Positions 1-64,000 of a stretch of DNA of 64,000 nucleotides are shown piece after piece. Both the position numbers and the translations under genes were made by a program. The stretch lies in NCBI GenBank assembly GCA_040752515.1, contig JBFMGQ010000013.1, forward strand, positions 4,909-68,908, in the 5' to 3' direction. This DNA comes from Bacteroidota bacterium (GTDB lineage Bacteria > Bacteroidota > Bacteroidia > Bacteroidales > Tenuifilaceae). Each line of letters opens with the position of its first letter. Positions within the stretch are counted from its first letter, which is position 1. The notes under the pieces were generated by a model. The model worked only from the letters and a program-made list of their open reading frames with translations, was not told the origin of the DNA and did no database searches.

Positions 1-11
1 ATTATACTAAT

Positions 12-2510
12 ATGATGAATTTACGCAACCTGCTGCTGGCCATGTTAATTGTATTTTCCGCCGCAGCGCAGCAACCCACAGGGTTCAGCTACCAGGCCGT
101 GCTCCGCAACAGCAGCGGGCAGGTGCTGGCCAACCAGAGCGTAATGGTAAAGCTGAGCATATCCAGCTCCGACGGCTCCACCACCCACTACGCTGAGAGC
201 CACAGCGCGAGCACCAACCAGTTTGGTTTAATAAATCTTGTGGTAGGCGGGGGAACTGTTCTCTCAGGCAGTTTAGCGGCCATCCCCTGGGCCTCAGGGC
301 AGCAGAGCCTGAAGGTGGAGGTAAGCACCGATGGGGGTTCCACTTTCAGTAACCTGGGGAGCCAGCCAATCCATGGCGCACCCTTCACCACGTACTCTGA
401 TAGTGCAAGGGCATCGTACCAATCGGCTCAGAGCGCCACCTCGCAGTACGCTGAAAGTGCAGCGCAGGCAGTGTACTCCGACAGCGCAAGGGTATCGTAC
501 AGTTCCTACCAGAGCTCAGTGTCGCAGTACGCTGACTCAGCAGCCCGGGCAGGCTACGCCGATAGCATAAACTTGAGCTTCACCAAGAACCTGGTGGTGC
601 TTGGCAACGAGCCCTCCAACCCCGATGACCCGATCTTTGAGGTGAAGAACAGCAAGGGCGAGGTGCTCTTTGGGGTTTACCAGGAGGGGGTTCGGATAAA
701 CATCCCCGACAGCGCCATAACCAAGGGGGCCAAGGGGGGCTTTGCCGTGGGCGGGCTCACCAACCAGACCAAGGGAGGCCCGGTGGAGTACCTGCGCATA
801 ACCCCCGACAGTGCAAGGGTTTACGTTAAGCAGAAGGCCTGGAAAGGCGCCAAGGGCGGCTTTGCGGTGGGAGGGTTAACCAACCAAACCAAAACGGTGG
901 TTGCTCAGGATTTACTTTTTGTTAACCCCGATTCGGCCAGAATTTACGTCAATGAAAACCCTGGAAAGGGTGCTAAGGGTGGGTTTGCCGTGGGCGGACT
1001 TACCAATGGAAAAGGTAATGCGCAGCTTATTCAGCTAACCAAGGATAACTATCTGATAGGTTACGAAGCAGGAGCAAACATTACTACCGGGCAGTTTAAC
1101 TCCTTTTTAGGATTTCAGGCCGGTAAAGCAAACACAACAGGGAATTGGAATACTTTCCTTGGCTATCAGACAGGATTAAATAATATCGGTAGCGATAACA
1201 CATTCATTGGCTATCAGGCAGGTATGCTTCATCAGTTTGGAGGTGGTAATGTTTATTTAGGAAGCAAAGCTGGTGGTAATGCACTAAATGGGGTACAAAA
1301 TATTGCTATTGGGGAACAATCAGGATTTAGTACAACTTCAGGATTTAAAAACATCTTCATAGGCTATATGGCCGGATACAGCAACACCTCTGGCTACAGT
1401 AATATATTTATAGGGAATGAGTCTGGTAAAAGTAATACCGATGGAAACCGAAATATGTTTTTCGGAAACGGTTCAGGCTTTTCAAATACTTCTGGTTTTG
1501 GTAATACATTTTTTGGTTTGGAGAGTGGCTACTATAATGTGAATGGTTTCAGAAACCTATTTCTAGGTTATCGGTCAGGTTACAAGAATGTAGATGGTTC
1601 TGACAACTCGTTTCTTGGCGATATGGCAGGTTCTAGCAATACATCAGGAAATGAAAATACTTTTGTGGGTCAGGCATCAGGAGCCTCCAACGAAACAGGA
1701 AGAGATAATACCTTTTTGGGCTCCAATGTTGGTCGAGGAAATGTTTCTGGGTCTAGCAACGTAATGGTGGGTCGTTTTTCGGGGTACAATATCAATGGCA
1801 ATTACAACACCTTTATTGGTACCCAAAGTGCCGCAAATTTTAACACAGGCCCTTTTATTGCAAGTAGCAATGTTTGTATTGGTTACTCGAGCGGAACAGG
1901 ATTAACCAATGGCTTCTACAATATTTTTATCGGACAACAAACCGGAACTAATAACGGTTTCGCAAATGTTATCATTGGGCATCAGGCCGGACTAAACAGT
2001 TCAGGGAATAGCAATGTTTTTATTGGATTTAGGGCTGGTTTTTCCGAGACTAAAAGCAACAGGCTCTACATTGCCAATTCGGAAAGCGATTCAACCCAAG
2101 CTTTAATTTATGGGAGATTTGATAGTAAAGAAATTGCTCTTAATGCCCGAGTTGGAATAGGAACAACAATTCCTGATAAGCAGTTACATGTAGTAGGTGA
2201 TGCCAGAATAACAGGTGATATTTACTATGGAACAGAAGCAGAAAAATACATCAAACCCGATTATGTGTTTAAACCCTCGTACCCCATGCGCCTCGATCCT
2301 CTTGAAGTTGAACATTTTATTGCTCGGAATGGGCACCTACCATGGTTAACCAAAGCCTCAGACGAAAAGGATGGTGTTAACCTTACCCGCATGCAATTCG
2401 AAACAGTCGAAACCGTTGAAAACCTCCAACTACAAATCATTCAACAACAAAAGGAGATAGAATCTCTAAAAGCCGAAGTTGAGGCTTTAAGGAAACTAAT
2501 AAAGCGATAG
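12..2510 (+). CDS. Secreted repeat-rich trimeric adhesin/tail-fibre-like protein with a C-terminal PDYVF...HLP chaperone-like domain and coiled coil
   Basis: Signal peptide; 27-aa Ser/Ala stalk repeats; 3x KGAKGGFAVGGLTN; many 14-aa N(T/V)F(I/L)GxxAG repeats; C-terminal IKPDYVF...NGHLPW plus QQQKEIESLKAEVEAL, resembling Bacteroidetes tail-fibre/S74-like domains. Confidence 0.6.
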   Translation: MMNLRNLLLAMLIVFSAAAQQPTGFSYQAVLRNSSGQVLANQSVMVKLSISSSDGSTTHYAESHSASTNQFGLINLVVGGGTVLSGSLAAIPWASGQQSLKVEVSTDGGSTFSNLGSQPIHGAPFTTYSDSARASYQSAQSATSQYAESAAQAVYSDSARVSYSSYQSSVSQYADSAARAGYADSINLSFTKNLVVLGNEPSNPDDPIFEVKNSKGEVLFGVYQEGVRINIPDSAITKGAKGGFAVGGLTNQTKGGPVEYLRITPDSARVYVKQKAWKGAKGGFAVGGLTNQTKTVVAQDLLFVNPDSARIYVNENPGKGAKGGFAVGGLTNGKGNAQLIQLTKDNYLIGYEAGANITTGQFNSFLGFQAGKANTTGNWNTFLGYQTGLNNIGSDNTFIGYQAGMLHQFGGGNVYLGSKAGGNALNGVQNIAIGEQSGFSTTSGFKNIFIGYMAGYSNTSGYSNIFIGNESGKSNTDGNRNMFFGNGSGFSNTSGFGNTFFGLESGYYNVNGFRNLFLGYRSGYKNVDGSDNSFLGDMAGSSNTSGNENTFVGQASGASNETGRDNTFLGSNVGRGNVSGSSNVMVGRFSGYNINGNYNTFIGTQSAANFNTGPFIASSNVCIGYSSGTGLTNGFYNIFIGQQTGTNNGFANVIIGHQAGLNSSGNSNVFIGFRAGFSETKSNRLYIANSESDSTQALIYGRFDSKEIALNARVGIGTTIPDKQLHVVGDARITGDIYYGTEAEKYIKPDYVFKPSYPMRLDPLEVEHFIARNGHLPWLTKASDEKDGVNLTRMQFETVETVENLQLQIIQQQKEIESLKAEVEALRKLIKR
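393..566 (+). repeat. Intragenic 81-bp (27-aa) tandem repeat, ~2.1 copies
   Basis: YSDSAR/YSDSAR/YADS codons start at 393, 474 and 555. Confidence 0.8.
723..1007 (+). repeat. Three ~40-aa modules containing KGAKGGFAVGGLTN
   Basis: Motif starts at 723, 843 and 966, with PDSARxYV between copies. Confidence 0.85.
1044..2039 (+). repeat. Array of 14-aa Gly/Asn-rich beta-roll-like repeats (N-x-F-I/L-G-x-x-A/S-G)
   Basis: Visible in the translation from DNYLIGYEAG to SNVFIGFRAG. Confidence 0.8.
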
Positions 2511-2526
2511 CTATTACTTTTTGCAC

Positions 2527-2556
2527 AAAAAAGCTGGTATTGAACCAGCTTTTTTT
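2527..2556 (+). terminator. Intrinsic terminator
   Basis: aaaaaagctgg-tattgaa-ccagcttttttt just after the stop codon. Confidence 0.85.
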
Positions 2557-2695
2557 GTTTGAAAATCGTAATTTTGTTTTACTATAGATTGTTATTTCTT
2601 AAAATTTGTAATATTCAGTTGGTTATTCTCCAAAAATATTGACTGATTAAACGTTTTTTTAATATATTTATCGAATAATAGAATAGCGGTTTGGC

Positions 2696-5600
2696 ATGAA
2701 AAAACTACTGTTTCTTGCGCTTTTAGCATTAATGGCATTTCAGGCGAATACCCAGACTTTCAACAGGTTTGGCTATCCGCTCATTACTAACTATACCCCT
2801 GAGGTATATGGCGGGAACGAGCAGGTTTGGTGTGTAACCCAGGACAACAGAGGGGTAATGTACTTTGGTACAAACGATAACGGAATTCTGGAGTATGACG
2901 GAAAAACCTGGACCATCATAACAATTCCCGAAAACAAATCGGTACGTTCACTCTGCAAGGGCGATGATGGGGTTATATATGTTGGCTCAACTGGCGAGTT
3001 TGGTTATCTTGAACCCGATAACTCCGGAAAACTTCATTACACCTCACTTTTAAATTTAGTTCCTGATAGTGTTCGTAGTAATCTTTCATATATCTATAAA
3101 ACCTACTGGCACGATGGTAAGGTTTACTTCTGTTCTCTTTCGTATGTTTTTATTTACAATGGCAAAACAGTTAAATCCATATCGTTGGGTAAGCAGTCGG
3201 AGTATGCTAATTTCTTTACCTTAGAGGCTAATAATAGATTCTATGTCAACAGCTACCTTAAGGGTTTAAGAACTTTTATAAATGACTCCACCCTAAGTCT
3301 TCTTCCCGAGGGGCAGGCTTTCATTCAAAAAAATGTATTTTCAATAGTAGGCTTAAGCTCAAACACAATCCTACTATTTACCGATGTTGGGTTTTATACC
3401 TTTACAAATGGCAAAGTCGAGAGCGTTGATACTCCCACCCGGCTTGCCAAAAGAATGGCCAATGAGTCTGCAATCCCCTACAGTGCCATTAAACTCAATG
3501 ATGGGAATATAGCCATTGGTGTTGTTCAATCTGACTGGCTTGGGGTTGTAGAGTTATCGCCCGATATGAAACCAATTGCCTTGGTAAACAAGGGAATAGG
3601 TATGCATGCCGGACAGGTATCAGAAGTGTTTCAAAATGGCGATGCCCCCCTTTGGGCTACGCTTTACGATGGAGGCATTGCTAAGGTTGAGTTAAACTCT
3701 GCCATTGGAAAATTTGGACAAGAGAGCGGCTTATCGGAGATTATTATCGACATTGTAAGATTTAATAATACTATTTACCTTGCTACTTTCAACGGGGTTT
3801 TTTACTTAACCTACGACAGCAAGGGAGTTCCCAAGTTTATACCTGTAGATGGTATTAATGGGAATGTATGGGCGCTAACTATTTTTTCACCACCCAATGC
3901 CCCCAAAATGCTTCTTGCGGGAAGTTACACCGATGGTGTTTTTGAAATAAAGGGTAGTAAAGCCATAAATATAAGCACTCCTCTAATTGAACGTCTTGGA
4001 TTATCGCAACAGATTCAGCATAAATGCTTTGCTTTGTACCCTTCAAAATATAAACCAGGTAGATTATACATTGGGCTAGATTCAGGCGTTGCGTTTATGG
4101 ATTGGGTAAACGGCGAATGGAAAAACACTGATAACTTATTTCGCGATTCCATTCGTTTTGAGATACGCTCAATTATTGAAGACAGTAAAGGGAACCTTTG
4201 GCTTGCTTCAGGTTCTTCCGGTTTATATATGGTTACCCCAAATTTTGACAGAGTCCTGACCTTCGGAAAGGAAAGCATACCTGGCTTAGAGAACCTTCAG
4301 TATATCAATCTATTATTTGATGGCGATTCACTAAACATACTTACTGCTAATGGTATTTACCACTTTAACTATAACAGCAACCTCTTTCAACCTGGGGGGT
4401 TAGTAAATAGTGCTTTTTCAAAGCGTTTTGGGATTTATAAAGCTACAAAGGTCTCCAATGGTTATGCCTTCCTATGCTACGATAGTAACAATAAGAATTG
4501 GATTGAACGAGTTGTTAAGGATTCTGCTGGGAACTGGGTAACTGACAGCCGCGATCTAAAGCGACTTCCCAATAAATGGGCCGATGCGATATATGCTGAT
4601 CCTGATGGAACCCTTTGGATTGGCATGTCAAAAGAACTTTACGTTTACAATCCTCATGTAAAACGAAGTTTTAACGCTCCATTCCGTGCCGTAATTCGCG
4701 AAGTGGTATCAAAGGATTCATTACTTTTCGGTGGAGCCTTTTATACTCAAGGGGATTCCTCGGTTCGAAAATTATCGTTAGAGCAACAACCCTACCAAAT
4801 GCCGCGATTGGGTTACCACTATAATGCCATGGTGTTTACCTTTGCCGCCCCCTATTTTGAACGCGAGGAGGATATTGTTTACAGCCATTACCTTGAAGGG
4901 TCGGACGAAACGACATGGAGCCCCTGGGATAAACGCACCGAGGCCACCTATACTAACCTTAGCGAGGGCAAATATACTTTCCATGTAAAAGCTAAAAATA
5001 TTTATGGCGACGAAAGCGTTGAGGCAACCTATTCCTTCGAGATTCGTCCGCCATGGTACCGAACTATTTGGGCATTCATGCTTTACTTTATCCTCTTTGT
5101 ATTCTTGGTTTGGGGAATAGTAAAGTGGAACACCCGCCGACTAATTGCCGAAAAAGAGCGCCTTGAGCAGATTGTTCGTGAGCGCACAGCCGAGGTTGTT
5201 GCCCAAAAGGAAGAAATTGAACAGCAAAAGGAAAAGATTGCTGCCCAAAACGAGGAAATAACCAGCAGTATTCAGTACGCCAGCCGTATCCAATCGGCTT
5301 TGCTTACCCCTACCGATCAGGTTAATAGAATTTTCCCTGAGAACTTTATCCTTTACCTGCCTCGCGATATAGTTAGTGGCGATTTTTACTATATCACACA
5401 GGTAGGGAAATTGAAAATTTCAGTTGTGGCCGATTGTACCGGGCATGGTGTTCCAGGCGGGTTCATGAGTATGCTTGGTATATCGTTCCTAACCCAAATC
5501 ATTGGCACAAAAACCGACTTAAAAGCTAATGAGGTACTCAATGAACTTAGAACATTGGTTATAACCGCATTGCATCAAACCGGTGAGATTGGCGGTAGTA

Positions 5601-6010
5601 AGGATGGTATGGACATTGCCATATATATTATTGACGAGGAAACCCAAACCCTTCAGTTTGCCGGAGCAAACAATCCTCTTATTCTGATTCGGAATAATGA
5701 GTTGACCCACATCAAAGGCGATAAGATGCCTATTGGTATCCACCTCCGTGGCGAGTTGTCGTTTACCAATAACGTGATACAAATCCAGAAAGGTGATGTA
5801 ATCTATACATTCTCCGACGGGTATGTCGATCAGTTTGGCGGTGGCGATGGTCGTAAGTTTATGATTAAACACTTTAAGGAGCTGCTCCTCGAAATCCACC
5901 AGAAACCAATGAGTGAGCAAAAAATCATTCTTGATGAAACATTACGGAATTGGCATGGCGATACCCCAAGAATAGATGACGTTGTGGTTATGGGTGTACG
6001 GATTGTTTAA
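2696..6010 (+). CDS. Membrane sensor phosphatase: periplasmic beta-propeller + Y_Y_Y + TM + coiled coil + SpoIIE/PP2C (SiaA-like output domain)
   Basis: Propeller repeats (CVTQDNRGVMYFGT), YTNLSEGKYTFHVKA, PPWY+TM, PRDIVSGDFY, DCTGHGVPG, DGMD, SDGYVDQFGG, RIDD. Confidence 0.9.
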   Translation: MKKLLFLALLALMAFQANTQTFNRFGYPLITNYTPEVYGGNEQVWCVTQDNRGVMYFGTNDNGILEYDGKTWTIITIPENKSVRSLCKGDDGVIYVGSTGEFGYLEPDNSGKLHYTSLLNLVPDSVRSNLSYIYKTYWHDGKVYFCSLSYVFIYNGKTVKSISLGKQSEYANFFTLEANNRFYVNSYLKGLRTFINDSTLSLLPEGQAFIQKNVFSIVGLSSNTILLFTDVGFYTFTNGKVESVDTPTRLAKRMANESAIPYSAIKLNDGNIAIGVVQSDWLGVVELSPDMKPIALVNKGIGMHAGQVSEVFQNGDAPLWATLYDGGIAKVELNSAIGKFGQESGLSEIIIDIVRFNNTIYLATFNGVFYLTYDSKGVPKFIPVDGINGNVWALTIFSPPNAPKMLLAGSYTDGVFEIKGSKAINISTPLIERLGLSQQIQHKCFALYPSKYKPGRLYIGLDSGVAFMDWVNGEWKNTDNLFRDSIRFEIRSIIEDSKGNLWLASGSSGLYMVTPNFDRVLTFGKESIPGLENLQYINLLFDGDSLNILTANGIYHFNYNSNLFQPGGLVNSAFSKRFGIYKATKVSNGYAFLCYDSNNKNWIERVVKDSAGNWVTDSRDLKRLPNKWADAIYADPDGTLWIGMSKELYVYNPHVKRSFNAPFRAVIREVVSKDSLLFGGAFYTQGDSSVRKLSLEQQPYQMPRLGYHYNAMVFTFAAPYFEREEDIVYSHYLEGSDETTWSPWDKRTEATYTNLSEGKYTFHVKAKNIYGDESVEATYSFEIRPPWYRTIWAFMLYFILFVFLVWGIVKWNTRRLIAEKERLEQIVRERTAEVVAQKEEIEQQKEKIAAQNEEITSSIQYASRIQSALLTPTDQVNRIFPENFILYLPRDIVSGDFYYITQVGKLKISVVADCTGHGVPGGFMSMLGISFLTQIIGTKTDLKANEVLNELRTLVITALHQTGEIGGSKDGMDIAIYIIDEETQTLQFAGANNPLILIRNNELTHIKGDKMPIGIHLRGELSFTNNVIQIQKGDVIYTFSDGYVDQFGGGDGRKFMIKHFKELLLEIHQKPMSEQKIILDETLRNWHGDTPRIDDVVVMGVRIV

Positions 6011-8529
6011 TCGGTCAGATTTTCTATTACCTCCTCCACTTCACTTATAAAGCCCTTGATTCTTCGGTTTAACCTTTCCATGTATAGGCTGGCCGCCTTG
6101 TGCTTGTCGGGGGGAAGCGTTTCGATTCGTTGAAGGATACTGGCAATATCGTAAATCCTAAACTGGTTAAAAGCCGATTTCATCTTATGGGCAACAGCCG
6201 ATGCCTTCTTAATATTCTTGCTTTTGATATGTTGATTTAGCTCTTCAATGTTCTTTCGGGTATTATCAAGTAACGATTCCAGAATTAGCTTAACGGATTC
6301 TTTATTCCCTCCAGTAAACCTGTATAGCTCATCAATATCAAATTTATCTGAAGCTGTGGATTTATCCTTTTTATCGGACATATCGTTTGGTGTAATACCT
6401 ATAACCGGGCTAAGAAGTCGCAAAAGGTCAATTTCGGTAAAGGGCTTGATTAGATACCCTGAGAATCCCATATTGCTGAAATGTTCAGGATTATCAACCA
6501 TATCGTTTGCCGTAATGGCAAAAACCGGAATGGCATAGCCGGCATTTTCAATGAGCTGAACAACCTCATAGCCCGACACCTCTGGCATTTGAATGTCGGT
6601 TATCACAGCATCGTACCTTTTTGCATTTAAATGGTCGACCAGATTCCTGGCGTCGCCAATGGTATCAACCTGTAAACCAATATTATTGGCTATTTCGCTT
6701 ATAATAAGGCGGTTAACCTCATCATCATCAATAATTAAAATGGTTGTTCCAGGTTTTATTCTGTAATGGTTTTCTAGTTCCGAATCGGCTGCTTGCATTT
6801 CTCTTATACTATATGGGATTACCACCCTAATTATGGTGCCTTCGTTTGGCTCGCTGGTAAGCGAAATTTCACCACCCTGCAGTTCAACTAACTTTTTAAC
6901 AATGGTTAGCCCTAATCCTGTGCCCCCAAACCTGCGCGATATTCCACTATCGGCTTGGGTGAACTCCTCAAATATTTGCGATTGCATTTCGGGCGGGATG
7001 CCAATACCTGTGTCGGCAACAGTGAATTGGATTTTAACCGATTCATCGGTTTTTCGAAGCACAGCAGCCGATATAATAATGCTACCCTGATTGGTGAACT
7101 TAATGGCATTGCTAAGTAGGTTAATAAGCACTTGTCTTAGCCTAAAATCGTCGCCTGTTACATATTCGGGTAACGACTGGTCGATATTCGGAAGGACATG
7201 AAGTTCCTTTTCGGTTGCTTTAAGCTCAAAAAGCTTAACCACATCGTCAACCACATCGCGTGGCGAAAATACTCTACTTTCCAGTCGAAGTTTTCCGGTG
7301 GCCAACTTTGAGTAATCCAAAATATCGTTTATAACCGCCATTAAGTGGTTCGATGAGTTGCCTAGCACGTCAACGTATTCTTTTTGCTTGTTGCTCAATT
7401 CCGTTTTTGCTAGCTGACGCGAAATACCTACGATAGCGCTCAATGGCGAACGGATCTCATGGCTCATGTTGGCAAGGAATTGCTCTTTCAACCGCAGCAG
7501 ATTCTCGGCATACTGTTTGGCTTCAATAAGCTGTGCATTGTATGTAGTATTGCGCGATATATCACGCATGATTATGGCCAAAAGTATAACCAGCGCAATA
7601 AATGTAATGGTACCGAGCAGTAGTATTTTGAGTAATGTTTTTGCCAAAACCTCTTGAACGGTTAGGGATTGGGTGATATACTCTGCCTGTTCCTGTTTCT
7701 CGATGCTTGAAACAATAAGTTGAACTTGATTTAGAATGGCCCTGTTCCTGTTAAGCAGCTCTTTCTCCTTTTCGTCGAGCAGCTTAAGCTGATTCTGTTG
7801 ATCGGCTCTAATATTGTCCAGTATGAGTAAAAGTCTTTGGATAATTGAGTCCGATATGTATGAGATATTCGGAATGGTATCGTACGAGTACTCAATTAGA
7901 GTGTCGGTTTTTATGGTATCAATTTTTTCAGGGCCAAGGAAAAAACGCTTGATTCTGGTGGACATCGATGCATTATCGTTTTTTTTGTAGATAACCGTGT
8001 CCCGTTTTAGCTGGGTTACCGTTTTTTGTTTGTAGATCTGGTTATAGCGTTGAGTCTCCGATCCTGCCTTGGCAATTCGTTGCATTGCTTTGTCATAAAA
8101 AATACTTGTGCTAATAATTTGTCGCATCTGGAGTATTTCGCCTTCAATTTCCCTTTTGTTTTGGAGCAATTTCTCAATCTTTCTGATTGAGTTCAGCTGC
8201 GATGGGTTATTGTAGGCAAGCTTTTGAAGCGATTTTAAGGCTGCTGTTACTTTTTGGTGGTTGTTGTTATAGGTTTTAAGGTAATCGCCGTTTGATGTTA
8301 GCACATACATCCTGAAATCGCTATCCTCGGTATAGATTGATGTGATAAGCCTATTCAGCACTGTGATTTTTTGACCGGGTAGGCCAAATCCCTCTCGGGT
8401 TGTTTTAAGGTCGCTAACCCCCCGGTAGGTCATAATGATTGCCGAAACCGAGAAAATAATAATCAGCAAAAAGCCCCCAATAACCTTTGGCTTTATCCAG
8501 TAGGCACGGCTTTGTATTTTTTGGAGCAT
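6007..8529 (-). CDS. Hybrid sensor histidine kinase (periplasmic sensor, HisKA, HATPase, REC, HPt)
   Basis: FLANMSHEIRSPL, NLLSNAIKFT, DTGIGI, GGTGLGL, DIQMP and C-terminal AHKMK; the ORF is open to 8601, but ATG 8529 follows a TAACTTTG element. Confidence 0.9.
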   Translation of the reverse strand: MLQKIQSRAYWIKPKVIGGFLLIIIFSVSAIIMTYRGVSDLKTTREGFGLPGQKITVLNRLITSIYTEDSDFRMYVLTSNGDYLKTYNNNHQKVTAALKSLQKLAYNNPSQLNSIRKIEKLLQNKREIEGEILQMRQIISTSIFYDKAMQRIAKAGSETQRYNQIYKQKTVTQLKRDTVIYKKNDNASMSTRIKRFFLGPEKIDTIKTDTLIEYSYDTIPNISYISDSIIQRLLLILDNIRADQQNQLKLLDEKEKELLNRNRAILNQVQLIVSSIEKQEQAEYITQSLTVQEVLAKTLLKILLLGTITFIALVILLAIIMRDISRNTTYNAQLIEAKQYAENLLRLKEQFLANMSHEIRSPLSAIVGISRQLAKTELSNKQKEYVDVLGNSSNHLMAVINDILDYSKLATGKLRLESRVFSPRDVVDDVVKLFELKATEKELHVLPNIDQSLPEYVTGDDFRLRQVLINLLSNAIKFTNQGSIIISAAVLRKTDESVKIQFTVADTGIGIPPEMQSQIFEEFTQADSGISRRFGGTGLGLTIVKKLVELQGGEISLTSEPNEGTIIRVVIPYSIREMQAADSELENHYRIKPGTTILIIDDDEVNRLIISEIANNIGLQVDTIGDARNLVDHLNAKRYDAVITDIQMPEVSGYEVVQLIENAGYAIPVFAITANDMVDNPEHFSNMGFSGYLIKPFTEIDLLRLLSPVIGITPNDMSDKKDKSTASDKFDIDELYRFTGGNKESVKLILESLLDNTRKNIEELNQHIKSKNIKKASAVAHKMKSAFNQFRIYDIASILQRIETLPPDKHKAASLYMERLNRRIKGFISEVEEVIENLTD

Positions 8530-8547
8530 TTGATCGTAATTAACAAC

Positions 8548-8555
8548 CAAAGTTA
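8548..8555 (-). promoter_or_regulatory. Bacteroidetes sigma-A -7 element for the hybrid kinase
   Basis: Minus strand TAACTTTG matches TAnnTTTG, 19 nt upstream of the ATG. Confidence 0.55.
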
Positions 8556-8716
8556 AGCCCAAATTTGTCAATTGAAAAAAAATTGACAAATCGACCATCA
8601 AAATCTTTCAATCCGAAACTTCGGCGCTAAAGATTTTGATAAGTCTGGATTACCTCCGATAAGTCAATAGAAACAAGGTATTTAATTTTTTTTGTGTTTC
8701 TATTGACTAATCTCGG
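8550..8716 (-). repeat. ~165-bp palindrome-rich intergenic element, copy 1 (second copy at 50170-50334, +)
   Basis: The reverse complement aligns collinearly with 50170-50334; contains three inverted repeats. Confidence 0.85.
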
Positions 8717-8747
8717 TTTAAAAAAACTAGTCTTTGATTTTGGCAAC

Positions 8748-8771
8748 AAAAAAGCCGAACCACTGTTCGGC
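8748..8771 (-). terminator. Intrinsic terminator of the 8792-9916 gene
   Basis: aaaaaa-gccgaac-cact-gttcggc. Confidence 0.75.
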
Positions 8772-8791
8772 CTTTATTGAAGCCTGATTAG

Positions 8792-9916
8792 CTACCTTGA
8801 GTACCACGAAATACCTAAACTTATTGAAATAAACATTGGCGTATCGCCTACAGGGGGGAGGACAAAGAATGAGAATTTGGTTTTAGGCAAGGGAGCTAAC
8901 TTATTCATGGTTGCAGTGAAATTTGAAAACTCAAAATCTACTCCAAAACCACCAAGGTTAAAGCTGGCATTTGTGTCGCTGCTATAGTCGGTTTGCGTGG
9001 TGTTAATTGGGGCAGGAAGTGTTATGGTAGAGGCTGTTGAAACAAAATTTAGAGTGAGCGATGGTCGGTATTTAAAAGTTAGTGCAACCCCTTTCCAATT
9101 TCCGGGGTCAAGAAATTTACCAATTCCCAAAGTCCAACCTAGATTTACTGCAATAGGGTAAGAGAGCGTAAGTACTGACATATCCATGCTACCCCCACCT
9201 GAAATATTCATATCCAATTTGTAACGGTAAAGCAGAACATCCATTCCCCACCCATAAATGAAGCTGTTCCAAGTAGAAATGCCAGTCTTGTACTCAGGTA
9301 TTTTAAGGTTAAGCCAATTAGTTGCAAGAGAAACACCACCACCATAACCATCAACCCGGGTATCGAAGTCTTTCAAGTCCATGCCAAAATAGGTGCCGGT
9401 AAGCAGAACCGATTCGTTTTTAATTTTACCTCCTCTTGCCAACCACTCCTGCCTTATGGCTTCCGATTCATCAATTTTCTGAATGGTGAAACCAACTGCC
9501 TTGCCGTCTTTATCAATCTTAAAGTTAGTTTCTCCTTCTGCATTAACGGTATCAGCTTTTTGGATTACCTCTCCTACTGCCAACTCTTTCCCCTCGAGGA
9601 GTTTTAAGTAAATACCCTTGAAATCAAAACCAGTTTCAAAAACATACTTCTCGCTGGGAATTGCTCTTAATCGGTACGATTGACGAACACCACCAGCAGC
9701 AGCCTCAATCAGTAAAGGCTTGCTGTAATCGTGAGGAACAATAACTGAAATTTCGCTACCGTTTTTTAGGATGTACTCATTGTCGTTAATAATAATACGT
9801 AATTTAGCAGCCGATCCTTGAAATTTCGAAGGTCTAATGAATTTGATGGTAACACCTTCCTGTGCATTTAATGCTTGGCAGGCAAACATAATAAGCATAA
9901 ATAGTAGTTTTTTCAT
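8792..9916 (-). CDS. Hypothetical exported/outer-membrane protein (small N-terminal beta domain, beta-strand-rich C-terminus)
   Basis: Signal peptide MKKLLFMLIMFACQALNA; amphipathic strands ending ISISLGISWYSR. Confidence 0.55.
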   Translation of the reverse strand: MKKLLFMLIMFACQALNAQEGVTIKFIRPSKFQGSAAKLRIIINDNEYILKNGSEISVIVPHDYSKPLLIEAAAGGVRQSYRLRAIPSEKYVFETGFDFKGIYLKLLEGKELAVGEVIQKADTVNAEGETNFKIDKDGKAVGFTIQKIDESEAIRQEWLARGGKIKNESVLLTGTYFGMDLKDFDTRVDGYGGGVSLATNWLNLKIPEYKTGISTWNSFIYGWGMDVLLYRYKLDMNISGGGSMDMSVLTLSYPIAVNLGWTLGIGKFLDPGNWKGVALTFKYRPSLTLNFVSTASTITLPAPINTTQTDYSSDTNASFNLGGFGVDFEFSNFTATMNKLAPLPKTKFSFFVLPPVGDTPMFISISLGISWYSR

Positions 9917-10198
9917 GGTTTGGTTTGGTTAAGTTTGGTTCATCAAGTTAGTTCATACTTTATGCATTGTCAACTTTATTTTCATGTATTTGATAAACGA
10001 GCATAAAGTGATGGCTATTTCAATTAGTTCTATTACCAACACAAGCTTATTATTGGTGAGGTTTTAATTCCAAATAAATAGAATCAACTTTTATAGAATT
10101 AGTTTGATTTCATTGAATTTAAGGGAGTTGCAGTGTTTAATAAGAGAAACCAAAAAATATGAAGTTAAAAAGAAACCACGCCAGAAGCATAGTTTTAA

Positions 10199-10489
10199 GT
10201 GGTTGGGGCAGAGCCAGTCCCGCGGAGCGGGAACTCGAACCTGCGAAAAGAAACCGAAAGGATATTTGCAGAAGAGAGTGGGTTAAGGAGTTAACCGGAA
10301 AATTAAACAGAAAACCCCGCGCAAGGCGGGGTTTAATTTTTTTGTAGCGGGGGCAGAGCCAGTCCCGCGGAGCGGGAACTCGAACCTGCGAAAAGAAATC
10401 GAAAGGATATTTGCAGAAGAGAGTGGGTTAAGGAGTTAACCTAAAAATAAAACAGAAAACCCCGCGCAAGGCGGGGTTTAATTTTTTTG

Positions 10490-10494
<5 letters not shown>
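10199..10494 (-). repeat. Two tandem 145-bp units, each with a hairpin-interrupted tRNA-Met 3' end and a terminator copy
   Basis: ggggcag recurs at 10205, 10350 and 10495 (period 145); the units differ at about 4 positions. Confidence 0.9.
10456..10479 (-). terminator. Terminator of tRNA-fMet (duplicated at 10311-10334)
   Basis: aaaccccgc-gcaag-gcggggttt with a minus-strand U-tract. Confidence 0.75.
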
Positions 10495-10562
<68 letters not shown>

Positions 10563-10578
10563 ATACTGTTTGCGAGTG

Positions 10579-10609
10579 CAAATATAGTCAAGTTCCCATA
10601 AACAACAAA
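10579..10609 (-). promoter_or_regulatory. Sigma-A promoter of tRNA-fMet
   Basis: Plus strand caaatata (TATATTTG) at 10579 and caaa (TTTG) 19 nt away. Confidence 0.7.
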
Positions 10610-10699
10610 ATCAAATTAATTTTTTTTAACACAACCCGATGTTTTTGCTCTTTGCATATCGTATTTTGCTACATTTCAAATATCTTGCATTCCCATTTG

Positions 10700-12148
10700 A
10701 TGGCATTTATGAGGAAGATATTTGCAGCAAATTTGATTTTCCTGTTACTTCTCAATGGGGTAATAAAACCGCTTTGGATATTTGCTATTGATAGAAATGT
10801 GCAAATAGTGCTGGGTGCTCAAGAGTATGGTTTTTACTTTGCTCTCTTTAATTTCTCGCTCCTTTTCAATTTTTTGCTCGATTTGGGCATCACCAATTTC
10901 AATAATCGTGAAATCAGTTACCATCCTCAAATGGTTTCGCAACAGTTCTCTAACATTGTTGTAATTAAGCTTGTTTTGGCCATAATTTATTCAGTGGTTA
11001 CCGTTGGTTTAGCATTAGCTCTAGGTTTTGGGAGCAGGCATATTGCACTGCTGGCAGTGTTAACGTTAAACCAGTTTTTGGCTTCGTTCCTGCTTTTTGT
11101 TAGATCAAACCTAAATGGACTTCAGCTTTTCAAGGCCGATAGCATTTTGAGTGTTATGGATAAGGTCTTTGTTATTGTTTTGGTATCGTTACTTTTATGG
11201 GGAAATCTGAACTTTAGGTTTACCGTTGAGGTGTTTGCATTAACTCAAACCATTTCATATATTATTACCATTGTTATAGCGTTTTGGCTGCTTAAGGGCA
11301 AATACCGTGTTACTATTCATCCACAATTCGATAGATTCACCATAGCGGATTTAATCAAAAAAGGGTTTCCTTTTGCAGTGCTGGTTTTGCTAATGACTTT
11401 ATATAGCAGGCTCGATACCGTTTTGGTAGAACGGTTAAGCCCTAATGGTGCTGTATCGGCTGGAGTATACGCTCAGGCGTTTAGACTTTTCGATGCCTTC
11501 AATATGTACTCATACCTCTTTGCTGCATTAATGCTACCAATTTTCGCACGCATGATGAGTAACCATGAAGATATCAGGGAGATTTTTAACTTTTCGGTGC
11601 ATCTGCTTATCATTCCCGTTATTGCTATTTCTGTACCAACAATGATTTATAACTACCCCGTAATGAGCATTCTGTATCATGAGCATATTGACATTTCTGC
11701 AAAAGCTTTGGTTTTTCTGATGGGCTCTTTCATTTTTGTTGCATTTGCATACCTTTTTGGAACCGCATTAACTGCAATGGGCAAAATATGGCTACTTTGT
11801 AGGATTTCATTGTTCGTCGTAATATTCGGTTTGCTCTCTATCGTAATACTCATCCCCAGGTTTGGTGTTTTAGGCGCAGCTGTGGCTAACCTTATTGCAA
11901 ACGCATTGGCAGCATTACTCCAGGGCTATTTTTTCATTCGAAATCAAAAGGGGGTAATTGGCAGATCATCGGCTTTAAGAATTTCCCTTTATGTATTCAT
12001 GTACTTTTTACTTGGCTTGATATTTCGGTGTACTGTTGGTAACAATCTGTTAGGTTTTTTAATATCGGTAGCCTCGAGCCTCATCATTATCTTTGGGCTT
12101 CGTTTACTTACATTCAAAGCAGTTTATAGCTTTGTTAAAGGTATATGA
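10700..12148 (+). CDS. Wzx/MurJ-like oligosaccharide flippase (MOP superfamily)
   Basis: 12-14 hydrophobic segments, DLGITNF motif; the ORF-track start at 10520 runs through the tRNA, so the real start is ATG 10700 or 10709. Confidence 0.85.
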   Translation: MAFMRKIFAANLIFLLLLNGVIKPLWIFAIDRNVQIVLGAQEYGFYFALFNFSLLFNFLLDLGITNFNNREISYHPQMVSQQFSNIVVIKLVLAIIYSVVTVGLALALGFGSRHIALLAVLTLNQFLASFLLFVRSNLNGLQLFKADSILSVMDKVFVIVLVSLLLWGNLNFRFTVEVFALTQTISYIITIVIAFWLLKGKYRVTIHPQFDRFTIADLIKKGFPFAVLVLLMTLYSRLDTVLVERLSPNGAVSAGVYAQAFRLFDAFNMYSYLFAALMLPIFARMMSNHEDIREIFNFSVHLLIIPVIAISVPTMIYNYPVMSILYHEHIDISAKALVFLMGSFIFVAFAYLFGTALTAMGKIWLLCRISLFVVIFGLLSIVILIPRFGVLGAAVANLIANALAALLQGYFFIRNQKGVIGRSSALRISLYVFMYFLLGLIFRCTVGNNLLGFLISVASSLIIIFGLRLLTFKAVYSFVKGI

Positions 12149-12190
12149 TAGTGTATTTATCATACCCTTATGTTTAGTTGTCAAAAAGCA

Positions 12191-12222
12191 TTTGCTTTAG
12201 TTCTTTTTTTTTAATACTTTTG
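12191..12222 (+). promoter_or_regulatory. Sigma-A promoter of the siaC pair
   Basis: TTTG (12191) - 20 nt - TACTTTTG (12215). Confidence 0.7.
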
Positions 12223-12260
12223 ACAATAGTCCTTAATTGTTAAGGTTTAATCCTAAGCGA

Positions 12261-12767
12261 ATGGGAATACTCATCGAAAAAACACAGGATTGTCCGTATG
12301 TAAATTTCTCTGAGGAAGGGATTCTGGAAATTGAAGGTCGTTCAATTACCGAAGATCCCTTTACTTTTTGGCAACCTCTCCTGGAATGGGTTGAAAATTA
12401 CTGTCAAAGGCCGATGCCTAACACGAAGGTTATCATTTTTTTAGAGTATTCAAATAGTAGTTCCAATAAGTATATCAGTGAAATTTTCCGTAAGCTCGAG
12501 GAGGTGCATGGCGCTAAAACCCACGTTTCAGTTAAATGGCGCCATGAACTCGAAGACGATGCCATCCTTCAGCTAGGACATGATTTTGCATCAATTTTCG
12601 ATTTACCTTTCGAATTTATTGGGGTAGATGTGGAAAAGGAGCGCTTTAAAAAGATTAAGATTCGTAGCAAGAAAACCGGTAGCGAGGCCATAATTTCCTA
12701 TCGATACTGGGATGCAATTGTTAGAAATGGGCATGGCGATGAGTATCAAATTTTACAAGAATTTTAA
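12261..12767 (+). CDS. siaC: SiaC/DUF1987 regulatory phosphoprotein with a ~40-aa C-terminal extension
   Basis: TQDCPYVNF, GRSITEDP, LEYSNSSS; ATG 12261 preferred to TTG 12237. Confidence 0.8.
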   Translation: MGILIEKTQDCPYVNFSEEGILEIEGRSITEDPFTFWQPLLEWVENYCQRPMPNTKVIIFLEYSNSSSNKYISEIFRKLEEVHGAKTHVSVKWRHELEDDAILQLGHDFASIFDLPFEFIGVDVEKERFKKIKIRSKKTGSEAIISYRYWDAIVRNGHGDEYQILQEF

Positions 12768-12818
12768 TAGTATCTTATTTTTTTGCATATTTGTTTTTTA
12801 GTGATAAAACTTTTGGTT

Positions 12819-13205
12819 ATGCAAAAGTACGAGTTGAGAGAAACGGCAACAACACCATACGTTAACTTCGATCCCGATACCGGCATTATTCGTATGGAGG
12901 GACGATCGATTCCTGAAAATGTTATCGATTTTTACCAACCCATTCTGCGATGGATTGACGAATATTCTGCTAATCCACAACCCGAGACAGTAATTCACTT
13001 AAAGTTTGAGTACTTCAACACCAGCTCCTCAAAACGTATTTTTGATATCATGAAAAAGTTCGAAAAGCTTGCTGTTGATAGCGGTAAAAAGGTTACCATA
13101 AATTGGTATTTCGAGGAAGACGATGAAGATATTTACTTTGCTGGCAACGATTACAAGGCTTTGATTAATAAGGTGGATTTTAATCTGGTCGAAATTAAAG
13201 GCTAA
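12819..13205 (+). CDS. siaC: SiaC/DUF1987 regulatory phosphoprotein
   Basis: TATTPYVNFD, GRSIPEN, FEYFNTSSSK, INWYFEEDDED. Confidence 0.88.
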   Translation: MQKYELRETATTPYVNFDPDTGIIRMEGRSIPENVIDFYQPILRWIDEYSANPQPETVIHLKFEYFNTSSSKRIFDIMKKFEKLAVDSGKKVTINWYFEEDDEDIYFAGNDYKALINKVDFNLVEIKG

Positions 13206-13226
13206 TAGTTTAATTTGATTGGCATG

Positions 13227-13254
13227 AATCACCCCGACGGGGTGATTGTTTTTT
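13227..13254 (+). terminator. Terminator-like hairpin abutting the HD-protein start codon
   Basis: aatcacccc-gac-ggggtgatt followed by gtttttt, then ATG at 13255. Confidence 0.65.
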
Positions 13255-14514
13255 ATGAATGGGACTAATAAGAAGAAAATTGTTAACGATCCGGTTCATG
13301 GCTTCATCAGCATTAGCCACCCTCTCATATTTGATTTAATTGAACATCCCTACTTTCAGCGGCTACGAAACATTAAGCAACTTGGATTAAGTTATCTTGT
13401 TTACCCTGGGGCTGTTCATTCCCGTTTTCAGCATTGCATTGGGGCCATGCATTTACTCGATTTGGCCATTGAAACCCTGCGGGGTAAGGGACTCGAAATT
13501 ACAGATCGGGAAGCCGAAGCGGCTGCAGTGGCAATCCTGCTTCACGATATTGGGCACGGCCCTTTCTCTCATGCCCTGGAGCATGTGATTGCAAACGATA
13601 TTAGTCACGAACACCTTAGCCGCTGCTTCCTTTACCAGCTAAACAAGGAGTTTGACGGCAAACTGTCGCTTGCTATTGATATTTTCGAAGATAAATATCC
13701 AAGACATTTCCTACACCAGCTTATTTCGGGGCAACTCGACATGGACCGTATGGATTACCTTAAACGCGACAGTTTTTTCACTGGTGTATCAGAGGGGATA
13801 ATTGGTACCGAGCGAATTATTAAAATGTTGAATGTGGCCAACGATACTTTAGTGGTTGAGGCCAAGGGAATATACTCCATCGAAAAATTTCTGATTGCCC
13901 GCAGGCTAATGTACTGGCAGGTTTACCTTCACAAAACAGTTGTGGCTGCTGAGCAGGTGCTAATTAAATTGCTTGAACGTGCCAAGGAGTTATTATCACA
14001 GGACCATGATATTGCGTGCAATGGGGCATTATTATTCTTACTAAAAAACAGGTTAACCAAAGCTGATTTTTTCCCCAATGCCACCGGTATGGAGGCTCCT
14101 GTTCCTCTCCAGCACTTTGCCTCGATTGATGATAACGATGTTATGGTTGCGGCTAAGCAATGGATGCACCATAGCGATAAAGCCCTATCACATCTTGCCA
14201 CTATGATTGTTAATCGCCGATTACCAAGCGTTGAGTTGAACAGCACTGGTTTCGATAGCTTAAGGCTAAACCGCTTGGTGGCAGAATTTAAAAAGCAGCA
14301 TGTCGATTTAGCCGATTTCTACAACTACTTTGTTTTCACCGATTCCATTAGCATTAATGCTTATAGCCCAGGCGAAGAAGCAATTCAAATTCTTTACAAC
14401 AACGGCAAGCTGATTGATATAGCCATTGCATCGGATATGCTCAATGCTAGGGCGTTATCCGATGAAACCAAAAAATTTTTTATTTGTTACCCTAAACAGC
14501 TTAGGGGCATTTAG
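13255..14514 (+). CDS. HD-domain phosphohydrolase (dNTP triphosphohydrolase-like)
   Basis: NDPVHG, FQRLRNIKQLG, HSRFQH, LLHDIGHGPFSH, QLDMDRMDYLKRD. Confidence 0.88.
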   Translation: MNGTNKKKIVNDPVHGFISISHPLIFDLIEHPYFQRLRNIKQLGLSYLVYPGAVHSRFQHCIGAMHLLDLAIETLRGKGLEITDREAEAAAVAILLHDIGHGPFSHALEHVIANDISHEHLSRCFLYQLNKEFDGKLSLAIDIFEDKYPRHFLHQLISGQLDMDRMDYLKRDSFFTGVSEGIIGTERIIKMLNVANDTLVVEAKGIYSIEKFLIARRLMYWQVYLHKTVVAAEQVLIKLLERAKELLSQDHDIACNGALLFLLKNRLTKADFFPNATGMEAPVPLQHFASIDDNDVMVAAKQWMHHSDKALSHLATMIVNRRLPSVELNSTGFDSLRLNRLVAEFKKQHVDLADFYNYFVFTDSISINAYSPGEEAIQILYNNGKLIDIAIASDMLNARALSDETKKFFICYPKQLRGI

Positions 14515-14556
14515 ATTAAATTAATTAGTTTTGCAGATTGTTTACAATAATATAAT

Positions 14557-15603
14557 ATGGAATTTACAGCAAAGCTTATAGCTGATTACTTGGGAGGTTC
14601 AGTTGAGGGCGATCCCAACGTGAAGGTTCATACAGTGGCTAAAATTGAGGAGGGATTTCCCGGTTCGCTTGCTTTCCTGGCTAATCCGAAATACATACCT
14701 TACATTTATACCACTAAGGCATCCATTGTCCTAGTAAATAACGATTTTGTTCCCGATCAGCCCGTTGAGGCTACCCTTGTGAGGGTAAATAACGCTTACG
14801 AGGCTTTTGCATCGTTACTGAATTTGTATGCCCAATCAAAACAGCCCAGAAGCGGTATTGAGGAGCCTTCGTTCATACATAAATCAGCCAAAATTGGTAA
14901 AAATCCATATATTGGTGCATTCACCTATATTGCCGAAGACGCCATTTTAGGTGATAATGTGAAAATTTACCCCCAGGTTTACATTGGGCCAAGAGTTAAG
15001 GTGGGCGACAATACCATAATTTACCCGGGTGTAGTGATCTACGAGGAGTGTGTAATAGGTAGCAACTGCATTATTCATAGCGGAGCTATTATTGGCGCCG
15101 ATGGTTTTGGTTTTGCATCGAGCGAGGATACCAACTACAAGAAAATCCCTCAAATTGGCAATGTGATAATTGAGGATTATGTTGAAATTGGAGCCAATGC
15201 AACGGTTGACAGGGCTACCATGGGCTCGACAATACTCCGTAAAGGGGTTAAAATTGATGACCATGTGCACATTGCCCACAATGTTGAGGTTGGAGAAAAT
15301 ACTGTTATGGCTGCCCAAACAGGGGTTGCCGGCTCGACCAAGATAGGCAAAAACTGCATGTTTGGAGGTCAGGTTGGAGTAAGCCCCCATGTGAAAATTG
15401 CCGATGGGGTTAAAGCTGGGGCTCAGGCAGGTATATCGGGCGACATCAAAAAACCTGGCGTAATAGTTTTAGGAAGCCCTGCCAATGAAATCAGTAAACA
15501 ACGCCGTTCAATGGCGGTGTATAAAAATCTACCCGAGCTGATGAATAAAATTCATGAGCTGGAAAAGGTAGTTGAAGAATTACGAACGAAACTTAATGGT
15601 TAA
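14557..15603 (+). CDS. lpxD: UDP-3-O-(3-hydroxyacyl)glucosamine N-acyltransferase
   Basis: Hexapeptide repeats, [19 protein letters not shown]. Confidence 0.95.
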
Positions 15604-15656
15604 TAAATGAAGGCGCGTATTACGCCTTTTTGTCGTTTAACTGAAATTTTACGCAA

Positions 15657-17054
15657 ATGACAGATAAACAAAGAACTATAGCACAAGCAGTTACCTTAAC
15701 GGGCAAGGGATTACATACCGGAGCCGAGGTTGAGGTTTCAATTCTACCAGCCGATGTTAACACCGGCATTATTTTCCAACGTACCGATATGGAAGGTCAG
15801 CCCAAAATTGAAGCGGTTGCCGATAATGTTATTGATACCTCCAGGGGGACAACTATTGCGGTTAAAAATGCCAAGGTTAGCACCATTGAACATATGATGG
15901 CTGCTCTTTACGGCATGGGAATCGATAACGCACTTGTACAGGTAAATGGCCCCGAAATGCCTATTATGGATGGCAGCTCAAAGTATTTTGTTGAGGCCAT
16001 TGCAAAAGTAGGAACCATTGAGCAAGGTGCTGAACGTAACTATCTTTGCATAAAGGAGAAGATGGTTTACACCGATGAAAAGAACAACATCGAAATTGTA
16101 ATCTACCCCGACGATAAGCTAAGTATCGACGTAATGGTCGATTACAACTCAAGAGTGCTTGGACACCAGTACGCCAAGATGAACTCAATTGAGGAGTTCC
16201 CTGAACAGATATCGCCTTGCCGTACCTTTGTGTTCTTCCATGAACTTGAGGTGCTTTTAAAACATAATCTCATTAAAGGTGGCGATTTAGAGAACGCCAT
16301 AGTGGTTATGGAGCACAAGGTGCCCCAGGAAGAACTCGATCGAATTGCCGATCTCTTTAATAAACCTCATATTGCCGTTAAGCCAGAGGGGATTTTGAAT
16401 AATCTCGATTTACACTTCGATAACGAACCTGCCCGCCACAAACTGCTCGACATGGTTGGCGATTTTGCCCTTGTTGGGGCTCGCATTAAAGGGAAAATTA
16501 TTGCCATGCGTCCCGGACACAAGGCTAATACTGAGTTTGCAAAAGTTCTCAGGAAACATTATAAGCAGGAGCGCTTAAAACCCGTTGCCCCTGAGTACGA
16601 TCCCAACAAGCCCCCTTTAATGGATGTGAACCAGATTATGAAGATACTCCCTCATCGCCATCCCTTCCTACTTATCGACAAAATACTATACATGGATGGC
16701 ACTACCGTGGTGGGTATGAAGAACGTTACCATGAACGAGGCTTTCTTTGTGGGGCATTTCCCTGGTGAACCTGTTATGCCAGGCGTGCTCCAGGTTGAAG
16801 CAATGGCACAAACAGGGGGTATTCTTGTTCTTAATACCGTTCCCGATCCAGAGAATTACCTTACTTATTTCTTAAAGATTGATCAGGTTCGCTTTAAGCG
16901 AAAAGTTGTTCCCGGCGATACCATTCTGTTTAAGTGCTTCCTCAACGAACCCATTCGTAGGGGAATAGCTAACATGACCGGACAAGCATTTGTTGGCGAT
17001 CAGTTAGTTATGGAAGGAATACTTATGGCGCAAATAACTAAAGTTAAGGAATAA
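15657..17054 (+). CDS. lpxC/fabZ: Bifunctional LpxC/FabZ
   Basis: GKGLHTG, STIEH, RHKLLD; C-terminal ILPHRHPFLL, GHFP, PGVLQVEAMAQ. Confidence 0.95.
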   Translation: MTDKQRTIAQAVTLTGKGLHTGAEVEVSILPADVNTGIIFQRTDMEGQPKIEAVADNVIDTSRGTTIAVKNAKVSTIEHMMAALYGMGIDNALVQVNGPEMPIMDGSSKYFVEAIAKVGTIEQGAERNYLCIKEKMVYTDEKNNIEIVIYPDDKLSIDVMVDYNSRVLGHQYAKMNSIEEFPEQISPCRTFVFFHELEVLLKHNLIKGGDLENAIVVMEHKVPQEELDRIADLFNKPHIAVKPEGILNNLDLHFDNEPARHKLLDMVGDFALVGARIKGKIIAMRPGHKANTEFAKVLRKHYKQERLKPVAPEYDPNKPPLMDVNQIMKILPHRHPFLLIDKILYMDGTTVVGMKNVTMNEAFFVGHFPGEPVMPGVLQVEAMAQTGGILVLNTVPDPENYLTYFLKIDQVRFKRKVVPGDTILFKCFLNEPIRRGIANMTGQAFVGDQLVMEGILMAQITKVKE

Positions 17055-17863
17055 TGACACAGCATAGCAACACATTTATTCATCCGGATGCTAAAATTGG
17101 CAAGGATGTAACCATAGGCCCATTCTCATACATTGCAGGCGATGTTGTAATAGGCGATGGCACTTGGATTGGCCCAAATGTTACAATTATGGATGGGGCA
17201 CGCATTGGTAAGAACTGCCGTATTTTCCCCGGTGCAGTTATTTCGGCCATACCCCAAGATTTGAAGTTTAAGGGCGAAATAACTACCGCTGAAATTGGCG
17301 ATAACACTACCATTCGCGAATGTGCTACTGTAAACCGCGGAACTGCCTCGAGAGGGAAAACGGTTGTGGGCAGCCATTGCCTTTTAATGGCTTACTCGCA
17401 CATTGCCCACGATTGTATCCTCAAGGATCATATCATCATAGGTAATGGAACTCAAATTGCCGGTGAGGTAGAAATTGACGACCATGCTATCCTTAGCGCT
17501 CATGTGCTTGTGCATCAGTTTGAACGTATAGGCGCCCATGTGATGATTCAGGGAGGATCAAAAGTAAATAAGGATATTCCTCCTTTTATTATTGCTGCTC
17601 GCGAACCGTTAACCTTTGCTGGTATCAATCTAGTTGGACTTCGCCGAAGAGGGTTTACTGCCCAGCAAATTGGCACCATACAGGAGCTATACCGCAATAT
17701 TTATAATAAGGGCATGAATGTTAGCCAGGCACTTGCTTACATTGAAGAGAACATGGAGCCTACCCCCGAACGCGAAATGGTAACCTCATTTATCAAAAAC
17801 TCTAAGCGAGGCATAGTTAGGGAGTACACAGGTTCCAATCCCGACGAGGGTGTTGAACTTTAA
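17054..17863 (+). CDS. lpxA: Acyl-ACP--UDP-GlcNAc O-acyltransferase
   Basis: Hexapeptide repeats, PQDLKF, TVNRGT, MAYSHIAHDC. Confidence 0.95.
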   Translation: MTQHSNTFIHPDAKIGKDVTIGPFSYIAGDVVIGDGTWIGPNVTIMDGARIGKNCRIFPGAVISAIPQDLKFKGEITTAEIGDNTTIRECATVNRGTASRGKTVVGSHCLLMAYSHIAHDCILKDHIIIGNGTQIAGEVEIDDHAILSAHVLVHQFERIGAHVMIQGGSKVNKDIPPFIIAAREPLTFAGINLVGLRRRGFTAQQIGTIQELYRNIYNKGMNVSQALAYIEENMEPTPEREMVTSFIKNSKRGIVREYTGSNPDEGVEL

Positions 17864-17871
17864 GTATAACT

Positions 17872-17897
17872 TGCCGGCTTTTGCCGGCATTTTTTTT
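17872..17897 (+). terminator. Intrinsic terminator
   Basis: tgccggc-tttt-gccggca followed by a T-run. Confidence 0.8.
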
Positions 17898-17927
17898 GCT
17901 TTACGTTAATCCCTTTTAGTATATTTG
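17895..17927 (+). promoter_or_regulatory. Sigma-A promoter of waaA
   Basis: TTTG - 21 nt - TATATTTG. Confidence 0.65.
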
Positions 17928-17951
17928 ACTCAACATTAACATTCTTTCTTT

Positions 17952-19181
17952 ATGGTATTTTTGTATAACCTTTCAATAAGGGTTTACTGGGTGCTGGTTA
18001 TTCTGACATCGGCATTTAACACCAAGGCAAAACAATTCTATAGGGGTAGGAAAGGGATTTGGGAACGTATTAAAAGCCAGGTTGAGCCGGGCGCGCATAT
18101 TATTTGGGTTCACTGCTCCTCGTTAGGTGAGTTTGAACAGGGCCGGCCAGTTATAGAGGCTATCAAGCAAAATAAGCCCAATGCCAAAATATTGCTTACT
18201 TTCTTTTCTCCTTCGGGTTATGAGGTACGAAAGAATTACTCAGGAGCCCATTACATTTTCTACTTACCCCTCGACACCTATTCCAATGCACGGAGATTCA
18301 TTAAAATGGTAAACCCGGCCATGGCCATTTTTATTAAGTATGAGTTTTGGTATCATTACCTCAATGAGTTGAAGAAAAAGAATATACCCACCTACCTGGT
18401 GTCGGCCATTTTCCGACCCGACCAGGTATTCTTTAAGCCCTATGGTGGTTGGTACCGTAAGTTCTTAAAATCCTTTACTTACTTTTTTGTACAGAATCAG
18501 CAATCGAGGGAATTACTTGAAAAAATTGGTTTTACCAATGTGGTGGTTACAGGTGATACCCGATTCGACAGGGTTGCAAGAATTGCAGCCGACGCTAAAA
18601 GCATTCCTATTGTAGAGAGTTTTGCCGGCAACCATAAAGTACTTGTAGCCGGAAGTACTTGGCCTAAAGATGAAGAGGTGTTACTGCCAATGATAAAAAA
18701 GTTTCCGGAACTAAAAATTGTGGTAGTTCCGCATGAGGTAACCGAGTCGCATGTTAATGATATTTTAAGCAAAGCTCCAGTTAGGGCAGTTCGGTTTACC
18801 AAAACAAATACCGACGATGTTAAGCAGGCTGGAATCCTTGTTGTTGATACCGTTGGGCTGCTATCATCAATTTACAGGTACGGTTATGTAGCCTATGTTG
18901 GCGGGGGATTTGGTGTAGGCATTCACAACACGCTGGAAGCAGCAGCATACGGTATTCCCGTAATATTTGGCCCTAATTACCAAAAATTCCAAGAAGCCAA
19001 AGATTTATTAGCCTGCAAAGCAGGATTTTCTATTAAAACTTCCGATGAGCTATCGGATTTACTAAACTTATTGCTCTTCGATAAAAAAATGTATTTGACA
19101 TCGGCAAGCGAAGCAAAACAATTGGTAAATTCAAACGTTGGAGCTACCCAGAAAATTATTGGAATTATTACAACTTCATGA
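17952..19181 (+). CDS. waaA: Kdo transferase
   Basis: WVHCSSLGE, YLPLD, GDTRFD, VPHE, GIHNTLEAAAYG. Confidence 0.93.
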   Translation: MVFLYNLSIRVYWVLVILTSAFNTKAKQFYRGRKGIWERIKSQVEPGAHIIWVHCSSLGEFEQGRPVIEAIKQNKPNAKILLTFFSPSGYEVRKNYSGAHYIFYLPLDTYSNARRFIKMVNPAMAIFIKYEFWYHYLNELKKKNIPTYLVSAIFRPDQVFFKPYGGWYRKFLKSFTYFFVQNQQSRELLEKIGFTNVVVTGDTRFDRVARIAADAKSIPIVESFAGNHKVLVAGSTWPKDEEVLLPMIKKFPELKIVVVPHEVTESHVNDILSKAPVRAVRFTKTNTDDVKQAGILVVDTVGLLSSIYRYGYVAYVGGGFGVGIHNTLEAAAYGIPVIFGPNYQKFQEAKDLLACKAGFSIKTSDELSDLLNLLLFDKKMYLTSASEAKQLVNSNVGATQKIIGIITTS

Positions 19182-19210
19182 AAGGTTCGGCTTCAAACGT
19201 TTGCGGGGGT

Positions 19211-19225
19211 TTAACAATTTGTTAA
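19211..19225. promoter_or_regulatory. Palindromic candidate operator TTAACAA-T-TTGTTAA
   Basis: Perfect 7-bp dyad about 90 nt upstream of the TonB receptor. Confidence 0.4.
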
Positions 19226-19313
19226 TGATTTTGAAAGTTTGTTTTGTTTGTTATTGCATAATTTTGATACTCAAATTTTCACTTAAATTAACTAACAACT
19301 AAATCAAAAGCCT

Positions 19314-22300
19314 ATGTTCAAACAATTACGTAATTTACTACTAACCATTAGCATGGTGTTAACAGCACTAATGGCTAGCGGTCAGGGTGTAACCACCGCA
19401 AATATGAGCGGTAAGGTTACTGATCAAAATGGTGGTACCCTTCCTGGGGCTACAGTGGTTGCTGTTCATGTACCTTCAGGTACAACATATGGAACAACAA
19501 CTGGAACTAATGGTGTTTACTTCATGCCTTCAATGAGGGTTGGTGGCCCATACAAGGTAACCATCAGTTTTGTGGGTTACAAGGATGTTGTATATGATGA
19601 TGTTTACCTGAACCTTGGTACTACTTACAACCTCGACGCTCAACTTTCGGAATCGCAAGTTGAGATTCAAGAAGTAGTTGTTACAGGGGTAAGGAGTAAC
19701 GTTTTCAGTTCCGACCGTACTGGTGCAGCAACCAGTATAACTAGAGAGTATATAGCTGCCTTACCTACCATAAGTCGTTCCATTAACGATTTCACCAAAC
19801 TTACACCTCAAGCAAGTGGTCGTTCATTCGTGGGTCAGGATGCTAGATTAAACAACATCACTATCGACGGTTCAATTTTCAATAATAGTTTCGGTTTAGC
19901 CGACCAGCCTGGTGGAAGAACTGGAACTGCCCCCATATCGCTCGATGCTATTGAGGAAATTCAGGTATCTATCGCTCCATTCGATGTTCGTCAAGCAGGC
20001 TTTGTAGGAGCTGGTGTTAATGCTGTTACCAAAAGCGGTACTAACGATTTCTCCGGTTCTGCATTTTACACGGTTCGTAATCAAAGCTGGATTGGCGATA
20101 AAGCACAGGGAGTTGATGTTACCTCGCAAGATTTTAATATTGCTCAATACGGATTCCGTTTAGGTGGCCCTATCATTAAGAATAAACTATTCTTCTTTGT
20201 TAACGGTGAATTTGAAACCGATTCCCGTCCCGCAACTTCATATAGAGCCAACTTGGGCGGGGAAACAGTTGGAGGAAATATCACCCGCGTTCTAAAAAGC
20301 GATTTGGATAACCTAAGTACTTTCTTAAAAGATAACTTCAACTACCAAACCGGTCCGTACCAAGGGTATAACAACGAAATGACAGGAAACAAATTCTTGG
20401 TTAAGTTGGACTATAACATCAACAATAACAACAAGTTCAGCATTCGTTATAACTGGCTCGATTCCAAAACCGATGTGCTTTGCAGCAATAGTTCTTCACT
20501 TGGATTTGGTAACCGTAGAACCAATACTCAGGCACTTAACTACCAAAACTCCAACTATATACAAAAGGAGATTATCCATTCTGTAATTGGTGAATTGAAC
20601 TCTACTTTTGGACGTTTTTCCAATAATTTGATTTTTGGTTACACCTACCAGAATGAGGACAGAGGTTCGCGGGGTGATTTCTTCCCCTTGGTTGAGATTC
20701 AAAATGCTTCTACTACCTATATCACTTTTGGTTTTGAACCTTTCACTCCTAATAACCAGTTAAGTTACAAAACATACCAATTGCAAAACAATTTGACATA
20801 CTTTGCTGGTAACCACACATTAACGGCAGGTTTCAATATTGAGCGATTCTCGTTCCGCAACGTATTCTTCCCTGGCTCGCAAAGTGTTTACGTTTATAAT
20901 AGTTTAGCTGATTGGTACACCGATGCAAATGGCTATTTAGCTGACCCAAATAGAACTGTTAGCCCTGTTTCGCTTCGTAGGTTCCAATTAAGGTATTCAG
21001 CCCTACCTGGCGGTGCTGAACCTGTACAGCCAACCAGAGTAACTTATGCTGGTGCATATATTCAGGATCAATTTACACCTCTCAAAGGCTTGAAGATTAC
21101 TGCCGGTATCCGCGTTGACGTTCCTATTTTCGATAATACCGGGTTCAAGAATGAGACCGTTGCTGGTCAAACCTTTATCGACAGGAAAGGTCAACCCTAT
21201 AAAATTAATACCGAGAAATTGCCCGATCCTAAACTCCTTTACTCACCAAGGTTAGGTTTTAATTACGACGTTACTGGTGATCGTAAAATTCAATTACGTG
21301 GTGGTACTGGCCTTTTCACCGGTCGTCCTGCCTTTGTTTGGATTTCGAACCAGATTGGCAACAATGGCGTGTTAACCGGATTCATTCAGGCCGACAATAC
21401 AACTGCTTATCCATTCAACCCCGACCCAAAACACTACATTCCAAGCACCCCAACACTGCCCTCATCCTATGAGTTAGCCATTACCGATCCCGACTTTAAA
21501 TTCCCACAAACCTGGAGAACCAACCTTGCTGCTGACATTAAATTACCTTTCGGTTTCTTGAGTACCCTTGAATTTATCTACAACCAAGAGGTTAATGGAA
21601 TTGGCTATTTTAATGCTAACCTGCCAATCTCAAATAATGTGGTTTACAGGCCTGGAGGAGTTATTGAGCGTCCTCGCTATACTGCAACACGCATAAACAA
21701 CAATGTTGTTAATGCTATAACCCTCGACAATTCAAACAACGGTTACGGTTACTCCTTGGCTGCAAGCATCGAAAAACCTTTTGCTAATGGTTTCTTTGTA
21801 AAGGCTGCCTACAACTTTGGTGTATCAAAGAATACTGTTGACCCAGGTTCTATTGCTGCCGGTTCCTACAACAACAACTTAATTTACTGGGATCCCAATA
21901 ATGCACCTTTGGCTTTTTCAAGTAACGACCAGCGTCATCGTTTCATTTTTGCCGCTTCATACAAACTTGAATATAAGAAATTCGGTTCAACTCAAATTGG
22001 TTTCTTCCTCGAAGGACGTAACCAAGGACGAACCAGTTACTTATACTCTAACGACCTCAATGGTGATGGCAATACTAACGACCTGTTGTACATTCATAAG
22101 GATGCTTCAGAAATGAATTTTGTTTCTTACGACCCCGATGGAACAGGTCCAGCACCTACCTATACTGCTGCTGAACAGGTTGCTGACTGGGAAGCCTATA
22201 TCAAACAGGATAAGTATTTAAGTGCAAATCGCGGTAACTTTGCTGAACGTAACGGTGTTGTGTTCCCATGGATTTGGAGTGCTGACCTCAATCTTACTCA

Positions 22301-22589
22301 GGAGTTCTACATCTATACTGGCGGTAAACGTAATGTCCTTCAGTTTACCATGAATATTATCAATGTTACCAATCTGATTAACAGCGATTGGGGTGTAGGT
22401 TGGGTAATAAACAATAATAGACCTATACGCGTGGTTAGTGGCTCTGCAAATCCTGCAACCTATCGTTTAAACACTCTTGGTGTAAAGACAGATGGTACTA
22501 TTGTTAAGATAACCGACACATTTAGCCATTCTGCTTCCATTACTGATGTATGGTCTGCTCAATTTGGCATCCGCTACATCTTTAATTAA
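19314..22589 (+). CDS. Oar-type TonB-dependent receptor with an N-terminal carboxypeptidase-regulatory-like domain; no SusD partner
   Basis: PGATVVAVHVPSGT, PISLDAIEEIQV, NAVTKSGTN, C-terminal QFGIRYIFN. Confidence 0.9.
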   Translation: MFKQLRNLLLTISMVLTALMASGQGVTTANMSGKVTDQNGGTLPGATVVAVHVPSGTTYGTTTGTNGVYFMPSMRVGGPYKVTISFVGYKDVVYDDVYLNLGTTYNLDAQLSESQVEIQEVVVTGVRSNVFSSDRTGAATSITREYIAALPTISRSINDFTKLTPQASGRSFVGQDARLNNITIDGSIFNNSFGLADQPGGRTGTAPISLDAIEEIQVSIAPFDVRQAGFVGAGVNAVTKSGTNDFSGSAFYTVRNQSWIGDKAQGVDVTSQDFNIAQYGFRLGGPIIKNKLFFFVNGEFETDSRPATSYRANLGGETVGGNITRVLKSDLDNLSTFLKDNFNYQTGPYQGYNNEMTGNKFLVKLDYNINNNNKFSIRYNWLDSKTDVLCSNSSSLGFGNRRTNTQALNYQNSNYIQKEIIHSVIGELNSTFGRFSNNLIFGYTYQNEDRGSRGDFFPLVEIQNASTTYITFGFEPFTPNNQLSYKTYQLQNNLTYFAGNHTLTAGFNIERFSFRNVFFPGSQSVYVYNSLADWYTDANGYLADPNRTVSPVSLRRFQLRYSALPGGAEPVQPTRVTYAGAYIQDQFTPLKGLKITAGIRVDVPIFDNTGFKNETVAGQTFIDRKGQPYKINTEKLPDPKLLYSPRLGFNYDVTGDRKIQLRGGTGLFTGRPAFVWISNQIGNNGVLTGFIQADNTTAYPFNPDPKHYIPSTPTLPSSYELAITDPDFKFPQTWRTNLAADIKLPFGFLSTLEFIYNQEVNGIGYFNANLPISNNVVYRPGGVIERPRYTATRINNNVVNAITLDNSNNGYGYSLAASIEKPFANGFFVKAAYNFGVSKNTVDPGSIAAGSYNNNLIYWDPNNAPLAFSSNDQRHRFIFAASYKLEYKKFGSTQIGFFLEGRNQGRTSYLYSNDLNGDGNTNDLLYIHKDASEMNFVSYDPDGTGPAPTYTAAEQVADWEAYIKQDKYLSANRGNFAERNGVVFPWIWSADLNLTQEFYIYTGGKRNVLQFTMNIINVTNLINSDWGVGWVINNNRPIRVVSGSANPATYRLNTLGVKTDGTIVKITDTFSHSASITDVWSAQFGIRYIFN

Positions 22590-22617
22590 GATAAAAACAA
22601 GAAACATAATCCGATTC

Positions 22618-22646
22618 GAGGGCGAAGGTAACTTCGCCCTCTTTTT
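22618..22646 (+). terminator. Intrinsic terminator
   Basis: gagggcgaag-gtaa-cttcgccctc-ttttt. Confidence 0.9.
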
Positions 22647-22904
22647 GTTCTTCCAAATTAGCTGGGCATTAAGCTTAATCCATTGAATCTCAGGAATCCT
22701 ACTAATTTCAAGTAATTCAATATTTTATCCTGTTAATAACTATAACCCGTTGTTAATATTTACAACCATTTTTTTTTGGTTTGGGTAGACGCCTTTCAAT
22801 AAATTCGTAATTACATTTTCAAAAACAAAAAAATGTTTAACCAGCTCACAGCCAGAACTGTGACGAGGGATTGTTGTCAGTAAAGTAGAAAAACATATAA
22901 ATAT

Positions 22905-25469
22905 ATGAGTAAAGAAATTACCCTGATGGAACAGCAAGCACAGCAAAAGGTAAAGTCGTACACCTTTGAGGAGGCCTATGAGGCTAGCATAAAGTACTTC
23001 AAAGGCGATGAGATGGCCGCTAAGGTTTGGGTGAGTAAGTACGCCCTGAAGGATTCATTTGGTACAATTTACGAGCAAACCCCCGATGATATGCATTGGC
23101 GGTTAGCCCGTGAAATTGCCCGAATTGAGCGAAAGTACCCCAACCCCATGAGCGAGGAGGAGGTTTACCTATTGCTTAAGGATTTCCGTTACATCGTTCC
23201 CCAGGGCGGGCCTATGACCGGTATTGGTAACAAGTTTCAAATAGCTTCGCTTTCGAACTGTTTTGTTATTGGAAATAACAATGCCGATTCCTATGGCGGT
23301 ATCATGAAAGTTGACGAGGAGCAGGTTCAGCTCATGAAGCGCCGTGGCGGGGTAGGGCACGACCTTTCACATATACGACCTAAGGGAAGCCCGGTTCTTA
23401 ATAGCGCGCTTACCTCAACCGGTGTGGTTCCCTTTATGGAACGCTACTCCAATTCAACCCGTGAGGTAGCTCAGGATGGTCGCCGTGGTGCCCTTATGCT
23501 TTCAATATCCATCAAGCATCCGGATGCCGAAAAGTTCATTGATGCCAAAATGGAACAGGGAAAGATTACCGGTGCCAACGTTTCGGTGAAGATTGACGAT
23601 GAATTTATGCGTGCTGCCATTGAGGGGAAGCCCTACGTTCAGCAGTACCCAATCGATTCACCAAACCCAAAGTTCCGTCAGGAAATCATTGCTGCCGAGC
23701 TGTGGAAAAAGATTGTTCATAATGCATGGAAATCGGCTGAGCCAGGTATCCTATTCTGGGATACTATTATCAGGGAATCAGTGCCCGATTGTTACGCCGA
23801 TTTGGGCTACAAGACCGTATCGACCAACCCATGCGGCGAAATACCCTTATGCCCTTACGATAGCTGCCGTTTACTTGCGTTAAACCTTTACAGCTACGTT
23901 GAAAACCCATTCACACCCCAGGCCACATTTAACTTTGAACTTTTCAAAAAACATGTGCATGCCGCACAGCGAATGATGGACGATATTATCGACCTTGAAC
24001 TGGAAAAGATTGATGCTATCCTCGAAAAGATTGCCAACGATCCCGAGGATGAAGAGATTAAGGCTGTAGAACGGAATCTGTGGTTAAAAATCCGCAGGAA
24101 GACCATAGAGGGACGTCGAACCGGTATTGGTATTACCGCCGAAGGCGATATGCTTGCTGCCCTCAACTTGCGCTACGGTTCCGATAATGCCATTGATTTT
24201 GCTGTTGAGGTACACAAGACCCTTGCCCTGGAAGCCTACCGGTCATCGGTATATACTGCCAAGGAGCGTGGAGCATTCCCCATTTACAATGCTCAGCGCG
24301 AGAAGGATAACCCTTTCATAAACCGTATTAAGGCCGAGGATGAAGAACTTTACAAGGAAATGACTACTTACGGACGTAGGAATATTGCTTTGCTGACCAT
24401 CGCCCCTACGGGTACAACAAGCCTTATGACCCAAACCACCTCGGGGATTGAGCCGGTATTCATGCCATACTACAAGCGTCGTAGAAAGGTTAACCCCAAC
24501 GACAAGAATGTTAAGGTATCGTTTGTTGATAAGGTTGGCGACTCGTGGGAGGAATTTAACGTGTTTCACCACAAATTCTTGGTTTGGATGGAGGTGAATG
24601 GTTACAACCCCGATGAGGTTAAGAATTATAACGATGAACAGATTAGTGAGTTAGTTAAAAAATCGCCTTACTTTGGTGCCACATCAAACGATGTTGACTG
24701 GCTTAGCAAGGTTCGCATGCAGGGTATGATTCAGAAATGGGTTGACCACTCCATTAGCGTAACTGTAAATCTACCCGAGGACATTACCGAGGAGATGGTA
24801 GCCAAGGTTTACCAAACTGCATGGGAAAGTGGGTGTAAGGGCTGCACGGTTTACCGCGAAGGTTCACGTGAGGGCGTTTTGGTTACCAATAAAAAGGAAA
24901 AGGAACAGCAGGCATCTTCAGTATTTCCAAGTAAACGTCCACCAGTTTTGGAGTGCGATGTTATCAGGTTTAAAAATAGCCATGAGGATTGGGTTGCTTT
25001 TGTAGGATTGTACGATGGCCGTCCATACGAAATCTTTACCGGCCGTACCGAAGACGATGTTTTACCCATTCCTAAAACTGTTACCAAGGGTAGAATCATC
25101 AAGATTAAAGATGAAAACGGCAGTCGCTACGACTTTCAGTATGTCGATAAATATGGATATACCAACACCATGGGAGGCCTCTCGCACATGTTCAACAAGG
25201 AGTACTGGAATTATGCCAAGCTCATTTCGGGTGTTCTCCGCAACGGCATGCCCATTCCCGATGTGGTAAATCTGGTTTCCTCGTTAAGGCTCGATAATGA
25301 GAGCATAAACTCTTGGATTGCCGGTGTTGAACGTGCATTACGCCGCTATATTCCCGATGGAACCAAGGCTAAACCCGGTAAGAAATGTCCAGAGTGCGGG
25401 GCCGAATCGTTGGTTTACCAGGAAGGCTGCTTAAAGTGTCAAAACTGTGGTCACTCAAAGTGTGGATAG
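22905..25469 (+). CDS. nrdJ: Class II (adenosylcobalamin-dependent) ribonucleotide reductase
   Basis: SLSNC, TNPCGEIPL, TIAPTGT, VYREGSR and a C-terminal Cys-rich tail. Confidence 0.9.
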   Translation: MSKEITLMEQQAQQKVKSYTFEEAYEASIKYFKGDEMAAKVWVSKYALKDSFGTIYEQTPDDMHWRLAREIARIERKYPNPMSEEEVYLLLKDFRYIVPQGGPMTGIGNKFQIASLSNCFVIGNNNADSYGGIMKVDEEQVQLMKRRGGVGHDLSHIRPKGSPVLNSALTSTGVVPFMERYSNSTREVAQDGRRGALMLSISIKHPDAEKFIDAKMEQGKITGANVSVKIDDEFMRAAIEGKPYVQQYPIDSPNPKFRQEIIAAELWKKIVHNAWKSAEPGILFWDTIIRESVPDCYADLGYKTVSTNPCGEIPLCPYDSCRLLALNLYSYVENPFTPQATFNFELFKKHVHAAQRMMDDIIDLELEKIDAILEKIANDPEDEEIKAVERNLWLKIRRKTIEGRRTGIGITAEGDMLAALNLRYGSDNAIDFAVEVHKTLALEAYRSSVYTAKERGAFPIYNAQREKDNPFINRIKAEDEELYKEMTTYGRRNIALLTIAPTGTTSLMTQTTSGIEPVFMPYYKRRRKVNPNDKNVKVSFVDKVGDSWEEFNVFHHKFLVWMEVNGYNPDEVKNYNDEQISELVKKSPYFGATSNDVDWLSKVRMQGMIQKWVDHSISVTVNLPEDITEEMVAKVYQTAWESGCKGCTVYREGSREGVLVTNKKEKEQQASSVFPSKRPPVLECDVIRFKNSHEDWVAFVGLYDGRPYEIFTGRTEDDVLPIPKTVTKGRIIKIKDENGSRYDFQYVDKYGYTNTMGGLSHMFNKEYWNYAKLISGVLRNGMPIPDVVNLVSSLRLDNESINSWIAGVERALRRYIPDGTKAKPGKKCPECGAESLVYQEGCLKCQNCGHSKCG

Positions 25470-25556
25470 TATTCAGCCCAAGTACCATGAATTAACAAAT
25501 TCATTCAGGCAATTAAAAATGGAAATGCGGAAGCATTTGAAATCTGTATAAATTTT

Positions 25557-25585
25557 AAAAACTGCCTTAAACGGGCGGTTTTTTT
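25557..25585. terminator. Bidirectional terminator
   Basis: aaaaactgcc...ggcggttttt between convergent genes. Confidence 0.75.
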
Positions 25586-25617
25586 GTATAGCGTGAAGCT
25601 GATCTGTAAAAATCTGG

Positions 25618-26130
25618 TTAATGCTCCTGTTCGTTTACATAGTCGATAAACTCATAGGCATTCCCAATCCAATCCAGATATCTAAAAAAGTCGGAAGCCA
25701 AAATAACCAGCGATGCGGTGTTCAGGTTTGGATGAAAGCTAAGCCGTTTGGCATTTTTGAGCTCGCTGTCGATAAAAAGGTGGACATGATGGGTGGTGTC
25801 GTGTAATAACCCAAAGGGTGATACCGATCCCGGCGTAAGCCCCAGATATCGCTTCATTCGTTCAGGCGAGGCAAAGGTTAGCTTACCCTGCTTTAGAAGT
25901 TTTTCGAGCTGATGAATGTTCAGCATTTTACGGTATTCCAGTATTACCAGGTAATGCCTGTTGCCCTTGTGATTCCGGAAAAAGAGATTTTTACAATGCG
26001 ATGAGTCAATCCCTGCCCAGTATTTTGAAGCAATTTCCACAGTTGGGGCTTCGGGATGCTCGTGGTACTCAAAGGGAATATTAAGTTTACCTAAAGTTTC
26101 ATAAACCAAGGGGTCGCCACGATATTCCAT
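25618..26130 (-). CDS. YbaK/ProX family aminoacyl-tRNA deacylase
   Basis: HCKNLFFRN, LGLTPGSVSPFGL, FHPNLNTAS; the start is ATG 26130 because the longer ORF overlaps the upstream gene. Confidence 0.88.
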   Translation of the reverse strand: MEYRGDPLVYETLGKLNIPFEYHEHPEAPTVEIASKYWAGIDSSHCKNLFFRNHKGNRHYLVILEYRKMLNIHQLEKLLKQGKLTFASPERMKRYLGLTPGSVSPFGLLHDTTHHVHLFIDSELKNAKRLSFHPNLNTASLVILASDFFRYLDWIGNAYEFIDYVNEQEH

Positions 26131-26134
26131 GTTG

Positions 26135-26641
26135 CTATAAAACCAGGTTTTTGAAGTTTTGGTTAACTTGTTCGCAGTTGAACTCATTGGGATTGTAGTT
26201 CTCACCCAGCCAGTCGGCAATTAGGGGGTATTGCCTATTGCCTTGGTTATGCTTTACCAGTAGCTCTAAAACCTCACAGTAGTTAATTATTCCGCCTGAA
26301 TCCTCAGGGGGCGATTTGCCTTGCCCTTCAAGGCAAACTGGTTTTTTACCTTGTGTTCCGGTGTTTTGGGAAACTAGGGTTATATCAATCGTCCAAAAAT
26401 CGGCAAGGTCGTACACATAAATTATTCGGGTTTCTGAAGTAAGAGCATTGCCAAGTGTAATATCTTCCTCATTTCTTACAATATTTTTATCGATCTTGTA
26501 AAAATGCGAATGAACATTACTCCAGTCAAATGAGGCTTGAATTACTTCGTGAAACAGCTGTAGGTTGATGTTTTCATCGACTCGAATAATTCGGAATATC
26601 TCGGGCTTTGAGTTTACTATGCTTAACTTTACGTCAATCAT
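26135..26641 (-). CDS. pRiA4b ORF-3-like (MM3350/TnpR passenger) family protein
   Basis: LFHEVIQASFDWSNVHSH, YVYDLADFW, GKSPPEDSGG. Confidence 0.8.
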   Translation of the reverse strand: MIDVKLSIVNSKPEIFRIIRVDENINLQLFHEVIQASFDWSNVHSHFYKIDKNIVRNEEDITLGNALTSETRIIYVYDLADFWTIDITLVSQNTGTQGKKPVCLEGQGKSPPEDSGGIINYCEVLELLVKHNQGNRQYPLIADWLGENYNPNEFNCEQVNQNFKNLVL

Positions 26642-26713
26642 TTTGAGGAGTTTGGCTTATTGTCACCAAATATAAACATTTTTTGCAAGCGCAAGGACTA
26701 CTATTAAACCTAA

Positions 26714-26747
26714 ATTCGTCAATTTAATTTTTCAATTGGTGAATTTG
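26714..26747 (+). promoter_or_regulatory. Motif TTCGTCAA-N10-CAATTGGTGAATTTG, related to the distal part of the 165-bp element
   Basis: Same blocks and spacing as 50292-50324. Confidence 0.45.
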
Positions 26748-26756
26748 CAATAAAGC

Positions 26757-26787
26757 AAAAAGGCTATCCTTTATGGGGATAGCCTTT
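26757..26787 (-). terminator. Terminator of the galactoside operon
   Basis: aaaggctatcc...ggatagccttt. Confidence 0.85.
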
Positions 26788-26809
26788 ACAAGAAAAGAAA
26801 ACCTAACCC

Positions 26810-27964
26810 TTAGTAAACTAAATGCTCTGCTCCATTGCCAATGACACAGGCGATGATTTGGGGCTGTTGCCCATCGGGTGTTTTGTAGTTATTGGTAATG
26901 ATTTGGCTAAACTCGTCGATATGAGAGTTCTCTACCAAATTAATGGTGCAACCGCCAAAACCCCCGCCCATCATTCGTGAGCCAACCACATAATCGAGTT
27001 TTTCAGTTAACTCAACGAGCTTGTCAAGCTCTGGACAGCTAACCTCATACTTCTCACGGAGCCCGTAATGCGATTGGTACATCAACTTCCCGAACGATTC
27101 AAAGTCCTTTTGGGTTAGTGCTCTACCAGCATTAACCACGCGCTGATTTTCCTCAACCACATACAAACACCGTTCCCACACCTTACTGCTAAACTCTCCT
27201 TTATGGTTGTTTAAGTCATCGATTGTTACATCGCGTAGCGATTGTATTGAAGGTTTGTACTTTTTAAGGATATCGACTCCGGTTTGGCACTCCTGCCTGC
27301 GTTTATTGTACTCCGACGATGCCAAAGAATGTTTAACACCCGTATTCACAAGAATAATGGAATGGTTATCCATATTAAGCTCAAAGGGTTCAAACTCAAG
27401 GCTGCGGCAGTCGAGCTGAAGTACATGGTTTTCTCTGCCATGCAGTGAAGCAAACTGATCCATAATGCCACATTTTACCCCAGCATACTGGTGTTCAGCC
27501 TGTTGGGCAATTTGGGCAAGTTGCATACGCGAATAGCCAAATCCAAACATATGGTTAAGCGCAAAAGCGAGCCCACTCTCAATGGCTGCCGATGATGACA
27601 TTCCTGCGCCAATAGGAACATCGCCACCAAACACACAGTCAAAACCCTCTACCTCTTTCCCGTCGGCAACCATCTGGGCAATAACTCCCAAAAGATAGTT
27701 AGCCCAGTGCGTGTTTGTGGGGTTAATTTTATATGTGGGCGTTGAAAAATCGCGGCTGAAATCGGCGGCATGAAACCGGTACATGCCTGCCCCATTGGGC
27801 TTTATGGCAAAATAGGCATATCGGTTTATGGCCGCTGGCATTACATAGCCATTGTTGTAATCGGTATGCTCACCTATCAGATTTACCCTGCCGGGTGCTC
27901 TAAAAACCAAAGGATTAGAACCAAATCGATCCTTAAAAATGTTAACAATCTTCTCAACCATCAT
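26810..27964 (-). CDS. galK: Galactokinase
   Basis: APGRVNLIGEHTDY, PIGAGMSSSAA, CGIMDQ, GSRMMGGGFGGC. Confidence 0.95.
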   Translation of the reverse strand: MMVEKIVNIFKDRFGSNPLVFRAPGRVNLIGEHTDYNNGYVMPAAINRYAYFAIKPNGAGMYRFHAADFSRDFSTPTYKINPTNTHWANYLLGVIAQMVADGKEVEGFDCVFGGDVPIGAGMSSSAAIESGLAFALNHMFGFGYSRMQLAQIAQQAEHQYAGVKCGIMDQFASLHGRENHVLQLDCRSLEFEPFELNMDNHSIILVNTGVKHSLASSEYNKRRQECQTGVDILKKYKPSIQSLRDVTIDDLNNHKGEFSSKVWERCLYVVEENQRVVNAGRALTQKDFESFGKLMYQSHYGLREKYEVSCPELDKLVELTEKLDYVVGSRMMGGGFGGCTINLVENSHIDEFSQIITNNYKTPDGQQPQIIACVIGNGAEHLVY

Positions 27965-27965
27965 C

Positions 27966-29918
27966 TTACTCCAAAATTATTACCAATCCGCTACGGGGTT
28001 TTACTTTAAAGCTGTGAATACCGTTTTTATCTGTAACCTTACTGTTTAGTAGTAATTCATCATCGGAGTTGCCTTCCGAAATAACTGTCATTTTATACTC
28101 CCTATCATCAAGGAAATTTAGGTTGATGTTAAAATCATGCTCACTAGTAGCAGTCATGCATCCAATATACCACTTATTGCCATGTTTGCGTGCAACAGCA
28201 ATATTTTCGCCTACTTTCCCTTCGAGGGCAATGGTTTTATCCCATGTTACGGGAACATTCGATAAAAAGTTTAGGGCAATATTATCTTTTTCGTAAAAAG
28301 TAGGTGAATCGGCAAGCATTTGTACGCCACCGTGGTAAACCACGTACATAGCCATTTGTTGCGCCCTGGTAGTCATGGAGCATGGGTTTTCCCATGATTT
28401 TTGGAACGTGTCAGGGGTAACATGTCGCATTGAGCCGGGAGTGTAGTCCATAGGGCCAACCACATTCCTAACAAAGGGGATGGTTAGATTATGGGTTGGG
28501 GTGCATTTGTCGGAGAACTTGTTGTACTCCAGCCCCAATACTCCTTCGATATTTACAATGTTTGGATATGTTCGGGTAATGCCAGTTGGCTTATACATGC
28601 CGTGAAGGTTGAGCAAGAGTTTGCGTTTGGCGCATTCCTCGGCCAGTTTGTTAACAAAGTCAACTATACGCTGGTCGGCTCGGTCGAAAAAGTCAACTTT
28701 AAGCCCTGAAACTCCCATTTTGCTGAACATGTCCAGATTAGCGGTGAAATCCTTGTCGATGGTATTCCACATAGCCCAGATGAACACCTTAATGCCCTTA
28801 CTTTTTGCGTAGGCAATAACCTCTTCGAGGTTAAGGTTTGGATTTACCCTGTTAAAGTTCCAAAGTTTTGCCCAACCATCGTCGATGTTGATGTACTCAA
28901 TGCCATTCTTGGCTGCAAAATCAATCATGTACTTGTAGGTTTGGGTGTTGATTCCTGGCTTGAAATCTACCCCTTGCAGGTTCCAGTTGTGGTACCAATC
29001 CCAAACCACCTTCCCGGGTTTTACCCAGCTAAAGTCCATTTTGGGTTCATCGGCAAGTAGGTATACCAAGTTGTTTTGCAAAATCGCAGCATCGTTTTGG
29101 GCAACCATTACAGTTCGCCAAGGGTATGGACGGATACCTTTGCTTTTGGCTATATAGTTTTCCGTTTTCTTAACTACCATCCTCGAAATCTGTGGCCATT
29201 TAACCAGATGAAGCCTACCCGGTAGTTCCTGTTTCTCCTTTTTGGGGTACTGTGGAAAAACTGAAGTCAACGTATTCCCATCGATTTTTTTAATGAACAT
29301 GCCCGGATACTCAAACAGGTTCGATTCGGAGAGCACTACAAGTTGTCCTTTGGGAGTCTTATACATTAGCGGGGTTAAACCTAAAGCCCCATTTTCAATT
29401 TCCTGCATGGTTTTTGGCAAGTAATTAACTTCGAAAGGGGTTAGGAAACCGCTTACCTGTGGAAAATAAATGGTTACACCATCGGGTAGTTTGAATTCAT
29501 TGGCTTCGTTGTAAACAGTAACCTCTTTATCCATTGTGGTTACCACACGCCAAGCAAATCCCTGGTTGTAACAGCGAAACTCGAGCGCCAGCCCATCGGC
29601 GTATTTTAGGGTTAACAGGTTGAAGTTATCCTCAATCTCGGCGGTGGTTCCCCAAAGCAGCTTTACAGTTCGGCTGATACTATCAAGTATAGCAATATGC
29701 TCGCTCAGAAAGTCTTTTTCTGTAAATGCGCTTGTATTCATTGCAATAGCTGAGGGCTCAACTATTACGCTCCCATTGGCCGATAGAGCATAGGTTAACC
29801 TATCCTTTATTTCGATATTAGCCACTAACATGCCATTGGGCGATTTCAAGGTATAGCTTTGCCCAAACATCAGCTTTGCAGCAAACATCAGAACAATTAG
29901 TATCGATCTTCTTTTCAT
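27966..29918 (-). CDS. GH97 glycoside hydrolase, retaining alpha-galactosidase-like subgroup
   Basis: SWVKPGK, YIDFAA-like YMIDFAA, LKVDFFDRADQ (Asp nucleophile type), EGVLGLE, PMDYTPG. Confidence 0.85.
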   Translation of the reverse strand: MKRRSILIVLMFAAKLMFGQSYTLKSPNGMLVANIEIKDRLTYALSANGSVIVEPSAIAMNTSAFTEKDFLSEHIAILDSISRTVKLLWGTTAEIEDNFNLLTLKYADGLALEFRCYNQGFAWRVVTTMDKEVTVYNEANEFKLPDGVTIYFPQVSGFLTPFEVNYLPKTMQEIENGALGLTPLMYKTPKGQLVVLSESNLFEYPGMFIKKIDGNTLTSVFPQYPKKEKQELPGRLHLVKWPQISRMVVKKTENYIAKSKGIRPYPWRTVMVAQNDAAILQNNLVYLLADEPKMDFSWVKPGKVVWDWYHNWNLQGVDFKPGINTQTYKYMIDFAAKNGIEYINIDDGWAKLWNFNRVNPNLNLEEVIAYAKSKGIKVFIWAMWNTIDKDFTANLDMFSKMGVSGLKVDFFDRADQRIVDFVNKLAEECAKRKLLLNLHGMYKPTGITRTYPNIVNIEGVLGLEYNKFSDKCTPTHNLTIPFVRNVVGPMDYTPGSMRHVTPDTFQKSWENPCSMTTRAQQMAMYVVYHGGVQMLADSPTFYEKDNIALNFLSNVPVTWDKTIALEGKVGENIAVARKHGNKWYIGCMTATSEHDFNINLNFLDDREYKMTVISEGNSDDELLLNSKVTDKNGIHSFKVKPRSGLVIILE

Positions 29919-29942
29919 TGCGTTGCGGTTTTGTAATTTAAA

Positions 29943-34437
<4,495 letters not shown>

Positions 34438-34503
34438 AGCTTTAAATTTTGATTCTTGGTTAAGGTTTTGGATAGCTATTTAGAAAAGTGATGCAACTTG
34501 GTC

Positions 34504-34524
34504 GTTCAAATAAAAAGTTTGAAC
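34504..34524. promoter_or_regulatory. Dyad GTTCAAA-N7-TTTGAAC between the AraC gene and the Omp85 gene
   Basis: Perfect 7-bp inverted repeat upstream of the operon. Confidence 0.35.
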
Positions 34525-34599
34525 ATTTTTATCGAAAATTTCATGACATAACTGAATGATATACAGGTATTTTAATACAGAATGGTTGAGGTGGTTCTT

Positions 34600-35706
34600 T
34601 TAGGTGTTTTTTTTAGTTGAACTCCTAAAAGCCTTTTTATATTCGGAGGGTGTCATACCGGTTTCCTTTTTAAAAAGGGTATTGAACGATGTTTTGGAGT
34701 TAAACCCCGAGTCGTAGGCAATGCCTAACAGAGTTTCGTTGTCGAAGTTAGGATTTGTAAGCCTTTGCTTGGCCTCCTCAATCCTGAAACCGTTGATATA
34801 GTTGAAAAAGTTTACGCCAAGTTCCTTGTTAAGGTAACTGGAAATTTCCTGGGAGCTTACTTTAAGCTGGTCGGCCAAATCCTGAATGGTTAACTCATTA
34901 TTCAGGTATGGCTTGTTCTTAACCATATGTTCATAAAGTAAATCGCCTAATTTTTGCAATGTTTTGGTCTGTAGGTCTTCATTCGCCTCTATATGTTTAG
35001 GTTTTTTGTACTGGTAGAGCACCGGCTGATGAATTCCGTAGTAGCTTATGGAAAAGGTGAAAACCAGTAAACCCAAGTGGAAAAGTTCAATGGGGTTAAA
35101 CGGGAAAATATTTTGGGTTGAAAAGATTATAAATGTAATACCTGAAGCAAAAAAGCCGGATAGAATCCAAATGGCAATATTTTTTACCCAATTTAGCATG
35201 ATAGTTTCTGAGCGATACGAGAAATGGTCGCCTAGTGTACGGTTGTGCTTTCGGATTAAAACGAGCGATGCTCGCCAGTAGTAAAGAATAACTATCAGGA
35301 AAAGAGCATAGTTGAAAATTGCCAGCCAAGTGATTGGCCCTTTGCTGTAAAAGTTAACGGAGTCAATATCAATTGGTTTGCCCCAAATAGCTGCAATAAG
35401 TATGAAAAGGTAAACCGGAATGAGATGCCTATGAATATTTCGGAGGGTTGTAGGCTTTTTTGATGTTAAAAGTTTGGTATAGAAGAAAAGAAAAGGCCCA
35501 TAGCTTAGTGGGATAATAATTAAATCGGGCAGCCATGTTAGGTATTTTGCATTAAGGAGGGAATACAACATCTCGATACCAATCACAATCAGCCAAACAA
35601 CCAGTAACCGGTCGGCTGATCCCTTGTTGGGTTTTCGGTAAACCAGTAAGGCCGCAAACCAGGCCTGAATAAGGCCTATATGGTATATGGGTATTACGTT
35701 GGTCAT
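34600..35706 (-). CDS. Membrane-anchored AraC-family regulator
   Basis: About 7 N-terminal TM segments; C-terminal KPYLNNELT...AYDSGFNSKTSFNTLFKKETGMTP. Confidence 0.9.
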   Translation of the reverse strand: MTNVIPIYHIGLIQAWFAALLVYRKPNKGSADRLLVVWLIVIGIEMLYSLLNAKYLTWLPDLIIIPLSYGPFLFFYTKLLTSKKPTTLRNIHRHLIPVYLFILIAAIWGKPIDIDSVNFYSKGPITWLAIFNYALFLIVILYYWRASLVLIRKHNRTLGDHFSYRSETIMLNWVKNIAIWILSGFFASGITFIIFSTQNIFPFNPIELFHLGLLVFTFSISYYGIHQPVLYQYKKPKHIEANEDLQTKTLQKLGDLLYEHMVKNKPYLNNELTIQDLADQLKVSSQEISSYLNKELGVNFFNYINGFRIEEAKQRLTNPNFDNETLLGIAYDSGFNSKTSFNTLFKKETGMTPSEYKKAFRSSTKKNT

Positions 35707-35814
35707 CGTAAGAATTTTGCATAAATGTATGGAAAAGTTGATAAAGTGAAAAAAACTAGGTTGAAATGTTAAATTCTGCCTTTAATTTCATTGATTCCAT
35801 TGCATAGGTCAGAA

Positions 35815-37239
35815 TCATTTTATTCGGTTTTCGCGGATAACCTCGTGAACAATATCAGGTAAGTTACTTTCGATGGTTTTTAAAACTTCCAGTACCCTTT
35901 TATGCCGGAAACGGTTTTGTCCTATTTCGTTGATGTGCTGAATAAATGCCTGTTTCAATCCTTCGCTATTTATGGAACCTTCCATATATTCCGATGCCCT
36001 ATGGTATAACTGAATTATAGGCAGGTACTGAGGCGTTTCCTTCATTTGCTTTTCTTTGGGTATTAACTTGTACCTGCGTACAATGGAAATAATTTTTGAA
36101 TACTTTTCTGCATGAAATAACGCATCGATGTATGCGGTGAAGAATAGATGCCACCGAAACTCAAAAATTTCTTTTTTGTATGCATTTAGAAATCCATCGG
36201 CATAATCTATTGCTTTTGCACATTGCCCATTTGCCACTAGAGTTTTAATGTAAAAGCTAACAAAACCAATTCTATAGTAAAGATTTCCAGATTTTTTAAG
36301 TTCTGGAAACGACGCTACCATGATCTCCAAGGCTTTTTCGTTTTTGCCTTGTCGCAGTAAAACATCGCAAAGGTTAATTAAGTAGAAAAGGTAATCGCTA
36401 TTGCGGTATCGAATTGAAAGGAAACCATACTTTTCGGCTTCGTCGAGTTCGTTAAGTTTTGAGTGCATCATCGCTCGATTGGCGTAGTAATTTGCTAGTA
36501 TTCGCTTGGAGTAGAAGACATCTTTTTTGAACTGTTGATCGAGATGCTGGTAAACCAGCCGCAACTTGTCGAATTCCCTGTTTGTGTAATAAAGAATGGT
36601 TAACCTTACTAAAGCCCGGTATCGGGTGTATCCGTCTATAGAGTCATTGTAGTAAATATCGGAGAAGAGTTTCTCCCAGGTTTCAAATTCCTCGGCAACC
36701 CATATCTTTTTAAAGATAACTTTTTCGGCTGCTTCGTTCATTTTATTGTTCAGTTGTTGGGAATTAAAGTAGTTTATTTTATAGCGTTCTAAGTAGTTCG
36801 ATACAATGGCGTAATTTCGGGGTCGATTCCGGACAATTAAGTAATCGCGGTAATGTTGCAAAACCCTAAAGAATTTCATGAAGTAGTAACTGGTGGGTAA
36901 CACCTCATCCATTTTCCTAAGTAACTCTAACTCTTGGTCTGACTGAATGGAGTCGTTCATGATGCTTTTTTCAATCTCGCTCAGCCATGCATAAAAGATA
37001 TCAACATCAATTTTTTGAAGATTCTCTTGTATCCAGGCTTTCATGTAGGAGTATGTCCGCTTGTCGATTGATTTATCGAACGGTAAGCGATTTTCTGGGT
37101 TTTTTGAATTATAGGAGATTAAATTGAGAATTTTTAAGTTCTCTTCTTTCTGAAATTGCTGTATCGAGATTAAGTAGTCCAATTCATGCGGGTAAAGTTC
37201 CGCACAAAAGGTCTCGAAAGCGGCAAGTTTACTTTTCAT
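35815..37239 (-). CDS. Hypothetical cytoplasmic alpha-helical (TPR-like) protein
   Basis: 474-aa ORF, no signal peptide, helical repeats (YYANRAMMHSKLNELDEAEKY). Confidence 0.55.
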   Translation of the reverse strand: MKSKLAAFETFCAELYPHELDYLISIQQFQKEENLKILNLISYNSKNPENRLPFDKSIDKRTYSYMKAWIQENLQKIDVDIFYAWLSEIEKSIMNDSIQSDQELELLRKMDEVLPTSYYFMKFFRVLQHYRDYLIVRNRPRNYAIVSNYLERYKINYFNSQQLNNKMNEAAEKVIFKKIWVAEEFETWEKLFSDIYYNDSIDGYTRYRALVRLTILYYTNREFDKLRLVYQHLDQQFKKDVFYSKRILANYYANRAMMHSKLNELDEAEKYGFLSIRYRNSDYLFYLINLCDVLLRQGKNEKALEIMVASFPELKKSGNLYYRIGFVSFYIKTLVANGQCAKAIDYADGFLNAYKKEIFEFRWHLFFTAYIDALFHAEKYSKIISIVRRYKLIPKEKQMKETPQYLPIIQLYHRASEYMEGSINSEGLKQAFIQHINEIGQNRFRHKRVLEVLKTIESNLPDIVHEVIRENRIK

Positions 37240-37270
37240 TATTTTTTCAATATAGCGTTTGCAAGTTAGT

Positions 37271-37298
37271 AAAAAAGAACCGGCTTGTGGCCGGCTCT
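37271..37298 (-). terminator. Terminator ending the thiolase-to-hydrolase locus
   Basis: aaaaaa-agaaccggc...gccggctct. Confidence 0.6.
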
Positions 37299-37302
37299 AA
37301 TT

Positions 37303-37698
37303 TTAAATCTGCTTTAACCATTCAGTAGCTTCGCGCTCGTCGTTAAAGAATTTTGATATAAACTTTTTGGGGTCGCGTTTGGCCATTATATTTTTAACTG
37401 CAAAGGTAATAAAGGGATCGTTTGGCAGTAGAACTGCAGAACAGCGATACCCTATTGCCTGAGCTTGCAGTAACCACTCTTCGTTTAACCATTTTTGGTC
37501 TTCCACGGCAAAAACTTTTGCTTCAGTATTATCGGTCAGTATCTTGGTAATGGAGTGTTTACGCATAAGCTCCAACGCAGTATTGCACCCTTCCCTGAAT
37601 TCGTTGCTTGGAGGAAGTCCAATCCACTTAATCTTTAGGCAAGGAACGTCCTCAATAACGGTTATTTTGCAGTGATTTCCTACCTCAATGGTTTCCAT
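37303..37698 (-). CDS. SpoIIAA-like / STAS-SEC14-type small protein
   Basis: KILTDN, DQKWLNEEW, FNDEREATEWL pattern. Confidence 0.7.
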   Translation of the reverse strand: METIEVGNHCKITVIEDVPCLKIKWIGLPPSNEFREGCNTALELMRKHSITKILTDNTEAKVFAVEDQKWLNEEWLLQAQAIGYRCSAVLLPNDPFITFAVKNIMAKRDPKKFISKFFNDEREATEWLKQI

Positions 37699-37704
37699 AT
37701 CAGA

Positions 37705-38658
37705 TTACTGTTTTAGAAATTCTATTACAGCATTGTTGAAAATCTCTGGTTTTTCGAACATCATAAAGTGCCCGCATTTGGGTACCATAACTAACTTACT
37801 GTTAGCAATCTTTGAAGCGCCGTAAGTAGCAATATCTCTGGTTTTCCCGGGGTTAAGATACCGGTTAGGAATTAAGTTGTCGTTTTCGCCAAAGAATATA
37901 AGGGTTGGCATCTTGATATCGTTCAGGTAATCAATTACGGGCTCATCAACCATGCCTTTAACCGATTGGGCTACAGCGTAGCAATAACCATCAAAATCGG
38001 CCGCCTTCCGCATGCGGAGCCTATCGGTAATCATGAATTCGGCTTCTTTGGGAACCTTGTAAAAGTTAGTAGCCAGGTTGTTTTGAATTGCTTCGGCAGT
38101 GGTAAGTTTAACACCTTTAGGCGTCATAACATCCCTAAACCATTGCTTTTGCCCAGCTGTAAACCTCTCGAATCCGGCTGGAGCAACCAAAATAAGGCCG
38201 TTTACAATTTCAGGGTAAAGTAGGGCGGTAGTGATTGATATTTGCCCACCCATTGAATGCCCTGCAAGGTAAACATTTTGTAGGTTGAGCTCCTTGATCA
38301 GTTCAGCAACAACACCTGCGTAGTACGACATTAATCCGCTATGGGGCTCTTTGCTTGATTTACCATATCCGGGGAGGTCGATAGCAATGCAACGAAAATG
38401 CTGGCTTAACTCATTGATGTTCCTGCTCCACGCTGGGGAGTAACTTCCTAAACCATGAATAAAAACAATGGTTTTATGTCCGCTTCCCATGTCGGCATAA
38501 GCTATTGTATGCCCATCGTGCGGAAGGAAAACCTTTTTAACCTGGAAAGGATATTCAAGGTCGTTCATTGTTTTTAAATCGCTTAAACCCTTATAGGGAG
38601 AGCTGCAGCTCGAAGCTACCATAACAATCAGGAGTGCTATTTTAAAATATCGAACCAT
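37705..38658 (-). CDS. Lipoprotein alpha/beta-hydrolase (esterase)
   Basis: Lipobox VASSC; HGLG oxyanion motif, GHSMGG nucleophile, GENDNL (Asp), CGHF (His). Confidence 0.9.
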   Translation of the reverse strand: MVRYFKIALLIVMVASSCSSPYKGLSDLKTMNDLEYPFQVKKVFLPHDGHTIAYADMGSGHKTIVFIHGLGSYSPAWSRNINELSQHFRCIAIDLPGYGKSSKEPHSGLMSYYAGVVAELIKELNLQNVYLAGHSMGGQISITTALLYPEIVNGLILVAPAGFERFTAGQKQWFRDVMTPKGVKLTTAEAIQNNLATNFYKVPKEAEFMITDRLRMRKAADFDGYCYAVAQSVKGMVDEPVIDYLNDIKMPTLIFFGENDNLIPNRYLNPGKTRDIATYGASKIANSKLVMVPKCGHFMMFEKPEIFNNAVIEFLKQ

Positions 38659-38668
38659 TGCTATTCAT

Positions 38669-40264
38669 TTAAAACATTAACCATTTAAAAACCACGAATG
38701 CAGTCCATGGATTTGTAGGACGCTTATCGAGTTCTCCGTTTACAGGGCTACCGTGTGAATTTTCCTTGCTGTCGTAAAAATCGCCCAACATCAGGTAGGC
38801 TGCGTGAAGTTCAAGGCTCATGAACGGGCCAAAGCTGTACATAATAGCACCATTTAGTTCGGTACCCATAAAGAATCCTCCGTCTTTGGGTTGAACATTC
38901 GATAGGGCAAACGCACTTCCTACCTTAGCGTTTAAGCGGTTAGGAATAATTCCTTTTGAGAATGTGAGTGTGCCAGCAGTTAAGCCGCATCCCATGTTTG
39001 AGATATCGCAAATGGCAGGAGTAAAGCGGTTGACTACATTGCCGTGGGGCATTAGAATGTACGACCCACTACTGATGAAGATTGCACCCGGCGAGGCCCA
39101 TTGATTCCCGGTAATAACCCCCGAGTACCTTCCGTCCTTAAGGCCGTCGGCATCACCCGATGAGTAAAGCATATCGAGTGTAACCGCGTCGGAGAGGGTT
39201 TGCCCATAGCGATACGATACCCTAAGATTGGCTGCAAAACCGTAAAAATCATTTGCTTTAGTCCATTGGCTTTGCGAAATAGTTTTATTCAAAAGAGTAT
39301 CTGCTTTACCAAGGTTGACGTTCACAAATCCGGTAATCATCCATGGGTCGAGCCAATGCTCATTGTTACGACCAAAAAATGTGCCCAACCAGTATATATC
39401 AGCTTTATAGGGAACATCGCCGTAACGGAAGAAATATGTGCCGTTATAGGAAGAGAGAAGCGAATTTAATCCCTGTCCCAGAATTGAAACGCCTCCTTTG
39501 CCTGCTGCCCTATCGCGAAGCCAGTATGCCGATAACCCCCATTTCCACGCACGGCTGATATCCTTTTCGCCGGTAAGCTCAAACAACGAAACATCGTCGT
39601 CCTGCTCGGTGGCATTTTCGTAAAGCTGATAGTATCCTGCTTTTATTCTTGAAAAGTCCCAATCCTTCCTTACGGAAATTCCAACACCATCGGTTCCCCA
39701 GTAGGCAAGCCGATATCCGGTAGTAGTCATTTTATCGAATACCGTTCTGTATGGGTTGTATGGAGTGTCGAAAAGGCGCTGTAACCCAAGGTTAATAAAC
39801 CAACCCTTCGACGGATTAAGTTCAATTTCGATGTTCTGGGTTTGAAGGTTAACCTGGTCGGCCGAAATGCCCGAACCAAGATTACCACCAACACCATAGG
39901 CAGCATCGCCCCACGTCCAGTCTATTTCAAATGAGGCGCGTAGCAATGCTTTACCGTTAAATAGTTTAGGCTGATAGATAAAAAAGGGTATCAACCTTTG
40001 CTCAAAATATTTGGAGGTTAGCGAATCGCTGGTGGTGGTTGTGTTGTTGCCGAATAGGCGGCCTACCACTTGCCCTTTTAGGAATTCGCTCTTTGCATAC
40101 ATATTCGATGCCACACCCTGGTTGATAAAGAAAGCAAAAAATTGCAGTTCCTTATCGGCCTTTTCAGGTATTTCTTTTGAGAAATACTGATTTGTGGGTA
40201 CTTGCCCTTGAATGCTCCATGCCATCAGCATGAAGAGCACAAAACCAACAACTCTTTTTTTCAT
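38669..40264 (-). CDS. Outer-membrane beta-barrel protein of unknown family
   Basis: Signal peptide, many amphipathic strands, terminal VVFKWLMF; ATG 40264. Confidence 0.7.
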   Translation of the reverse strand: MKKRVVGFVLFMLMAWSIQGQVPTNQYFSKEIPEKADKELQFFAFFINQGVASNMYAKSEFLKGQVVGRLFGNNTTTTSDSLTSKYFEQRLIPFFIYQPKLFNGKALLRASFEIDWTWGDAAYGVGGNLGSGISADQVNLQTQNIEIELNPSKGWFINLGLQRLFDTPYNPYRTVFDKMTTTGYRLAYWGTDGVGISVRKDWDFSRIKAGYYQLYENATEQDDDVSLFELTGEKDISRAWKWGLSAYWLRDRAAGKGGVSILGQGLNSLLSSYNGTYFFRYGDVPYKADIYWLGTFFGRNNEHWLDPWMITGFVNVNLGKADTLLNKTISQSQWTKANDFYGFAANLRVSYRYGQTLSDAVTLDMLYSSGDADGLKDGRYSGVITGNQWASPGAIFISSGSYILMPHGNVVNRFTPAICDISNMGCGLTAGTLTFSKGIIPNRLNAKVGSAFALSNVQPKDGGFFMGTELNGAIMYSFGPFMSLELHAAYLMLGDFYDSKENSHGSPVNGELDKRPTNPWTAFVVFKWLMF

Positions 40265-40296
40265 CGACACCTGGCAGTTCAGTGGGTTAAAGAAAT

Positions 40297-40329
40297 AAAA
40301 AAGGGACTTGCAGGTATAGCAAGCCCCTT
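40297..40329 (-). terminator. Internal terminator/attenuator-like hairpin after the lipoprotein gene
   Basis: aaggg(a)cttgc...gcaag(c)ccctt with an A-run on the plus strand. Confidence 0.55.
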
Positions 40330-40340
40330 AGGTAATAGTT

Positions 40341-40853
40341 TTAGCGAACAATTTTTATGTACTTCTGAATGTTAGTGGTTCCATATGCTCCACCGCTGGT
40401 GCTTCCAAAACCAGCTTGTGCGGTGGGAGGTGTTACCCCTGGAATTTGAGGCTCAACTTGAGCTACTTCATAGTTCATGGTGTAAGGATTCTTGGTAGCA
40501 TCAATCTCAAAAATCCCTTGGCTGGTAAGGGCAGTGGGTGAACCTTGATTTAAGGTGATGTTCCAAATGTTTCCTACGCCCGATTTGGTTTGAACATACG
40601 TTCCGGTAAGGGTGGTTTTTGCACCATCCTTGAACGATTCAACCAGGTAGGTGTTGTCCTTGTTGAACTTTGCATAAATGGAATCAATCCCTAAGTATGC
40701 GAGCAATGGCGCAACATTTGTTCCCGATGAATACCATTCCCCAACAATACCAACCTTTTGTGGATCGTTCGAGTCATCATCTTCGCTTTTTTCACATGCC
40801 ACAAAGGCTACTGAAAGCATCATGGCTAAAACAAGTAACTTTTTCATTTTCAT
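40341..40853 (-). CDS. Lipocalin-like surface lipoprotein
   Basis: Lipobox AFVAC followed by acidic EKSEDDD; IVGEW motif; beta-strand pattern. Confidence 0.6.
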   Translation of the reverse strand: MKMKKLLVLAMMLSVAFVACEKSEDDDSNDPQKVGIVGEWYSSGTNVAPLLAYLGIDSIYAKFNKDNTYLVESFKDGAKTTLTGTYVQTKSGVGNIWNITLNQGSPTALTSQGIFEIDATKNPYTMNYEVAQVEPQIPGVTPPTAQAGFGSTSGGAYGTTNIQKYIKIVR

Positions 40854-40926
40854 AAGATTTAGTGTTTGACTTTAAGTTCGATTCGGTTTATTTATGTAAG
40901 CAAGTAACAAAAACTCAAACTATGGG

Positions 40927-41005
40927 GTCAACATTGCATTAAAATAAGCAGGGTTGACATTACCTTTAAATATCTTAAATAAGAAATTAAAGTATCAGAA
41001 AAACA
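40927..41005 (-). promoter_or_regulatory. Candidate regulatory region A (shares blocks with 48072-48140)
   Basis: gcatta-N11-gttgacat and aagtatcagaaaaaca; dyad gtcaac-N20-gttgac. Confidence 0.55.
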
Positions 41006-41039
41006 GATAGATAACATTTAAAAGAGTTTGTTTGACCAA

Positions 41040-42056
41040 TTAGCCCCAACGGATTACATTGGCACCCCAGGCATAACCAATTCCTGCTGCTATCATTGAA
41101 ATTATTGTCCCTTTCATGATTTTCCCTGATTTTAGGGCAAGGTGAAGCGATAGGATTTGATCGATTTGCCCCATATGTCCATACTCTTCAAGGTATATGG
41201 TTTGATTCATGGTTAAGCCCAGTTCTTGCACCATGTACTCATACATCGACCTTTTAAAATGGAGGCAAGCCAGATACCCAAGTTTATCCTTATCTACCCC
41301 TGACTTTTTAAAGGCCATATTGATGCAATGCATCCAGTTGCTCATCGATACCTCATTAAGCCGCTCTTTCATATGTTTTTCGTCGAAAACCTTTAGCGAC
41401 TTGTAGGCAAAATGTGCGTTTTCGGCAGTAATGGGTTTACATGTACCACCGTATTCAACGCCCACGTCGCGAGCGAGCGATCCGTCGGTCATGATATGAG
41501 TGCCCAGCAAAACGTTACTGCCCAGGTTGCGTTTCATGATAAGTGCTCCTGCACCAGCCGATAGGTTGTACATGAACGATACTGCGGGATCCTTAAAATC
41601 AATGAAATCGCCATTGCGATAGCCCCCAACAATCATTACCGTTTTAATATCCTCGTCGGCAAGCATCATGTCCTTGGCAATTTTCATTGCTGCAACGGTT
41701 GTTCCACAACGTTGCTGCACATCGATGGCCCAGGCATTTTTTGCTCCTATTTGTTCCTGAATGTAAATGCCCGATGTGGTTAAGGGATACTCCTTCCATT
41801 CTTCGCCAATGCAAAGAATAAGATCAATCGATTCGGGATCGATCCCGGTATTTGCCAGGGCATCCTTAGCAGCTTTAACGCCCATTTCCTGCGTTCCATC
41901 ATTGGGGGCGGGAACAACTATCGATTTTATTCCTAACTTCTCAATCACTGCTTGCTCGCTCCATACCCCGCCAGTTGCTTCCGCAATCTGTCGTGCAGTC
42001 ATTCTTCCCTCAGGGATATATATTCCTGTTCCAACTATTCCAACATGAGTGTTCAT
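41040..42056 (-). CDS. FabH-fold (KAS III-like) enzyme with Cys and a GHxGxxD motif
   Basis: IDVQQRCG, LACLHFKR, YGHMGQID, AAGIGYAWGA; ATG 42056. Confidence 0.8.
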   Translation of the reverse strand: MNTHVGIVGTGIYIPEGRMTARQIAEATGGVWSEQAVIEKLGIKSIVVPAPNDGTQEMGVKAAKDALANTGIDPESIDLILCIGEEWKEYPLTTSGIYIQEQIGAKNAWAIDVQQRCGTTVAAMKIAKDMMLADEDIKTVMIVGGYRNGDFIDFKDPAVSFMYNLSAGAGALIMKRNLGSNVLLGTHIMTDGSLARDVGVEYGGTCKPITAENAHFAYKSLKVFDEKHMKERLNEVSMSNWMHCINMAFKKSGVDKDKLGYLACLHFKRSMYEYMVQELGLTMNQTIYLEEYGHMGQIDQILSLHLALKSGKIMKGTIISMIAAGIGYAWGANVIRWG

Positions 42057-42076
42057 TTTCAATAGCAATTTCAGGT

Positions 42077-43084
42077 TTAGTAAATAAACAAGTTACTTCC
42101 CACCGCCAAGCCTGCGCCCGAAGCTATAAACACAACCCTATCGCCTCTTTTCACTTTGCCTTCGGCAATAGCGTGGTGAAATGCCATGGGCACACAACCC
42201 GATCCGGTATAGCCGTAACGATCCATAACACAGGTGGTTTTGTCCATAGGTTGTCCTAGTTCTTCCATCACCTTTACAATAACTGACCGGTTAATCTGGG
42301 TGAATATGTAGTGGTCAATCTGGTTTGCAGTTAGGTTATTGTCGGTAAGTAATTTACTGGCAACCATTGGCCAAAGCCTGACATTCCTGTCTCCCGGAAG
42401 AGGCTTGAGGTTTTGCAGTCCGTACTCCTTGGCATCTATTTTATCATGGGTAATTGGATTTCGGCTCCCACCTGAGTATATACCTATGAAATCCCATTGA
42501 GTGCCATCGGCCAGATGTTGCCCTGCAATATAGCCTGATTGGCCGGAGATATCTTTTTCCAGAATGAATGCACCAGCTCCATCGGCAAAGATCGAATAAC
42601 CAAATGCATCATCGGGTCGGACAAATGCAGGCATATTGTATACACCAACTACTAGGGCATACTTAATATTGGGTGAATTGTTTAACACTTTCACAGCTGT
42701 GTCAAGTGCTATGGTAAAGCTGGCACACGAGGCATTCACATCAAAAGCGGTTGACCAGCTCTCTTTCCCTTGAACCCTTCCTTGAACAACAATTGCCGTG
42801 GCAGGTGATATGTACTCGGGTGTGTCGGTTGCCACAATTACTAGCCCAATTTCATCGACGCTAATTTTTGCCTCGGCAATTGCGTTTTGCGCAGCCTTTG
42901 TGGCAAAATCGGCAGTAGTTTCATTTAATCCTCTTAGGTGGGCTATATGCCGCTTGTATATTCCAATTTTCTGCTCGGTTTTCTCGGCATCAAATTCGAT
43001 ATTGACAAGTTCTTTCAATTCCTGATTGTCGATAGCCTTGCCGGGAGCATAAACGCCTGTTGATTTTATTCGAACTGGGATCAT
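42077..43084 (-). CDS. FabH-fold (KAS III-like) enzyme lacking the canonical His and Asn
   Basis: FDVNASCASF, FADGAGA, IFTQINR (for HQAN), YGYTGSG (for GNTSAA), GAGL. Confidence 0.82.
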   Translation of the reverse strand: MIPVRIKSTGVYAPGKAIDNQELKELVNIEFDAEKTEQKIGIYKRHIAHLRGLNETTADFATKAAQNAIAEAKISVDEIGLVIVATDTPEYISPATAIVVQGRVQGKESWSTAFDVNASCASFTIALDTAVKVLNNSPNIKYALVVGVYNMPAFVRPDDAFGYSIFADGAGAFILEKDISGQSGYIAGQHLADGTQWDFIGIYSGGSRNPITHDKIDAKEYGLQNLKPLPGDRNVRLWPMVASKLLTDNNLTANQIDHYIFTQINRSVIVKVMEELGQPMDKTTCVMDRYGYTGSGCVPMAFHHAIAEGKVKRGDRVVFIASGAGLAVGSNLFIY

Positions 43085-43097
43085 GGCTGTAATCTGA

Positions 43098-44408
43098 TTA
43101 AATGTAACCCATTTGTTTGGCTTTTTCGGTTAGCTCATCGCGAAACTTGGGATGGGCAATTGAGATAAGCGCTTTGGTTCGTTCTTTAACCGTTAATCCG
43201 GTTAACCTTGCATACCCCCATTCGGTAACAATGTAATCGGTATGGCTACGGTGAAGTGTTACTGCTGTACCCTCAGGCAACACTGGCACAATGGTTGATA
43301 CTTCACCATTTCGTGCGGTAGAACGGCAAGCAATAATTGATTTTCCCAGCCCATCTAACCCCTCAATTGCACCTTCGGCGGTATCGGTTTGACCACCTGT
43401 TCCCGAGTACTGGTTTATGCCTATCGACTCGCTGGCAACCTGCCCAGTAAAATCGACCATGATGCAGGTGTTAATGGATACCATTTTAGAGTTTTGCCTA
43501 ATAACACACGGATCGTTAACATATCGTCCCCTCAGGAACTCAACCGATGGGTTGTTGTCGAGCCAACGGTATAGCTTTTCGGAACCCATGGCAAATGTGC
43601 AAATGAATTTACCATTATGCAGGGCTTTCTTTTTATTGGTAATAACCCCTAACTCGTAAAGTTCCATCATGGAGTCAACCATCATCTCGGTATGCACACC
43701 AAGATCTTTTTTGTTGCGAAGCGATAAGGCAGCAGCGTTAGGTATCTCACCTATGCCTAGTTGAATGGTTGAGCCATCATCAACCAGTTGGGCTATGTGT
43801 TCACCAATACGCATGGCTTCCTCGTCGGGTTGGGGCGAAGGAAGAGTTGGCGGTACTTGCGAATACTCTACAAAGTAATCAACATCCTTGATGTGAACGT
43901 GGGTATCGCCAAAGGTTCTGGGCAGGTGATCGTTAACCTCAAGAACAACTACCTCGGCGGCTTCAAGTATGTCTTTTTCGTAAGTAACTCCAAGTGACAG
44001 CGAGACAAAGCCTTTCTCATCGGGTGGGGTACAGGTACCAACAAACATGTGAGGCCTGCGCACTTTGAGTCTGTCGGTTGCTGCCCGATGTAACATATTG
44101 GGTACATAGGTTACAGTACCCGTTTTTTCCTTGATTGCCTGACGTGATCCGGGTGCATGAAACCAGCTGCATAACTCAAAGTGTCCTTTCATCTCCGGTT
44201 TCATGTAAAAGTCGTAGGGTTTCATGGTAAGTACCGAGAAAACCTTTACATCTTTCACTCTATCTTTGGCTAAGTGGAACTTGCTCATGCAGCCCTGGGG
44301 TTCCGATGCGCATTGAGCGACAATAATATCGCTATCGCTTTTTATTAAATCAGCTACCTGTTCCAGGCTGATTAACTTACTTTTATACAAATCGGTAAAT
44401 TTACCCAT
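43098..44408 (-). CDS. Acetyl-CoA hydrolase/4-hydroxybutyrate CoA-transferase family
   Basis: GFVSLS, IQLGIG, LGVHTEM (catalytic Glu), SGTGGQTD, YIVTEWG. Confidence 0.9.
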   Translation of the reverse strand: MGKFTDLYKSKLISLEQVADLIKSDSDIIVAQCASEPQGCMSKFHLAKDRVKDVKVFSVLTMKPYDFYMKPEMKGHFELCSWFHAPGSRQAIKEKTGTVTYVPNMLHRAATDRLKVRRPHMFVGTCTPPDEKGFVSLSLGVTYEKDILEAAEVVVLEVNDHLPRTFGDTHVHIKDVDYFVEYSQVPPTLPSPQPDEEAMRIGEHIAQLVDDGSTIQLGIGEIPNAAALSLRNKKDLGVHTEMMVDSMMELYELGVITNKKKALHNGKFICTFAMGSEKLYRWLDNNPSVEFLRGRYVNDPCVIRQNSKMVSINTCIMVDFTGQVASESIGINQYSGTGGQTDTAEGAIEGLDGLGKSIIACRSTARNGEVSTIVPVLPEGTAVTLHRSHTDYIVTEWGYARLTGLTVKERTKALISIAHPKFRDELTEKAKQMGYI

Positions 44409-44422
44409 ACTACCTTCAAATT

Positions 44423-45976
44423 TTATTGTTTTTTCTTTATCAATCGCGAAACCAATAGAGCTCCATAACCAAATATTACGGAGGCAATTATTGCAGTTGA
44501 TGCTGCAATTGCAGGATTCCGAATAGTTCCCTCTAAGTATTTATCAAAAAATCCGAAACTTAGTGAGTATTTGGTGTGTAGGTGGGGTAAAAGGTAATAA
44601 ATGCTAAAATGCGTCACTGCAGCTACTATAGATGCTAGGAAGGGTATCCACGATTTTATATCTTTTAAAAAGATACCCATAAGAATAGGTACAAAAATTA
44701 TGGAAAAGTATGCGTAAACTCCATTTTGAGCGAGGATAGCAACGCTTAGCTTAGGATGCAGAAGCTGGTCGCGAGCAACCAAAAACGATACCAGCGCGAG
44801 AGCTACTATAATTATTCGGTTAATCCTAAGGTATTGCTTATCGCTTAGGGCTCTTTTCTCGCCCCATAAGGGCTTAACGATATCGTTATTTATACTACTG
44901 CTTAACGATTGTATTAGCCCTTCGAGGGTTGACATTCCCGCTGAAATTAGCCCTAGTATTACCAACAAGCCAACCAGTGTGGCAACTATTCCATTGGAAA
45001 AAACTTTCACAACATATGAGGGAATGATGCTATCGTTGGTAAGGTGTACACCATTAGCGGTAAGGTCGGGAAATTCCATACGAGCCCATAATCCGGCGAT
45101 AACTACGCTAAAAAACAGTATTTCAACAATTATAGATGTGGCCAAGAATTTATTTACATCACTCTCCTTTTTAAGAAGCAGCGATTTGGTTATTATATGC
45201 GGTTGGCAGACAACGGCAACGCCTATAACAATTTGAGCAAATATAATTTCATAAAAGTCTCGAAATAGTGGACTATTGGGATTTGTAGGTTTTGTGAGAG
45301 CAGGATCTATTGCTGCCAGCTTTTTGAGGAATGCACCAAAACCATCGCTTAAATGATGTAAACCGGAAAATATTAGTATGGCTGCAACCACAATCATTAT
45401 AACAGCCTGGATAGTATTTGTGTAAACCATTGAGTTTGCGCCACCAAACATCATGTATCCAAACACAAATAAAACAATAACGGCAAGCGTTATAACCTCA
45501 TTGGAGTTAAGCGCACTGGCAAAAACCTTAGCAAGCGCAACAAGTATCAGCACTATAAACGTGATAAGCAAAACCGATAGTATGGCAATAAAAAAAGCAT
45601 ACGGCTTGCTGTTATATCTTTTTCCCATCCAGCTGGCAAGCGAAACAGCACTGACCGATTGGCCAAAACGGCGGAAACTTTTAGTTAGAATAGCCAACGA
45701 CACTAAAGTGGCCAGAGGGAAGAAAACCCCAAATGATAGCACACCGCTAATCCCGTAGTTAGCTATTAAACCGGGATTAATTACAAATGTTGCAGCACTG
45801 GTCATTGCTGCAGCAAGGGAAAGCCCTACCGAGTAAGGTGAAAATGTAACGCTACCAAGAGCATAATCGCTCATAGTTTTAACTCGTAATGCTCCCTTAA
45901 TAACAAAGTATAGCACTATACCCGCATATAGCGCTATTAGAATCCAAGTTCCAAATATTTGCTCACTAGTTGCCAT
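44423..45976 (-). CDS. Sodium:solute symporter (SSS family)
   Basis: About 13 TM segments, MTSAATFVINPG, FGGANSMVYTNTIQ, SAGMSTLEG. Confidence 0.88.
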   Translation of the reverse strand: MATSEQIFGTWILIALYAGIVLYFVIKGALRVKTMSDYALGSVTFSPYSVGLSLAAAMTSAATFVINPGLIANYGISGVLSFGVFFPLATLVSLAILTKSFRRFGQSVSAVSLASWMGKRYNSKPYAFFIAILSVLLITFIVLILVALAKVFASALNSNEVITLAVIVLFVFGYMMFGGANSMVYTNTIQAVIMIVVAAILIFSGLHHLSDGFGAFLKKLAAIDPALTKPTNPNSPLFRDFYEIIFAQIVIGVAVVCQPHIITKSLLLKKESDVNKFLATSIIVEILFFSVVIAGLWARMEFPDLTANGVHLTNDSIIPSYVVKVFSNGIVATLVGLLVILGLISAGMSTLEGLIQSLSSSINNDIVKPLWGEKRALSDKQYLRINRIIIVALALVSFLVARDQLLHPKLSVAILAQNGVYAYFSIIFVPILMGIFLKDIKSWIPFLASIVAAVTHFSIYYLLPHLHTKYSLSFGFFDKYLEGTIRNPAIAASTAIIASVIFGYGALLVSRLIKKKQ

Positions 45977-46060
45977 AGGTTTGGTTTGTTAGGTTTGTAA
46001 AGCCATAGACGCAAGTTAGGCAAATAATGCCATTCCTGCGTCTATGAGCAAAAATTTGAG

Positions 46061-46804
46061 TTAGATAGTTATACCACCGTCAACACTTAAGACTGTGCCA
46101 TTAATGTAAGCGGCTTCGTCGCTTGCCAGGAATAGGTAAGCCGATGCAATCTCTTCGGGGAGCCCTAGGCGACCAACCGGAACTTTCTGCTCCATGGCTT
46201 TAAGTATATCCTCGGGCATTTTTTTTACCATTTCGGTTGCTATGAAACCGGGTGCAACGGCATTAACGGTTACCCCTTTACGACCAAGCTCTTTGCCCCA
46301 AGTCTTTGTCATGCCAATTAATCCAGCTTTTGTAGCCACATAGTTGGTTTGGCCAAAATTACCATAAAGGGCAACAACCGACGAGGTGTTGATAATTCGG
46401 CCATAACCCTTGTCAACCATGAAGCCGCTAACGCATTTGGTACAGTTGAAAACCCCTGTAAGATTAACATCAATTACTTCCTGCCATTGCTGAGGAGTCA
46501 TTTTCTTTAGCGTTGAATCGCGAGTAATGCCAGCATTGTTTATTAGTATATCAATCCGCCCGTACTTGCTGATGGCATCGTTAGTTGCAGCTTCAACCTC
46601 TTCGAATTTGGCAGTGTTTACTTTTACAAATTCGGCATTGCCTCCTTTCTTTTTGATTTCGTCAACGGTGGCTTTACCTTTTTCCTCGTTCATATCCCAA
46701 ATAATCACGGTAGCGCCTTCCTGGGCAAAGCGGATCGATGCCGCTTTACCAATTCCATCGGCACCCCCGGTAATGATTGCAATTTTATTCTCAATTCGTT
46801 TCAT
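46061..46804 (-). CDS. PhaB/FabG-like 3-oxoacyl-CoA reductase (SDR)
   Basis: TGGADGIG, NNAGITRD, GNFGQTNYVATKAG, VNAVAPGFI. Confidence 0.88.
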   Translation of the reverse strand: MKRIENKIAIITGGADGIGKAASIRFAQEGATVIIWDMNEEKGKATVDEIKKKGGNAEFVKVNTAKFEEVEAATNDAISKYGRIDILINNAGITRDSTLKKMTPQQWQEVIDVNLTGVFNCTKCVSGFMVDKGYGRIINTSSVVALYGNFGQTNYVATKAGLIGMTKTWGKELGRKGVTVNAVAPGFIATEMVKKMPEDILKAMEQKVPVGRLGLPEEIASAYLFLASDEAAYINGTVLSVDGGITI

Positions 46805-46822
46805 TGTAGTAATTGGTTTAGG

Positions 46823-48019
46823 TTAAATATTTTCAATAATTAATGCAGTTCCTTGGCCGCCCCCAATGCAAAGTGTAGCTAAACCGGTAGCGGCATTACG
46901 GCGTTTCATTTCGTAAATCAGCGTAGTAAGGATTCGGGCTCCCGAGGCTCCAATGGGGTGGCCTAAGGCTATGGCCCCTCCATTAACGTTAACTATTTCG
47001 GGGTTCAGATTTAGATCACGTAGTACAGCAATTGATTGTGCAGCAAAAGCTTCGTTAGCCTCAATAAGTTCAATATCGCTTATTTGCATTTTGGCTTTTT
47101 GTAAGGCAATACGAGTAGCTGGTACTGGGCCATAGCCCATAATCTTGGGATCGAGAGCTGCGTTTCCATACGAAACTATTTTAACCAATGGTTTTAAGCC
47201 TAATTCGTTAGCCTTATCTCGCGACATTACAATTAACATGGCAGCCCCGTCGTTGATACCCGATGCATTACCTGCTGTAACCGTACCATCTTTTTTAAAG
47301 GCAGGCTTAAGTTTTTGCAGTTGCTCAAGGGTAACGCCTTGCCTAATAAACTCATCGGTTTTAAACAGGATTGGATCACCTTTTTTTTGGGGTATTTCAA
47401 CCGGAACAATTTCGGGCTCAAACTTGCCTGCTTTTTGAGCTGCTTCGGCTTTTTGCTGGCTATTTAGTGCAAATTCATCCTGCTCTTCGCGGCTAATTTT
47501 CCATTGTTCAGCAATATTTTCAGCTGTAATGCCCATATGATATTGATTAAACACATCGGTTAGTCCATCGTATATCATGCTGTCAATAATTTGGCCGTGC
47601 CCCATACGGTAACCGTTCCGAGCTTTGTCGAGTAGATAGGGTGCATTGGTCATGCTTTCGGTTCCTCCAGCAAGAATTACATCGGCATCGCCAAGCATAA
47701 TGAATTGGGCAGCCATAGAAACAGCTCTCAGCCCCGATCCACATAATTTGTTGATAGTCATTGCCGGTGAGGTGTCGGGCACACCAGCTTTAATTGCAAC
47801 TTGGCGTCCAACATTTTGTCCAAGTCCTGCCGATAGTATGTTTCCTACTATCGCTTCGTTTATTTCGGTAGGATTGATTCCAGCACGGGTTATCGCCTCT
47901 CGTGCTGCTATTGCACCAAGTTCAACGGCGCTTAATCCCGATAGGCTGCCATTAAAATTCCCTATGGCTGTTCGGGCGGCTGATACTATTACTACTTCTT
48001 TCATTTTATTGGGTTTCAT
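46823..48019 (-). CDS. atoB: Acetyl-CoA C-acetyltransferase (thiolase II, AtoB/PhaA family)
   Basis: [31 protein letters not shown]; alternative start 48004. Confidence 0.93.
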
Positions 48020-48071
48020 TAGTTAGTTTCTTTTCACGAAGAAACAATAACTATTCCCCAAAGACCAGCCA

Positions 48072-48171
48072 GCATTATTTTAGTATATGTTGACATATGA
48101 ATAATAACGACCTTATATATAATTAAGTATCAGATAAACAATATGATAGTAATATTTTAAATTACGTTGAC
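48072..48171 (-). promoter_or_regulatory. Candidate regulatory region B upstream of the thiolase
   Basis: gcatta-N11-gttgacat, aagtatcagataaaca, second gttgac at 48166. Confidence 0.55.
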
Positions 48172-48194
48172 CTTAATACATTTTGCATAAATAA

Positions 48195-48220
48195 AAAAAC
48201 CGCTCGCTTAAGCGGTTTTT
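48195..48220 (-). terminator. Terminator of tRNA-Gln
   Basis: aaaaaccgct...agcggttttt. Confidence 0.8.
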
Positions 48221-48221
48221 G

Positions 48222-48294
48222 TTGTCCTGCCAGGGGTCGAACCTGGACTCTTCTGATCCAGAGTCAGACGTGTTGCCAATTACACCACAGGACA
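48222..48294 (-). tRNA. tRNA-Gln(CUG)
   Basis: TGTCCTGTGGTGTAATTGGCAACACGTCTGACTCTGGATCAGAAGAGTCCAGGTTCGACCCCTGGCAGGACAA; promoter TATCTTTG at 48312-48319. Confidence 0.95.
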
Positions 48295-48395
48295 ATGTAG
48301 TAATAACGCTGCAAAGATAATGTTTTTAAAAATTGATTTGCAAAATATTTTTGCAATTTTTTAGGGTAAGGCTTTTTATTAAGGGCAATAGCCGG

Positions 48396-50090
48396 CTATT
48401 TACCGGCTAATTTTGCCCAGGTATCTTTCAGCGTTACAGTTCTGTTGAACACCAGATGTTCAGGAGTTGAATCGTAATCAACACAGAAGTAACCAAGGCG
48501 CTCAAACTGGAACTTATCCAAATGCTTTGCGTGTTTAAGCGATGGCTCCAGATATCCCTCAATTACTTTGAGCGATTCCGGATTGAGCGACGATTTCCAA
48601 TCCTGTCCTTCAGGAACATCATCGGGGTCGGGTTTGGAGAATAGCCTATCGAACAAACGGATTTCGGCTTTAATAGCGTGAGGTATGGAAACCCAGTGAA
48701 TTGTTCCCTGAACCTTTCGCCCGTCGGGCGAATTACCACCGCGTGATGCCGGATCGTAGGTGCAACGTAACTCAATAGTGTTGCCCTGAGCATCCTTAAT
48801 CACCTCCTCGCACTTGATGAAGTAAGCGTAACGCAGGCGTACTTCCTGACCGGGTGCAAGGCGGAAAAACTTTTTGGGGGGATTTTCCATGAAGTCGTCG
48901 CGCTCAATGTAAAGTTCACGGCTGAAAGGAACCATTCGCTTACCAGCCGATTCGTCTTCGGGGTTGTTAATGGCTTCAAGTTCTTCAACCTGGCCTTCGG
49001 GGTAGTTGGTGATAACCACCTTTAGGGGGTTAAGAACTGCCATACGGCGCTCAGCGCGCTTGTTTAGATCTTCGCGGATACAGAATTCAAGTAACGATAA
49101 ATCGATAACGTTATCGCGTTTAGCCACGCCAACCTTATCGGCAAAGTAACGGATAGCTTCAGGGGTATACCCCCTACGGCGTAAGCCACAAATGGTTGGC
49201 ATTCGGGGGTCATCCCAGCCCATTACCACCTTTTCCTGAACCAGTTGCAAAAGCTTACGTTTACTCATTACTGTATAGGAGAGGTTCAGGCGAGCAAACT
49301 CGTACTGTTTTGAAGGGAAAATCTCCAATTTCTCAATGAACCAATCGTATAGCGGGCGATGGACATCGAACTCGAGGGTACAAATGGAATGGGTGATTTT
49401 TTCGATGGAGTCCGATTGCCCATGGGCGTAATCGTACATGGGGTAAATGCACCACTTGTTGCCGGTACGGTGATGTTCAGCATGAATAATGCGGTACATT
49501 ATGGGGTCGCGCATCAGCATGTTGGGGTGCGCCATGTCGATTTTAGCACGTAGTACTTTTTCGCCATCCTTAAACTCACCGGCACGCATTCGGCGGAACA
49601 GGTCAAGGTTCTCTTCCACCGAGCGGTTGCGCCAAGGGCTTTCCTTTCCGGGTTGTGTTACTGTTCCCCTATTTATTCTAATTTCTTCCTGCGACTGATC
49701 ATCAACATAGGCCAATCCTTTCTTGATTAGCAGTTCGGCCCACTGGTACAGCTGCTCAAAGTAGTCGGAAGCGTAAAACTCGTTAGCCCATTCAAAACCA
49801 AGCCATTTAATATCTTCCTTAATGGAGTTCACGTATTCCACGTCTTCCTTCACGGGATTGGTATCGTCGAAACGGAGGTTGGTTTTGCCACCGTACTTTT
49901 GTGCCAAGCCAAAGTTCAGGCATATTGATTTAGCATGACCAATATGCAGATATCCGTTGGGTTCGGGTGGGAAACGGGTAAGCACCCGGCCTCCGTGTTT
50001 TCCCGTTCGAATATCTTCCTCAATAATTTCCTCTAAAAAATTTTTAGGTCTTTCGCCGCTGTCGCCTAATGTTAACTCGTGTTCGGTCAT
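48396..50090 (-). CDS. glnS: Glutamine--tRNA ligase
   Basis: [42 protein letters not shown]. Confidence 0.97.
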
Positions 50091-50169
50091 CGCTTTTGTG
50101 TTTTTTTCAGAACCAACAAAAATAGAATTTTGTTAACAAATAGATTTTTCAAAGCATACTTTTTTTTAC

Positions 50170-50334
50170 CCGAGATTAGTCGTTAGTAACACAAATAAAA
50201 TTAAACTACCTGTTTCTATTGACTTATCCAGGCAATCCCGACTTATTAAAATCTTTCATTCCAAAGTTTCGGAAATATATTTTTTAGTGAAATCGTCAAT
50301 TGACCTTTTCAATCGACGAATTTGGGTTTACCTT
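50170..50334 (+). repeat. ~165-bp intergenic element, copy 2
   Basis: Collinear match to the reverse complement of 8550-8716. Confidence 0.85.
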
Positions 50335-50376
50335 ATTTCTTGCACTCCATTTTGGAAAATCTGATTAAAACGCTCA

Positions 50377-50448
50377 TTATTCTTACCGTTTAAGAATAAA
50401 TACCTAAAAATAAGTACACAGGTTTTGAATTGGATTAAAATCCAATTC
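50377..50448. other. Two perfect AT-rich inverted repeats
   Basis: ttattctta-ccgtt-taagaataa (50377-50399); gaattggatt-aa-aatccaattc (50427-50448). Confidence 0.6.
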
Positions 50449-50476
50449 AGTTAGGAGGTATTTGGTGGGGGAAAAC

Positions 50477-50878
50477 TTAGTAGGTAACAAAATTAAAAGG
50501 GACTTGGGCCAATTCCGATAAATCTTCACCGGCTTCGCGGAGTTCGGAATCCTCCTTGTCGTAGTACCAGTTAATAGTTAAAGGTATTCCTGCGTTTTGG
50601 ATTTGGTTAAGGCTAATGATGATATCGTATAGGAATTTCGCTGACGACGAGTTAAAGTAAACCAGTTTGAATTGAAATTCTATAGGCTGAATATTTTCAC
50701 CTTTGCTGTTTTTTTCTAAAAGTTCCTTACTATAGCTATCAAGCCAATCTAGAATAGGGATATAAAAATCTCTTACATTTTCGGGGCGTGAGTAACCCGA
50801 AATGGTCAATATATTCACACTGGGGTTAAAGTCAATTTGTGGAGTTGCGTTGCTTGATTTTAAAACTAATGGGTTCAT
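50477..50878 (-). CDS. siaC: SiaC/DUF1987 regulatory phosphoprotein
   Basis: NATPQIDF, GYSRPENV, LVYFNSSSAK, INWYYD. Confidence 0.85.
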   Translation of the reverse strand: MNPLVLKSSNATPQIDFNPSVNILTISGYSRPENVRDFYIPILDWLDSYSKELLEKNSKGENIQPIEFQFKLVYFNSSSAKFLYDIIISLNQIQNAGIPLTINWYYDKEDSELREAGEDLSELAQVPFNFVTY

Positions 50879-50888
50879 TCTGATCAAT

Positions 50889-51299
50889 TTACGTATTAGG
50901 CGTTATTGGAATAAAGTTGAACGGGAAATTAATCATCTCCGATATCTCTTCACCTGATTCAAATATCTCATCATCGTCTTCGTCGTAGTACCAGTTAATT
51001 TCAACGGCGTTACCTTTGGAGTGGAACTTCATGAAAACCATAAGGATATCCATAAGGAACTTTGAAGAAGCTGAGTTGAAGTAGGTGAGCTTCAGGTTCA
51101 GTACAAGGTTACTCTTGTTAAAGTTTGTGTTCTTGGCAAGTACATTTTCCTCGTAATCTTCAAGCCATTTAATAAGTGGTTTATAGAAACCAACAGTGTT
51201 TTCGGGCCTTGAAAAACCTGAGATTTCGAAAACCGAATTATCGGGATCGAAAAAAACTCGGGGTGTAAATTCGCTGGGCTCTATGTATAATGGTTCCAT
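50889..51299 (-). CDS. siaC: SiaC/DUF1987 regulatory phosphoprotein
   Basis: EFTPRVFFD, GFSRPEN, LTYFNSASSK, INWYYDEDD. Confidence 0.85.
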   Translation of the reverse strand: MEPLYIEPSEFTPRVFFDPDNSVFEISGFSRPENTVGFYKPLIKWLEDYEENVLAKNTNFNKSNLVLNLKLTYFNSASSKFLMDILMVFMKFHSKGNAVEINWYYDEDDDEIFESGEEISEMINFPFNFIPITPNT

Positions 51300-51304
51300 G
51301 GTCA

Positions 51305-51823
51305 CTAACTGTTTTGGTTTTGAAGCGACACCTTAATTCTCAGAGTAAAGTATGTGTACTGTTCGTCAATATCTTCAAAAGAGAATTCTAACTTATTTTC
51401 GGTAACCTTAGCAATATTTATGATACCGAGACCAGCACCACCTTTCTGTGTCACATTTCCACTAAGTATAACCTCCTTGTAAAACTCTTTAAGACCAGCT
51501 TTATCGAGTTGATTGACTTTCTCCAAACGTGCTTTTAAAGTGCCCATTTTAACTTTCAGCAAAGAGTTAGAGCAACTCAAATCGACCTTGTCGTTTTCCA
51601 GTATTAGTGAAAATTTGGGCTGAAAATTATTGCTGCCCTTGATAACATCTTGATGCTTGTATATGTTCTCAAGGCTCTCGACCATGGCAGAATATACTTT
51701 CTTACGTATGATGATCCCAAAGTTGTACCGCTCAAGCAACGATGTCATCTTATTGAGCAAAAAACCTATCTCCTCGTAGGAGAGTGGACCGTAATGGTTG
51801 ATTAAAACTTCGCCTTTTTCCAC
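51305..51823 (-). CDS. siaB: SiaB family protein kinase
   Basis: VESLENIYKH, GGAGLGIINIA; directly upstream of two siaC genes. Confidence 0.85.
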   Translation of the reverse strand: MEKGEVLINHYGPLSYEEIGFLLNKMTSLLERYNFGIIIRKKVYSAMVESLENIYKHQDVIKGSNNFQPKFSLILENDKVDLSCSNSLLKVKMGTLKARLEKVNQLDKAGLKEFYKEVILSGNVTQKGGAGLGIINIAKVTENKLEFSFEDIDEQYTYFTLRIKVSLQNQNS

Positions 51824-51889
51824 GATAGATTGAGGTGTTTATATAAAATTATTACTATAATCTTTAACGCAAAGTTTGGCTATTTAAAC

Positions 51890-51937
51890 GACGAAAGATA
51901 ATACATTTTGACGAATTGTATAAAATGATATGACGAA
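51890..51937 (-). promoter_or_regulatory. Three TTCGTC direct repeats with 20-22-bp period (LytTR-type site candidate) upstream of siaB
   Basis: gacgaa at 51890, 51910 and 51932. Confidence 0.55.
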
Positions 51938-52009
51938 AAAAATGAGAGCTGGGGTAAAGATACGAAAAAACAAGATAGGTATGATTTAATTCCATTATGG
52001 TAATAAAAA

Positions 52010-52036
52010 GAAAGCCGAGTGTTTCACTCGGCTTTC
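52010..52036 (-). terminator. Terminator of the S46 peptidase gene
   Basis: gaaagccgagtg-ttt-cactcggctttc preceded by an A-run. Confidence 0.9.
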
Positions 52037-52056
52037 GGGTTAGGATGTGCAGGGAA

Positions 52057-54207
52057 TTACTCAATGATTTTCATTTCGTCGATTAAACGGGTTGCTCCGG
52101 CATACTTGTCAATCACAAAGAGGACATAGCGTATATCAACGGAAATGGTGCGTTGCAATTTGTTTTCGAAAACGATGTCGCCGCTCATGGCCTCCCAGTT
52201 ACCATCGAATGCAATGCCAATAAGTTCGCCGTTGCCATTCATTACAGGGCTACCTGAGTTCCCTCCGGTAATATCGTTGGTTGAGATAAACGCAACGGGC
52301 ATTTTGCCATCTTTTCCGTAGCGGCCGTAATCCTTTGATTTGTATAGTTCTTTAAGTTTTTCAGGAACCACAAATTCCCAGTTATCGGGGTCTTCCTTCT
52401 CCATTACCCCATCGAGGGTAGTTTGGTAGTCGTAGTGAACGGCATCCATCGGGAAGTAGTCCTTAACCTCTCCATAGGTAAGACGCATGGTAAAGTTAGC
52501 ATCGGGATACATGGCTTTGCCTTCGTTCATCTCAAGAATACCTGCAATGTAAAGGCGTTGCCCACGTTGCAGCTTTTCGTTAAACGGAGCCATCAGCTTG
52601 CTAATCTCTTCAGCTTTGTTCGAGATGGAAGTCGCTACAATGTAAACCGGGTCTTTTTCAAGTGCCTTTAGGTTTGGCTTATCGATGAATGCGTTGAACT
52701 TGGCAGGGTCGGTAAACATGGTTTTTGCAAACATCTGGTCAATGAACTTATCTACATCGCCTTTGAACTTGGTTCTAATGGTGGTAAAAATATCGGGCTG
52801 GTAGTTAACCGGAACATTTTCCATGAAAATGCGGAACATTGCCTTGGAGGTTTTTTGGTCGGTTGGGGTGTTGTAGTTCTTGTAGAAGTTCTCGGCACGC
52901 GCTTTCAGCGATTTGGTTATTTTTGAAATATCCTCGGTTTTGTTGCTCTTAAGGGCATCGGCCAATGAACGGGTCATGGAGGCAAAGCCAACAATTTCAG
53001 CTCCGCTGAACAAAGCCTCATTGATATACTGGTTGGCGTGGAGGTACTCCTTGCGTCCTGTAACACCTTCGTTAATCAGATTTAGAGCATCGCCATATTT
53101 TTGTTGACGTTCGGGTGAGGCAAGAACCCACTTGGTGAATTCTTCTTCCTGTTGCTTCTTGAAATCGTAAACCTTGAGGCGCTTGAGGGCCTTATTCATA
53201 CCAATGGAATTCTTCCAGTAATTGCTGGAACCGGCATACTTGGATGCATACTTGATATTCACGGCCTTGTCGGCTTGCATATCTTTTAGCCAGATTTCCT
53301 GCTTAATTCCTCTAACGTATATCCTGTTGGCATTCAGGATATTCATGCGTTCCTGAACCTCAACTGCTGTCATGTAGCGTTGGGTGCTACCTGGGTATCC
53401 CATTATCATGGTATAGTCGCCATTGTTTATTCCTTTGAGCGAAATGGGAAGGAAGTGTTTGGGTTTGTAGGGAACATTCTCGCGCGAGTACTCGGCGGGT
53501 TTGTTGTCCTTTCCGGCATAAATGCGGAATACCGAAAAGTCGCCGGTGTGGCGAGGCCACATCCAGTTGTCGGTATCGTGGCCAAACTTACCGATTGATG
53601 ATGGGGGAGCGCCTACCAGTCGAACATCGTTGAACACCTCGTAAACCAATAGGAAGAACTGGTTGCCTCCAAAGAAACTGCGAACACTTGCCGTGTAGTG
53701 AGTACCTTCGGTTGCCTGCTTGGCAATTTTACGACCCATTTCCATAGCCGCTTTATCGCGGTCGGCTTCGGACATTTCGGGTTTCAAGGCTGCATTAACC
53801 TGCTCAGTAACATCCTCGATGCGAATGAGGAATGTGGCAGTTAGACCGGGGGTAGGAATCTCCTCCTCGAACGATTTTGCCCAGAAACCATCTTCAAGGT
53901 AATCGTGCTCAGGGGTACTATGCTGCTGAATGGCTCCGTAGCCGCAGTGGTGATTTGTAAGCACCAAGCCCTGGTCGGAAACTACCTCGCCGGTGCAGCC
54001 ACGGCCAAAAATGATTACGGCATCCTTTATGCTTGCCTGGTTAAGGCTGTAGATGTCATCGGCAGTTAGCTTGAAGCCCTTTTGCTGCATAGCCTGTATA
54101 TTATACTTTTGGAGTAGAGGGAGCAACCACATTCCCTCGTCGGCTTTTACAGCCGAACTAACCAGGAGTAAAAATCCCAGTATGAGTGTTGTTAATCGTT
54201 TTGTCAT
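52057..54207 (-). CDS. dpp7: S46 dipeptidyl peptidase, DPP7 type
   Basis: DEGMW, TNHHC, NWMWPRHTGDF, TGGNSGSPV, FDGNWE (Gly, not the Arg of DPP11). Confidence 0.9.
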   Translation of the reverse strand: MTKRLTTLILGFLLLVSSAVKADEGMWLLPLLQKYNIQAMQQKGFKLTADDIYSLNQASIKDAVIIFGRGCTGEVVSDQGLVLTNHHCGYGAIQQHSTPEHDYLEDGFWAKSFEEEIPTPGLTATFLIRIEDVTEQVNAALKPEMSEADRDKAAMEMGRKIAKQATEGTHYTASVRSFFGGNQFFLLVYEVFNDVRLVGAPPSSIGKFGHDTDNWMWPRHTGDFSVFRIYAGKDNKPAEYSRENVPYKPKHFLPISLKGINNGDYTMIMGYPGSTQRYMTAVEVQERMNILNANRIYVRGIKQEIWLKDMQADKAVNIKYASKYAGSSNYWKNSIGMNKALKRLKVYDFKKQQEEEFTKWVLASPERQQKYGDALNLINEGVTGRKEYLHANQYINEALFSGAEIVGFASMTRSLADALKSNKTEDISKITKSLKARAENFYKNYNTPTDQKTSKAMFRIFMENVPVNYQPDIFTTIRTKFKGDVDKFIDQMFAKTMFTDPAKFNAFIDKPNLKALEKDPVYIVATSISNKAEEISKLMAPFNEKLQRGQRLYIAGILEMNEGKAMYPDANFTMRLTYGEVKDYFPMDAVHYDYQTTLDGVMEKEDPDNWEFVVPEKLKELYKSKDYGRYGKDGKMPVAFISTNDITGGNSGSPVMNGNGELIGIAFDGNWEAMSGDIVFENKLQRTISVDIRYVLFVIDKYAGATRLIDEMKIIE

Positions 54208-54279
54208 GGCATTTATTTTTTGGGTTTGTTTTTTCGACAGCTAAAGTTACGATTAGTTTAATTAAACATCACGCTAATA

Positions 54280-54858
54280 TTACAAAAGCCTAAAGCTGAG
54301 TCGGTGGTAAGGTGTAACCCCGTGTTTAGCAATGCTTTCTCTGTGCTTTTTGGTTGGATACCCCTTGTTAATTTCCCAGCCGTACAGCGGAAACTCTTTA
54401 CTGATGTTCACCATAAACTCATCTCGATACGTTTTGGCGAGAATCGATGCTGCTGCAATGGAAAGGAATTTGGAATCGCCTTTGATGATGCATGTATGCG
54501 GAATTCCCGGATACGGTTTAAAGCGGTTTCCATCAATCAGCAAATGCTGCGGTTTTTTTTTGTTCAGTTTACCAATGGCAATATGCATGGCCTGTATGGA
54601 GGCATTAAGTATGTTGATTTCATCAATTTCTTGGTTCGAGAGGCTTGCAACAGCCCAGTCGATGGCATAATGCTCAATTACCCTGCGAAGCTGCACGCGC
54701 TGCTTGTGGCTAAGCTGCTTGGAGTCGTTAATTAGCGGGTCATTGAAATCGGGGGGGAGAATAACTGCGGCGGCAAAAACAGGGCCAGCCAGGCAGCCCC
54801 TTCCTGCTTCATCGCAACCGGCTTCAATCACGTTGGAGTTCAAGTACTGCTTAAGCAT
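54280..54858 (-). CDS. rnhB: Ribonuclease HII
   Basis: [34 protein letters not shown]; ATG 54858. Confidence 0.95.
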
Positions 54859-55981
54859 GGCCAAAACATTTTTCGATGCTGCTGTAGAGTGCTTGAGCGG
54901 TGTAATCCCAGTTGAAAAGCTTTTGTTGTTCCAAAGCGTTGGCACTAAGTACCCCACGCAGTTCCATGTCGTAGGCAACTCGATGCATGGCATTCGCCAT
55001 TTCGTTTACAGAGCAGGGGTCGAAGTAAATGGCTGAATTTCCTGCTATTTCAGGGATTGCAGTGGTGTTTGATGCAGCAATGGGCACACCACACTTCATG
55101 GCTTCAAGCAAGGGAATTCCAAATCCCTCGAAGGTTGAAGGGTAAATTACTGCGTGGGCAGCACCTGTAATTTGTGTTAGCTCATCTAAGCCTTTCCTGC
55201 CAAGAAAAACCACATCGCTACTGTACGAACAGTTTCTATAGGCAATATCAATATCGGTGGTTTTAAACATGGGTTCTCCCACAAGTAAAAGCTTAATGGT
55301 TGAGCCGGCCTTTTTCCGGAATAAATCGTAGGCTTCAATTAGGCGGGCAACATTCTTTCGCGGATTGAATGCCCCAACAAAGAGGAAATAGGGTTGTCCA
55401 TCGGAAATGCCTTGTCGAACTAGTTGAATTTCGTTTTCCGACAGGGGTCTGTACTTATCGCTTGCGCCATTGTAGGCAACATCAATCTTACTGGTATCGA
55501 TATTAAAATTTTTGGCAATATCGGCACGTGAAAACTCACTTACGGTAACTATCCGCTTTGCCTTTTGGGCAAAACGCGGAAAGAAGTAATTCATGTAATG
55601 CGATGTAAAAAAGGGTAAACCTTTAGGGCTATGGTAAAAGTTGATGTCGTGAATAACTGCCAGCTGCGGCACATTGGTATTCAGCGACAGGTAACCATCG
55701 GGCGAAACAAAAATATCGGCATTAATGGCTTTAAGCGTTTTGGGAATGCCATGCTCCAACCAGTAATACCATAAAAATGGATGGCGTGCCGGAGGCCAGA
55801 CAACTACAGGGGTTACGTTACTGTTAAATACAAAAGCCTTATCGTAAGGCCTATCAAAAATGAAAAAGAATTGATGTTCAGGATGTTCCTTGGTTATCCG
55901 GATAAAAGTCTCATAGGTAAACCATCCTATACCCTCGAGCTTATTCTTAAGTAAAAGTCTTGTGTTTACGGCTATTCTCAA
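54851..55981 (-). CDS. GT4 family glycosyltransferase
   Basis: [29 protein letters not shown]; TTG start. Confidence 0.9.
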
Positions 55982-56087
55982 AGCAAAATATTTGTGCTAA
56001 TTACTACATTTTTTTAAAAAATAGCAACCGTAACATGCAAAATACCTATGCCCACACAACCCCAATGGCTGGTTTTCAAACAAATAA

Positions 56088-56119
56088 TTTGCAATTTGTT
56101 AAAAATGTTACTATATTTG
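56088..56119 (+). promoter_or_regulatory. Sigma-A promoter of rimP-nusA-infB
   Basis: TTTG (56088) - 20 nt - TATATTTG (56112). Confidence 0.75.
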
Positions 56120-56140
56120 CAAAAGTTTTGCTGGAAGTGG

Positions 56141-56163
56141 CAGGGGACTTAGTCCCCTGTTTT
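56141..56163 (+). promoter_or_regulatory. rimP leader hairpin
   Basis: caggggac-tta-gtcccctg-tttt in the 5' UTR. Confidence 0.6.
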
Positions 56164-56182
56164 GCTTAAAAAACACGTAGGG

Positions 56183-56650
56183 ATGATTAGTAAGGAAACA
56201 ATAGTTAGCATAGCTAACCCCTTGCTGGAAAAGGAAAACCTTTTCCTTGTTGATGTATCGGTTGGTACCGATAATAAGGTAGTGGTAACTATCGATGGCT
56301 ACAAAGGCGTTTCAATTGATTCCTGCGTAAGTATTAGCCGAGGAATTGAGGCTGCACTCGACAGGGATAAAGAAGATTTTGAGCTGGAGGTAACATCAGC
56401 CGGATTGGGTCAACCACTAAGAATCCCTCGCCAGTACATAAAGAATATTGGTCAGGAGTTGGAGGTTGTTCTTAAAACTGGCGAGAAGGTTAAAGGTATA
56501 CTCAACAGTGCCAACGAAAACAGCTTTACGCTTAGCGTAAGCAAAAAGGTTACCGTTGAAGGGTCAAAGAAAAAGAAAGAGCTGGTTGAACCGCTTCAGC
56601 TAACCTATCAGCAGGCTAAAAGTGCAAAAGTTGTACTTAAGTTTAAGTGA
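56183..56650 (+). CDS. rimP: Ribosome maturation factor RimP
   Basis: SIDSC, FELEVTSAGL, RQYIKNIG; ATG 56183. Confidence 0.93.
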   Translation: MISKETIVSIANPLLEKENLFLVDVSVGTDNKVVVTIDGYKGVSIDSCVSISRGIEAALDRDKEDFELEVTSAGLGQPLRIPRQYIKNIGQELEVVLKTGEKVKGILNSANENSFTLSVSKKVTVEGSKKKKELVEPLQLTYQQAKSAKVVLKFK

Positions 56651-56676
56651 TATAATAGGGAAAAATATTTAAAGCA

Positions 56677-57915
56677 ATGGAGAATCTGAACTTAATTGAT
56701 TCGTTTCTAGAGTTTAAGGAACTCAAGAATATTGACAGGCCAACCATGATGAGCGTGCTGGAAGATGTATTCCGCAGCATGTTGGTGAAGCTTTACGGTT
56801 CCGACGATAACTTTGATATAATTATCAACATTGATAAGGGCGATTTTGTAATTTACCGAAATCGTGAGGTGGTTGAGGATGGCGCAGTGGAAGACCCAAA
56901 CCGTCAAATCTCCCTGTCCGATGCCCGAAAGATTGACGAGGATTATGAGGTAGGCGAAGAGGTAACATCGGAGGTTTCGCTTTCGGAATTTGGCCGCAGG
57001 GCTATTTTAGCGCTCCGCCAGAACCTCACTTCACGCATCATGGAGTTGGAGCGCAACAACCTCTACAGCAAGTATAAGGATAGGATTGGTGAGATTATTA
57101 CCGGTGAGGTTTATCAGGTTTGGAAAAAGGAAATCCTTGTACTCGACGATGAAGGGAATGAACTTATACTCCCAAAGAGCGAACAAATCCCATCCGATTT
57201 TTACCGCAAGGGCGATACCATTCGTGCCGTGGTTTACAAGGTGGAGATGCGCAACAACACCCCTCAAATCATCCTTTCAAGAACGGCCAATGCTTTCCTG
57301 GAGAGGCTGTTTGAACTTGAAGTTCCCGAAATTTTCGATGGTTTGATAACAATCAAAAAGATTGTTCGTATTCCGGGCGAAAGGGCTAAGGTTGCAGTTG
57401 AATCGTACGATGAACGGGTTGACCCGGTGGGAGCGTGTGTGGGTATGAAGGGAAGCCGTATACATGGAATTGTTCGTGAGCTTAGGAACGAAAGCATCGA
57501 TGTAATCAATTACACCACAAACACCCAGCTGTTTATCCAGCGCGCCCTAAGCCCTGCTAAAATCTCCTCAATCAAGATTGATGAGGAAAACAAACGTGCC
57601 GAGGTTTACCTAAAGCCATCGGAGGTATCGCTGGCTATTGGTAAAGGCGGATATAACATTAAGCTGGCAAGCCAGCTTACCGGCTACGAGATTGATGTTT
57701 ACCGTGAATCGGCAGGTGAGGACGAAGAGGATGTTAGTATCGATGAATTTACCGACGAAATTGATGAATGGATTATAGATGTGCTTAAGGGTATTGGATG
57801 CGATACCGCCAAGAGCGTACTTGAGATTCCGTTCGATGAACTTGTTAAACGTACCGACCTTGAAGAGGAAACCGTTAAGGAAATTATAAGAATTTTGAAG
57901 TCGGAGTTTGAATAG
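56677..57915 (+). CDS. nusA: Transcription factor NusA
   Basis: S1 and KH domains, RIPGERAKVAV, DPVGACVGMKG, AIGKGG. Confidence 0.97.
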   Translation: MENLNLIDSFLEFKELKNIDRPTMMSVLEDVFRSMLVKLYGSDDNFDIIINIDKGDFVIYRNREVVEDGAVEDPNRQISLSDARKIDEDYEVGEEVTSEVSLSEFGRRAILALRQNLTSRIMELERNNLYSKYKDRIGEIITGEVYQVWKKEILVLDDEGNELILPKSEQIPSDFYRKGDTIRAVVYKVEMRNNTPQIILSRTANAFLERLFELEVPEIFDGLITIKKIVRIPGERAKVAVESYDERVDPVGACVGMKGSRIHGIVRELRNESIDVINYTTNTQLFIQRALSPAKISSIKIDEENKRAEVYLKPSEVSLAIGKGGYNIKLASQLTGYEIDVYRESAGEDEEDVSIDEFTDEIDEWIIDVLKGIGCDTAKSVLEIPFDELVKRTDLEEETVKEIIRILKSEFE

Positions 57916-57971
57916 TTTTGCCATTAGTTTAGTTTTGCAAAGTAATAAATAAATCAGGGGATAAAGCCTTT

Positions 57972-60911
57972 ATGACAAGCGATAACAAAATCAGGCTCAG
58001 TAAACTGGCAAAAGAGTTTAACGTTGGCGTAGGAACTCTGGTAGAGTTTCTACACAAAAGAGGATATGATGTGGAGAATAATCCTAACGCCAAGGTTGAC
58101 CAGGATGTTGTTACAATTCTTGAAAAAGAGTTTGGCAGCGAGTTAGACCTTAAGAAAAAAACTGAGCAACAAAAGGAAAACCTTAAGGCTTTAAGGGATA
58201 AGAAAAAAACAATATCCATTGATGATATTGAAAAGGATGAGGATGATTTTTCCGATGAACCTTCGGACGATGAAATAATCATTAAAACAAATACAATCGA
58301 ATCGGCACCAACCATTGAGGTTGAAAAACCCAAAATCGACCTTAAGGTAAAAGGTAAAATTGACCTTGATACCTTAGGCAAGAAGCCTAAAGAAGAAAAA
58401 CCTGAGCCTAAACCCGAGGAAAAACCTACCCCGGTAAAGGAAAAACAACCTACCCCAAAAGAGGAAAAAGTGGAAAAACCCCAGCCCGAAGAGGTAATAA
58501 AGCCTAACGTTAGGGTTGACGGCCCCAAAGTGGTTGGGAAAATCGATATCGATAAGGCAGGCAAAACCCCTAAACCCGTTGAGCATAAAAAAGGTGAACA
58601 TCAACCACATCAAAAGGGCGAAAAGCCTCAACCCAAAGAGGTGATCAAGAAAGCCAGTATTGAAGCCGAAAAGGTTGAACCGGCTGAGCCTATTGTTACT
58701 GCTAAACCGCAAGAGACTGAGCCTGCTGAACCTGAAGTTTACAGGGCCGAGGTTGAAAAGCTTGCTGGACCAACCATCAAGGGCAAAATTGACCTGAGTA
58801 GGTTTGAGGTTAAAAAGAAACCGGTGGCATCGTCGTCCGATTTCGATAAAGATGGTAAGAAAAAGAAGCGGAAACGCATCAAAAAGAACGATAAGGTTGG
58901 TGTTGACCAACCCCAGGAGGTAAATGTTAATAAGGAAACCGCCAAGGATGACCTTAAGGCCAAAAAGCTTAAAAAGAAAAGTAAGAAAAAAATAATCAGA
59001 CCCGAGGTTGACGAGGAAGAGGTTCAGCGTCAAATTAAGGAAACCCTGGCAAGGTTAACCAGTAAGGGAAAGACAAAAAGCTCCAAGTATCGCCGCGAGA
59101 AGCGAGAAATTCTTAGCGCCCGCCAGCGCGAGGAACTTGAACGCCAGGAACAGGAAAAGCAGGTGCTTAAGGTTTCGGAATTCGTTTCGGCTAACGAGTT
59201 GGCTGCCATGATGAACGTTCCGGTTACCGATGTTATTGACGTGTGCATGAACCTTGGCCTGATGGTTTCCATAAACCAACGACTGGATGCCGAGACCATG
59301 GCCCTGGTAGCCGATGAGTTTGGCTATAAGGTTGAATTTGTTAGTGTTGACGTTCAGGAGGTAATCAAGGAAGAGGAAGAGGATAAGCCCGAAGATTTGA
59401 AACCTCGCCCGCCCATTGTTACAGTGATGGGTCACGTTGACCATGGTAAAACATCGCTGCTCGACTACATAAGGCATACCAACGTAATTGCCGGCGAGGC
59501 TGGAGGTATAACCCAGCACATTGGTGCATACAGTGTTGAGCTGGATGATGGACGCAAAATAACCTTCCTCGATACTCCCGGCCACGAAGCCTTTACCGCC
59601 ATGCGTGCCCGTGGAGCAAAGCTAACCGACGTTGCCATTATTGTGGTTGCCGCCGACGACGCCGTGATGCCTCAAACCGTTGAGGCCATTAACCACGCCA
59701 GCGCTGCCGGTGTACCTATTGTTTTTGCCATCAATAAAATTGATAAGCCAACTGCCGACCCCGAACGAATCAAGGGGGAACTGGCTAATATGAACTACCT
59801 GGTTGAAGACTGGGGCGGTAAATACCAGTGCCAAGAGATCTCAGCAAAGCAAGGCTTGAACGTAGAAAAACTCCTGGAAAAGGTTTTGCTTGAAGCCGAA
59901 CTAAAAGACCTTAAGGCAAATCCCAATAGGCGTGCATCGGGAACGGTTATCGAATCGGCACTCGATAAGGGTAGGGGATACGTTGCCACCGTTCTTGTTC
60001 AGAACGGAACACTTCGCCAGGGCGATATCATGTTGGCTGGGATTTACTACGGACACGTGAAAGCCATGTTTAACGAGCGTGGTCAACGAATCCATGAAGC
60101 CGGCCCATCGACTCCTGTTCAGGTTATTGGCTTAAACGGTGCTCCCCAGGCAGGCGATTACTTTAACGTTCTCGATTCCGACCGCGAGGCCCGTGAAATT
60201 GCCAATAAGCGTGAGCAGCTGGTTCGCATGCAAAGCATGAAAACCAAAAAGCATATCACCCTCGACGAGATTGGCCGCCGTATTGCCATTGGCAACTTCA
60301 GGGAGCTTAACCTGGTGGTAAAAGGCGATGTGGACGGTTCAATTGAGGCTCTATCCGATGCCCTCATCAAGCTCTCCACTGAGCAGGTACAGGTTAACGT
60401 AATTCATAAGGCTGTTGGTCAGATTTCCGAATCGGATATCCTGCTTGCAGCAGCATCAAACGCCATTGTGATTGGTTTCCAGGTTCGTCCCTCGGCAGGC
60501 GCCCGCAAGCTAGCCGAGAAGGAAGAAATTGACATTCGCCTGTACTCCATCATTTACGATGCCATCAACGAGATTAAGGACGCCATTGAGGGCATGCTTG
60601 CCCCTGAAATGAAGGAGGAGATTACCGGTTCAGCCGAGGTGCTTGAAACCTTCAAGATAACCAAGGTTGGTACCGTAGCCGGATGTATTGTTCGCGAGGG
60701 TAAAATCTCGCGCAACAACAAGGTTCGCCTTATCCGCGATGGTATAGTAATTTACACCGGCGAGCTTGAATCGCTCAAGCGTTTCAAGGATGATGTTCGT
60801 GAGGTAGCTGCTGGCTTTGAGTGTGGCTTAAACATTAAGAACTTCAACGATATCAAGGTTGGCGATATTGTTGAGGGATTCCAGGAGGTTGAGGTTAAAC
60901 GGAAACTTTAA
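57972..60911 (+). CDS. infB: Translation initiation factor IF-2
   Basis: [18 protein letters not shown], long Lys/Pro/Glu-rich N-terminus. Confidence 0.97.
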
Positions 60912-60926
60912 TAAAGTAATTCAATA

Positions 60927-60966
60927 AGCAGAAAAGGGTTGCCGGGGCAACCCTTTTCTGCTTTTC
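60927..60966 (+). terminator. Intrinsic terminator with a 16-bp stem
   Basis: agcagaaaagggttgc-cggg-gcaacccttttctgct-ttt. Confidence 0.9.
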
Positions 60967-61164
60967 TAGGGATATAGAGTTGGGAAGGGGTTTGGGAAAT
61001 GGGATGAAATGAGAGGGTGTTAAAGGAATCATTTGTTGGAAATGCTGAACACCAGTCGTTAAGTTTCATGCCATTAGAACTCCCCCAATTGGTCTAATTC
61101 TAAATTAACCCATGCTATTGCTTTGAACTGCTTTTTGGCTTAACTTAAGGCAAAAATCTTTAGC

Positions 61165-61632
61165 ATGGAAGTGGAAAAGATACTCAGCAAGTACCCAAGG
61201 AGTAAGGACTACCTTCTGGAAATCCTGCACGATATTCAAAACCACCACCCCCAAAATTACATACCCGCCGAGGCGGTCCAAAAGGTAGCAAGCCATCTGA
61301 ATATCAAAAGGGCACAGGTTTACGGGGTCATTGGGTACTACTCCATGTTTAGCATTAAGCCACGGGGTAAGTATATTATTAGGGTTTGCGCTTCGCCAAT
61401 CTGCAATATGATGGGGAGCTGCAACCTCTTGGATTTCCTAAAACAAAAGCTGGGTGTAGGGCTGGGCGAAACCACTACCGATGGTTTATTTACCCTCGAA
61501 ACCACTGAGTGCCTTGGGAATTGCGCTGCCGCTCCTGCCATGATGGTAAACCAGGAAATGTTCGGGAATCTTACCCCTGGTATGATTGAAAGCCTACTGG
61601 AGCATTACTCCAAGAAAACCCAAATAAAGTAA
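61165..61632 (+). CDS. NuoE-like [2Fe-2S] subunit of an NAD-linked formate dehydrogenase
   Basis: CASPIC...ECLGNC. Confidence 0.9.
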   Translation: MEVEKILSKYPRSKDYLLEILHDIQNHHPQNYIPAEAVQKVASHLNIKRAQVYGVIGYYSMFSIKPRGKYIIRVCASPICNMMGSCNLLDFLKQKLGVGLGETTTDGLFTLETTECLGNCAAAPAMMVNQEMFGNLTPGMIESLLEHYSKKTQIK

Positions 61633-61637
61633 AGGAT

Positions 61638-62891
61638 ATGCCTAAAGAATACCGAATAGCATTGCGGAACTGTGGGCTTATAAACCCCGAAAGTATAGAT
61701 GAGTTCATTGCAGCCGATGGCTACCAGGCCCTACGTAAGGCCTTGAAAAGCGAGCCACTGGGCATTTACGAGGAGATATACGATTCGGGGTTAAGGGGGC
61801 GCGGCGGAGCCGGATTCCCTACCGGAGCCAAGGAGAAAGCCGCTGCCGTAATCTGTTCCGATTGCGAAAAGTATGTGATATGCAATGCCGATGAGGGAGA
61901 ACCCGGTACCTTTAAGGATCGTATTATCATGGAAACCGACCCGCACACGCTCATTGAGGGGATAACCATTGCTGCATACAGCATTGGCGCGCACAGGGGG
62001 TTCATTTACATCAGGGGTGAGTATGAGCTAAGTATCCAAAGGGTTCAAAATGCTATTGAGCAGGCCTATGGCCGCGGTTTTCTGGGGAAAAATATTTTGG
62101 GTAGCGGATTCGATTTCGATCTGGAGGTTCGGCGTGGCGCAGGCTCCTACCTGTGCGGCGAGGAGTTAACCCTTATTGAATCGGTTGAGGGGAAACGCGG
62201 TTACCCGCGGATTAAGCCCCCTTACCCTGCCGAAAAGGGGCTATGGGGCGCACCCACCCTAATCAACAACGTCGAGACGCTTGCAAACTTTCCGGCAATC
62301 ATTCTGAATGGAGCAAAATGGTATCGTTCCATAGGCACTGAGAAATCGCCCGGAACAAAAATTTTCACCATCAGTGGCGATGTCAACAGACCCGGATTCT
62401 ATGAGTTCCCAATGGGTATAACGCTACGCGAGTTAATCTACGAGGTGGCAGGTGGTATTAGGGATGGCAAACCTTTTGGTGCAGCATTGATTGGCGGGGC
62501 AGCAGGCACATTTGCCTCGGAACGGCATTTGGATGTGCAGATGGGCTACGATAAACTCCGCGATGTTGGACTAACCCTTGGCTCGGGCGCAGTTATTGTT
62601 ATGGATAGCACCCGCAATCTTAACCAAACCATGCTCTCAATCCTTAAATTCTTTAAGCATGAGAGTTGTGGTAAGTGCATCCCTTGCCGTATAGGCACTA
62701 CCCAACTGTATGAGGCGCTAAAAGAGAACTTGGGGCATCAGGATTTTAAACCCGATACGGTTTACCCTGAACTAATTAGGCAAGCCGAAATGATTGCCCG
62801 TACATCGCTCTGCCCGCTTGGGCAATCACCCATACTGCCCTTGAAAAGTTTATGGGAACATATTCTGGTTAAACAAACAGCAAATAAGTAG
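61638..62891 (+). CDS. NuoF-like FMN/NAD-binding [4Fe-4S] subunit, short form
   Basis: GRGGAGFPTG, NADEGEPGTFKDR, GAGSYLCGEE, CGKCIPCR...CPLG. Confidence 0.92.
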   Translation: MPKEYRIALRNCGLINPESIDEFIAADGYQALRKALKSEPLGIYEEIYDSGLRGRGGAGFPTGAKEKAAAVICSDCEKYVICNADEGEPGTFKDRIIMETDPHTLIEGITIAAYSIGAHRGFIYIRGEYELSIQRVQNAIEQAYGRGFLGKNILGSGFDFDLEVRRGAGSYLCGEELTLIESVEGKRGYPRIKPPYPAEKGLWGAPTLINNVETLANFPAIILNGAKWYRSIGTEKSPGTKIFTISGDVNRPGFYEFPMGITLRELIYEVAGGIRDGKPFGAALIGGAAGTFASERHLDVQMGYDKLRDVGLTLGSGAVIVMDSTRNLNQTMLSILKFFKHESCGKCIPCRIGTTQLYEALKENLGHQDFKPDTVYPELIRQAEMIARTSLCPLGQSPILPLKSLWEHILVKQTANK

Positions 62892-62893
62892 CT

Positions 62894-64000
62894 ATGGCTA
62901 AGGTTAAGATATATATTGATGGCAAGGAGATTTTGGCGAACGAGGGTGCCAATCTGCTGCATGAGGCAAGGCAAAACGGGTTCAATATCCCTGGGCTTTG
63001 CTTTCACCACAAGCTAACCCCTACGGGAGCTTGTCGTCTATGCCTGGTTAAGGTCGAAGGCCAACGGGGCATGGTAGCCTCATGCACCCTCACAGTTAAG
63101 GAGGGCATGAACATTGTAGCCTTTGATCAGGAACTCGAGGATACCCGCCGATTTCTGCTCGATTACCTTATCAGCGAACAGAACACCAGTTACGATGGCT
63201 CCTACACCGATGAGCTAAGGGAGTTGATTTATAGGTATAACCTCCATAAGCCTGAAAATAGATACTTTAAGCCTGTAAAGCCCCATGTAGAGTTTAAGGT
63301 TGATGATAGTTCGCCCGTGTTAACCTACGATCCCTCAAAGTGTATCAAGTGTTTCAGGTGCATTAAGGCTTGCGATGAGGTGCAGGGAAAGAATGTGCTA
63401 TCGTTTTATGAGCGTGGGTTGAACTCGTTCATAGTTGCCGGAACGGGAGTTTGGGGCGATAGCGAGTGTGATGGCTGTGGCGAGTGCATACAGCTTTGCC
63501 CAACCGGCGCCATAGTGGAAAAACCCAACAGGGAATTCATCAAACTCGATAGGGTAGAGCAAAGGGTTCGAACTACTTGCCCTTACTGCGGGGTGGGATG
63601 TCAAATTGAGCTGCTTGTCCAGGACGGCAAGATTGTTCGCAGCAATGGTGTTGAAGGCGTTTTGCCAAACGATGGCAGACTTTGCGTTAAGGGGCGTTTT
63701 GGCTACGAGTTTGTCCACAGCCCCGATAGGCTAACGGTACCCCTTATCCGTAAAAATGGCGAATTGGTTGAATCATCGTGGGACGAAGCGCTTACCCTAA
63801 TTGCCCAAAAGTTTAGTGAGATCAAACAAAAGTATGGCTCCGAAGCGCTGGCCGGCTATGCCTCGGCCAAATGCACCAACGAGGATAACTACATCTTTCA
63901 GAAATTCATCAGAACAGTTTTTGGAACCAATAATATTGACTACTGCACGAGGCTTTGCCATGCCTCAACGGTAACTGCCATGCTCAAATCCATTGGCGAT
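62894..64000 (+). CDS. fdhA: Formate dehydrogenase alpha subunit (Mo/W-bis-PGD), truncated by the window end; absent from the ORF track
   Basis: My translation: MAKVKIYIDG...CFHH..ACRLC..ASC (2Fe-2S), CIKCFRCIKAC, CDGCGECIQLCP, TTCPYCGVGC...LCVKG, SAKCTNE, DYCTRLCHAS. Confidence 0.88.
   Translation, partial: MAKVKIYIDGKEILANEGANLLHEARQNGFNIPGLCFHHKLTPTGACRLCLVKVEGQRGMVASCTLTVKEGMNIVAFDQELEDTRRFLLDYLISEQNTSYDGSYTDELRELIYRYNLHKPENRYFKPVKPHVEFKVDDSSPVLTYDPSKCIKCFRCIKACDEVQGKNVLSFYERGLNSFIVAGTGVWGDSECDGCGECIQLCPTGAIVEKPNREFIKLDRVEQRVRTTCPYCGVGCQIELLVQDGKIVRSNGVEGVLPNDGRLCVKGRFGYEFVHSPDRLTVPLIRKNGELVESSWDEALTLIAQKFSEIKQKYGSEALAGYASAKCTNEDNYIFQKFIRTVFGTNNIDYCTRLCHASTVTAMLKSIGD

Follow-up and report, generated by a model that had tools for sequence, protein, structure and literature searches.

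Insertion sequences of the IS1380 family have ends that begin with CC, imperfect terminal repeats of about 15–17 bp and direct repeats of 4–5 bp (family-wide values, ISfinder table), and IS1380 is a bacterial relative of piggyBac. In Neisseria, the Correia (NEMIS) elements are MITEs of about 100–160 bp with 26-bp terminal inverted repeats; they duplicate TA, lie between genes, frequently next to the starts of genes, form long hairpins in their transcripts, and can alter neighbouring promoters. We know of no transposase partner for the Correia elements. REP and BIME sequences are modular extragenic palindromes, single or combined, that are tied to Y1 transposases. For IS1247, a member of the IS1380 family, the inverted repeats are imperfect (16/13) and the direct repeat measures 5 bp (PMC3281130, Table 2). 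Surrogate ends can be accepted by IS1380 transposases (PMC9330008), which also serve as outgroup to piggyBac (PMC10813416). In the literature, we found no described IS1380-derived MITE in Bacteroidales.

The window, that is, the whole 64,000-nt stretch of DNA analysed here, comes from an uncultured Bacteroidales bacterium whose genome assembly (G000) comprises 3.13 Mb in 63 contigs. An earlier note on this DNA had described a palindrome-rich intergenic element at 8550–8716, duplicated in inverted orientation at 50170–50334, and had read it as a structured RNA, as a portable regulatory cassette, or as a small non-autonomous element. Alignment of the two sites confirmed two collinear copies in inverted relative orientation, and narrowed their exact limits to 8558–8716 (copy 1) and 50170–50326 (copy 2). 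Their identity was 79% over the element, a little below the ~85% that had been estimated over the first ~90 bp. The three consecutive dyads reported for copy 1 were all recovered and are called hairpins A, B, and C. As to the nature of the element, the third proposal was strongly supported by terminal repeats, target duplications, empty sites, copy number, and IS1380-type ends, whereas a structured RNA gained little. We conclude with high confidence that the element is a MITE, namely a non-coding, non-autonomous derivative of the IS1380 family. The features of the window are the following:

6007–8529, minus strand: hybrid histidine kinase gene, CHASE3-HisKA-HATPase_c-REC-Hpt (Pfam scan).
8548–8555, minus strand: octamer TAACTTTG, which fits the −7 motif TAnnTTTG (alignment of G000, G003, G006, and G001).
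8553–8557, no strand: left flank TTAAG, the degraded target-site duplication of copy 1.
8558–8716, plus strand: copy 1, a full-length MITE of 159 bp with hairpins A, B, and C (nhmmer, 136 bits; alignment and end anchoring).
8558–8574, plus strand: left terminal inverted repeat of copy 1, CCCAAATTTGTCAATTG, which is also the left arm of hairpin A (12 of 17 positions match the inverted right end).
8563–8591, in copy 1: hairpin A (RNA fold).
8593–8645, plus strand: central hairpin B, ATCAAAATCTTT..CCGAA/TTCGG..AAAGATTTTGAT, with an outer CGAC/GTC extension (fold and alignment).
8658–8712, plus strand: hairpin C, GATAAGTCAATAGAAACA .. TGTTTCTATTGACTAATC (fold and alignment).
8700–8716, minus strand: right terminal inverted repeat of copy 1, with the minus-strand sequence CCGAGATTAGTCAATAG.
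8717–8721, no strand: right flank TTTAA, the duplication partner of copy 1.
26709–26749, plus strand: third family member in this stretch, degenerate and of the 41-bp mini type (left end, loop, and right end), with the flanks TTAAA and ATAAA.
48396–50090, minus strand: glnS, encoding glutaminyl-tRNA synthetase, downstream of copy 2 (Pfam).
50165–50169, minus strand: GTAAA, right copy of the exact 5-bp duplication of copy 2.
50170–50326, minus strand: copy 2, a full-length but decayed MITE of 157 bp (alignment and ends).
50327–50331, minus strand: GTAAA, left copy of the exact 5-bp duplication of copy 2.

The earlier note had regarded the element as a duplication of two copies, which turned out to be a large underestimate. 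Copy 1, used as a BLAST query against G000, matched about 30 further places. Iterated nhmmer searches of the same assembly resolved 37 distinct loci, 19 of them full-length, and a scan for the terminal motif added six mini forms of ~41 bp, giving a family of about 43 copies. All 43 are intergenic on a crude ORF map that covers 90% of G000, and many lie 30–100 bp away from gene ends. Their orientation relative to the flanking genes is unbiased (14 >>, 16 <<, 6 <>, and 6 ><). The copies in G000 are 75–88% identical, and the family looks old in this genome. No ORF of at least 60 aa is listed within copy 1 or copy 2, except for the kinase frame that touches copy 1 when read from an upstream TTG (6007–8601). 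The mini copy at 26709–26749 lies just upstream of a terminator-like hairpin at about 26762–26788.

The limits of the element were set by alignment of the 19 full-length genome copies together with their flanks, and by end anchoring; this alignment showed sharp common boundaries. The left end of the family reads CCCAAATCCGTCAATTG and the right end CTATTGACTAATCTCGG. Both start with CC, and they form 17-bp imperfect terminal inverted repeats (12/17 complementary) that are conserved at 92–95% across 33 copies. Target-site duplications, which the earlier note had suggested looking for, were present. We pooled 52 copies with both ends intact from G000 and related assemblies, and 21 of them had exact 5-bp direct repeats, versus 3.6 ± 1.7 expected from shuffled flank pairs. 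In these shuffles, the left and right flanks were swapped between copies, and the maximum in 2000 shuffles was 11 exact repeats. The duplications are copy-specific and AT-rich, including TTTAA, TTAAA, TTAAT, TTGAA, GTAAA, ATCAA, ATAAT, and ATAAA.

Copy 2 is bounded by the exact GTAAA duplication. The spacer between a SiaC-family gene and glnS measures 311 bp in G000 versus 142 bp in G003 and in G006; subtracting the element and one copy of the duplication leaves 149 bp in G000. The homology of the right flank starts exactly at the end of the element. G006 is empty at this site although it carries dozens of copies elsewhere. These observations bear on the refuting scenario of the earlier note, in which copy 2 would be a segmental duplicate, left behind as the promoter of a kinase paralogue that has since been lost. 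Its only support was the first impression of a two-copy element. Against it stand the copy number with sharp common ends, the exact duplication around copy 2, and the lack of copy 2 in the orthologous spacer of both G003 and G006, where the spacer length corresponds to that of G000 minus the element; together they effectively rule this scenario out.

The earlier note had also stated that copy 2 points at no gene, which was not the case: its right end lies 79 bp upstream of glnS. The 74-bp spacer between glnS and copy 2 (50091–50164) contains TATTTTTG and is nearly identical in G003 and G006, both of which have no element there. This suggests that glnS retains an intact promoter, which does not depend on the element. 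Directly upstream of copy 2, the window harbors two tandem SiaC-family (PF09345) genes with a DUF6272 gene before them (50477–51823, minus strand). This SiaC/DUF6272 cluster does not adjoin glnS in G001, G002, and G004; gene order varies within the genus.

The copies fall into size classes of about 41, 64, and 160 bp (full forms, 152–165 bp), which have the same ends and the same duplications. The ~41-bp form consists of the left end, a loop, and the right end, and in the ~64-bp form the left end is fused to the loop of hairpin C, followed by the right end. The core GTCAAT(T/A)G occurs four times per element, as both arms of hairpin A and both arms of hairpin C. The three dyads consist of two end modules, in each of which a terminal repeat is joined to its inverted internal copy, and of a central palindrome between them. 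Both short forms (41 and 64 bp) could have arisen from the 160-bp form, each through a single deletion between repeated ATTGAC/GTCAAT cores, and the reverse direction would also be possible.

Conservation is higher in the stems (92–97%) than in the loops (73–81%). Across 33 copies, the arms of hairpin B are conserved at ~93% and its apex at 73%, and fully compensated variants of its arms occur in L061 and L062; in hairpin C, the arms are conserved at 95–97% and the loop at 81%. The predicted folds are very stable, with −68 and −72 kcal/mol for the consensus on the two strands and −49.9 kcal/mol for copy 1 (z = −7.4 vs dinucleotide shuffles). Copy 2 folds less well (−38.4 kcal/mol, z = −3.5) because its hairpins B and C are eroded.

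Stable folds with arms better conserved than loops would also be compatible with a structured non-coding RNA gene family, or with a portable cassette for regulation (as attenuator, stabiliser or promoter module), that the host keeps for its function, mobility being secondary or past. Covariation adds some weight to this possibility: 18 cells were changed on both sides compared with 7.3 under shuffling, and in a few copies the arms are entirely rewritten but still palindromic. The covariation is modest, however, mostly confined to hairpin A and carried by few copies, and hairpin C shows none, being simply conserved. Wobble pairs gave no clear signal of a transcribed strand (26 G:U vs 55 A:C, a comparison confounded by inherited columns), and much of hairpins B and C is lost in copy 2. 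The element has no sigma-70-like promoter and no internal terminator. The Rfam check proposed in the earlier note brought no family match to the element: Rfam 15 at gathering thresholds returned only two tRNAs in the whole window. The genomic positions can be read in both ways, since many copies lie close to gene ends, as described above, and copy 1 abuts the putative −7 box of the kinase gene, whereas the orientation of the copies is unbiased, and the orthologous genes in G003 and G006 lack the element and have retained conserved promoter regions of their own. On balance, we consider a host-kept RNA or cassette to be quite unlikely. With the element taken as a MITE, the conservation of arms over loops fits a constraint on transposition-competent lineages, and a host-level hairpin function would look alike.

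The CC-tipped ends and the 5-bp duplication led us to suspect IS1380 as the parent of the MITE. Transposases of the IS1380 family scoring above the NF033539 cut-off were detected in G007 and G004, both of the same genus as G000, each within a 1.4-kb insertion sequence. The ends of these insertion sequences are CCCAAATTACGC.../CCCAAATTAAGC... beside TTAAA/TTTAA. The 7-nt tip CCCAAAT is common to the same-genus IS1380 elements and every MITE copy, and with some of them 9 nt are shared (CCCAAATTA). The CCCAAAT tip and the AT-rich flank are retained in IS1380-clade relatives from throughout the order and from metagenomes, and metagenome copies that are 99% identical to the G007 element (L145 and L146) have the exact duplications TTTAA/TTTAA and TTGAA/TTGAA. 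We found no insertion sequence with exactly the ends of the MITE (CCCAAATYCGTCAATTG); the best match was the end CCCAAATCCGTCGATAG of L222, an insertion-sequence relative on a metagenome contig, which is identical to the left end of the MITE at 15 of 17 positions.

The left ends of the insertion sequences are arranged like hairpin A of the MITE and like its 41-bp mini form, the terminal repeat being followed by a short loop and then by an internal copy in inverted orientation. In the transposase-proximal ends at L124:1412–1475, L125:2730–2791, and L222:284–330, the inverted internal copy follows 8–30 nt after the terminal repeat, resulting in a hairpin over the start of the element. Such an end hairpin may be a general feature of the Bacteroidales IS1380 clade, from which mini-MITEs could readily arise.

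The interior of the MITE had no homology to the interiors of the insertion sequences (nhmmer, E <= 10), so that the case for IS1380 as parent is based on the ends, the 5-bp target duplication, and the hairpin layout at the ends. An IS1380 transposase was absent from the G000 assembly in searches with NF033539, with the G007 protein, and with tblastn at E <= 10; the family is orphaned in this assembly, without a matching transposase. We also sought pairs of ends 1–3 kb apart in G003, G006, and G007, and all pairs were about 41, 64 or 160 bp apart. A candidate interval in G006 (L108) contained a 644-aa ORF without a Pfam match and no sign of a transposase, and was rejected.

Compared with described systems, the MITE resembles the IS1380 family (ISEcp1, IS1247, ISPme1, and the unnamed 1.4-kb Bacteroidales members) in its CC-tipped imperfect repeats of ~16–17 bp and its 5-bp duplication. 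It further shares with the Bacteroidales members the CCCAAAT tip (up to 15/17), the TTWAA-like targets, and the left-end hairpin. Unlike IS1380 elements, it has no transposase gene and measures 41–165 bp rather than ~1.4 kb. The Correia/NEMIS elements, compared by description only, are similar to the MITE in size, terminal inverted repeats, intergenic location, and hairpins, and differ from it in repeat length and target duplication; they occur in a phylum different from that of its host, and the two would not be expected to resemble each other in sequence.

A rival explanation would be extragenic palindromes of the REP/BIME type, spread by a RAYT (Y1, IS200/IS605-like) transposase. The palindromic modules of our family likewise occur singly or combined and always between genes, and G000 does encode three intact and one broken Y1_Tnp (PF01797) genes. 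However, REPs have neither terminal inverted repeats nor target duplications, whereas the copies studied here have both, the duplications being copy-specific, and their ends match IS1380-family insertion sequences. Moreover, the sole Y1 gene with flanking repeats (C8:54351–54692) sits amid a different repeat, GCCCTGAAAGGGCAG... Around all Y1 genes, we found no more of the element than one isolated fragment resembling its right end, at C23:36028, ~500 bp downstream of another Y1 gene (C23:35187–35531). We therefore regard spread by a RAYT as highly improbable.

The region around the first of these Y1 genes (L131; C8:53200–55400 of G000, outside the window) has a local repeat array on both sides of the PF01797 gene. 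GCCCTGAAAGGGCAG is matched 21 times in the array, and after every match come GTCAATTGAA and a hairpin of the form CCCAACGC..GCGTTGGG; the whole looks like a RAYT with its own REP cluster. The L131 repeat and the MITE have the octamer GTCAATTG in common, probably by chance.

Copy 1 was reported in the earlier note to run into the promoter of the hybrid kinase gene, and this was borne out. The kinase ATG at 8529 is 28 bp from the left end of copy 1. Between them lies the octamer TAACTTTG, which we take to match the Bacteroidota/Bacteroides −7 promoter consensus TAnnTTTG and thus to mark a putative promoter. The octamer is kept in all four aligned genomes (G000, G003, G006, and G001; in G001 as TAATTTTG), and its conservation extends to relatives without the element. 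As copy 1 begins 2 nt upstream of this box, the upstream promoter sequence of the kinase gene is now all MITE DNA. By this alignment, copy 1 has replaced everything upstream of the conserved −7 box (beyond about −16).

The target duplication of copy 1 is imperfect (TTAAG vs TTTAA). About 25 bp beside the left end of copy 1 are missing in G000 and kept in G003 and G006, and a loss of this left flank in G000 would explain the imperfect repeat. The element is absent from this site in G003 and G001. G006 has a copy near the same spot, in the same orientation and with a homologous right flank; compared with copy 1, it lies 27 bp further from the kinase gene and is of a different loop subtype. Copy 1 and the G006 copy are either one ancestral insertion or two independent ones. 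Upstream of copy 1, a 374-aa ORF (8792–9916, minus strand) matched no Pfam family at E <= 0.001, and it ends in a GC-rich hairpin (8754–8771) with T-runs on both strands.

Hairpin A differs between the two large copies by a paired change, TTGTC..GACAA in copy 1 and TCGTC..GACGA in copy 2. The earlier note was right that the change keeps the symmetry, but it had taken copy 2 to be the changed copy. The family consensus, CCGTC..GACGA, indicates that copy 1 holds the derived state; hairpin A of copy 1 carries a derived CG-to-TA change with its symmetry preserved.

Effects of the MITE copies on neighbouring genes are incidental in our interpretation. There is a small but appreciable chance that some copies have been recruited by the host as promoter or leader modules, in which case the strong conservation of all six hairpin arms over the loops could be due to a host protein that binds the four GTCAAT(T/A)G cores, or to control at the RNA level, and not to transposase recognition alone.

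The distribution of the family is patchy. Among seven other same-genus genomes searched, three carry it, and a search of 33 genomes from further genera and families of the same order gave no match. A pattern scan of a public species collection recovered true members in five uncultured Bacteroidales assemblies only. Two pattern matches in Treponemataceae and Clostridiaceae MAGs were unrelated palindromes and were not counted as family members. These sites, L078:3844–3898 and L102:2670–2709, are isolated perfect palindromes, TGTCAATAGAAAC...GTTTCTATTGACA, and not copies of the MITE; they may be operator sites in which the arm of hairpin C recurs by chance.

We propose the following mechanism for the spread of the MITE. 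An IS1380-type DDE transposase supplied in trans would bind the two CC-tipped terminal repeats, CCCAAATCCGTCAATTG and the inverted CCGAGATTAGTCAATAG, and would probably also recognise the internal inverted GTCAAT(T/A)G cores that form hairpins A and C. It would then insert the element into AT-rich TTWAA-like sites, duplicating 5 bp. The use of surrogate ends by IS1380 transposases would provide a plausible route from an end hairpin to an independent mini element.

The MITE family explains dozens of palindrome-rich intergenic stretches in this uncultured digester Bacteroidales genus, and its recognition in annotation prevents the copies from being mistaken for small RNAs, operators or duplicated promoters. 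The nested size variants of 41, 64, and 160 bp could help to define the minimal ends for an IS1380-type transposase, and at the hybrid sensor kinase gene, copy 1 amounts to a natural experiment on the replacement of a promoter.

Follow-up and report, generated by a model that had tools for sequence, protein, structure and literature searches.

Organisation of the locus

Within the analysed window (the whole stretch of 64,000 nt), ten co-oriented genes were identified on the minus strand at positions 37303-48019, with hairpin terminators on both sides. The gene order and coordinates proposed in a first-pass annotation were confirmed, these being a thiolase, an SDR, an SSS symporter, a CoA-transferase, two FabH-fold proteins (KAS1 and KAS2), a small lipoprotein, an outer-membrane barrel, an alpha/beta-hydrolase and a STAS-like protein; its observation that genes for PhaC, ACP, SusC and SusD are all missing from this stretch was also found to hold. 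Gaps between genes were 6-84 bp, with the exception of one of 186 bp ahead of the lipoprotein gene. A terminator-like hairpin (37276-37298, minus strand; nine pairs, six of them G-C, followed by a T-run) ends the operon of the envelope module (lipoprotein, barrel and hydrolase). A strong hairpin with a T-run was also located in the interval between the lipoprotein and barrel genes (40301-40329, minus strand; 11 pairs, six G-C), and is possibly a partial terminator that fixes the expression ratio of these two genes.

Upstream of the lipoprotein gene, an operator-like inverted repeat (GTCAACC-N19-TGTTGAC, 40927-40958) was identified, whose position of about -100 to -75 is kept in other genera. 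Upstream of the thiolase gene (48089-48134, minus strand), TCTGATACTT is followed approximately 38 bp on by ATGTCAAC, and this pair recurs with equal spacing at 40953-40999, which suggests a putative regulatory site common to both transcription units. Given two promoters with a common operator-like motif, the cytoplasmic and envelope halves of the locus are probably co-regulated.

An eleventh conserved gene was found at the end of the cluster (35815-37239, minus strand), encoding a 474-aa TPR-like cytoplasmic protein with no matches in Pfam or NCBIfam. It was conserved in this position in 26 Bacteroidota loci and missing where a MarR or TetR regulator was present, and is considered a candidate regulator. 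The STAS/SpoIIAA-like cytoplasmic protein (37303-37698; 131 aa), likewise without matches in Pfam and NCBIfam, occurs in part of the Bacteroidota clusters only and possibly has a regulatory role. Genes for AraC (34600-35706) and Omp85 (33118-34437) were rejected as cluster members, as they are conserved only inside the genus.

Cytoplasmic enzymes and importer

The first gene (46823-48019) encodes a thiolase II of the acetyl-CoA C-acetyltransferase type, with Thiolase_N and Thiolase_C domains (Thiolase_N, 1.6e-110) and a TIGR01930 score of 496 bits against a cut-off of 240. It is PhaA/BktB-like and was the only true thiolase in the window genome. The SDR (46061-46804) is FabG/PhaB-like, scoring just above the cut-off of TIGR01830 (301 against 298 bits) and just below that of the acetoacetyl-CoA reductase family TIGR01829 (276 against 302 bits). 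An NAD-type Asp37 at the end of strand beta-2, which fits oxidation, was found in all 46 of its 46 orthologues, and the protein is proposed, from its sequence, to be an (R)-3-hydroxyacyl-CoA dehydrogenase. By family scores, the combination of a thiolase with a putative (R)-3-hydroxyacyl-CoA oxidoreductase expected of PHA or 3-hydroxybutyrate (3HB) catabolism was therefore present at the locus.

Profile searches of the window genome returned no PhaC_N, Esterase_PHB, ECH_1 (crotonase) or second thiolase, nor were PF10605 and PF10503 found, which leaves the thiolase and SDR with no role in PHB synthesis or in a butyrate pathway. Fermentation of butyrate or 4-hydroxybutyrate (4HB) was rejected on the same grounds, with no crotonase found and the cluster thiolase being the sole one in the genome.

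Import was assigned to a symporter of the sodium:solute symporter (SSS) family (44423-45976; PF00474, 2e-35). The CoA-transferase (43098-44408), which is 71% identical to its copy in locus L027, is predicted by its AcetylCoA_hydro and _C domains (203 and 38 bits) to be a member of the 4-hydroxybutyrate-CoA-transferase family, with a TIGR03948 score of 255 bits against a cut-off of 675. Its nearest solved relatives were 4HB CoA-transferases (3eh7, 4e-104), and those of its closest relatives that are characterised use 4HB and not 3HB, which is evidence against a role in PHB utilization. This observation favours an alternative in which the same architecture handles another small ester or lactone, such as the lactone of a 4- or 5-hydroxy acid, an enol-lactone or a compound resembling 3-oxoadipate, or a beta-diketone or polyketide-derived acid. 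We regard this alternative as unlikely: a 4HB route would lack an AbfD-type or crotonase partner in the window genome, and an (R)-type FabG/PhaB-like SDR with a PhaA/BktB-like thiolase suits 3-hydroxy acids of C4 or C5.

Two atypical FabH-fold proteins

Residues of KAS1 (42077-43084) and KAS2 (41040-42068) were read by alignment to the FabH of the same genome and to 2ebd. In place of the Cys-His-Asn triad of FabH, KAS1 was found to possess Cys120, Thr262 and Tyr292 (motifs TQIN instead of HQAN, and GYTGSxC instead of GNTSAAS), with an invariant Cys297, while KAS2 possesses Cys121, His270 and His298, along with Asp303. The true start of KAS2 is probably the ATG at 42056, its homologues being 338 aa. 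The description of this pair as atypical in the first-pass annotation was borne out by conservation of the altered residues in 66 KAS1 and 60 KAS2 homologues. Neither protein reached the cut-off of the curated FabH family TIGR00747 (292 bits; KAS1 179, KAS2 106), and KAS2 passed that of NF005308/PRK06840 (461 bits against 315), a family without a studied function. The closest solved structures to the pair were those of true FabH proteins (2ebd, 1hn9, 4ryb). The two proteins represent two large branches of the FabH/thiolase superfamily that are mis-annotated as '3-oxoacyl-ACP synthase III' and are incapable of FabH chemistry.

KAS1 and KAS2 share the FabH fold and acyl-accepting Cys with CerJ, ChlB3, DpsC and PqsBC, and a changed decarboxylation dyad with CerJ and PqsBC. 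They differ from all of these and from FabH in the Thr, Tyr and second invariant Cys of KAS1, the His-His-Asp set of KAS2 and their location within importer-linked catabolic operons devoid of ACP. KAS1 occurs without KAS2 in L075, L078, L080, L098 and L134 with its clade, and a KAS2-like gene without KAS1 in L031/L032, which argues against an obligate heterodimer of the PqsBC type. Both keep the acyl-accepting Cys and have lost the His-Asn pair of FabH; they are most likely acyl-transfer or non-FabH Claisen-type enzymes acting on CoA esters of the pathway. More tentatively, and with rather low probability, KAS1 (perhaps with KAS2) may be an 'ester thiolase' that transfers the 3-hydroxybutyryl group from an ester bond of a 3HB oligomer or oligomer-CoA to its Cys and then to CoA. 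Were this so, each ester bond would yield a thioester and escape hydrolysis, with approximately twice as much ATP gained per monomer as by hydrolysis with CoA transfer, and the enzyme would do for polyesters what glycan phosphorylases do for glycans in anaerobes.

A simple three-enzyme path from 3HB leaves these two strictly conserved thiolase-superfamily enzymes without a task, and the true substrate may be chemically different. Under the other-substrate alternative, the pair would perform chemistry that 3HB does not require.

The pair also bears on two anabolic explanations. In the first, which the earlier annotation had offered as its alternative, the locus would serve biosynthesis: 3-hydroxybutyryl-CoA would be formed by the thiolase and SDR, the KAS pair would yield a small acyl-ester, pyrone or beta-lactone-like metabolite by the logic of LstAB, OleA or PqsBC, and barrel and lipoprotein would export it. 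An adjacent, degenerate FabH-like pair with a ligase, reductase and alpha/beta-hydrolase resembles the Ole, Lst and Pqs systems, and KAS1 matches CorB and MxnB over its full length; OleA structures match it over residues 44-147 only. Against biosynthesis, the SDR is NAD-type and an ACP is missing.

In the second, an exogenous short acid would be scavenged as a lipid or cofactor primer, in the way BioZ uses glutaryl-CoA, and not for energy. Precedent for a CoA-transferase, a KAS III-like enzyme and FabG acting together is provided by pimelate synthesis with BioZ (PMC7645780), and the Cys-His-His set of KAS2 could still decarboxylate. This explanation is nonetheless judged very improbable, as KAS1 lacks any decarboxylation residue, no cluster contains an ACP or downstream FAS gene, the thiolase and the depolymerase links described below indicate breakdown, and the patchy distribution of the locus (11 of 41 relatives) is one that accessory catabolic traits typically show.

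Envelope-associated proteins

The small lipoprotein (40341-40853; 170 aa) carries an acidic run after its lipobox Cys (CEKSEDDDSND). Such a run, of the surface-export type, was found in 22 of 22 homologues, and the protein is thus probably surface-exposed; it is proposed to capture a ligand. Its earlier designation as lipocalin-like was weakly supported, by an atlas feature score of 0.91 and by a DUF5004 match (E 0.02) in three of 22 homologues, with no matches to the protein itself in Pfam or NCBIfam and no solved relative from a search with the family profile.

The outer-membrane beta-barrel (38669-40270; 533 aa, approximately 18 strands) was modelled by AlphaFold with an alignment of 37 sequences (pLDDT 73, pTM 0.74). 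By Foldseek comparison the predicted fold was AlgE/OprD(Occ)-like and not FadL-like, with AlgE (3rbh) matched at E 1e-17 and TM 0.54/0.66 (TM range 0.54-0.70), followed by OccD/OccK (OccD2/OpdO, E 1e-11). It had no Pfam or NCBIfam matches; the sole Alginate_exp hit was to the L024 homologue and fell short of the cut-off (22.1 against 25.2). It shares a predicted monomeric 18-strand barrel with AlgE and the OprD/Occ proteins of Pseudomonas, differing in its low sequence identity to them (9-15%) and its pairing with a dedicated surface lipoprotein. Occ channels import small carboxylates, and on the basis of the model the barrel is proposed to conduct a solute that bears a carboxylate. That AlgE is an exporter is a point in favour of biosynthesis.

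The alpha/beta-hydrolase (37705-38658) possesses a lipoprotein signal and a Ser (GHSMGG), Asp and His. No acidic run follows its Cys, so that it is probably periplasmic. All Bacteroidota copies were identified as lipoproteins and those from elsewhere as cytoplasmic, which suggests that the enzyme acts on incoming substrate and argues against biosynthesis. Degradation of the phloroglucinol type was rejected, since a periplasmic hydrolase cannot act after a cytoplasmic reductase; the known phloroglucinol genes also belong to other families. The hydrolase is proposed to be an oligomer esterase, although it scored below the cut-offs of PHA-depolymerase and oligomer-hydrolase families (NF050089, 102 against 300 bits; TIGR02240, 43 against 251). 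Its scores for PcaD enol-lactonase, BioH and HsaD-type families were similar to those for PHA depolymerases, in keeping with another substrate.

Conservation of the locus across genomes

The whole block was found to be syntenic in ten of 40 related Bacteroidales genomes. Its cytoplasmic core (CoA-transferase, both KAS III-like proteins, SDR, thiolase, alpha/beta-hydrolase and importer) recurs in Spirochaetota, Clostridia, Chlorobiota, Bacteriovoracaceae and others, with 160 loci fetched from several phyla. The genes are therefore conserved together far beyond chance. Among 83 loci with KAS1, co-occurrence was identified for KAS2 (63), CoA-transferase (66), hydrolase (57), SDR (50), thiolase (45 plus 8) and either SSS (40) or a Liv-type ABC importer (about 25). 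The locus was present in digester, sludge, wastewater and groundwater metagenomes, and the operon family in hundreds of mostly uncultured anaerobes. RNA run X20 was observed to carry the locus of a relative, 91-92% identical. Literature searches for the operon, PRK06840 and anaerobic 3HB or PHB pathways returned no description of it.

Two substitutions were identified within the core. In Spirochaetota and Clostridia the SSS symporter is exchanged for a Liv-type, binding-protein-dependent ABC importer, a transporter class that operates in the import direction only, and in L024/L025, which belong to a different class and keep the gene set in shuffled order, an AMP-forming acyl-CoA ligase takes the place of the CoA-transferase. 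The conserved roles are therefore import and activation of an acid, which suggests that a short acid derived from an ester is imported and degraded, and speaks against biosynthesis. Every version of the locus has an importer and none an inner-membrane exporter; moreover, an OleC-type synthetase is not replaceable by a CoA-transferase, and the window, unlike OleABCD/LstABCD clusters, has a CoA-transferase and no AMP enzyme. Biosynthesis of the Ole/Lst type was rejected because of these importers and the interchangeability of CoA-transferase and ligase, and comparative genomics leaves a biosynthetic and exporting locus of any kind with little probability.

Association with PHA depolymerases

Genes of the KAS1 family were found to adjoin a secreted extracellular scl-PHA depolymerase (NF050058, cut-off 150) in three unrelated clusters. 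In L069 (Bacteriovoracaceae), the depolymerase (195.8 bits, secreted) is divergent from an ABH-KAS2-SDR-CoAT-Thl-KAS1-SSS cluster, in a genome with only two matches to this family. In L134 (294.7 bits) it lies inside a co-directional cluster with genes for a ligase, SDR, outer-membrane barrel, two hydrolases, KAS1-like protein, MaoC and MFS, and in L158 (260.4 bits) it adjoins a KAS1-like gene. Direct adjacency was limited to these three of about 160 loci. Their independence nevertheless argues against another substrate, and the same adjacency argues against biosynthesis.

The co-occurrence with depolymerases that the first-pass annotation had named as a check was not found among relatives of the window, where none of 41 genomes scored above cut-off, and no PHB depolymerase was found in the window genome; the organism would accordingly be a cross-feeder. 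A KAS1 and hydrolase pair was also identified in two PHB/PHBH-plastisphere MAGs, whose depolymerase proximity was discounted as evidence given about 20 depolymerase-family genes per MAG.

Proposed function and comparison with known systems

With moderate confidence, the locus is regarded as the Bacteroidota form of a widespread catabolic operon for soluble short-chain PHA breakdown products, the substrates inferred being 3HB (and 3-hydroxyvalerate) monomers and small oligomers. Uptake of PHA oligomers or esters with oxidation at the CoA level, as first suggested from the gene content, is supported by the importer and activator exchanges, export of the hydrolase, the three depolymerase clusters and Asp37 of the SDR. 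An oligomer would be bound by the surface lipoprotein, cross the outer membrane through the AlgE/OprD-like barrel and be trimmed by the periplasmic lipoprotein esterase. The acid would then be imported by the SSS symporter and activated with acetyl-CoA by the 4HB-type CoA-transferase, following which the NAD-type SDR would oxidize (R)-3-hydroxybutyryl-CoA to acetoacetyl-CoA and the thiolase would release two acetyl-CoA, with ATP made via acetate. The organism, an anaerobe of sludge, is probably a scavenger of soluble 3HB oligomers or monomers.

Few microbial storage polymers are as abundant as PHA, which is also a leading biodegradable plastic. To our knowledge, very little is known about its consumption by strict anaerobes in digesters, sediments and guts. 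The gene set offers a testable basis for anaerobic PHA use and a metagenome marker of cross-feeding on PHA fragments.

Classical PHB utilization involves an extracellular PhaZ depolymerase, a 3HB-oligomer hydrolase, BdhA, acetoacetate activation and the PhaA thiolase. The proposed pathway shares with it the hydrolysis of esters and the subsequent passage of a C4 3-hydroxy acid through acetoacetyl-CoA to two acetyl-CoA, a PhaA/BktB-like thiolase and FabG/PhaB-like reductase (as in a reversed PhaA-PhaB route), and orthologous clusters adjoining NF050058 depolymerases. It differs in that 3HB would be CoA-activated, by CoA-transferase or ligase, before oxidation and without BdhA, that the window genome lacks a depolymerase and PhaC, that two extra KAS III-like enzymes are present, and that the hydrolase falls in no curated PHA depolymerase or oligomer-hydrolase family.

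The suggested analogy to a PUL stands as one of logic, with a surface binding lipoprotein, outer-membrane passage, periplasmic hydrolase, inner-membrane importer and cytoplasmic catabolism in one probably co-regulated locus, and does not extend to its components. No SusC-like or SusD-like genes were found at 33118-50090, TonB-dependent SusC, SusD and glycoside hydrolases are absent from the locus, and a substrate other than a glycan is proposed; the putative channel is predicted to be an AlgE/OprD-type barrel of approximately 18 strands, and has no plug or TonB-receptor domains. Bacteroidota can probably build a PUL-like surface-to-cytoplasm locus for substrates other than glycans around an AlgE/OprD-type channel that is independent of TonB. 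The ato operon of E. coli (AtoDA, AtoE, AtoB) similarly combines an importer of short-chain (oxo)acids, an acetyl-CoA-dependent CoA-transferase and a thiolase; in the present locus, which additionally encodes an SDR, an esterase, KAS-like enzymes and an envelope module, the CoA-transferase and transporter derive from other families.

Gene content and boundaries

Ten minus-strand ORFs were found between positions 37303 and 48019, separated by gaps of 6-84 bp apart from a single gap of 186 bp. Searches against Pfam, NCBIfam and PDB sequences identified their products as a thiolase II, a FabG/PhaB-like short-chain reductase (SDR), a sodium:solute symporter (SSS), a CoA-transferase most closely related, among solved structures, to 4-hydroxybutyrate CoA-transferases (3eh7, 4e-104), two FabH-fold proteins (KAS1, 42077-43084, and KAS2, 41040-42068), a 170-aa lipoprotein, a 533-aa putative barrel that bears a signal peptide and ends in Phe, an alpha/beta-hydrolase (esterase) with a lipobox and a 131-aa STAS/SpoIIAA-like protein. 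Upstream, the locus is preceded by a tRNA-Gln gene and its terminator (48195-48220). Two strong hairpins are also present: one (37276-37298) comes after the STAS-like gene, and the other, which has a T-run (40301-40329), is inside the envelope operon, between the genes for the lipoprotein and the barrel. The limits of the locus are therefore transcription signals, and both the gene set and the boundaries proposed by the first-pass annotation were borne out. The internal hairpin may attenuate read-through, causing the lipoprotein to be made in excess.

Just upstream of the GlnRS gene, two tandem genes for SiaC-family (PF09345) regulatory phosphoproteins were identified after a DUF6272 gene (50477-51823). 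These may form a partner-switching module, unconnected with the locus as far as seen.

Conservation of the cluster

KAS2 orthologues were present in 11 of 41 related genomes (the window's own included), and all ten loci fetched from relatives carried identical genes in identical order, a few being broken at contig ends or being without the STAS-like gene or without the thiolase and SDR. An eleventh syntenic gene in these relatives encodes a 474-aa TPR-like protein (35815-37239 in the window), while the AraC and Omp85 genes further downstream were kept within the genus only. In two genomes of another class the same set was reshuffled (MarR, SDR, KAS1, SSS, ligase, KAS2, lipoprotein, barrel, esterase, thiolase), with an AMP-forming acyl-CoA ligase standing for the CoA-transferase.

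An alignment scan of GTDB species genomes with KAS1 returned 80 loci (56-82% identity) from Bacteroidales, Chlorobiota, many Spirochaetota, Clostridia, Gammaproteobacteria and one Bacteriovoracaceae MAG. Clustering of all ORFs from 83 loci placed beside KAS1 the CoA-transferase in 66 loci, KAS2 in 63, the hydrolase in 57, the SDR in 50, a PhaA-type thiolase in 45 (an SCPx-type thiolase in 8), the SSS in 40, a Liv-type ABC system in about 25, the lipoprotein and the barrel in 38 each, the TPR-like protein in 26 and a long TetR in 16. Literature searches found no publications on this operon family. RNA library X20 contained contigs that match most of the locus at 91-92% identity, thus indicating the presence (and presence only) of a relative's locus in one RNA sample.

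Direction of the pathway

The first-pass annotation had read the locus as one for uptake and CoA-level oxidation of PHA oligomers or similar esters, with biosynthesis and export as the alternative. The SSS was found to be exchanged for a binding-protein-dependent ABC system in L027 (a locus from another genome) and in Spirochaete and Clostridia loci; ABC systems of this kind are importers. In some clusters the CoA-transferase is exchanged for an acyl-CoA ligase, which implies that what is conserved is the step that activates a free acid. Every Bacteroidota copy of the hydrolase carries a lipoprotein signal and none does elsewhere, a distribution from which it follows that the hydrolase acts on an incoming compound; its step would precede inner-membrane transport in Bacteroidota and follow it in other phyla. 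Neither an exporter nor an ACP was present in any cluster examined.

In all 46 SDR orthologues strand beta-2 ends with an Asp, a feature that by the classical SDR coenzyme rule denotes NAD(H). An NAD(H)-type SDR, as predicted here, fits oxidation. PhaC_N, Esterase_PHB, 3HBOH and ECH_1 were all absent from the window genome (99.7% complete), and the cluster thiolase is its sole true thiolase, which together place the thiolase and SDR outside PHB-synthesis, beta-oxidation and butyrate pathways. Comparative genomics (the importer and activation exchanges, hydrolase location, lack of exporter and ACP, NAD-type SDR and depolymerase-linked clusters) thus backs the catabolic reading, which we hold with moderate confidence.

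Substrate and links to PHA depolymerases

C4/C5 3-hydroxy acids are converted to acetyl-CoA when a CoA-transferase works together with an (R)-type 3-ketoacyl reductase homologue and a PhaA/BktB-like thiolase, and the upstream esterase suggests esters of such acids as the substrate. Direct genomic support for a presumptive PHA-type substrate is provided by three unrelated clusters with members of the extracellular type-1 scl-PHA depolymerase family NF050058 (cut-off 150 bits). In L069 (Bacteriovoracaceae), a secreted 346-aa protein (195.8 bits), one of just two matches to the family in that genome, is grouped with TetR and a porin and is divergent from ABH-KAS2-SDR-CoAT-thiolase-KAS1-SSS (ABH, alpha/beta-hydrolase; CoAT, CoA-transferase). 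On metagenome contig L134, the depolymerase (294.7 bits) belongs to a twelve-gene co-directional cluster (L134:196-14499) that includes, in this order, TetR, hydrolase, depolymerase, acyl-CoA ligase, SDR, 1131-aa OM barrel (CarboxypepD_reg/OMP_b-brl_4), hydrolase, KAS1-like, second ligase, MaoC hydratase and MFS, both ligases being AMP-ligases; the cluster resembles a complete locus for PHA utilisation, of different design. In L158, the depolymerase (260.4 bits) adjoins a KAS1-like gene. Identity to the window's KAS1 is ~38% for the L134 and L158 proteins, which share with it the signature Cys, TQ(V/I)N and GYTGSAC.

Co-occurrence with depolymerases was seen in these three clusters. None of the 41 Bacteroidales relatives had a depolymerase above the cut-off, so the window organism would live on soluble products that other organisms release. 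The locus was found in metagenomes from anaerobic digesters, sludge, wastewater and groundwater, habitats rich in PHA. Two gammaproteobacterial MAGs (G342 and G343, loci L078 and L080) have a stand-alone KAS1 and hydrolase pair ~4 kb from a depolymerase-family gene. This proximity counts for little, as each MAG has ~20 PHB-depolymerase-family genes, several being multi-domain and >800 aa. The isolate names of these MAGs, taken to be from biofilms on PHB/PHBH plastic, match codes given to PHB and PHBH samples in a deep-sea plastic study (PMC10817984).

Envelope proteins

An acidic run follows the lipoprotein Cys (CEKSEDDDSND), with a similar run in 22/22 homologues, and resembles the surface-export signal of Bacteroidota lipoproteins. 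As to its earlier description as lipocalin-like, a lipocalin/DUF5004-like fold was only weakly indicated. The barrel model, built from 37 sequences (pLDDT 73, pTM 0.74), has ~18 strands and best matched AlgE (E 1e-17, TM 0.54/0.66), followed by MOMP and OprD/Occ channels, whereas FadL was a poor match. The model fits a putative channel for carboxylate-bearing solutes. The esterase possesses the GHSMGG Ser, Asp and His, and is probably periplasmic, as no acidic run follows its Cys.

KAS-like enzymes

Both KAS1 and KAS2 have genuine FabH as nearest relative by sequence and have kept the nucleophilic Cys and lost the His-Asn pair. Their motifs, TQIN and GYTGSxC in KAS1 and LHF and GHxGQxD in KAS2, do not vary among 66 homologues of KAS1 and 60 of KAS2. 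On sequence grounds, FabH chemistry is predicted to be beyond both. In some lineages KAS1 is present and KAS2 missing, in others the reverse, making an obligate PqsBC-like pair unlikely. The usual neighbour of KAS1 is the CoA-transferase; in the L134 clade and in Gammaproteobacteria the neighbour is a hydrolase.

The second invariant Cys of KAS1, Cys297, may recall the acid/base Cys of thiolases. An attractive idea is that these enzymes might cleave the ester bonds of oligomers by CoA-dependent thiolysis. A precedent for thiolysis is PhaZ1, which turns PHB into 3-hydroxybutyryl-CoA (3HB-CoA), as cited in PMC3430594.

The ligase in the CoA-transferase's place in loci L024/L025 gave the second-best score on NCBIfam NF005307 (PRK06839), a model number adjacent to that of the KAS2 family, NF005308 (PRK06840); ligase and KAS2 may already have been neighbours in the models' reference genome. 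Loci L031/L032, from a groundwater bacterium, lack KAS1 and combine a KAS2-like gene (39% identity) with genes for an AMP-ligase, an enoyl-CoA hydratase and a Liv-type ABC importer, an arrangement which therefore ties the PRK06840 family to importers beyond the window's operon type.

Regulation

The upstream regions of both transcription units contain TCTGATACTT, followed ~38 bp on by ATGTCAAC. Other genera also have the inverted repeat GTCAACC-N19-TGTTGAC ahead of the lipoprotein gene and a GTCAAC site at approximately -80 relative to the thiolase gene. Candidate regulators are the TPR-like and STAS-like proteins, since both were found only where MarR/TetR is absent. Comparison of 48030-48075 with the thiolase 5' regions of L011-L018 also identified a leader upstream of the thiolase start conserved in several genera (CTGGTCTTTGG ... 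TGTTTCTTCGTG), which may function as a promoter or as a 5'-UTR element.

What the first reader, a model, noticed from the sequence alone, without database searches (positions are those of the whole stretch)
41040..42056. FabH-fold enzyme with a Cys...GHxGxxD signature instead of Cys-His-Asn
Seen: the nucleophile Cys is kept (QQRCG). The HQAN position reads LHFK, with Leu where the His normally aligns, and GNTSAAS is replaced by GHMGQID. Established: decarboxylative KAS III needs His+Asn, whereas KAS III-like acyltransferases such as CerJ use a Cys-His-Asp triad to make esters. Inference: this is an acyl/ester transferase. Run in reverse, it could thiolyse an ester oligomer with CoA and conserve the bond energy.
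Basis: partly seen in the sequence, partly recalled or inferred. Interest (0 to 1): 0.68.

Follow-up and report, generated by a model that had tools for sequence, protein, structure and literature searches.

The report
FabH-like acyltransferase in PHB-ester operon
This gene encodes a very strongly conserved relative of the fatty-acid starter enzyme FabH whose active site instead matches ester-forming acyltransferases, and it sits in an operon that most likely lets anaerobes feed on 3-hydroxybutyrate esters (fragments of the bioplastic PHB); its actual reaction has not been tested.

Summary
The minus-strand ORF 41040-42056 (338 aa) is a FabH-fold protein that keeps the nucleophile Cys117. It has Leu265 where FabH has His, and His294...Asp299 (GHMGQID) where FabH has GNTSAAS. 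These residues are invariant in 142 orthologues. His294 and Asp299 are kept in 70 and 72 of 78 family members down to 24% identity.

The His-x4-Asp spacing equals that of the published Cys-His-Asp triad of the acyltransferase ChlB3, which the same paper says CerJ shares. Overall sequence and fold are nevertheless nearer FabH, BioZ and PqsC. The protein passes NCBIfam PRK06840, an uncharacterised family named by homology.

The genome has two canonical Cys-His-Asn FabH genes elsewhere and no PHA synthase.

The gene always travels with a CoA-transferase and alpha/beta hydrolases. In Tissierellia one of these hydrolases is a PHB-depolymerase equivalog. It also travels with importers, a PhaB-like reductase, a thiolase or a PhaJ-like hydratase.

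Best reading: a non-decarboxylating acyl-Cys transferase in 3-hydroxybutyrate-ester catabolism. CoA-dependent ester cleavage is plausible but unproven.

The scan met the same enzyme pair before on other genomes, with the same reading.

The parts
41040..42056 (-). KAS-B, the finding: a 338-aa FabH-fold protein of NCBIfam PRK06840 with Cys117, Leu265-His266-Phe-Lys268 and Gly293-His294...Asp299
   Evidence: AF2 model pLDDT 96.9
42077..43084 (-). KAS-A, a second FabH-fold paralogue (335 aa, 25% identical to KAS-B). It keeps the Cys but reads TQIN and GYTG at the His and Asn positions. Its stop codon ends 20 nt upstream of the KAS-B start.
43098..44408 (-). CoA-transferase of the acetyl-CoA hydrolase/transferase (butyryl-CoA:acetate-like) family. 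It is the constant neighbour of KAS-B.
44423..45976 (-). Sodium:solute symporter (SSF), the likely inner-membrane importer
46061..46804 (-). FabG/PhaB-like short-chain dehydrogenase. It passes a FabG model; the acetoacetyl-CoA reductase model scores 275.7 bits, under its cut-off of 302.1.
46823..48019 (-). Thiolase II (acetyl-CoA C-acyltransferase), first gene of the co-oriented run
40341..40853 (-). 170-aa lipoprotein of no known family, with a signal peptide, a lipobox Cys and an acidic stretch after it
   Evidence: conserved downstream of KAS-B in Bacteroidales
38669..40270 (-). 533-aa secreted protein of no known family with a signal peptide.
37705..38658 (-). Alpha/beta hydrolase with a lipoprotein signal. 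It is the genome's best, but sub-threshold, match to the intracellular scl-PHA depolymerase model.
37303..37698 (-). 131-aa protein of no known family, conserved in part of the Bacteroidales loci
35815..37239 (-). 474-aa protein with a weak TPR match, conserved at the end of most Bacteroidales loci

Best explanation
KAS-B is a cytoplasmic thiolase-fold enzyme that has given up FabH's decarboxylative condensation. It most likely works as a ping-pong acyltransferase. Cys117, activated by the His294-Asp299 pair as in CerJ and ChlB3, takes a short acyl group as a thioester and passes it to an acceptor, with CoA as one of the two partners. It is a core gene of a conserved operon that imports an ester-containing 3-hydroxy acid, most likely (R)-3-hydroxybutyrate oligomers released from PHB, and converts it through 3-hydroxybutyryl-CoA and acetoacetyl-CoA to acetyl-CoA. 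The most attractive specific role is CoA-dependent cleavage of the oxygen ester of an imported oligomer, free or after CoA activation by the neighbouring CoA-transferase. That would yield 3-hydroxybutyryl-CoA without spending an acetyl-CoA. Shown here: the fold, the residues, their conservation and the gene neighbourhood. Inferred: acyl-transfer chemistry, from the motif identity with characterised enzymes; the 3HB-ester substrate, from context; and the direction and acceptor, from energetic reasoning. My odds are about 0.6 for non-decarboxylating acyl transfer in 3HB-ester catabolism and about 0.3 for ester thiolysis specifically.
For: The fold and family are firm. The AF2 model has pLDDT 96.9, its best matches are FabH, BioZ and PqsC at TM 0.88 and Z about 40, and NF005308 scores 460.8 bits against a cut-off of 315. 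The FabH His is Leu and the FabH Asn is His, followed by Asp at +5. All are invariant in 142 orthologues. His294 is kept in 70 and Asp299 in 72 of 78 distant relatives. The same Cys/His/Asp arrangement is catalytic in ChlB3 and CerJ (PMC9573744). The gene is not the housekeeping FabH, because two canonical Cys-His-Asn genes lie elsewhere in a 99.66% complete genome. For context, 74 of 80 related loci have the CoA-transferase beside KAS-B. All Bacteroidales loci that reach far enough repeat the run thiolase-SDR-SSF-CoAT-KASA-KASB-lipoprotein-secreted protein-esterase. The 27 Firmicutes loci share a sigma-54 activator, a Liv-type ABC importer, cytoplasmic alpha/beta hydrolases, KAS-B and the CoA-transferase. 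In 11 of them the hydrolase directly upstream falls in one cluster, whose tested representative is an equivalog hit to the intracellular scl-PHA depolymerase (408.9 bits, cut-off 300). Six carry a PhaJ-like MaoC hydratase and 11 an SDR. A 42%-identical relative keeps the same gene set under a TetR regulator, and a 36% relative sits beside an acyl-CoA ligase and an ABC importer. The window genome has no PHA synthase, and five Tissierellia genomes with the PhaZ-type cluster gave no class III/IV synthase match, so the ester would come from outside. KAS-B is 70-73% identical between phyla, whereas the CoA-transferase is 47-50%, which points to very strong constraint. A precedent for thiolytic PHB cleavage exists with another fold: PhaZ1 of Ralstonia (PMC3430594).
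Against: No member of this family has been assayed in anything I could find. Overall the protein resembles FabH more than CerJ, ChlB3 or DpsC: a profile of the family scores 250-275 bits on FabH structures and 134-142 on those three. The shared His-Asp pair may therefore be convergent, and its geometry is unverified because model coordinates could not be inspected. Every operon also carries one or two hydrolases that could cleave the esters without KAS-B. An oxygen ester is lower in energy than a thioester, so thiolysis would need pulling by the downstream reactions (general knowledge). The invariant His266 and Lys268 have no assigned role. The substrate assignment rests on neighbourhood only.
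Confidence: 0.45

Rival explanations
1. KAS-B performs Claisen-type chemistry. It would be either a thiolase-like retro-Claisen cleavage of acetoacetyl-CoA or another beta-keto (thio)ester made by the neighbouring SDR, or a condensation. A Cys/His/His(/Lys) active site would replace Cys-His-Asn.
For: It belongs to the thiolase superfamily. An SDR lies beside or near it in many loci. Most Firmicutes operons have no thiolase of their own; only 3 of 27 do. His266 and Lys268 are invariant next to the lost His position. The ChlB3 paper describes DpsC with two His residues that stabilise enolisation. From general knowledge, KAS I/II decarboxylate with Cys-His-His.
Against: The residue aligned with FabH His is Leu in all 142 orthologues. 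In the family-bridged alignment His266 takes the place of FabH's Gln, not its His. In the wider family position 266 is often Gln or Asn while His294 and Asp299 stay. Bacteroidales and the TetR-type operons carry a true thiolase as well. No malonyl-CoA source or ACP is nearby.
Confidence: 0.2
2. It is an acyltransferase, but the operon handles a different imported ester or acid, or KAS-B builds rather than cleaves an ester, for example by O-acylating a hydroxy acid from an acyl-CoA.
For: CerJ makes esters in the forward direction. Liv-type binding proteins and PrdR/AtoC-like sigma-54 activators serve many substrates. Most of the hydrolases in these operons match the PHA depolymerase model only below its cut-off.
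Against: PHB-type partners recur across phyla and regulators: a depolymerase equivalog, a PhaB-like SDR, a PhaJ-like hydratase and a thiolase. Importers together with hydrolases point to catabolism.
Confidence: 0.2
3. KAS-B is one half of an obligate PqsBC-like heterodimer with KAS-A and has no activity alone.
For: The two genes are 20 nt apart and always paired in the 53 Bacteroidales loci, and both have non-canonical sites.
Against: KAS-B occurs without KAS-A in 23 of 27 Firmicutes loci while staying 70-73% identical. It keeps a full Cys/His/Asp set of its own.
Confidence: 0.1
4. It is an ordinary FabH that starts fatty-acid synthesis.
For: Public annotations call it 3-oxoacyl-ACP synthase, and its best structural matches are FabH.
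Against: Both FabH catalytic residues besides Cys are replaced. FabH models score 105.8 and 120.4 bits against cut-offs of 292.1 and 249. Two canonical FabH genes exist elsewhere. There are no fab or acp neighbours.
Confidence: 0.02

Closest known systems
KSIII-like acyltransferases CerJ (cervimycin, PDB 3S3L) and ChlB3 (chlorothricin, PDB 7EQI); DpsC as a related priming enzyme
   Same: They share the FabH fold, a Cys nucleophile, a His at the position of FabH's Asn and an Asp five residues later that supports it (ChlB3 Cys113/His296/Asp301; target Cys117/His294/Asp299). By my reading of the ChlB3 paper, the canonical His is also absent from CerJ and ChlB3. These enzymes transfer acyl groups from a thioester to O or S acceptors through an acyl-Cys intermediate.
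   Different: Overall similarity is low: phmmer gives E 2.3e-5 for CerJ against 4.5e-26 for FabH, and the family profile scores 134-142 bits against 250-275. Those enzymes act in Streptomyces secondary-metabolite clusters with ACPs or sugars. This one sits in a catabolic operon with importers, a CoA-transferase and hydrolases, and has its own invariant His266-x-Lys268 and EEWKEY loop.
FabH / KAS III (e.g. E. coli 1HN9, A. aeolicus 2EBD) and BioZ
   Same: These are the best matches in sequence and fold (TM up to 0.88, Z about 40, rmsd about 2 A over more than 308 residues). They share the Cys at the helix N-terminus. An invariant Trp32 lies near the position of the CoA-stacking Trp of FabH (my recollection of FabH).
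   Different: His244 is replaced by Leu and Asn274 by His, with an added Asp. The protein scores below the FabH model cut-offs and has no fatty-acid synthesis context.
PqsBC (Pseudomonas quinolone signal condensing enzyme)
   Same: It is also a pair of adjacent, degenerate FabH-fold genes, and PqsC ranks among the top structural matches.
   Different: PqsB and PqsC are obligate partners, whereas KAS-B is found alone in most Firmicutes loci. The chemistry and context are also different.
PhaZ1 (PhaZa1) of Ralstonia eutropha, thiolytic PHB cleavage
   Same: It is the functional analogue of the proposed reaction: PHB ester plus CoA gives 3HB-CoA (PMC3430594).
   Different: It is an unrelated granule-bound depolymerase that acts on the cell's own polymer.

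Membership tests
FabH / KAS III decarboxylating condensing enzymes (TIGR00747, NF006829) | Two-domain thiolase fold (ACP_syn_III and ACP_syn_III_C) | tested here: met
   Pfam E 7.9e-13 and 5.7e-18; model TM 0.88 and Z about 40 to FabH structures
FabH / KAS III decarboxylating condensing enzymes (TIGR00747, NF006829) | Nucleophile Cys | tested here: met
   Cys117 is invariant in 142 orthologues
FabH / KAS III decarboxylating condensing enzymes (TIGR00747, NF006829) | Catalytic His (E. coli His244) in the HQAN motif | tested here: not met
   Leu265 aligns with it; the neighbouring His266 aligns with the Gln
FabH / KAS III decarboxylating condensing enzymes (TIGR00747, NF006829) | Catalytic Asn (E. 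coli Asn274) in the GNTS motif | tested here: not met
   His294 aligns with it
FabH / KAS III decarboxylating condensing enzymes (TIGR00747, NF006829) | Score over the curated model cut-off | tested here: not met
   TIGR00747 105.8 bits against 292.1; NF006829 120.4 against 249
NCBIfam NF005308 (PRK06840, named '3-oxoacyl-ACP synthase' by homology) | Score over the curated cut-off along the full length | tested here: met
   460.8 bits against 315, residues 2-338 on profile positions 2-336 of 339
KSIII-like acyltransferases (CerJ / ChlB3 type) | Cys nucleophile plus His at the FabH-Asn position plus Asp at +5 | tested here: met
   Cys117, His294 and Asp299. ChlB3 numbering comes from PMC9573744 and the HMMER ranges agree within 2-3 residues. 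No residue-by-residue alignment to CerJ or ChlB3 was printed.
KSIII-like acyltransferases (CerJ / ChlB3 type) | His side chain in contact with the Cys, held by the Asp | not testable with these tools
   The model is confident, but coordinates cannot be read, so no distances were measured
KSIII-like acyltransferases (CerJ / ChlB3 type) | Closest overall relatives are members of that clade | tested here: not met
   The family profile scores 142 (CerJ), 135 (ChlB3) and 134-136 (DpsC) bits against 250-275 for FabHs
KSIII-like acyltransferases (CerJ / ChlB3 type) | Acyl transfer without decarboxylative condensation | not testable with these tools
   Needs an enzyme assay
PqsBC-like obligate heterodimers | The partner gene always co-occurs | tested here: not met
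   KAS-A is present in only 4 of 27 Firmicutes loci that carry KAS-B
PHB / 3-hydroxybutyrate-ester utilisation operon (context claim) | Recurrent linkage to PHB-type genes across lineages | tested here: met
   A PHA depolymerase equivalog lies directly upstream in a cluster of 11 loci; one representative was scored, at 408.9 bits against 300. An SDR, a MaoC hydratase, a thiolase and a CoA-transferase also recur.
PHB / 3-hydroxybutyrate-ester utilisation operon (context claim) | Growth on, or induction by, 3HB esters | not testable with these tools
   No expression or growth data were examined; only the habitat is known (anaerobic digester, sludge and groundwater metagenomes)

The most novel reading that the evidence does not exclude
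KAS-B is a new kind of depolymerising enzyme, a thiolase-fold 'ester thiolase'. It would cleave the oxygen-ester bond of imported (R)-3-hydroxybutyrate oligomers with CoA, possibly after the neighbouring CoA-transferase has activated the oligomer's free carboxylate, and release 3-hydroxybutyryl-CoA directly. By my stoichiometric reasoning, fermenting anaerobes would then keep one extra acetyl-CoA, about one ATP, per ester bond compared with hydrolysis. That would explain why the enzyme is 70-73% identical across phyla.
Probability: 0.27. Interest if true: 0.85.

Novelty: new variant of a known kind. Interest (0 to 1): 0.62.

Why it matters
Thousands of database entries call this protein '3-oxoacyl-ACP synthase', which is almost certainly wrong. 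It marks a conserved operon found in hundreds of mostly anaerobic species from digesters, sludge and sediments. These are places where PHB from dead biomass and bioplastics is degraded, and the intracellular steps of anaerobic PHB use are poorly known. If the enzyme cleaves esters with CoA, it would add an energy-conserving step to polyester fermentation. It would also provide a catalyst for making or recycling 3-hydroxyacyl-CoA from polyester fragments. It would be the first case of the CerJ-type Cys-His-Asp site working in primary catabolism.

Tried and rejected
- A single-sequence AF2 model was useless (pLDDT 41.9). It was replaced by a model built from a 78-sequence alignment.
- I tried three ways to get a printed residue-level alignment to CerJ or ChlB3: a C-terminal fragment, a 24-residue motif fragment (no hits) and a profile of the xNQxK subfamily. 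FabH structures always ranked first, so only ranges were obtained.
- CerJ and ChlB3 do not appear among the 50 entries listed by VIA-align. This shows only that FabH-type structures rank higher.
- Six literature searches for an assayed member, or for an anaerobic PHB-oligomer pathway containing a KAS III-like enzyme, found nothing relevant.
- Context look-ups for more distant relatives returned contigs too short to read.
- No terminator-like site was found in the 186-nt gap after the gene, and the sigma-70 scan does not apply to Bacteroidota promoters.
- The sequencing-run search gave the habitat only.
- I did not run complex prediction. Any two FabH-fold chains would dock by likeness to solved dimers, and this report does not claim a KAS-A/KAS-B or KAS-B/CoA-transferase complex.
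- I considered and rejected a housekeeping FabH, and a recent transfer of the whole operon as the cause of the 70% cross-phylum identity. Against transfer, the neighbouring CoA-transferase is only 47-50% identical and the hydrolase 25-28%.

Full report
**1. What is there**

The reverse strand of 41040-42056 is an uninterrupted 338-codon frame. The mechanical ORF list extends it to a TTG at 42068. Homologues, however, are 338 aa long and cover the query end to end, so the ATG at 42056 is the likely start.

Pfam finds both FabH domains. NCBIfam places the protein in NF005308 (PRK06840, an equivalog model named only '3-oxoacyl-ACP synthase') with 460.8 bits against a cut-off of 315. The true FabH models reach only 105.8 and 120.4 bits, against cut-offs of 292.1 and 249.

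An AlphaFold2 model built from 78 relatives is very confident (pLDDT 96.9). It superposes best on FabH, BioZ and PqsC, with TM up to 0.88, Z about 40 and rmsd about 2 A.

**2. The motif**

Several alignments agree on the register:
- HMMER alignments to FabH structures put Leu265 on the catalytic His, His266 on the following Gln, and His294 on the catalytic Asn.
- The genome's own canonical FabH gives the same picture: VPHQAN / YGNTTS against CLHFK / YGHMGQ.
- Intermediate family members that read xNQxK or xTQxN bridge FabH's HQAN and this protein's LHFK.

The pattern is under selection. In 142 orthologues, Cys117, Leu265, His266, Lys268, His294, Asp299, Trp32 and Trp330 never vary. In 78 relatives down to 24% identity, Cys is kept in 70, His294 in 70 and Asp299 in 72. 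Position 266 drifts between His (41), Gln (26) and Asn (7).

So G-H-x-G-x-x-D defines a large, mostly unstudied branch of the FabH fold. LHFK defines this orthologue group within it.

**3. Comparison with characterised enzymes**

The ChlB3 structure paper gives the ChlB3 triad as Cys113-His296-Asp301. It reports that CerJ's C116, H295 and D301 mutants are dead or nearly so. It states that the His-Asp pair raises the reactivity of the Cys, and that CerJ transfers malonyl to a sugar hydroxyl (PMC9573744).

The target's Cys117, His294 and Asp299 have the same order and the same His-to-Asp spacing. The HMMER ranges put the residues within two or three positions of ChlB3's.

This supports the claim that the enzyme works like a CerJ-type acyltransferase. 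It does not make it a member of that clade. The family profile scores 250-275 bits on FabH structures but only 134-142 on CerJ, ChlB3 and DpsC. Direct phmmer gives E 2.3e-5 for CerJ against 4.5e-26 for FabH.

I could not read model coordinates, so the Cys-His contact is inferred, not measured.

The invariant His266 and Lys268 have no counterpart that I can name. The ChlB3 paper describes DpsC with two His residues, and from general knowledge KAS I/II decarboxylate with Cys-His-His. Claisen-type chemistry therefore cannot be excluded from sequence alone.

**4. It is not the housekeeping enzyme**

The genome is 99.66% complete and has four FabH-fold genes. Two have textbook Cys-His-Asn sites. 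The other two are this gene and its upstream neighbour.

No ACP or fab genes are nearby. No PHA synthase of class I/II or class III/IV was found.

**5. Neighbourhood in the window**

Twelve co-oriented minus-strand genes run in this order:
- thiolase II
- FabG/PhaB-like SDR
- sodium:solute symporter
- CoA-transferase of the butyryl-CoA:acetate type
- KAS-A
- KAS-B (the finding)
- a 170-aa lipoprotein
- a 533-aa secreted protein
- a lipoprotein alpha/beta hydrolase
- a 131-aa protein
- a TPR-like protein
- an AraC regulator

The gaps from the thiolase to KAS-B are 13-84 nt. A 186-nt gap follows KAS-B.

The hydrolase and the 170-aa protein have lipoprotein signals, and the 533-aa protein has a signal peptide. 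This fits an envelope module that handles an external ester.

**6. Neighbourhood elsewhere**

A scan of species-representative genomes returned 334 relatives, of which 80 loci were kept.
- In the 53 Bacteroidales loci the whole run is conserved wherever the contig reaches far enough.
- In 27 Firmicutes loci (Neobacillus and other Bacillaceae, Tissierellia, Sedimentibacter, Serpentinicella) KAS-B is still 70-73% identical. The CoA-transferase next to it is 47-50% identical and the hydrolase 25-28%. That contrast argues for strong purifying selection on KAS-B rather than recent transfer of the operon.
- Overall, 74 of 80 loci have the CoA-transferase adjacent. Four of the six exceptions end at a contig edge.

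The Firmicutes operons share a sigma-54 activator, a Liv-type ABC importer with a lipoprotein binding protein, one or two alpha/beta hydrolases without signal peptides, KAS-B and the CoA-transferase.

In 11 loci the hydrolase directly upstream belongs to one cluster. Its tested representative is an equivalog hit to the intracellular short-chain-length PHA depolymerase (408.9 bits, cut-off 300). Six loci add a PhaJ-like MaoC hydratase and 11 add an SDR. Five such Tissierellia genomes gave no class III/IV PHA synthase match, although their completeness is unknown.

More distant relatives keep the theme:
- A 42%-identical relative sits with a second KAS, a CoA-transferase, an SDR, a Liv ABC importer, two hydrolases and a thiolase under a TetR regulator.
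- A 36% relative overlaps an acyl-CoA ligase gene next to an ABC importer.

The recurring logic is to import an acid that carries an ester, activate it with CoA, and process it to acetyl-CoA, with this enzyme at the centre.

KAS-A is present in only 4 of the 27 Firmicutes loci. An obligate heterodimer is therefore unlikely.

**7. Mechanism**

The best-supported reading is a ping-pong acyl transfer through acyl-Cys117, with His294-Asp299 as the activating dyad and CoA as one partner. The invariant Trp32 lies near FabH's CoA-stacking Trp; this part is my recollection, not a test.

Within a 3-hydroxybutyrate-ester pathway, the role that would justify keeping such an enzyme beside hydrolases is CoA-dependent cleavage of the oligomer's oxygen ester. 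The product is 3HB-CoA, which the SDR and thiolase, or the MaoC hydratase, then take on.

By simple stoichiometry (my reasoning, not a measurement), each ester bond cleaved this way saves one CoA-transfer from acetyl-CoA, about one ATP for a fermenter.

Thiolytic PHB cleavage has a precedent in an unrelated enzyme.

Three points count against this reading. The hydrolases could do the job alone. An oxygen ester lies energetically below a thioester. Nothing has been assayed.

I put about 0.6 on non-decarboxylating acyl transfer in 3HB-ester catabolism and about 0.3 on ester thiolysis as such. Thiolase-like or condensing chemistry gets about 0.2, another substrate or direction about 0.2, and a heterodimer-only function about 0.1 (not exclusive). 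A true FabH gets about 0.02.

**8. Habitat and earlier notes**

The exact DNA occurs in anaerobic-digester, sludge, wastewater and groundwater metagenomes. This is compatible with PHB-rich biomass, but it is not evidence for it.

The scan's index shows that the same enzyme, or the same enzyme pair, was flagged on several other genomes. Three earlier follow-ups reached a similar reading: a probable PHB-type or short-chain ester-acid operon, with CerJ, ChlB3 and DpsC named as closest in two of them, and the reaction unknown. My analysis was done on this window and on loci fetched here.

**9. Verdict**

The gene is a new variant of a known kind, a CerJ-type catalytic site on a FabH-like scaffold recruited to primary catabolism. 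It is very widely conserved and misnamed in public annotation.

Noticed in passing
window 42077-43084 (-): The upstream paralogue KAS-A keeps the Cys (NASCAS) but reads TQIN and GYTG at the FabH His and Asn positions. Relatives with the same pattern form their own group in the wider family (P0245, P0262, P0265), and a 42-48% identical copy is present in 4 of 27 Firmicutes loci.
   Followed up: partly
L045, L052, L058, L061-L063, L065, L075 and others (about 270-aa ORF between the sigma-54 activator and the PhaZ-type hydrolase; e.g. L041:5104-5919): A short protein with only a methyl-accepting-chemotaxis signalling domain is conserved inside 13 Firmicutes operons. It may be a sensor partner of the sigma-54 activator.
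   Followed up: no
window 38669-40853 (-): The 170-aa lipoprotein (acidic stretch after the lipobox Cys) and the 533-aa secreted protein match no Pfam or NCBIfam family. They are nevertheless conserved after KAS-B in all Bacteroidales loci that reach that far, at 42-87% identity.
   Followed up: partly
L070 (Serpentinicella sp. ANB-PHB4, NZ_JAVKGO010000016.1): This strain's name suggests a link to PHB. It carries MaoC hydratase, SDR, hydrolase, KAS-B, CoA-transferase and KAS-A in a row. No paper on it was found in the library.
   Followed up: partly
P0001 residues 84-94, 144-151 and about 223-227: Three features are orthologue-specific and nearly invariant, and absent from FabH: an EEWKEYPLTTSG loop, a GGYRNGDF segment and a five-residue insertion (FDEKH). 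The many charged residues suggest a small polar or anionic substrate.
   Followed up: no
L082:520-1596 (own genome, contig 1): The genome has a second canonical Cys-His-Asn KAS III (358 aa) with long insertions, besides the ordinary FabH on contig 34.
   Followed up: no
window 50477-51823 (-): A SiaB-family kinase gene is followed by two SiaC-like phosphoprotein genes in tandem.
   Followed up: no

Follow-up and report, generated by a model that had tools for sequence, protein, structure and literature searches.

Gene A, a minus-strand gene at 42077..43084 of the 64,000-nt window (the whole stretch of Bacteroidota DNA analysed here), is on sequence grounds a member of a large, unnamed and uncharacterized clade derived from FabH. 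The chances seem to us about even that it encodes an active acyl-Cys transferase, a conserved working part of an operon for the anaerobic catabolism of 3-hydroxybutyrate esters. Its role is possibly CoA-dependent ester cleavage, a step suggested by the active-site residues and the genomic context. A dead-partner role beside gene B, the FabH-like gene next to it, is improbable for gene A; a stable complex of the two proteins is possible, but is not required.

Active-site residues and fold of gene A

The two genes and the codons of interest in gene A are as follows.

42077..43084, minus strand: gene A, 335 aa, an enzyme with the FabH fold from the Cys-Thr-Tyr (CTY) clade
42824..42826, minus strand: Asp87 codon, clade-specific acidic residue, in 18 of 19 CTY representatives (Ser, Val, Thr or Ile in true FabH)
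42725..42727, minus strand: Cys120 codon (TGT), acyl-carrying nucleophile, equivalent to E. coli FabH Cys112, family-invariant (alignment and codon check)
42299..42301, minus strand: Thr262 codon (ACC), at the position of E. coli FabH His244, family-invariant, Ser in the sister CSY clade
42209..42211, minus strand: Tyr292 codon (TAT), at the position of E. coli FabH Asn274, family-invariant
42194..42196, minus strand: Cys297 codon, in the column of gene B Asp299 and FabH Ser279, in 17 of 19 CTY representatives
41040..42068, minus strand: gene B, the other FabH-fold enzyme (NCBIfam PRK06840), with its ATG start probably at 42056

Throughout, Cys112, His244, Asn274, Trp32, Arg151 and Arg249 are numbered as in E. 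coli FabH, and Cys120, Thr262 and Tyr292 as in gene A. FabH forms its acyl-enzyme on Cys112 and steadies the decarboxylation enolate with His244 and Asn274; its oxyanion hole consists of the amides of Cys112 and Gly306 (PMC10054515). Alignment with E. coli FabH bears out the original prediction that gene A has retained the nucleophile and lost both decarboxylation residues: NASCASF holds Cys120 at the Cys112 position, FTQIN (HQAN in FabH) puts Thr262 at His244, and GYTGSG (GNTS in FabH) puts Tyr292 at Asn274. The key residues of gene A are Asp87, Ser93, Cys120, Thr262, Tyr292, Cys297 and the glycine pair Gly323/Gly325. Gene A ends with a TAA stop at 42077-42079. From there the distance to a TTG is 8 nt, and the ATG of gene B (42056) comes after 20 nt; the predicted position of gene A, 20 bp upstream of the other KAS, is therefore correct along the direction of transcription.

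The AF2 model of gene A has a pLDDT of 96.6 and matches FabH structures with Z scores of 44–46 (best Z 45.9, rmsd 1.8 Å over 316 residues, ~31% identity). The prediction that the remaining fold motifs are intact holds for the fold itself, for the oxyanion-hole glycines Gly323/Gly325 and for the Phe157 equivalent, but not for the equivalents of Trp32, Arg151, Arg249, Phe87, Pro243 and Phe304, which are replaced throughout the clade. At the first three of these positions, which we take to be the CoA-adenine and ACP docking residues of E. coli FabH, gene A has Lys35, Ala160 and Ser267. With the Trp32 and Arg151 equivalents the usual CoA contacts are gone, and this counts against a CoA-dependent reading of gene A. 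The scores against the curated FabH models are both below cut-off (NF006829, 207.3 bits against 249; TIGR00747, 179.4 bits against 292.1).

Conservation and definition of the clade

Cys120, Thr262 and Tyr292 are invariant in all 81 homologues, which share 56–93% identity and come from at least six phyla; the hosts belong to the Bacteroidales, Chlorobiota, Gammaproteobacteria, Firmicutes, Spirochaetes, Thermoflexales and Bacteriovoracaceae. One cultivable carrier is Alkalispirochaeta alkalica DSM 8900. Because of this invariance, the residues at the three positions are not due to chance. Conservation of the His-to-Thr and Asn-to-Tyr replacements had been put forward as a check on the prediction, and both are found in every one of these homologues.

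Among 140 representatives at 50% clustering, 93 have the Cys-His-Asn (CHN) set, 19 are CTY and 18 are CSY, with Ser in place of Thr. The CTY and CSY sets have lost the Trp32, Arg151 and Arg249 equivalents together and have gained Asp87, Ser93 and Cys297. In the 93 CHN representatives, the Trp32 position is Trp in 86, the Arg151 position Arg in 74 and the Arg249 position Arg in 73; the Arg249 column holds Ser or Glu in CTY sequences. Gene A carries the clade signature of Cys120, Thr/Ser262, Gln263, Tyr292 and Asp87, and is without the Trp32, Arg151 and Arg249 equivalents. Asp87, at what may be the position of the HMG-CoA synthase base, would fit carbanion chemistry as well as ester chemistry, which counts against the ester reading. 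A branch with 99% support sets CHN FabH apart in the tree, with the gene A family (100%) nested among the CTY representatives and gene B on a separate long branch.

No NCBIfam model scored above its cut-off for gene A or for 10 CTY/CSY representatives, and the ESM Atlas yielded only generic 'ketoacyl-ACP synthase III' clusters. Neither a characterized Cys-Thr-Tyr KAS III nor a KAS III enzyme in PHB catabolism was found in the full-text literature searched, in which subscription journals are only partly represented.

Operon context and habitat

Gene A lies among the following genes, listed from upstream to downstream along the direction of transcription.

46823..48019, minus strand: acetoacetyl-CoA thiolase (thiolase II)
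46061..46804, minus strand: FabG/PhaB-like SDR with Asp38 after strand 2, the most constant neighbour of CTY enzymes
44423..45976, minus strand: sodium:solute symporter (SSS), probable carboxylate importer
43098..44408, minus strand: CoA-transferase of the acetyl-CoA hydrolase/transferase family, next to gene A in almost every phylum; variant operons have an AMP-forming ligase in its place
40341..40853, minus strand: lipoprotein of 170 aa without a Pfam match, first gene of an envelope module
38669..40270, minus strand: 533-aa protein without a Pfam match, putative outer-membrane barrel, co-varying with the esterase
37705..38658, minus strand: lipoprotein alpha/beta-hydrolase with a serine nucleophile (GHSMG) and a weak, sub-cutoff match to an intracellular short-chain PHA depolymerase model
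35815..37698, minus strand: two operon-tail genes, both conserved and neither with a Pfam match (37303-37698, 131 aa; 35815-37239, 474 aa)

Conservation of the operon extends over about 62 species-level genomes; no ACP gene is among its members. Asp38 of the SDR suggests a preference for NAD. In 22 of 52 loci of more distant CTY relatives, the gene directly upstream encodes an SDR. In the 23 CTY loci with good flanking sequence, an SDR is present in 18, an alpha/beta-hydrolase in 15, a classical thiolase in three and a B-type KAS in none; a PhaB-like SDR and an alpha/beta-hydrolase are the partners that stay constant across CTY enzymes. A PhaC-like synthase role for the neighbouring alpha/beta-hydrolases is ruled out by their GxSxG motif, which is not the GxCxG of such a synthase.

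Metagenomes with matches to the window DNA come from anaerobic digesters, sludge, wastewater and groundwater. Gene A is also carried by gammaproteobacterial MAGs from PHA plastispheres (Madre6, BHT14_PHBH_gam1 and PJM12_PHB_gam2), and in one plastisphere MAG an Esterase_PHB-domain protein is encoded 4 kb from gene A. Such Gammaproteobacteria have been tied to anaerobic PHA degradation (PMC10817984). From gene content and habitat, the substrate of the Bacteroidales operon is most likely 3-hydroxybutyrate oligomers or esters derived from PHA. A path from the monomer alone, through 3HB-CoA and acetoacetyl-CoA to acetyl-CoA, needs neither gene A nor gene B, which makes this substrate assignment an indirect one.

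Proposed function

The clade appears to have preserved those parts of KAS III chemistry that serve transacylation, with Cys120 at a helix N-terminus and a backbone oxyanion hole. It has dropped the whole set for malonyl-ACP decarboxylation and docking (His244, Asn274, Trp32, Arg151 and Arg249) and fixed a new polar set in Thr/Ser262, Tyr292, Asp87 and Cys297. In the proposed pathway, esters would be captured at the envelope by the lipoprotein, the putative barrel and the Ser-esterase, and the acid would be imported by the SSS symporter. The CoA thioester would then be made by the CoA-transferase, or by the AMP-ligase in variant operons; the NAD-type PhaB-like SDR would oxidize the 3-hydroxyacyl-CoA, and the thiolase would cleave acetoacetyl-CoA.

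For gene A itself, Cys120 may attack a 3-hydroxybutyrate oligomer, or the CoA ester of one, at the ester carbonyl, with the leaving 3-hydroxyl protonated or held by Tyr292 and Thr262. The 3-hydroxybutyryl-S-Cys intermediate would pass its acyl group to CoA, providing 3-hydroxybutyryl-CoA for the SDR, and the ester bond would be saved as a thioester, as in CoA-dependent thiolysis by PhaZ1. Gene B could be a second acyltransferase added in the subfamily of gene A, acting before, after or in parallel with it.

A wider proposal, which we advance tentatively and regard as rather less than probable, is that the Cys-Thr/Ser-Tyr KAS III proteins are 'ester thiolases' that use CoA to turn 3-hydroxyalkanoate oligomer esters directly into 3-hydroxyacyl-CoA via acyl-Cys, with the energy of the ester bond saved. 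They would represent a new reaction class of the thiolase superfamily and the energy-conserving cytoplasmic step of anaerobic PHA degradation.

A possible carbon–carbon bond chemistry

An unlikely alternative is that gene A makes or breaks C–C bonds rather than acting on esters. It could be a non-decarboxylative (retro-)Claisen 'thiolase' acting on acetoacetyl-CoA or 3-ketoacyl-CoA, or an enzyme like HMG-CoA synthase or OleA, in which the acyl-Cys itself would become the carbanion. The hydroxyls of Tyr292 and Thr262 would make up an oxyanion hole, with the acid/base role falling to Asp87 or Cys297. The most constant neighbour of CTY enzymes, the SDR found directly upstream in 22 of 52 loci, would make or consume the 3-keto thioester, and the scarcity of classical thiolases in the well-flanked CTY loci (3 of 23) points the same way. 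Asp87 is clade-specific and occupies what we take to be the position of the catalytic Glu of HMG-CoA synthase (ATDT in gene A, ATES in the synthase). Weak NCBIfam matches to HMG-CoA synthase models were obtained, but the best of these reaches only 84 bits against a cut-off of 244. Gene A is moreover without the His that HMG-CoA synthase and thiolase retain, and the window operon already encodes a classical thiolase II. A search of 121 Bacteroidota genomes for the HMG-CoA synthase model TIGR01835 gave no match.

Gene B and the question of a heterodimer

Gene B has Cys117, His266, His294 and Asp299, a Cys-His-His-Asp set of the DpsC/CerJ/ChlB3 type. Where FabH has Asn274, gene B shows the His(+0)/Asp(+5) motif of these enzymes, while gene A has Tyr292 and Cys297. 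The structures nearest to the gene B fold belong to ordinary FabH proteins, and DpsC comes no higher than rank 42; the kinship of gene B to CerJ, ChlB3 and DpsC is therefore at the level of the motif and not global.

Within its own family, gene A is always accompanied by the GHxGxxD paralogue, gene B, an association that the original prediction had singled out for checking. Of 301 Bacteroidales genomes, 17 carry gene A, and in every one of these gene B follows it directly; the two are adjacent in about 62 of 80 loci. In the five genomes checked in which the gene A locus is without gene B, gene B is elsewhere in the genome (5/5); each A-family genome that was checked contained the two of them. 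Such strict co-occurrence within the family would also fit a complex. Operons that carry gene B but not gene A still hold a CTY paralogue, A'.

These associations speak for an obligate PqsBC-like heterodimer, in which Ser93 of gene A and the EYP Tyr of gene B would each reach into the other's pocket in a pseudo-symmetric dimer, forming one composite enzyme with one reaction. KAS III enzymes are dimers in which an interface loop lines the partner's pocket, and PqsBC provides a precedent (PMC4807248). In addition, the assembled contigs of one RNA library cover the operon of a ~91% relative, and one contig bridges the A/B junction, although this is not proof of transcription.

We nevertheless consider such an obligate heterodimer doubtful, and quite improbable overall. 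Gene A differs from PqsB in its full length of fold, its invariant Cys and the glycines of its oxyanion hole. The two genes are separable, being 200 kb apart in Gammaproteobacteria and divergently transcribed from opposite strands in spirochaetes and Firmicutes. Where they are adjacent, the spacer ranges from about 15 to 230 nt, and therefore there is no translational coupling. No B-type KAS was found beside distant CTY relatives in any of 68 loci of a metagenome scan seeded by a CTY-only alignment (a mixed CTY and CSY alignment being too diverse), and some operons have A' but no gene B while being otherwise identical.

Two further observations are weak evidence. No fused A–B protein was found at E<=1e-20 among longer proteins of 588–2000 aa. 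In a mirror-tree analysis of 37 complete operons, which is weak evidence either way, the A–B partial distance correlation of 0.32 is below those for gene A and the SSS symporter (0.55) and for gene B and the CoA-transferase (0.58), and shows no special co-variation.

Of the original prediction, then, the exclusion of a fatty-acid initiator stands, as a canonical Cys-His-Asn FabH is encoded elsewhere in the same genome, and sequential action of the two enzymes on acyl groups fits the data. The PqsBC-style degenerate partner that it also proposed is not supported, in view of the nucleophile, the fold, the genes' separation in other phyla and the relatives without a B-type neighbour.

Other alternatives

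A very unlikely alternative is that gene A is a 3-hydroxybutyryl-CoA:ACP transacylase, feeding PHA-derived C4 units into fatty-acid synthesis in the way that ChlB3 and DpsC load ACPs. ACP-loading KSIII-like enzymes do exist, and Cys-only FabH chemistry suffices for acyl-CoA:ACP transacylation. The equivalent of the docking residue Arg249 is, however, lost clade-wide (Arg in 73 of 93 CHN representatives, Ser/Glu in CTY), the operon has no ACP gene, and its symporter, CoA-transferase and thiolase make a catabolic context.

The idea that gene A is a decaying FabH duplicate without a function of its own, which the loss of His and Asn might suggest if taken alone, is ruled out, with a negligible probability, by the open reading frame, the 56–93% identity across phyla, the invariance of all key residues, and a patchy yet syntenic distribution typical of a selected accessory operon.

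Significance

The database label 'ketoacyl-ACP synthase III', attached to thousands of proteins of this clade, is almost certainly wrong for the whole of it, and the Thr/Tyr signature provides a simple annotation rule to separate the clade from true FabH. In anaerobes of digesters, sludge and PHA plastispheres, genes of the clade are accompanied by esterases and by an SDR of the 3-hydroxyacyl dehydrogenase type. The reaction of the clade, once found, would fill a gap in the anaerobic use of PHB/PHBH bioplastics and storage polyesters, and might provide a new biocatalyst for the interconversion of oxygen esters and CoA thioesters. If the 'ester thiolase' reading is true, it would be the missing energy-conserving step of anaerobic bioplastic degradation, widespread in digesters, sediments and soils.

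Comparison with known systems

FabH/KAS III (EC 2.3.1.180; E. coli 1HN9/1EBL, Neisseria meningitidis 4RYB) shares with gene A the fold, the position of the nucleophile, the oxyanion-hole glycines and the Phe157 equivalent. The His244 and Asn274 of FabH are Thr and Tyr in gene A, and the Trp32, Arg151 and Arg249 equivalents are lost. Unlike FabH, gene A lies in a catabolic operon, with a true FabH elsewhere in the genome.

Like the A/B pair, PqsBC of Pseudomonas aeruginosa (5DWZ/6ESZ) comprises two FabH-fold proteins that are unlike each other, have non-canonical active sites and are encoded side by side, and neither of them is a fatty-acid initiator. PqsB is without all three catalytic residues, is truncated and has a scaffold role (PMC4807248), whereas gene A keeps the Cys and a full 335-aa fold. 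Gene A is not detectably closer to PqsB/PqsC than to FabH, and PqsD, rather than PqsB or PqsC, is among its PDB matches. The separability of genes A and B in other phyla, and the occurrence of relatives of gene A without a B-type partner, also depart from the PqsBC pattern.

The KSIII-fold enzymes CerJ and ChlB3 can be O-acyltransferases, for which a His/Asp motif has been described (PMC9573744). CerJ (3S3L), ChlB3 (7EQI) and DpsC (5WGC) use the KAS III fold for acyl-Cys(Ser) transfer without decarboxylative condensation, and CerJ makes an oxygen ester. Gene A differs from them in having Tyr292 and Cys297, not His and Asp, and in its setting of primary catabolism rather than polyketide tailoring; overall, both gene A and gene B are nearer to FabH than to these three enzymes.

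Cleavage of PHB by CoA to 3HB-CoA is ascribed to PhaZ1 of Ralstonia eutropha in work cited in PMC3430594. The net reaction, from 3-hydroxybutyrate ester and CoA to 3-hydroxybutyryl-CoA, is the one proposed here for gene A. The likeness is only functional and hypothetical; PhaZ1 works on native granules and does not share the fold of gene A.

Active site and fold of A

Gene A encodes a protein of the KAS III fold with an altered FabH catalytic set, and is followed by a second FabH-like gene, B. The main features are as follows.

Genes A and B and the codons of the Cys297/Asp299 column
42077-43084, minus strand: gene A, an ORF of 335 aa with both Pfam KAS III domains
42194-42196, minus strand: Cys297 codon of A, in the column shared with B Asp299
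41040-42056 or 41040-42068, minus strand: gene B, KAS III fold, start ATG 42056 or TTG 42068
41160-41162, minus strand: Asp299 codon of B, the Asp that pairs with B's His

Alignment to E. coli FabH (EcFabH) equates Cys112 with Cys120 of A (motif NASCASF), and shows His244 replaced by Thr262 (FTQIN) and Asn274 by Tyr292 (GYTGSG). This bears out the original prediction that Cys is kept while HQAN reads TQIN and GNTS reads GYTG. The AlphaFold2 model of A, from a 77-sequence input, is very confident (pLDDT 96.6) and matches solved FabH structures with Z of 44-46 and rmsd of 1.8-2.0 Å over ~316 residues. A misses every curated NCBIfam FabH cut-off (207 bits against 249; 179 bits against 292). The same genome encodes a canonical FabH (Trp32, HQAN, GNT) and another paralogue with the Cys-His-Asn set; A is thus not needed to start fatty-acid synthesis, in agreement with the earlier view that it is no fatty-acid initiator.

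Conservation and the wider clade

A scan of one genome per species gave 80 A-family loci, with proteins 56-82% identical to A, in Bacteroidales, Chlorobiota, Gammaproteobacteria, Firmicutes/Clostridia, Spirochaetes, Thermoflexales and Bacteriovoracaceae. The Cys, the Thr of FTQIN and the Tyr of [GA]YTGS are invariant in 81/81 sequences, so both substitutions are kept in homologues and decay of a FabH copy is ruled out.

An exhaustive HMMER search of 1.8 billion representatives showed the A family to be tight, with few clusters at 47% identity or more. Among the best 140 full-length representatives, 19 carry Cys-Thr-Tyr (CTY), 18 Cys-Ser-Tyr (CSY) and 93 the Cys-His-Asn of true FabH (CHN), and the A family is part of a wider FabH-derived radiation with CTY and CSY members. 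A quick maximum-likelihood tree places CHN FabH on one side of a 99% branch, with the A family (100%) falling among the CTY representatives and B on a long branch of its own. EcFabH holds the CoA adenine with Trp32 and Arg151, and docks ACP with Arg249. These residues, present in 86, 74 and 73 of the 93 CHN sequences, respectively, are lost in the CTY/CSY radiation, where Ser93 replaces the partner-pocket residue Phe87 of FabH, Phe replaces Pro243 and Ser replaces Phe304. The oxyanion-hole glycines are invariant across the radiation; Asp87 (18/19 CTY) and Cys297 (17/19 CTY) are clade-specific. None of 10 CTY/CSY representatives scored above any NCBIfam cut-off, ESM Atlas names are generic only, and the literature searched yielded no characterised Cys-Thr/Ser-Tyr KAS III enzyme. 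A is a real, conserved and mis-named enzyme of an unstudied FabH-derived clade.

Gene neighbourhoods

Within the A family, A and B always occur together. About 62 of the 80 loci, all Bacteroidota-type, encode, in this order, thiolase, SDR, SSS symporter, CoA-transferase, A, B, lipoprotein, putative barrel and esterase. Among 301 sampled Bacteroidales genomes, 17 have A and 19 have B. The two 'B-only' genomes encode in the same operon A', a divergent CTY paralogue (35-37% identical; NTACAGF, FLTQIN, GYTGSAC), and have an AMP-forming ligase instead of the CoA-transferase. In spirochaetes and Firmicutes, A is followed by CoA-transferase and thiolase, with B (38-43% identical) nearby on the opposite strand. 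An alpha/beta-hydrolase is the sole companion of A in four proteobacterial MAGs (three labelled Gammaproteobacteria), and B (62-65% identical) lies elsewhere in 3/3 of these genomes searched, in one of them 200 kb from A on the same contig; B was found in two spirochaete genomes as well.

Outside the A family this does not hold. In a metagenome scan seeded with distant CTY representatives (80 loci), a B-type gene was found near the CTY gene (31-42% identical to A) in 0/68 loci, including 0/22 flanked by at least 2.5 kb on each side. As for whether the His-to-Thr and Asn-to-Tyr changes always accompany the GHxGxxD paralogue, they do so inside the A family, where B is directly downstream in 17/17 A-carrying Bacteroidales, and not outside it. 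Two neighbours of CTY genes are constant: a PhaB/FabG-like SDR, directly upstream in 22/52 loci and present in 18/23 well-flanked loci, and a Ser alpha/beta-hydrolase (15/23); 19/23 lack any CoA-transferase or ligase. Hydrolase, CTY enzyme and SDR make up the smallest conserved module. Since B is absent from these loci while SDR and hydrolase are constant, the CTY enzyme is the core KAS-fold component and B an add-on, which reverses the casting of A as the degenerate partner.

Operons vary in three ways: CoA-transferase, then A and B (window type); A' before the symporter, a ligase for the CoA-transferase, then B; and A' plus ligase without B. Several Bacteroidota-type operons run SDR, A', SSS, AMP-ligase, lipoprotein, barrel and esterase, with no room for B. 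In three to four loci, tandem CTY-CTY pairs (paralogues ~40% identical to A) precede an alpha/beta-hydrolase, and in L097 also an SDR; the paired proteins may form CTY-CTY heterodimers, or the genes may be plain duplicates.

Homologous loci outside the window (local coordinates)
Operon variants: L091 (genome G265) 3873-10992; L092 (genome G159); L132 5229-12965; L128, L129, L164
Tandem CTY pairs: L097 123-2088; L098 5008-6963; L099 802-2757; L111 166-1693
PHBH-plastisphere MAG: L063 1501-3984 and 9035-9901; L089 9133-10185

Habitat and possible expression

Three A-carrying MAGs are named Madre6, BHT14_PHBH_gam1 and PJM12_PHB_gam2. Their names suggest that they belong to a deep-sea study, and to the uncultured gammaproteobacterial order that it tied to PHA plastispheres under anaerobic conditions and also reported from submerged PHA in the Gulf of Mexico (PMC10817984). 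In the PHBH-plastisphere MAG, A (L063) precedes a Ser alpha/beta-hydrolase, with an 827-aa Esterase_PHB and Ig-like repeat protein 4 kb away; a B homologue stands alone, with flagellar genes on one side and a GGDEF/EAL gene on the other, and a second B-like gene adjoins a CoA-transferase. The window DNA itself was found in anaerobic digester, sludge, wastewater and groundwater metagenomes. Contigs of one RNA-seq library (run X20; ~91-92% identical to the window) cover almost the whole operon (37300-47120) of a relative, one spanning the A/B junction (41749-42830), a hint that the operon is expressed in that relative.

Operon content and proposed mechanism

From its gene content, the operon would take up and break down a short 3-hydroxy acid ester. 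The lipoprotein Ser-esterase (GHSMG) matches an intracellular short-chain PHA depolymerase model weakly, below the cut-off; the operon also encodes an envelope module, a sodium:solute symporter, an acetoacetyl-CoA thiolase and a CoA-transferase interchangeable with an acyl-CoA ligase. By the usual SDR cofactor rule, Asp38 after strand 2 indicates that the SDR is probably NAD-linked and oxidative. The 533-aa putative barrel and the lipoprotein esterase (37705-40270) co-vary tightly, apart from the cytoplasmic genes (partial distance correlation 0.85; 37 complete operons, a weak test), as though the envelope module were swapped in one piece.

Genes at and beyond the operon tail
37303-37698, minus strand: 131 aa, no Pfam match, syntenic in most Bacteroidales loci
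35815-37239, minus strand: 474 aa, no Pfam match, syntenic in most Bacteroidales loci
34600-35706, minus strand: AraC-family regulator, just downstream of the operon

Neither A nor B is needed if 3HB monomers are taken to acetyl-CoA. In FabH the acyl group is loaded onto Cys112, with the tetrahedral intermediate stabilised by the Cys112/Gly306 amides; His244 and Asn274 are there for the decarboxylation enolate (PMC10054515). We infer that A keeps the acyl-transfer half of this chemistry exactly; the other half is replaced by two hydroxyl side chains, Asp87 and Cys297, a set that would suit holding or protonating an alcohol leaving group, not an enolate. The best proposal is CoA-dependent ester cleavage: Cys120 would attack a 3HB oligomer at its ester, releasing the downstream unit as the alcohol, and CoA would take 3HB off Cys120 as 3HB-CoA for the SDR. 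The chief chemical alternative is C-C chemistry of the thiolase or HMGCS kind, with Tyr and Thr as the oxyanion hole and Asp87 as the base. No KAS III enzyme in PHB catabolism was found in the literature searched. For ester cleavage by A, PhaZ1 thiolysis, as cited in PMC3430594, offers a precedent for the net reaction, and CerJ one for ester chemistry on the KAS III fold (PMC9573744).

Gene B and comparison with known systems

From the stop codon of A it is 8 nt to the TTG and 20 nt to the ATG of B, so the predicted 20 bp spacing is correct in the direction of transcription. A heterodimer of A and B like PqsBC is possible, given that KAS III enzymes are dimers in which an interface loop lines the partner's pocket, and that the pair is strictly co-inherited within the A family. 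It is not favoured, the indirect evidence being mostly negative: the spacer ranges from ~15 to 230 nt, a search for fusions found no fused A-B protein (a weak point), and the A-B partial distance correlation of 0.32 is lower than those of A-SSS (0.55), B-CoA-transferase (0.58) and barrel-esterase (0.85) in the same weak test. Moreover, PqsB is truncated, lacks all three catalytic residues and has a scaffold role (PMC4807248), and A retains what PqsB has lost. The alternative originally offered, two acyl-transfer steps by A and B, fits the data; B would be another transferase of the kind proposed for A, differing in its ester or acceptor.

B scores 461 bits against NCBIfam PRK06840 (cut-off 315). 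A 39-sequence B-family profile places His266 at EcFabH His244 and His294 at Asn274, with Asp299 five residues after His294; Cys117, His294 and Asp299 are invariant. One alignment column holds Asp299 in B, Ser279 in FabH and the conserved Cys297 in A, which suggests that a Tyr-Cys pair in A replaces the His-Asp pair of B. ChlB3 and CerJ likewise have His at the Asn position and Asp at +5, and the two histidines of the Ser-His-His site of DpsC (His266, His297), as given in the ChlB3 paper, match those of B (PMC9573744). Despite these residues of ChlB3, CerJ and DpsC type, the structural model of B is closest overall to ordinary FabH.
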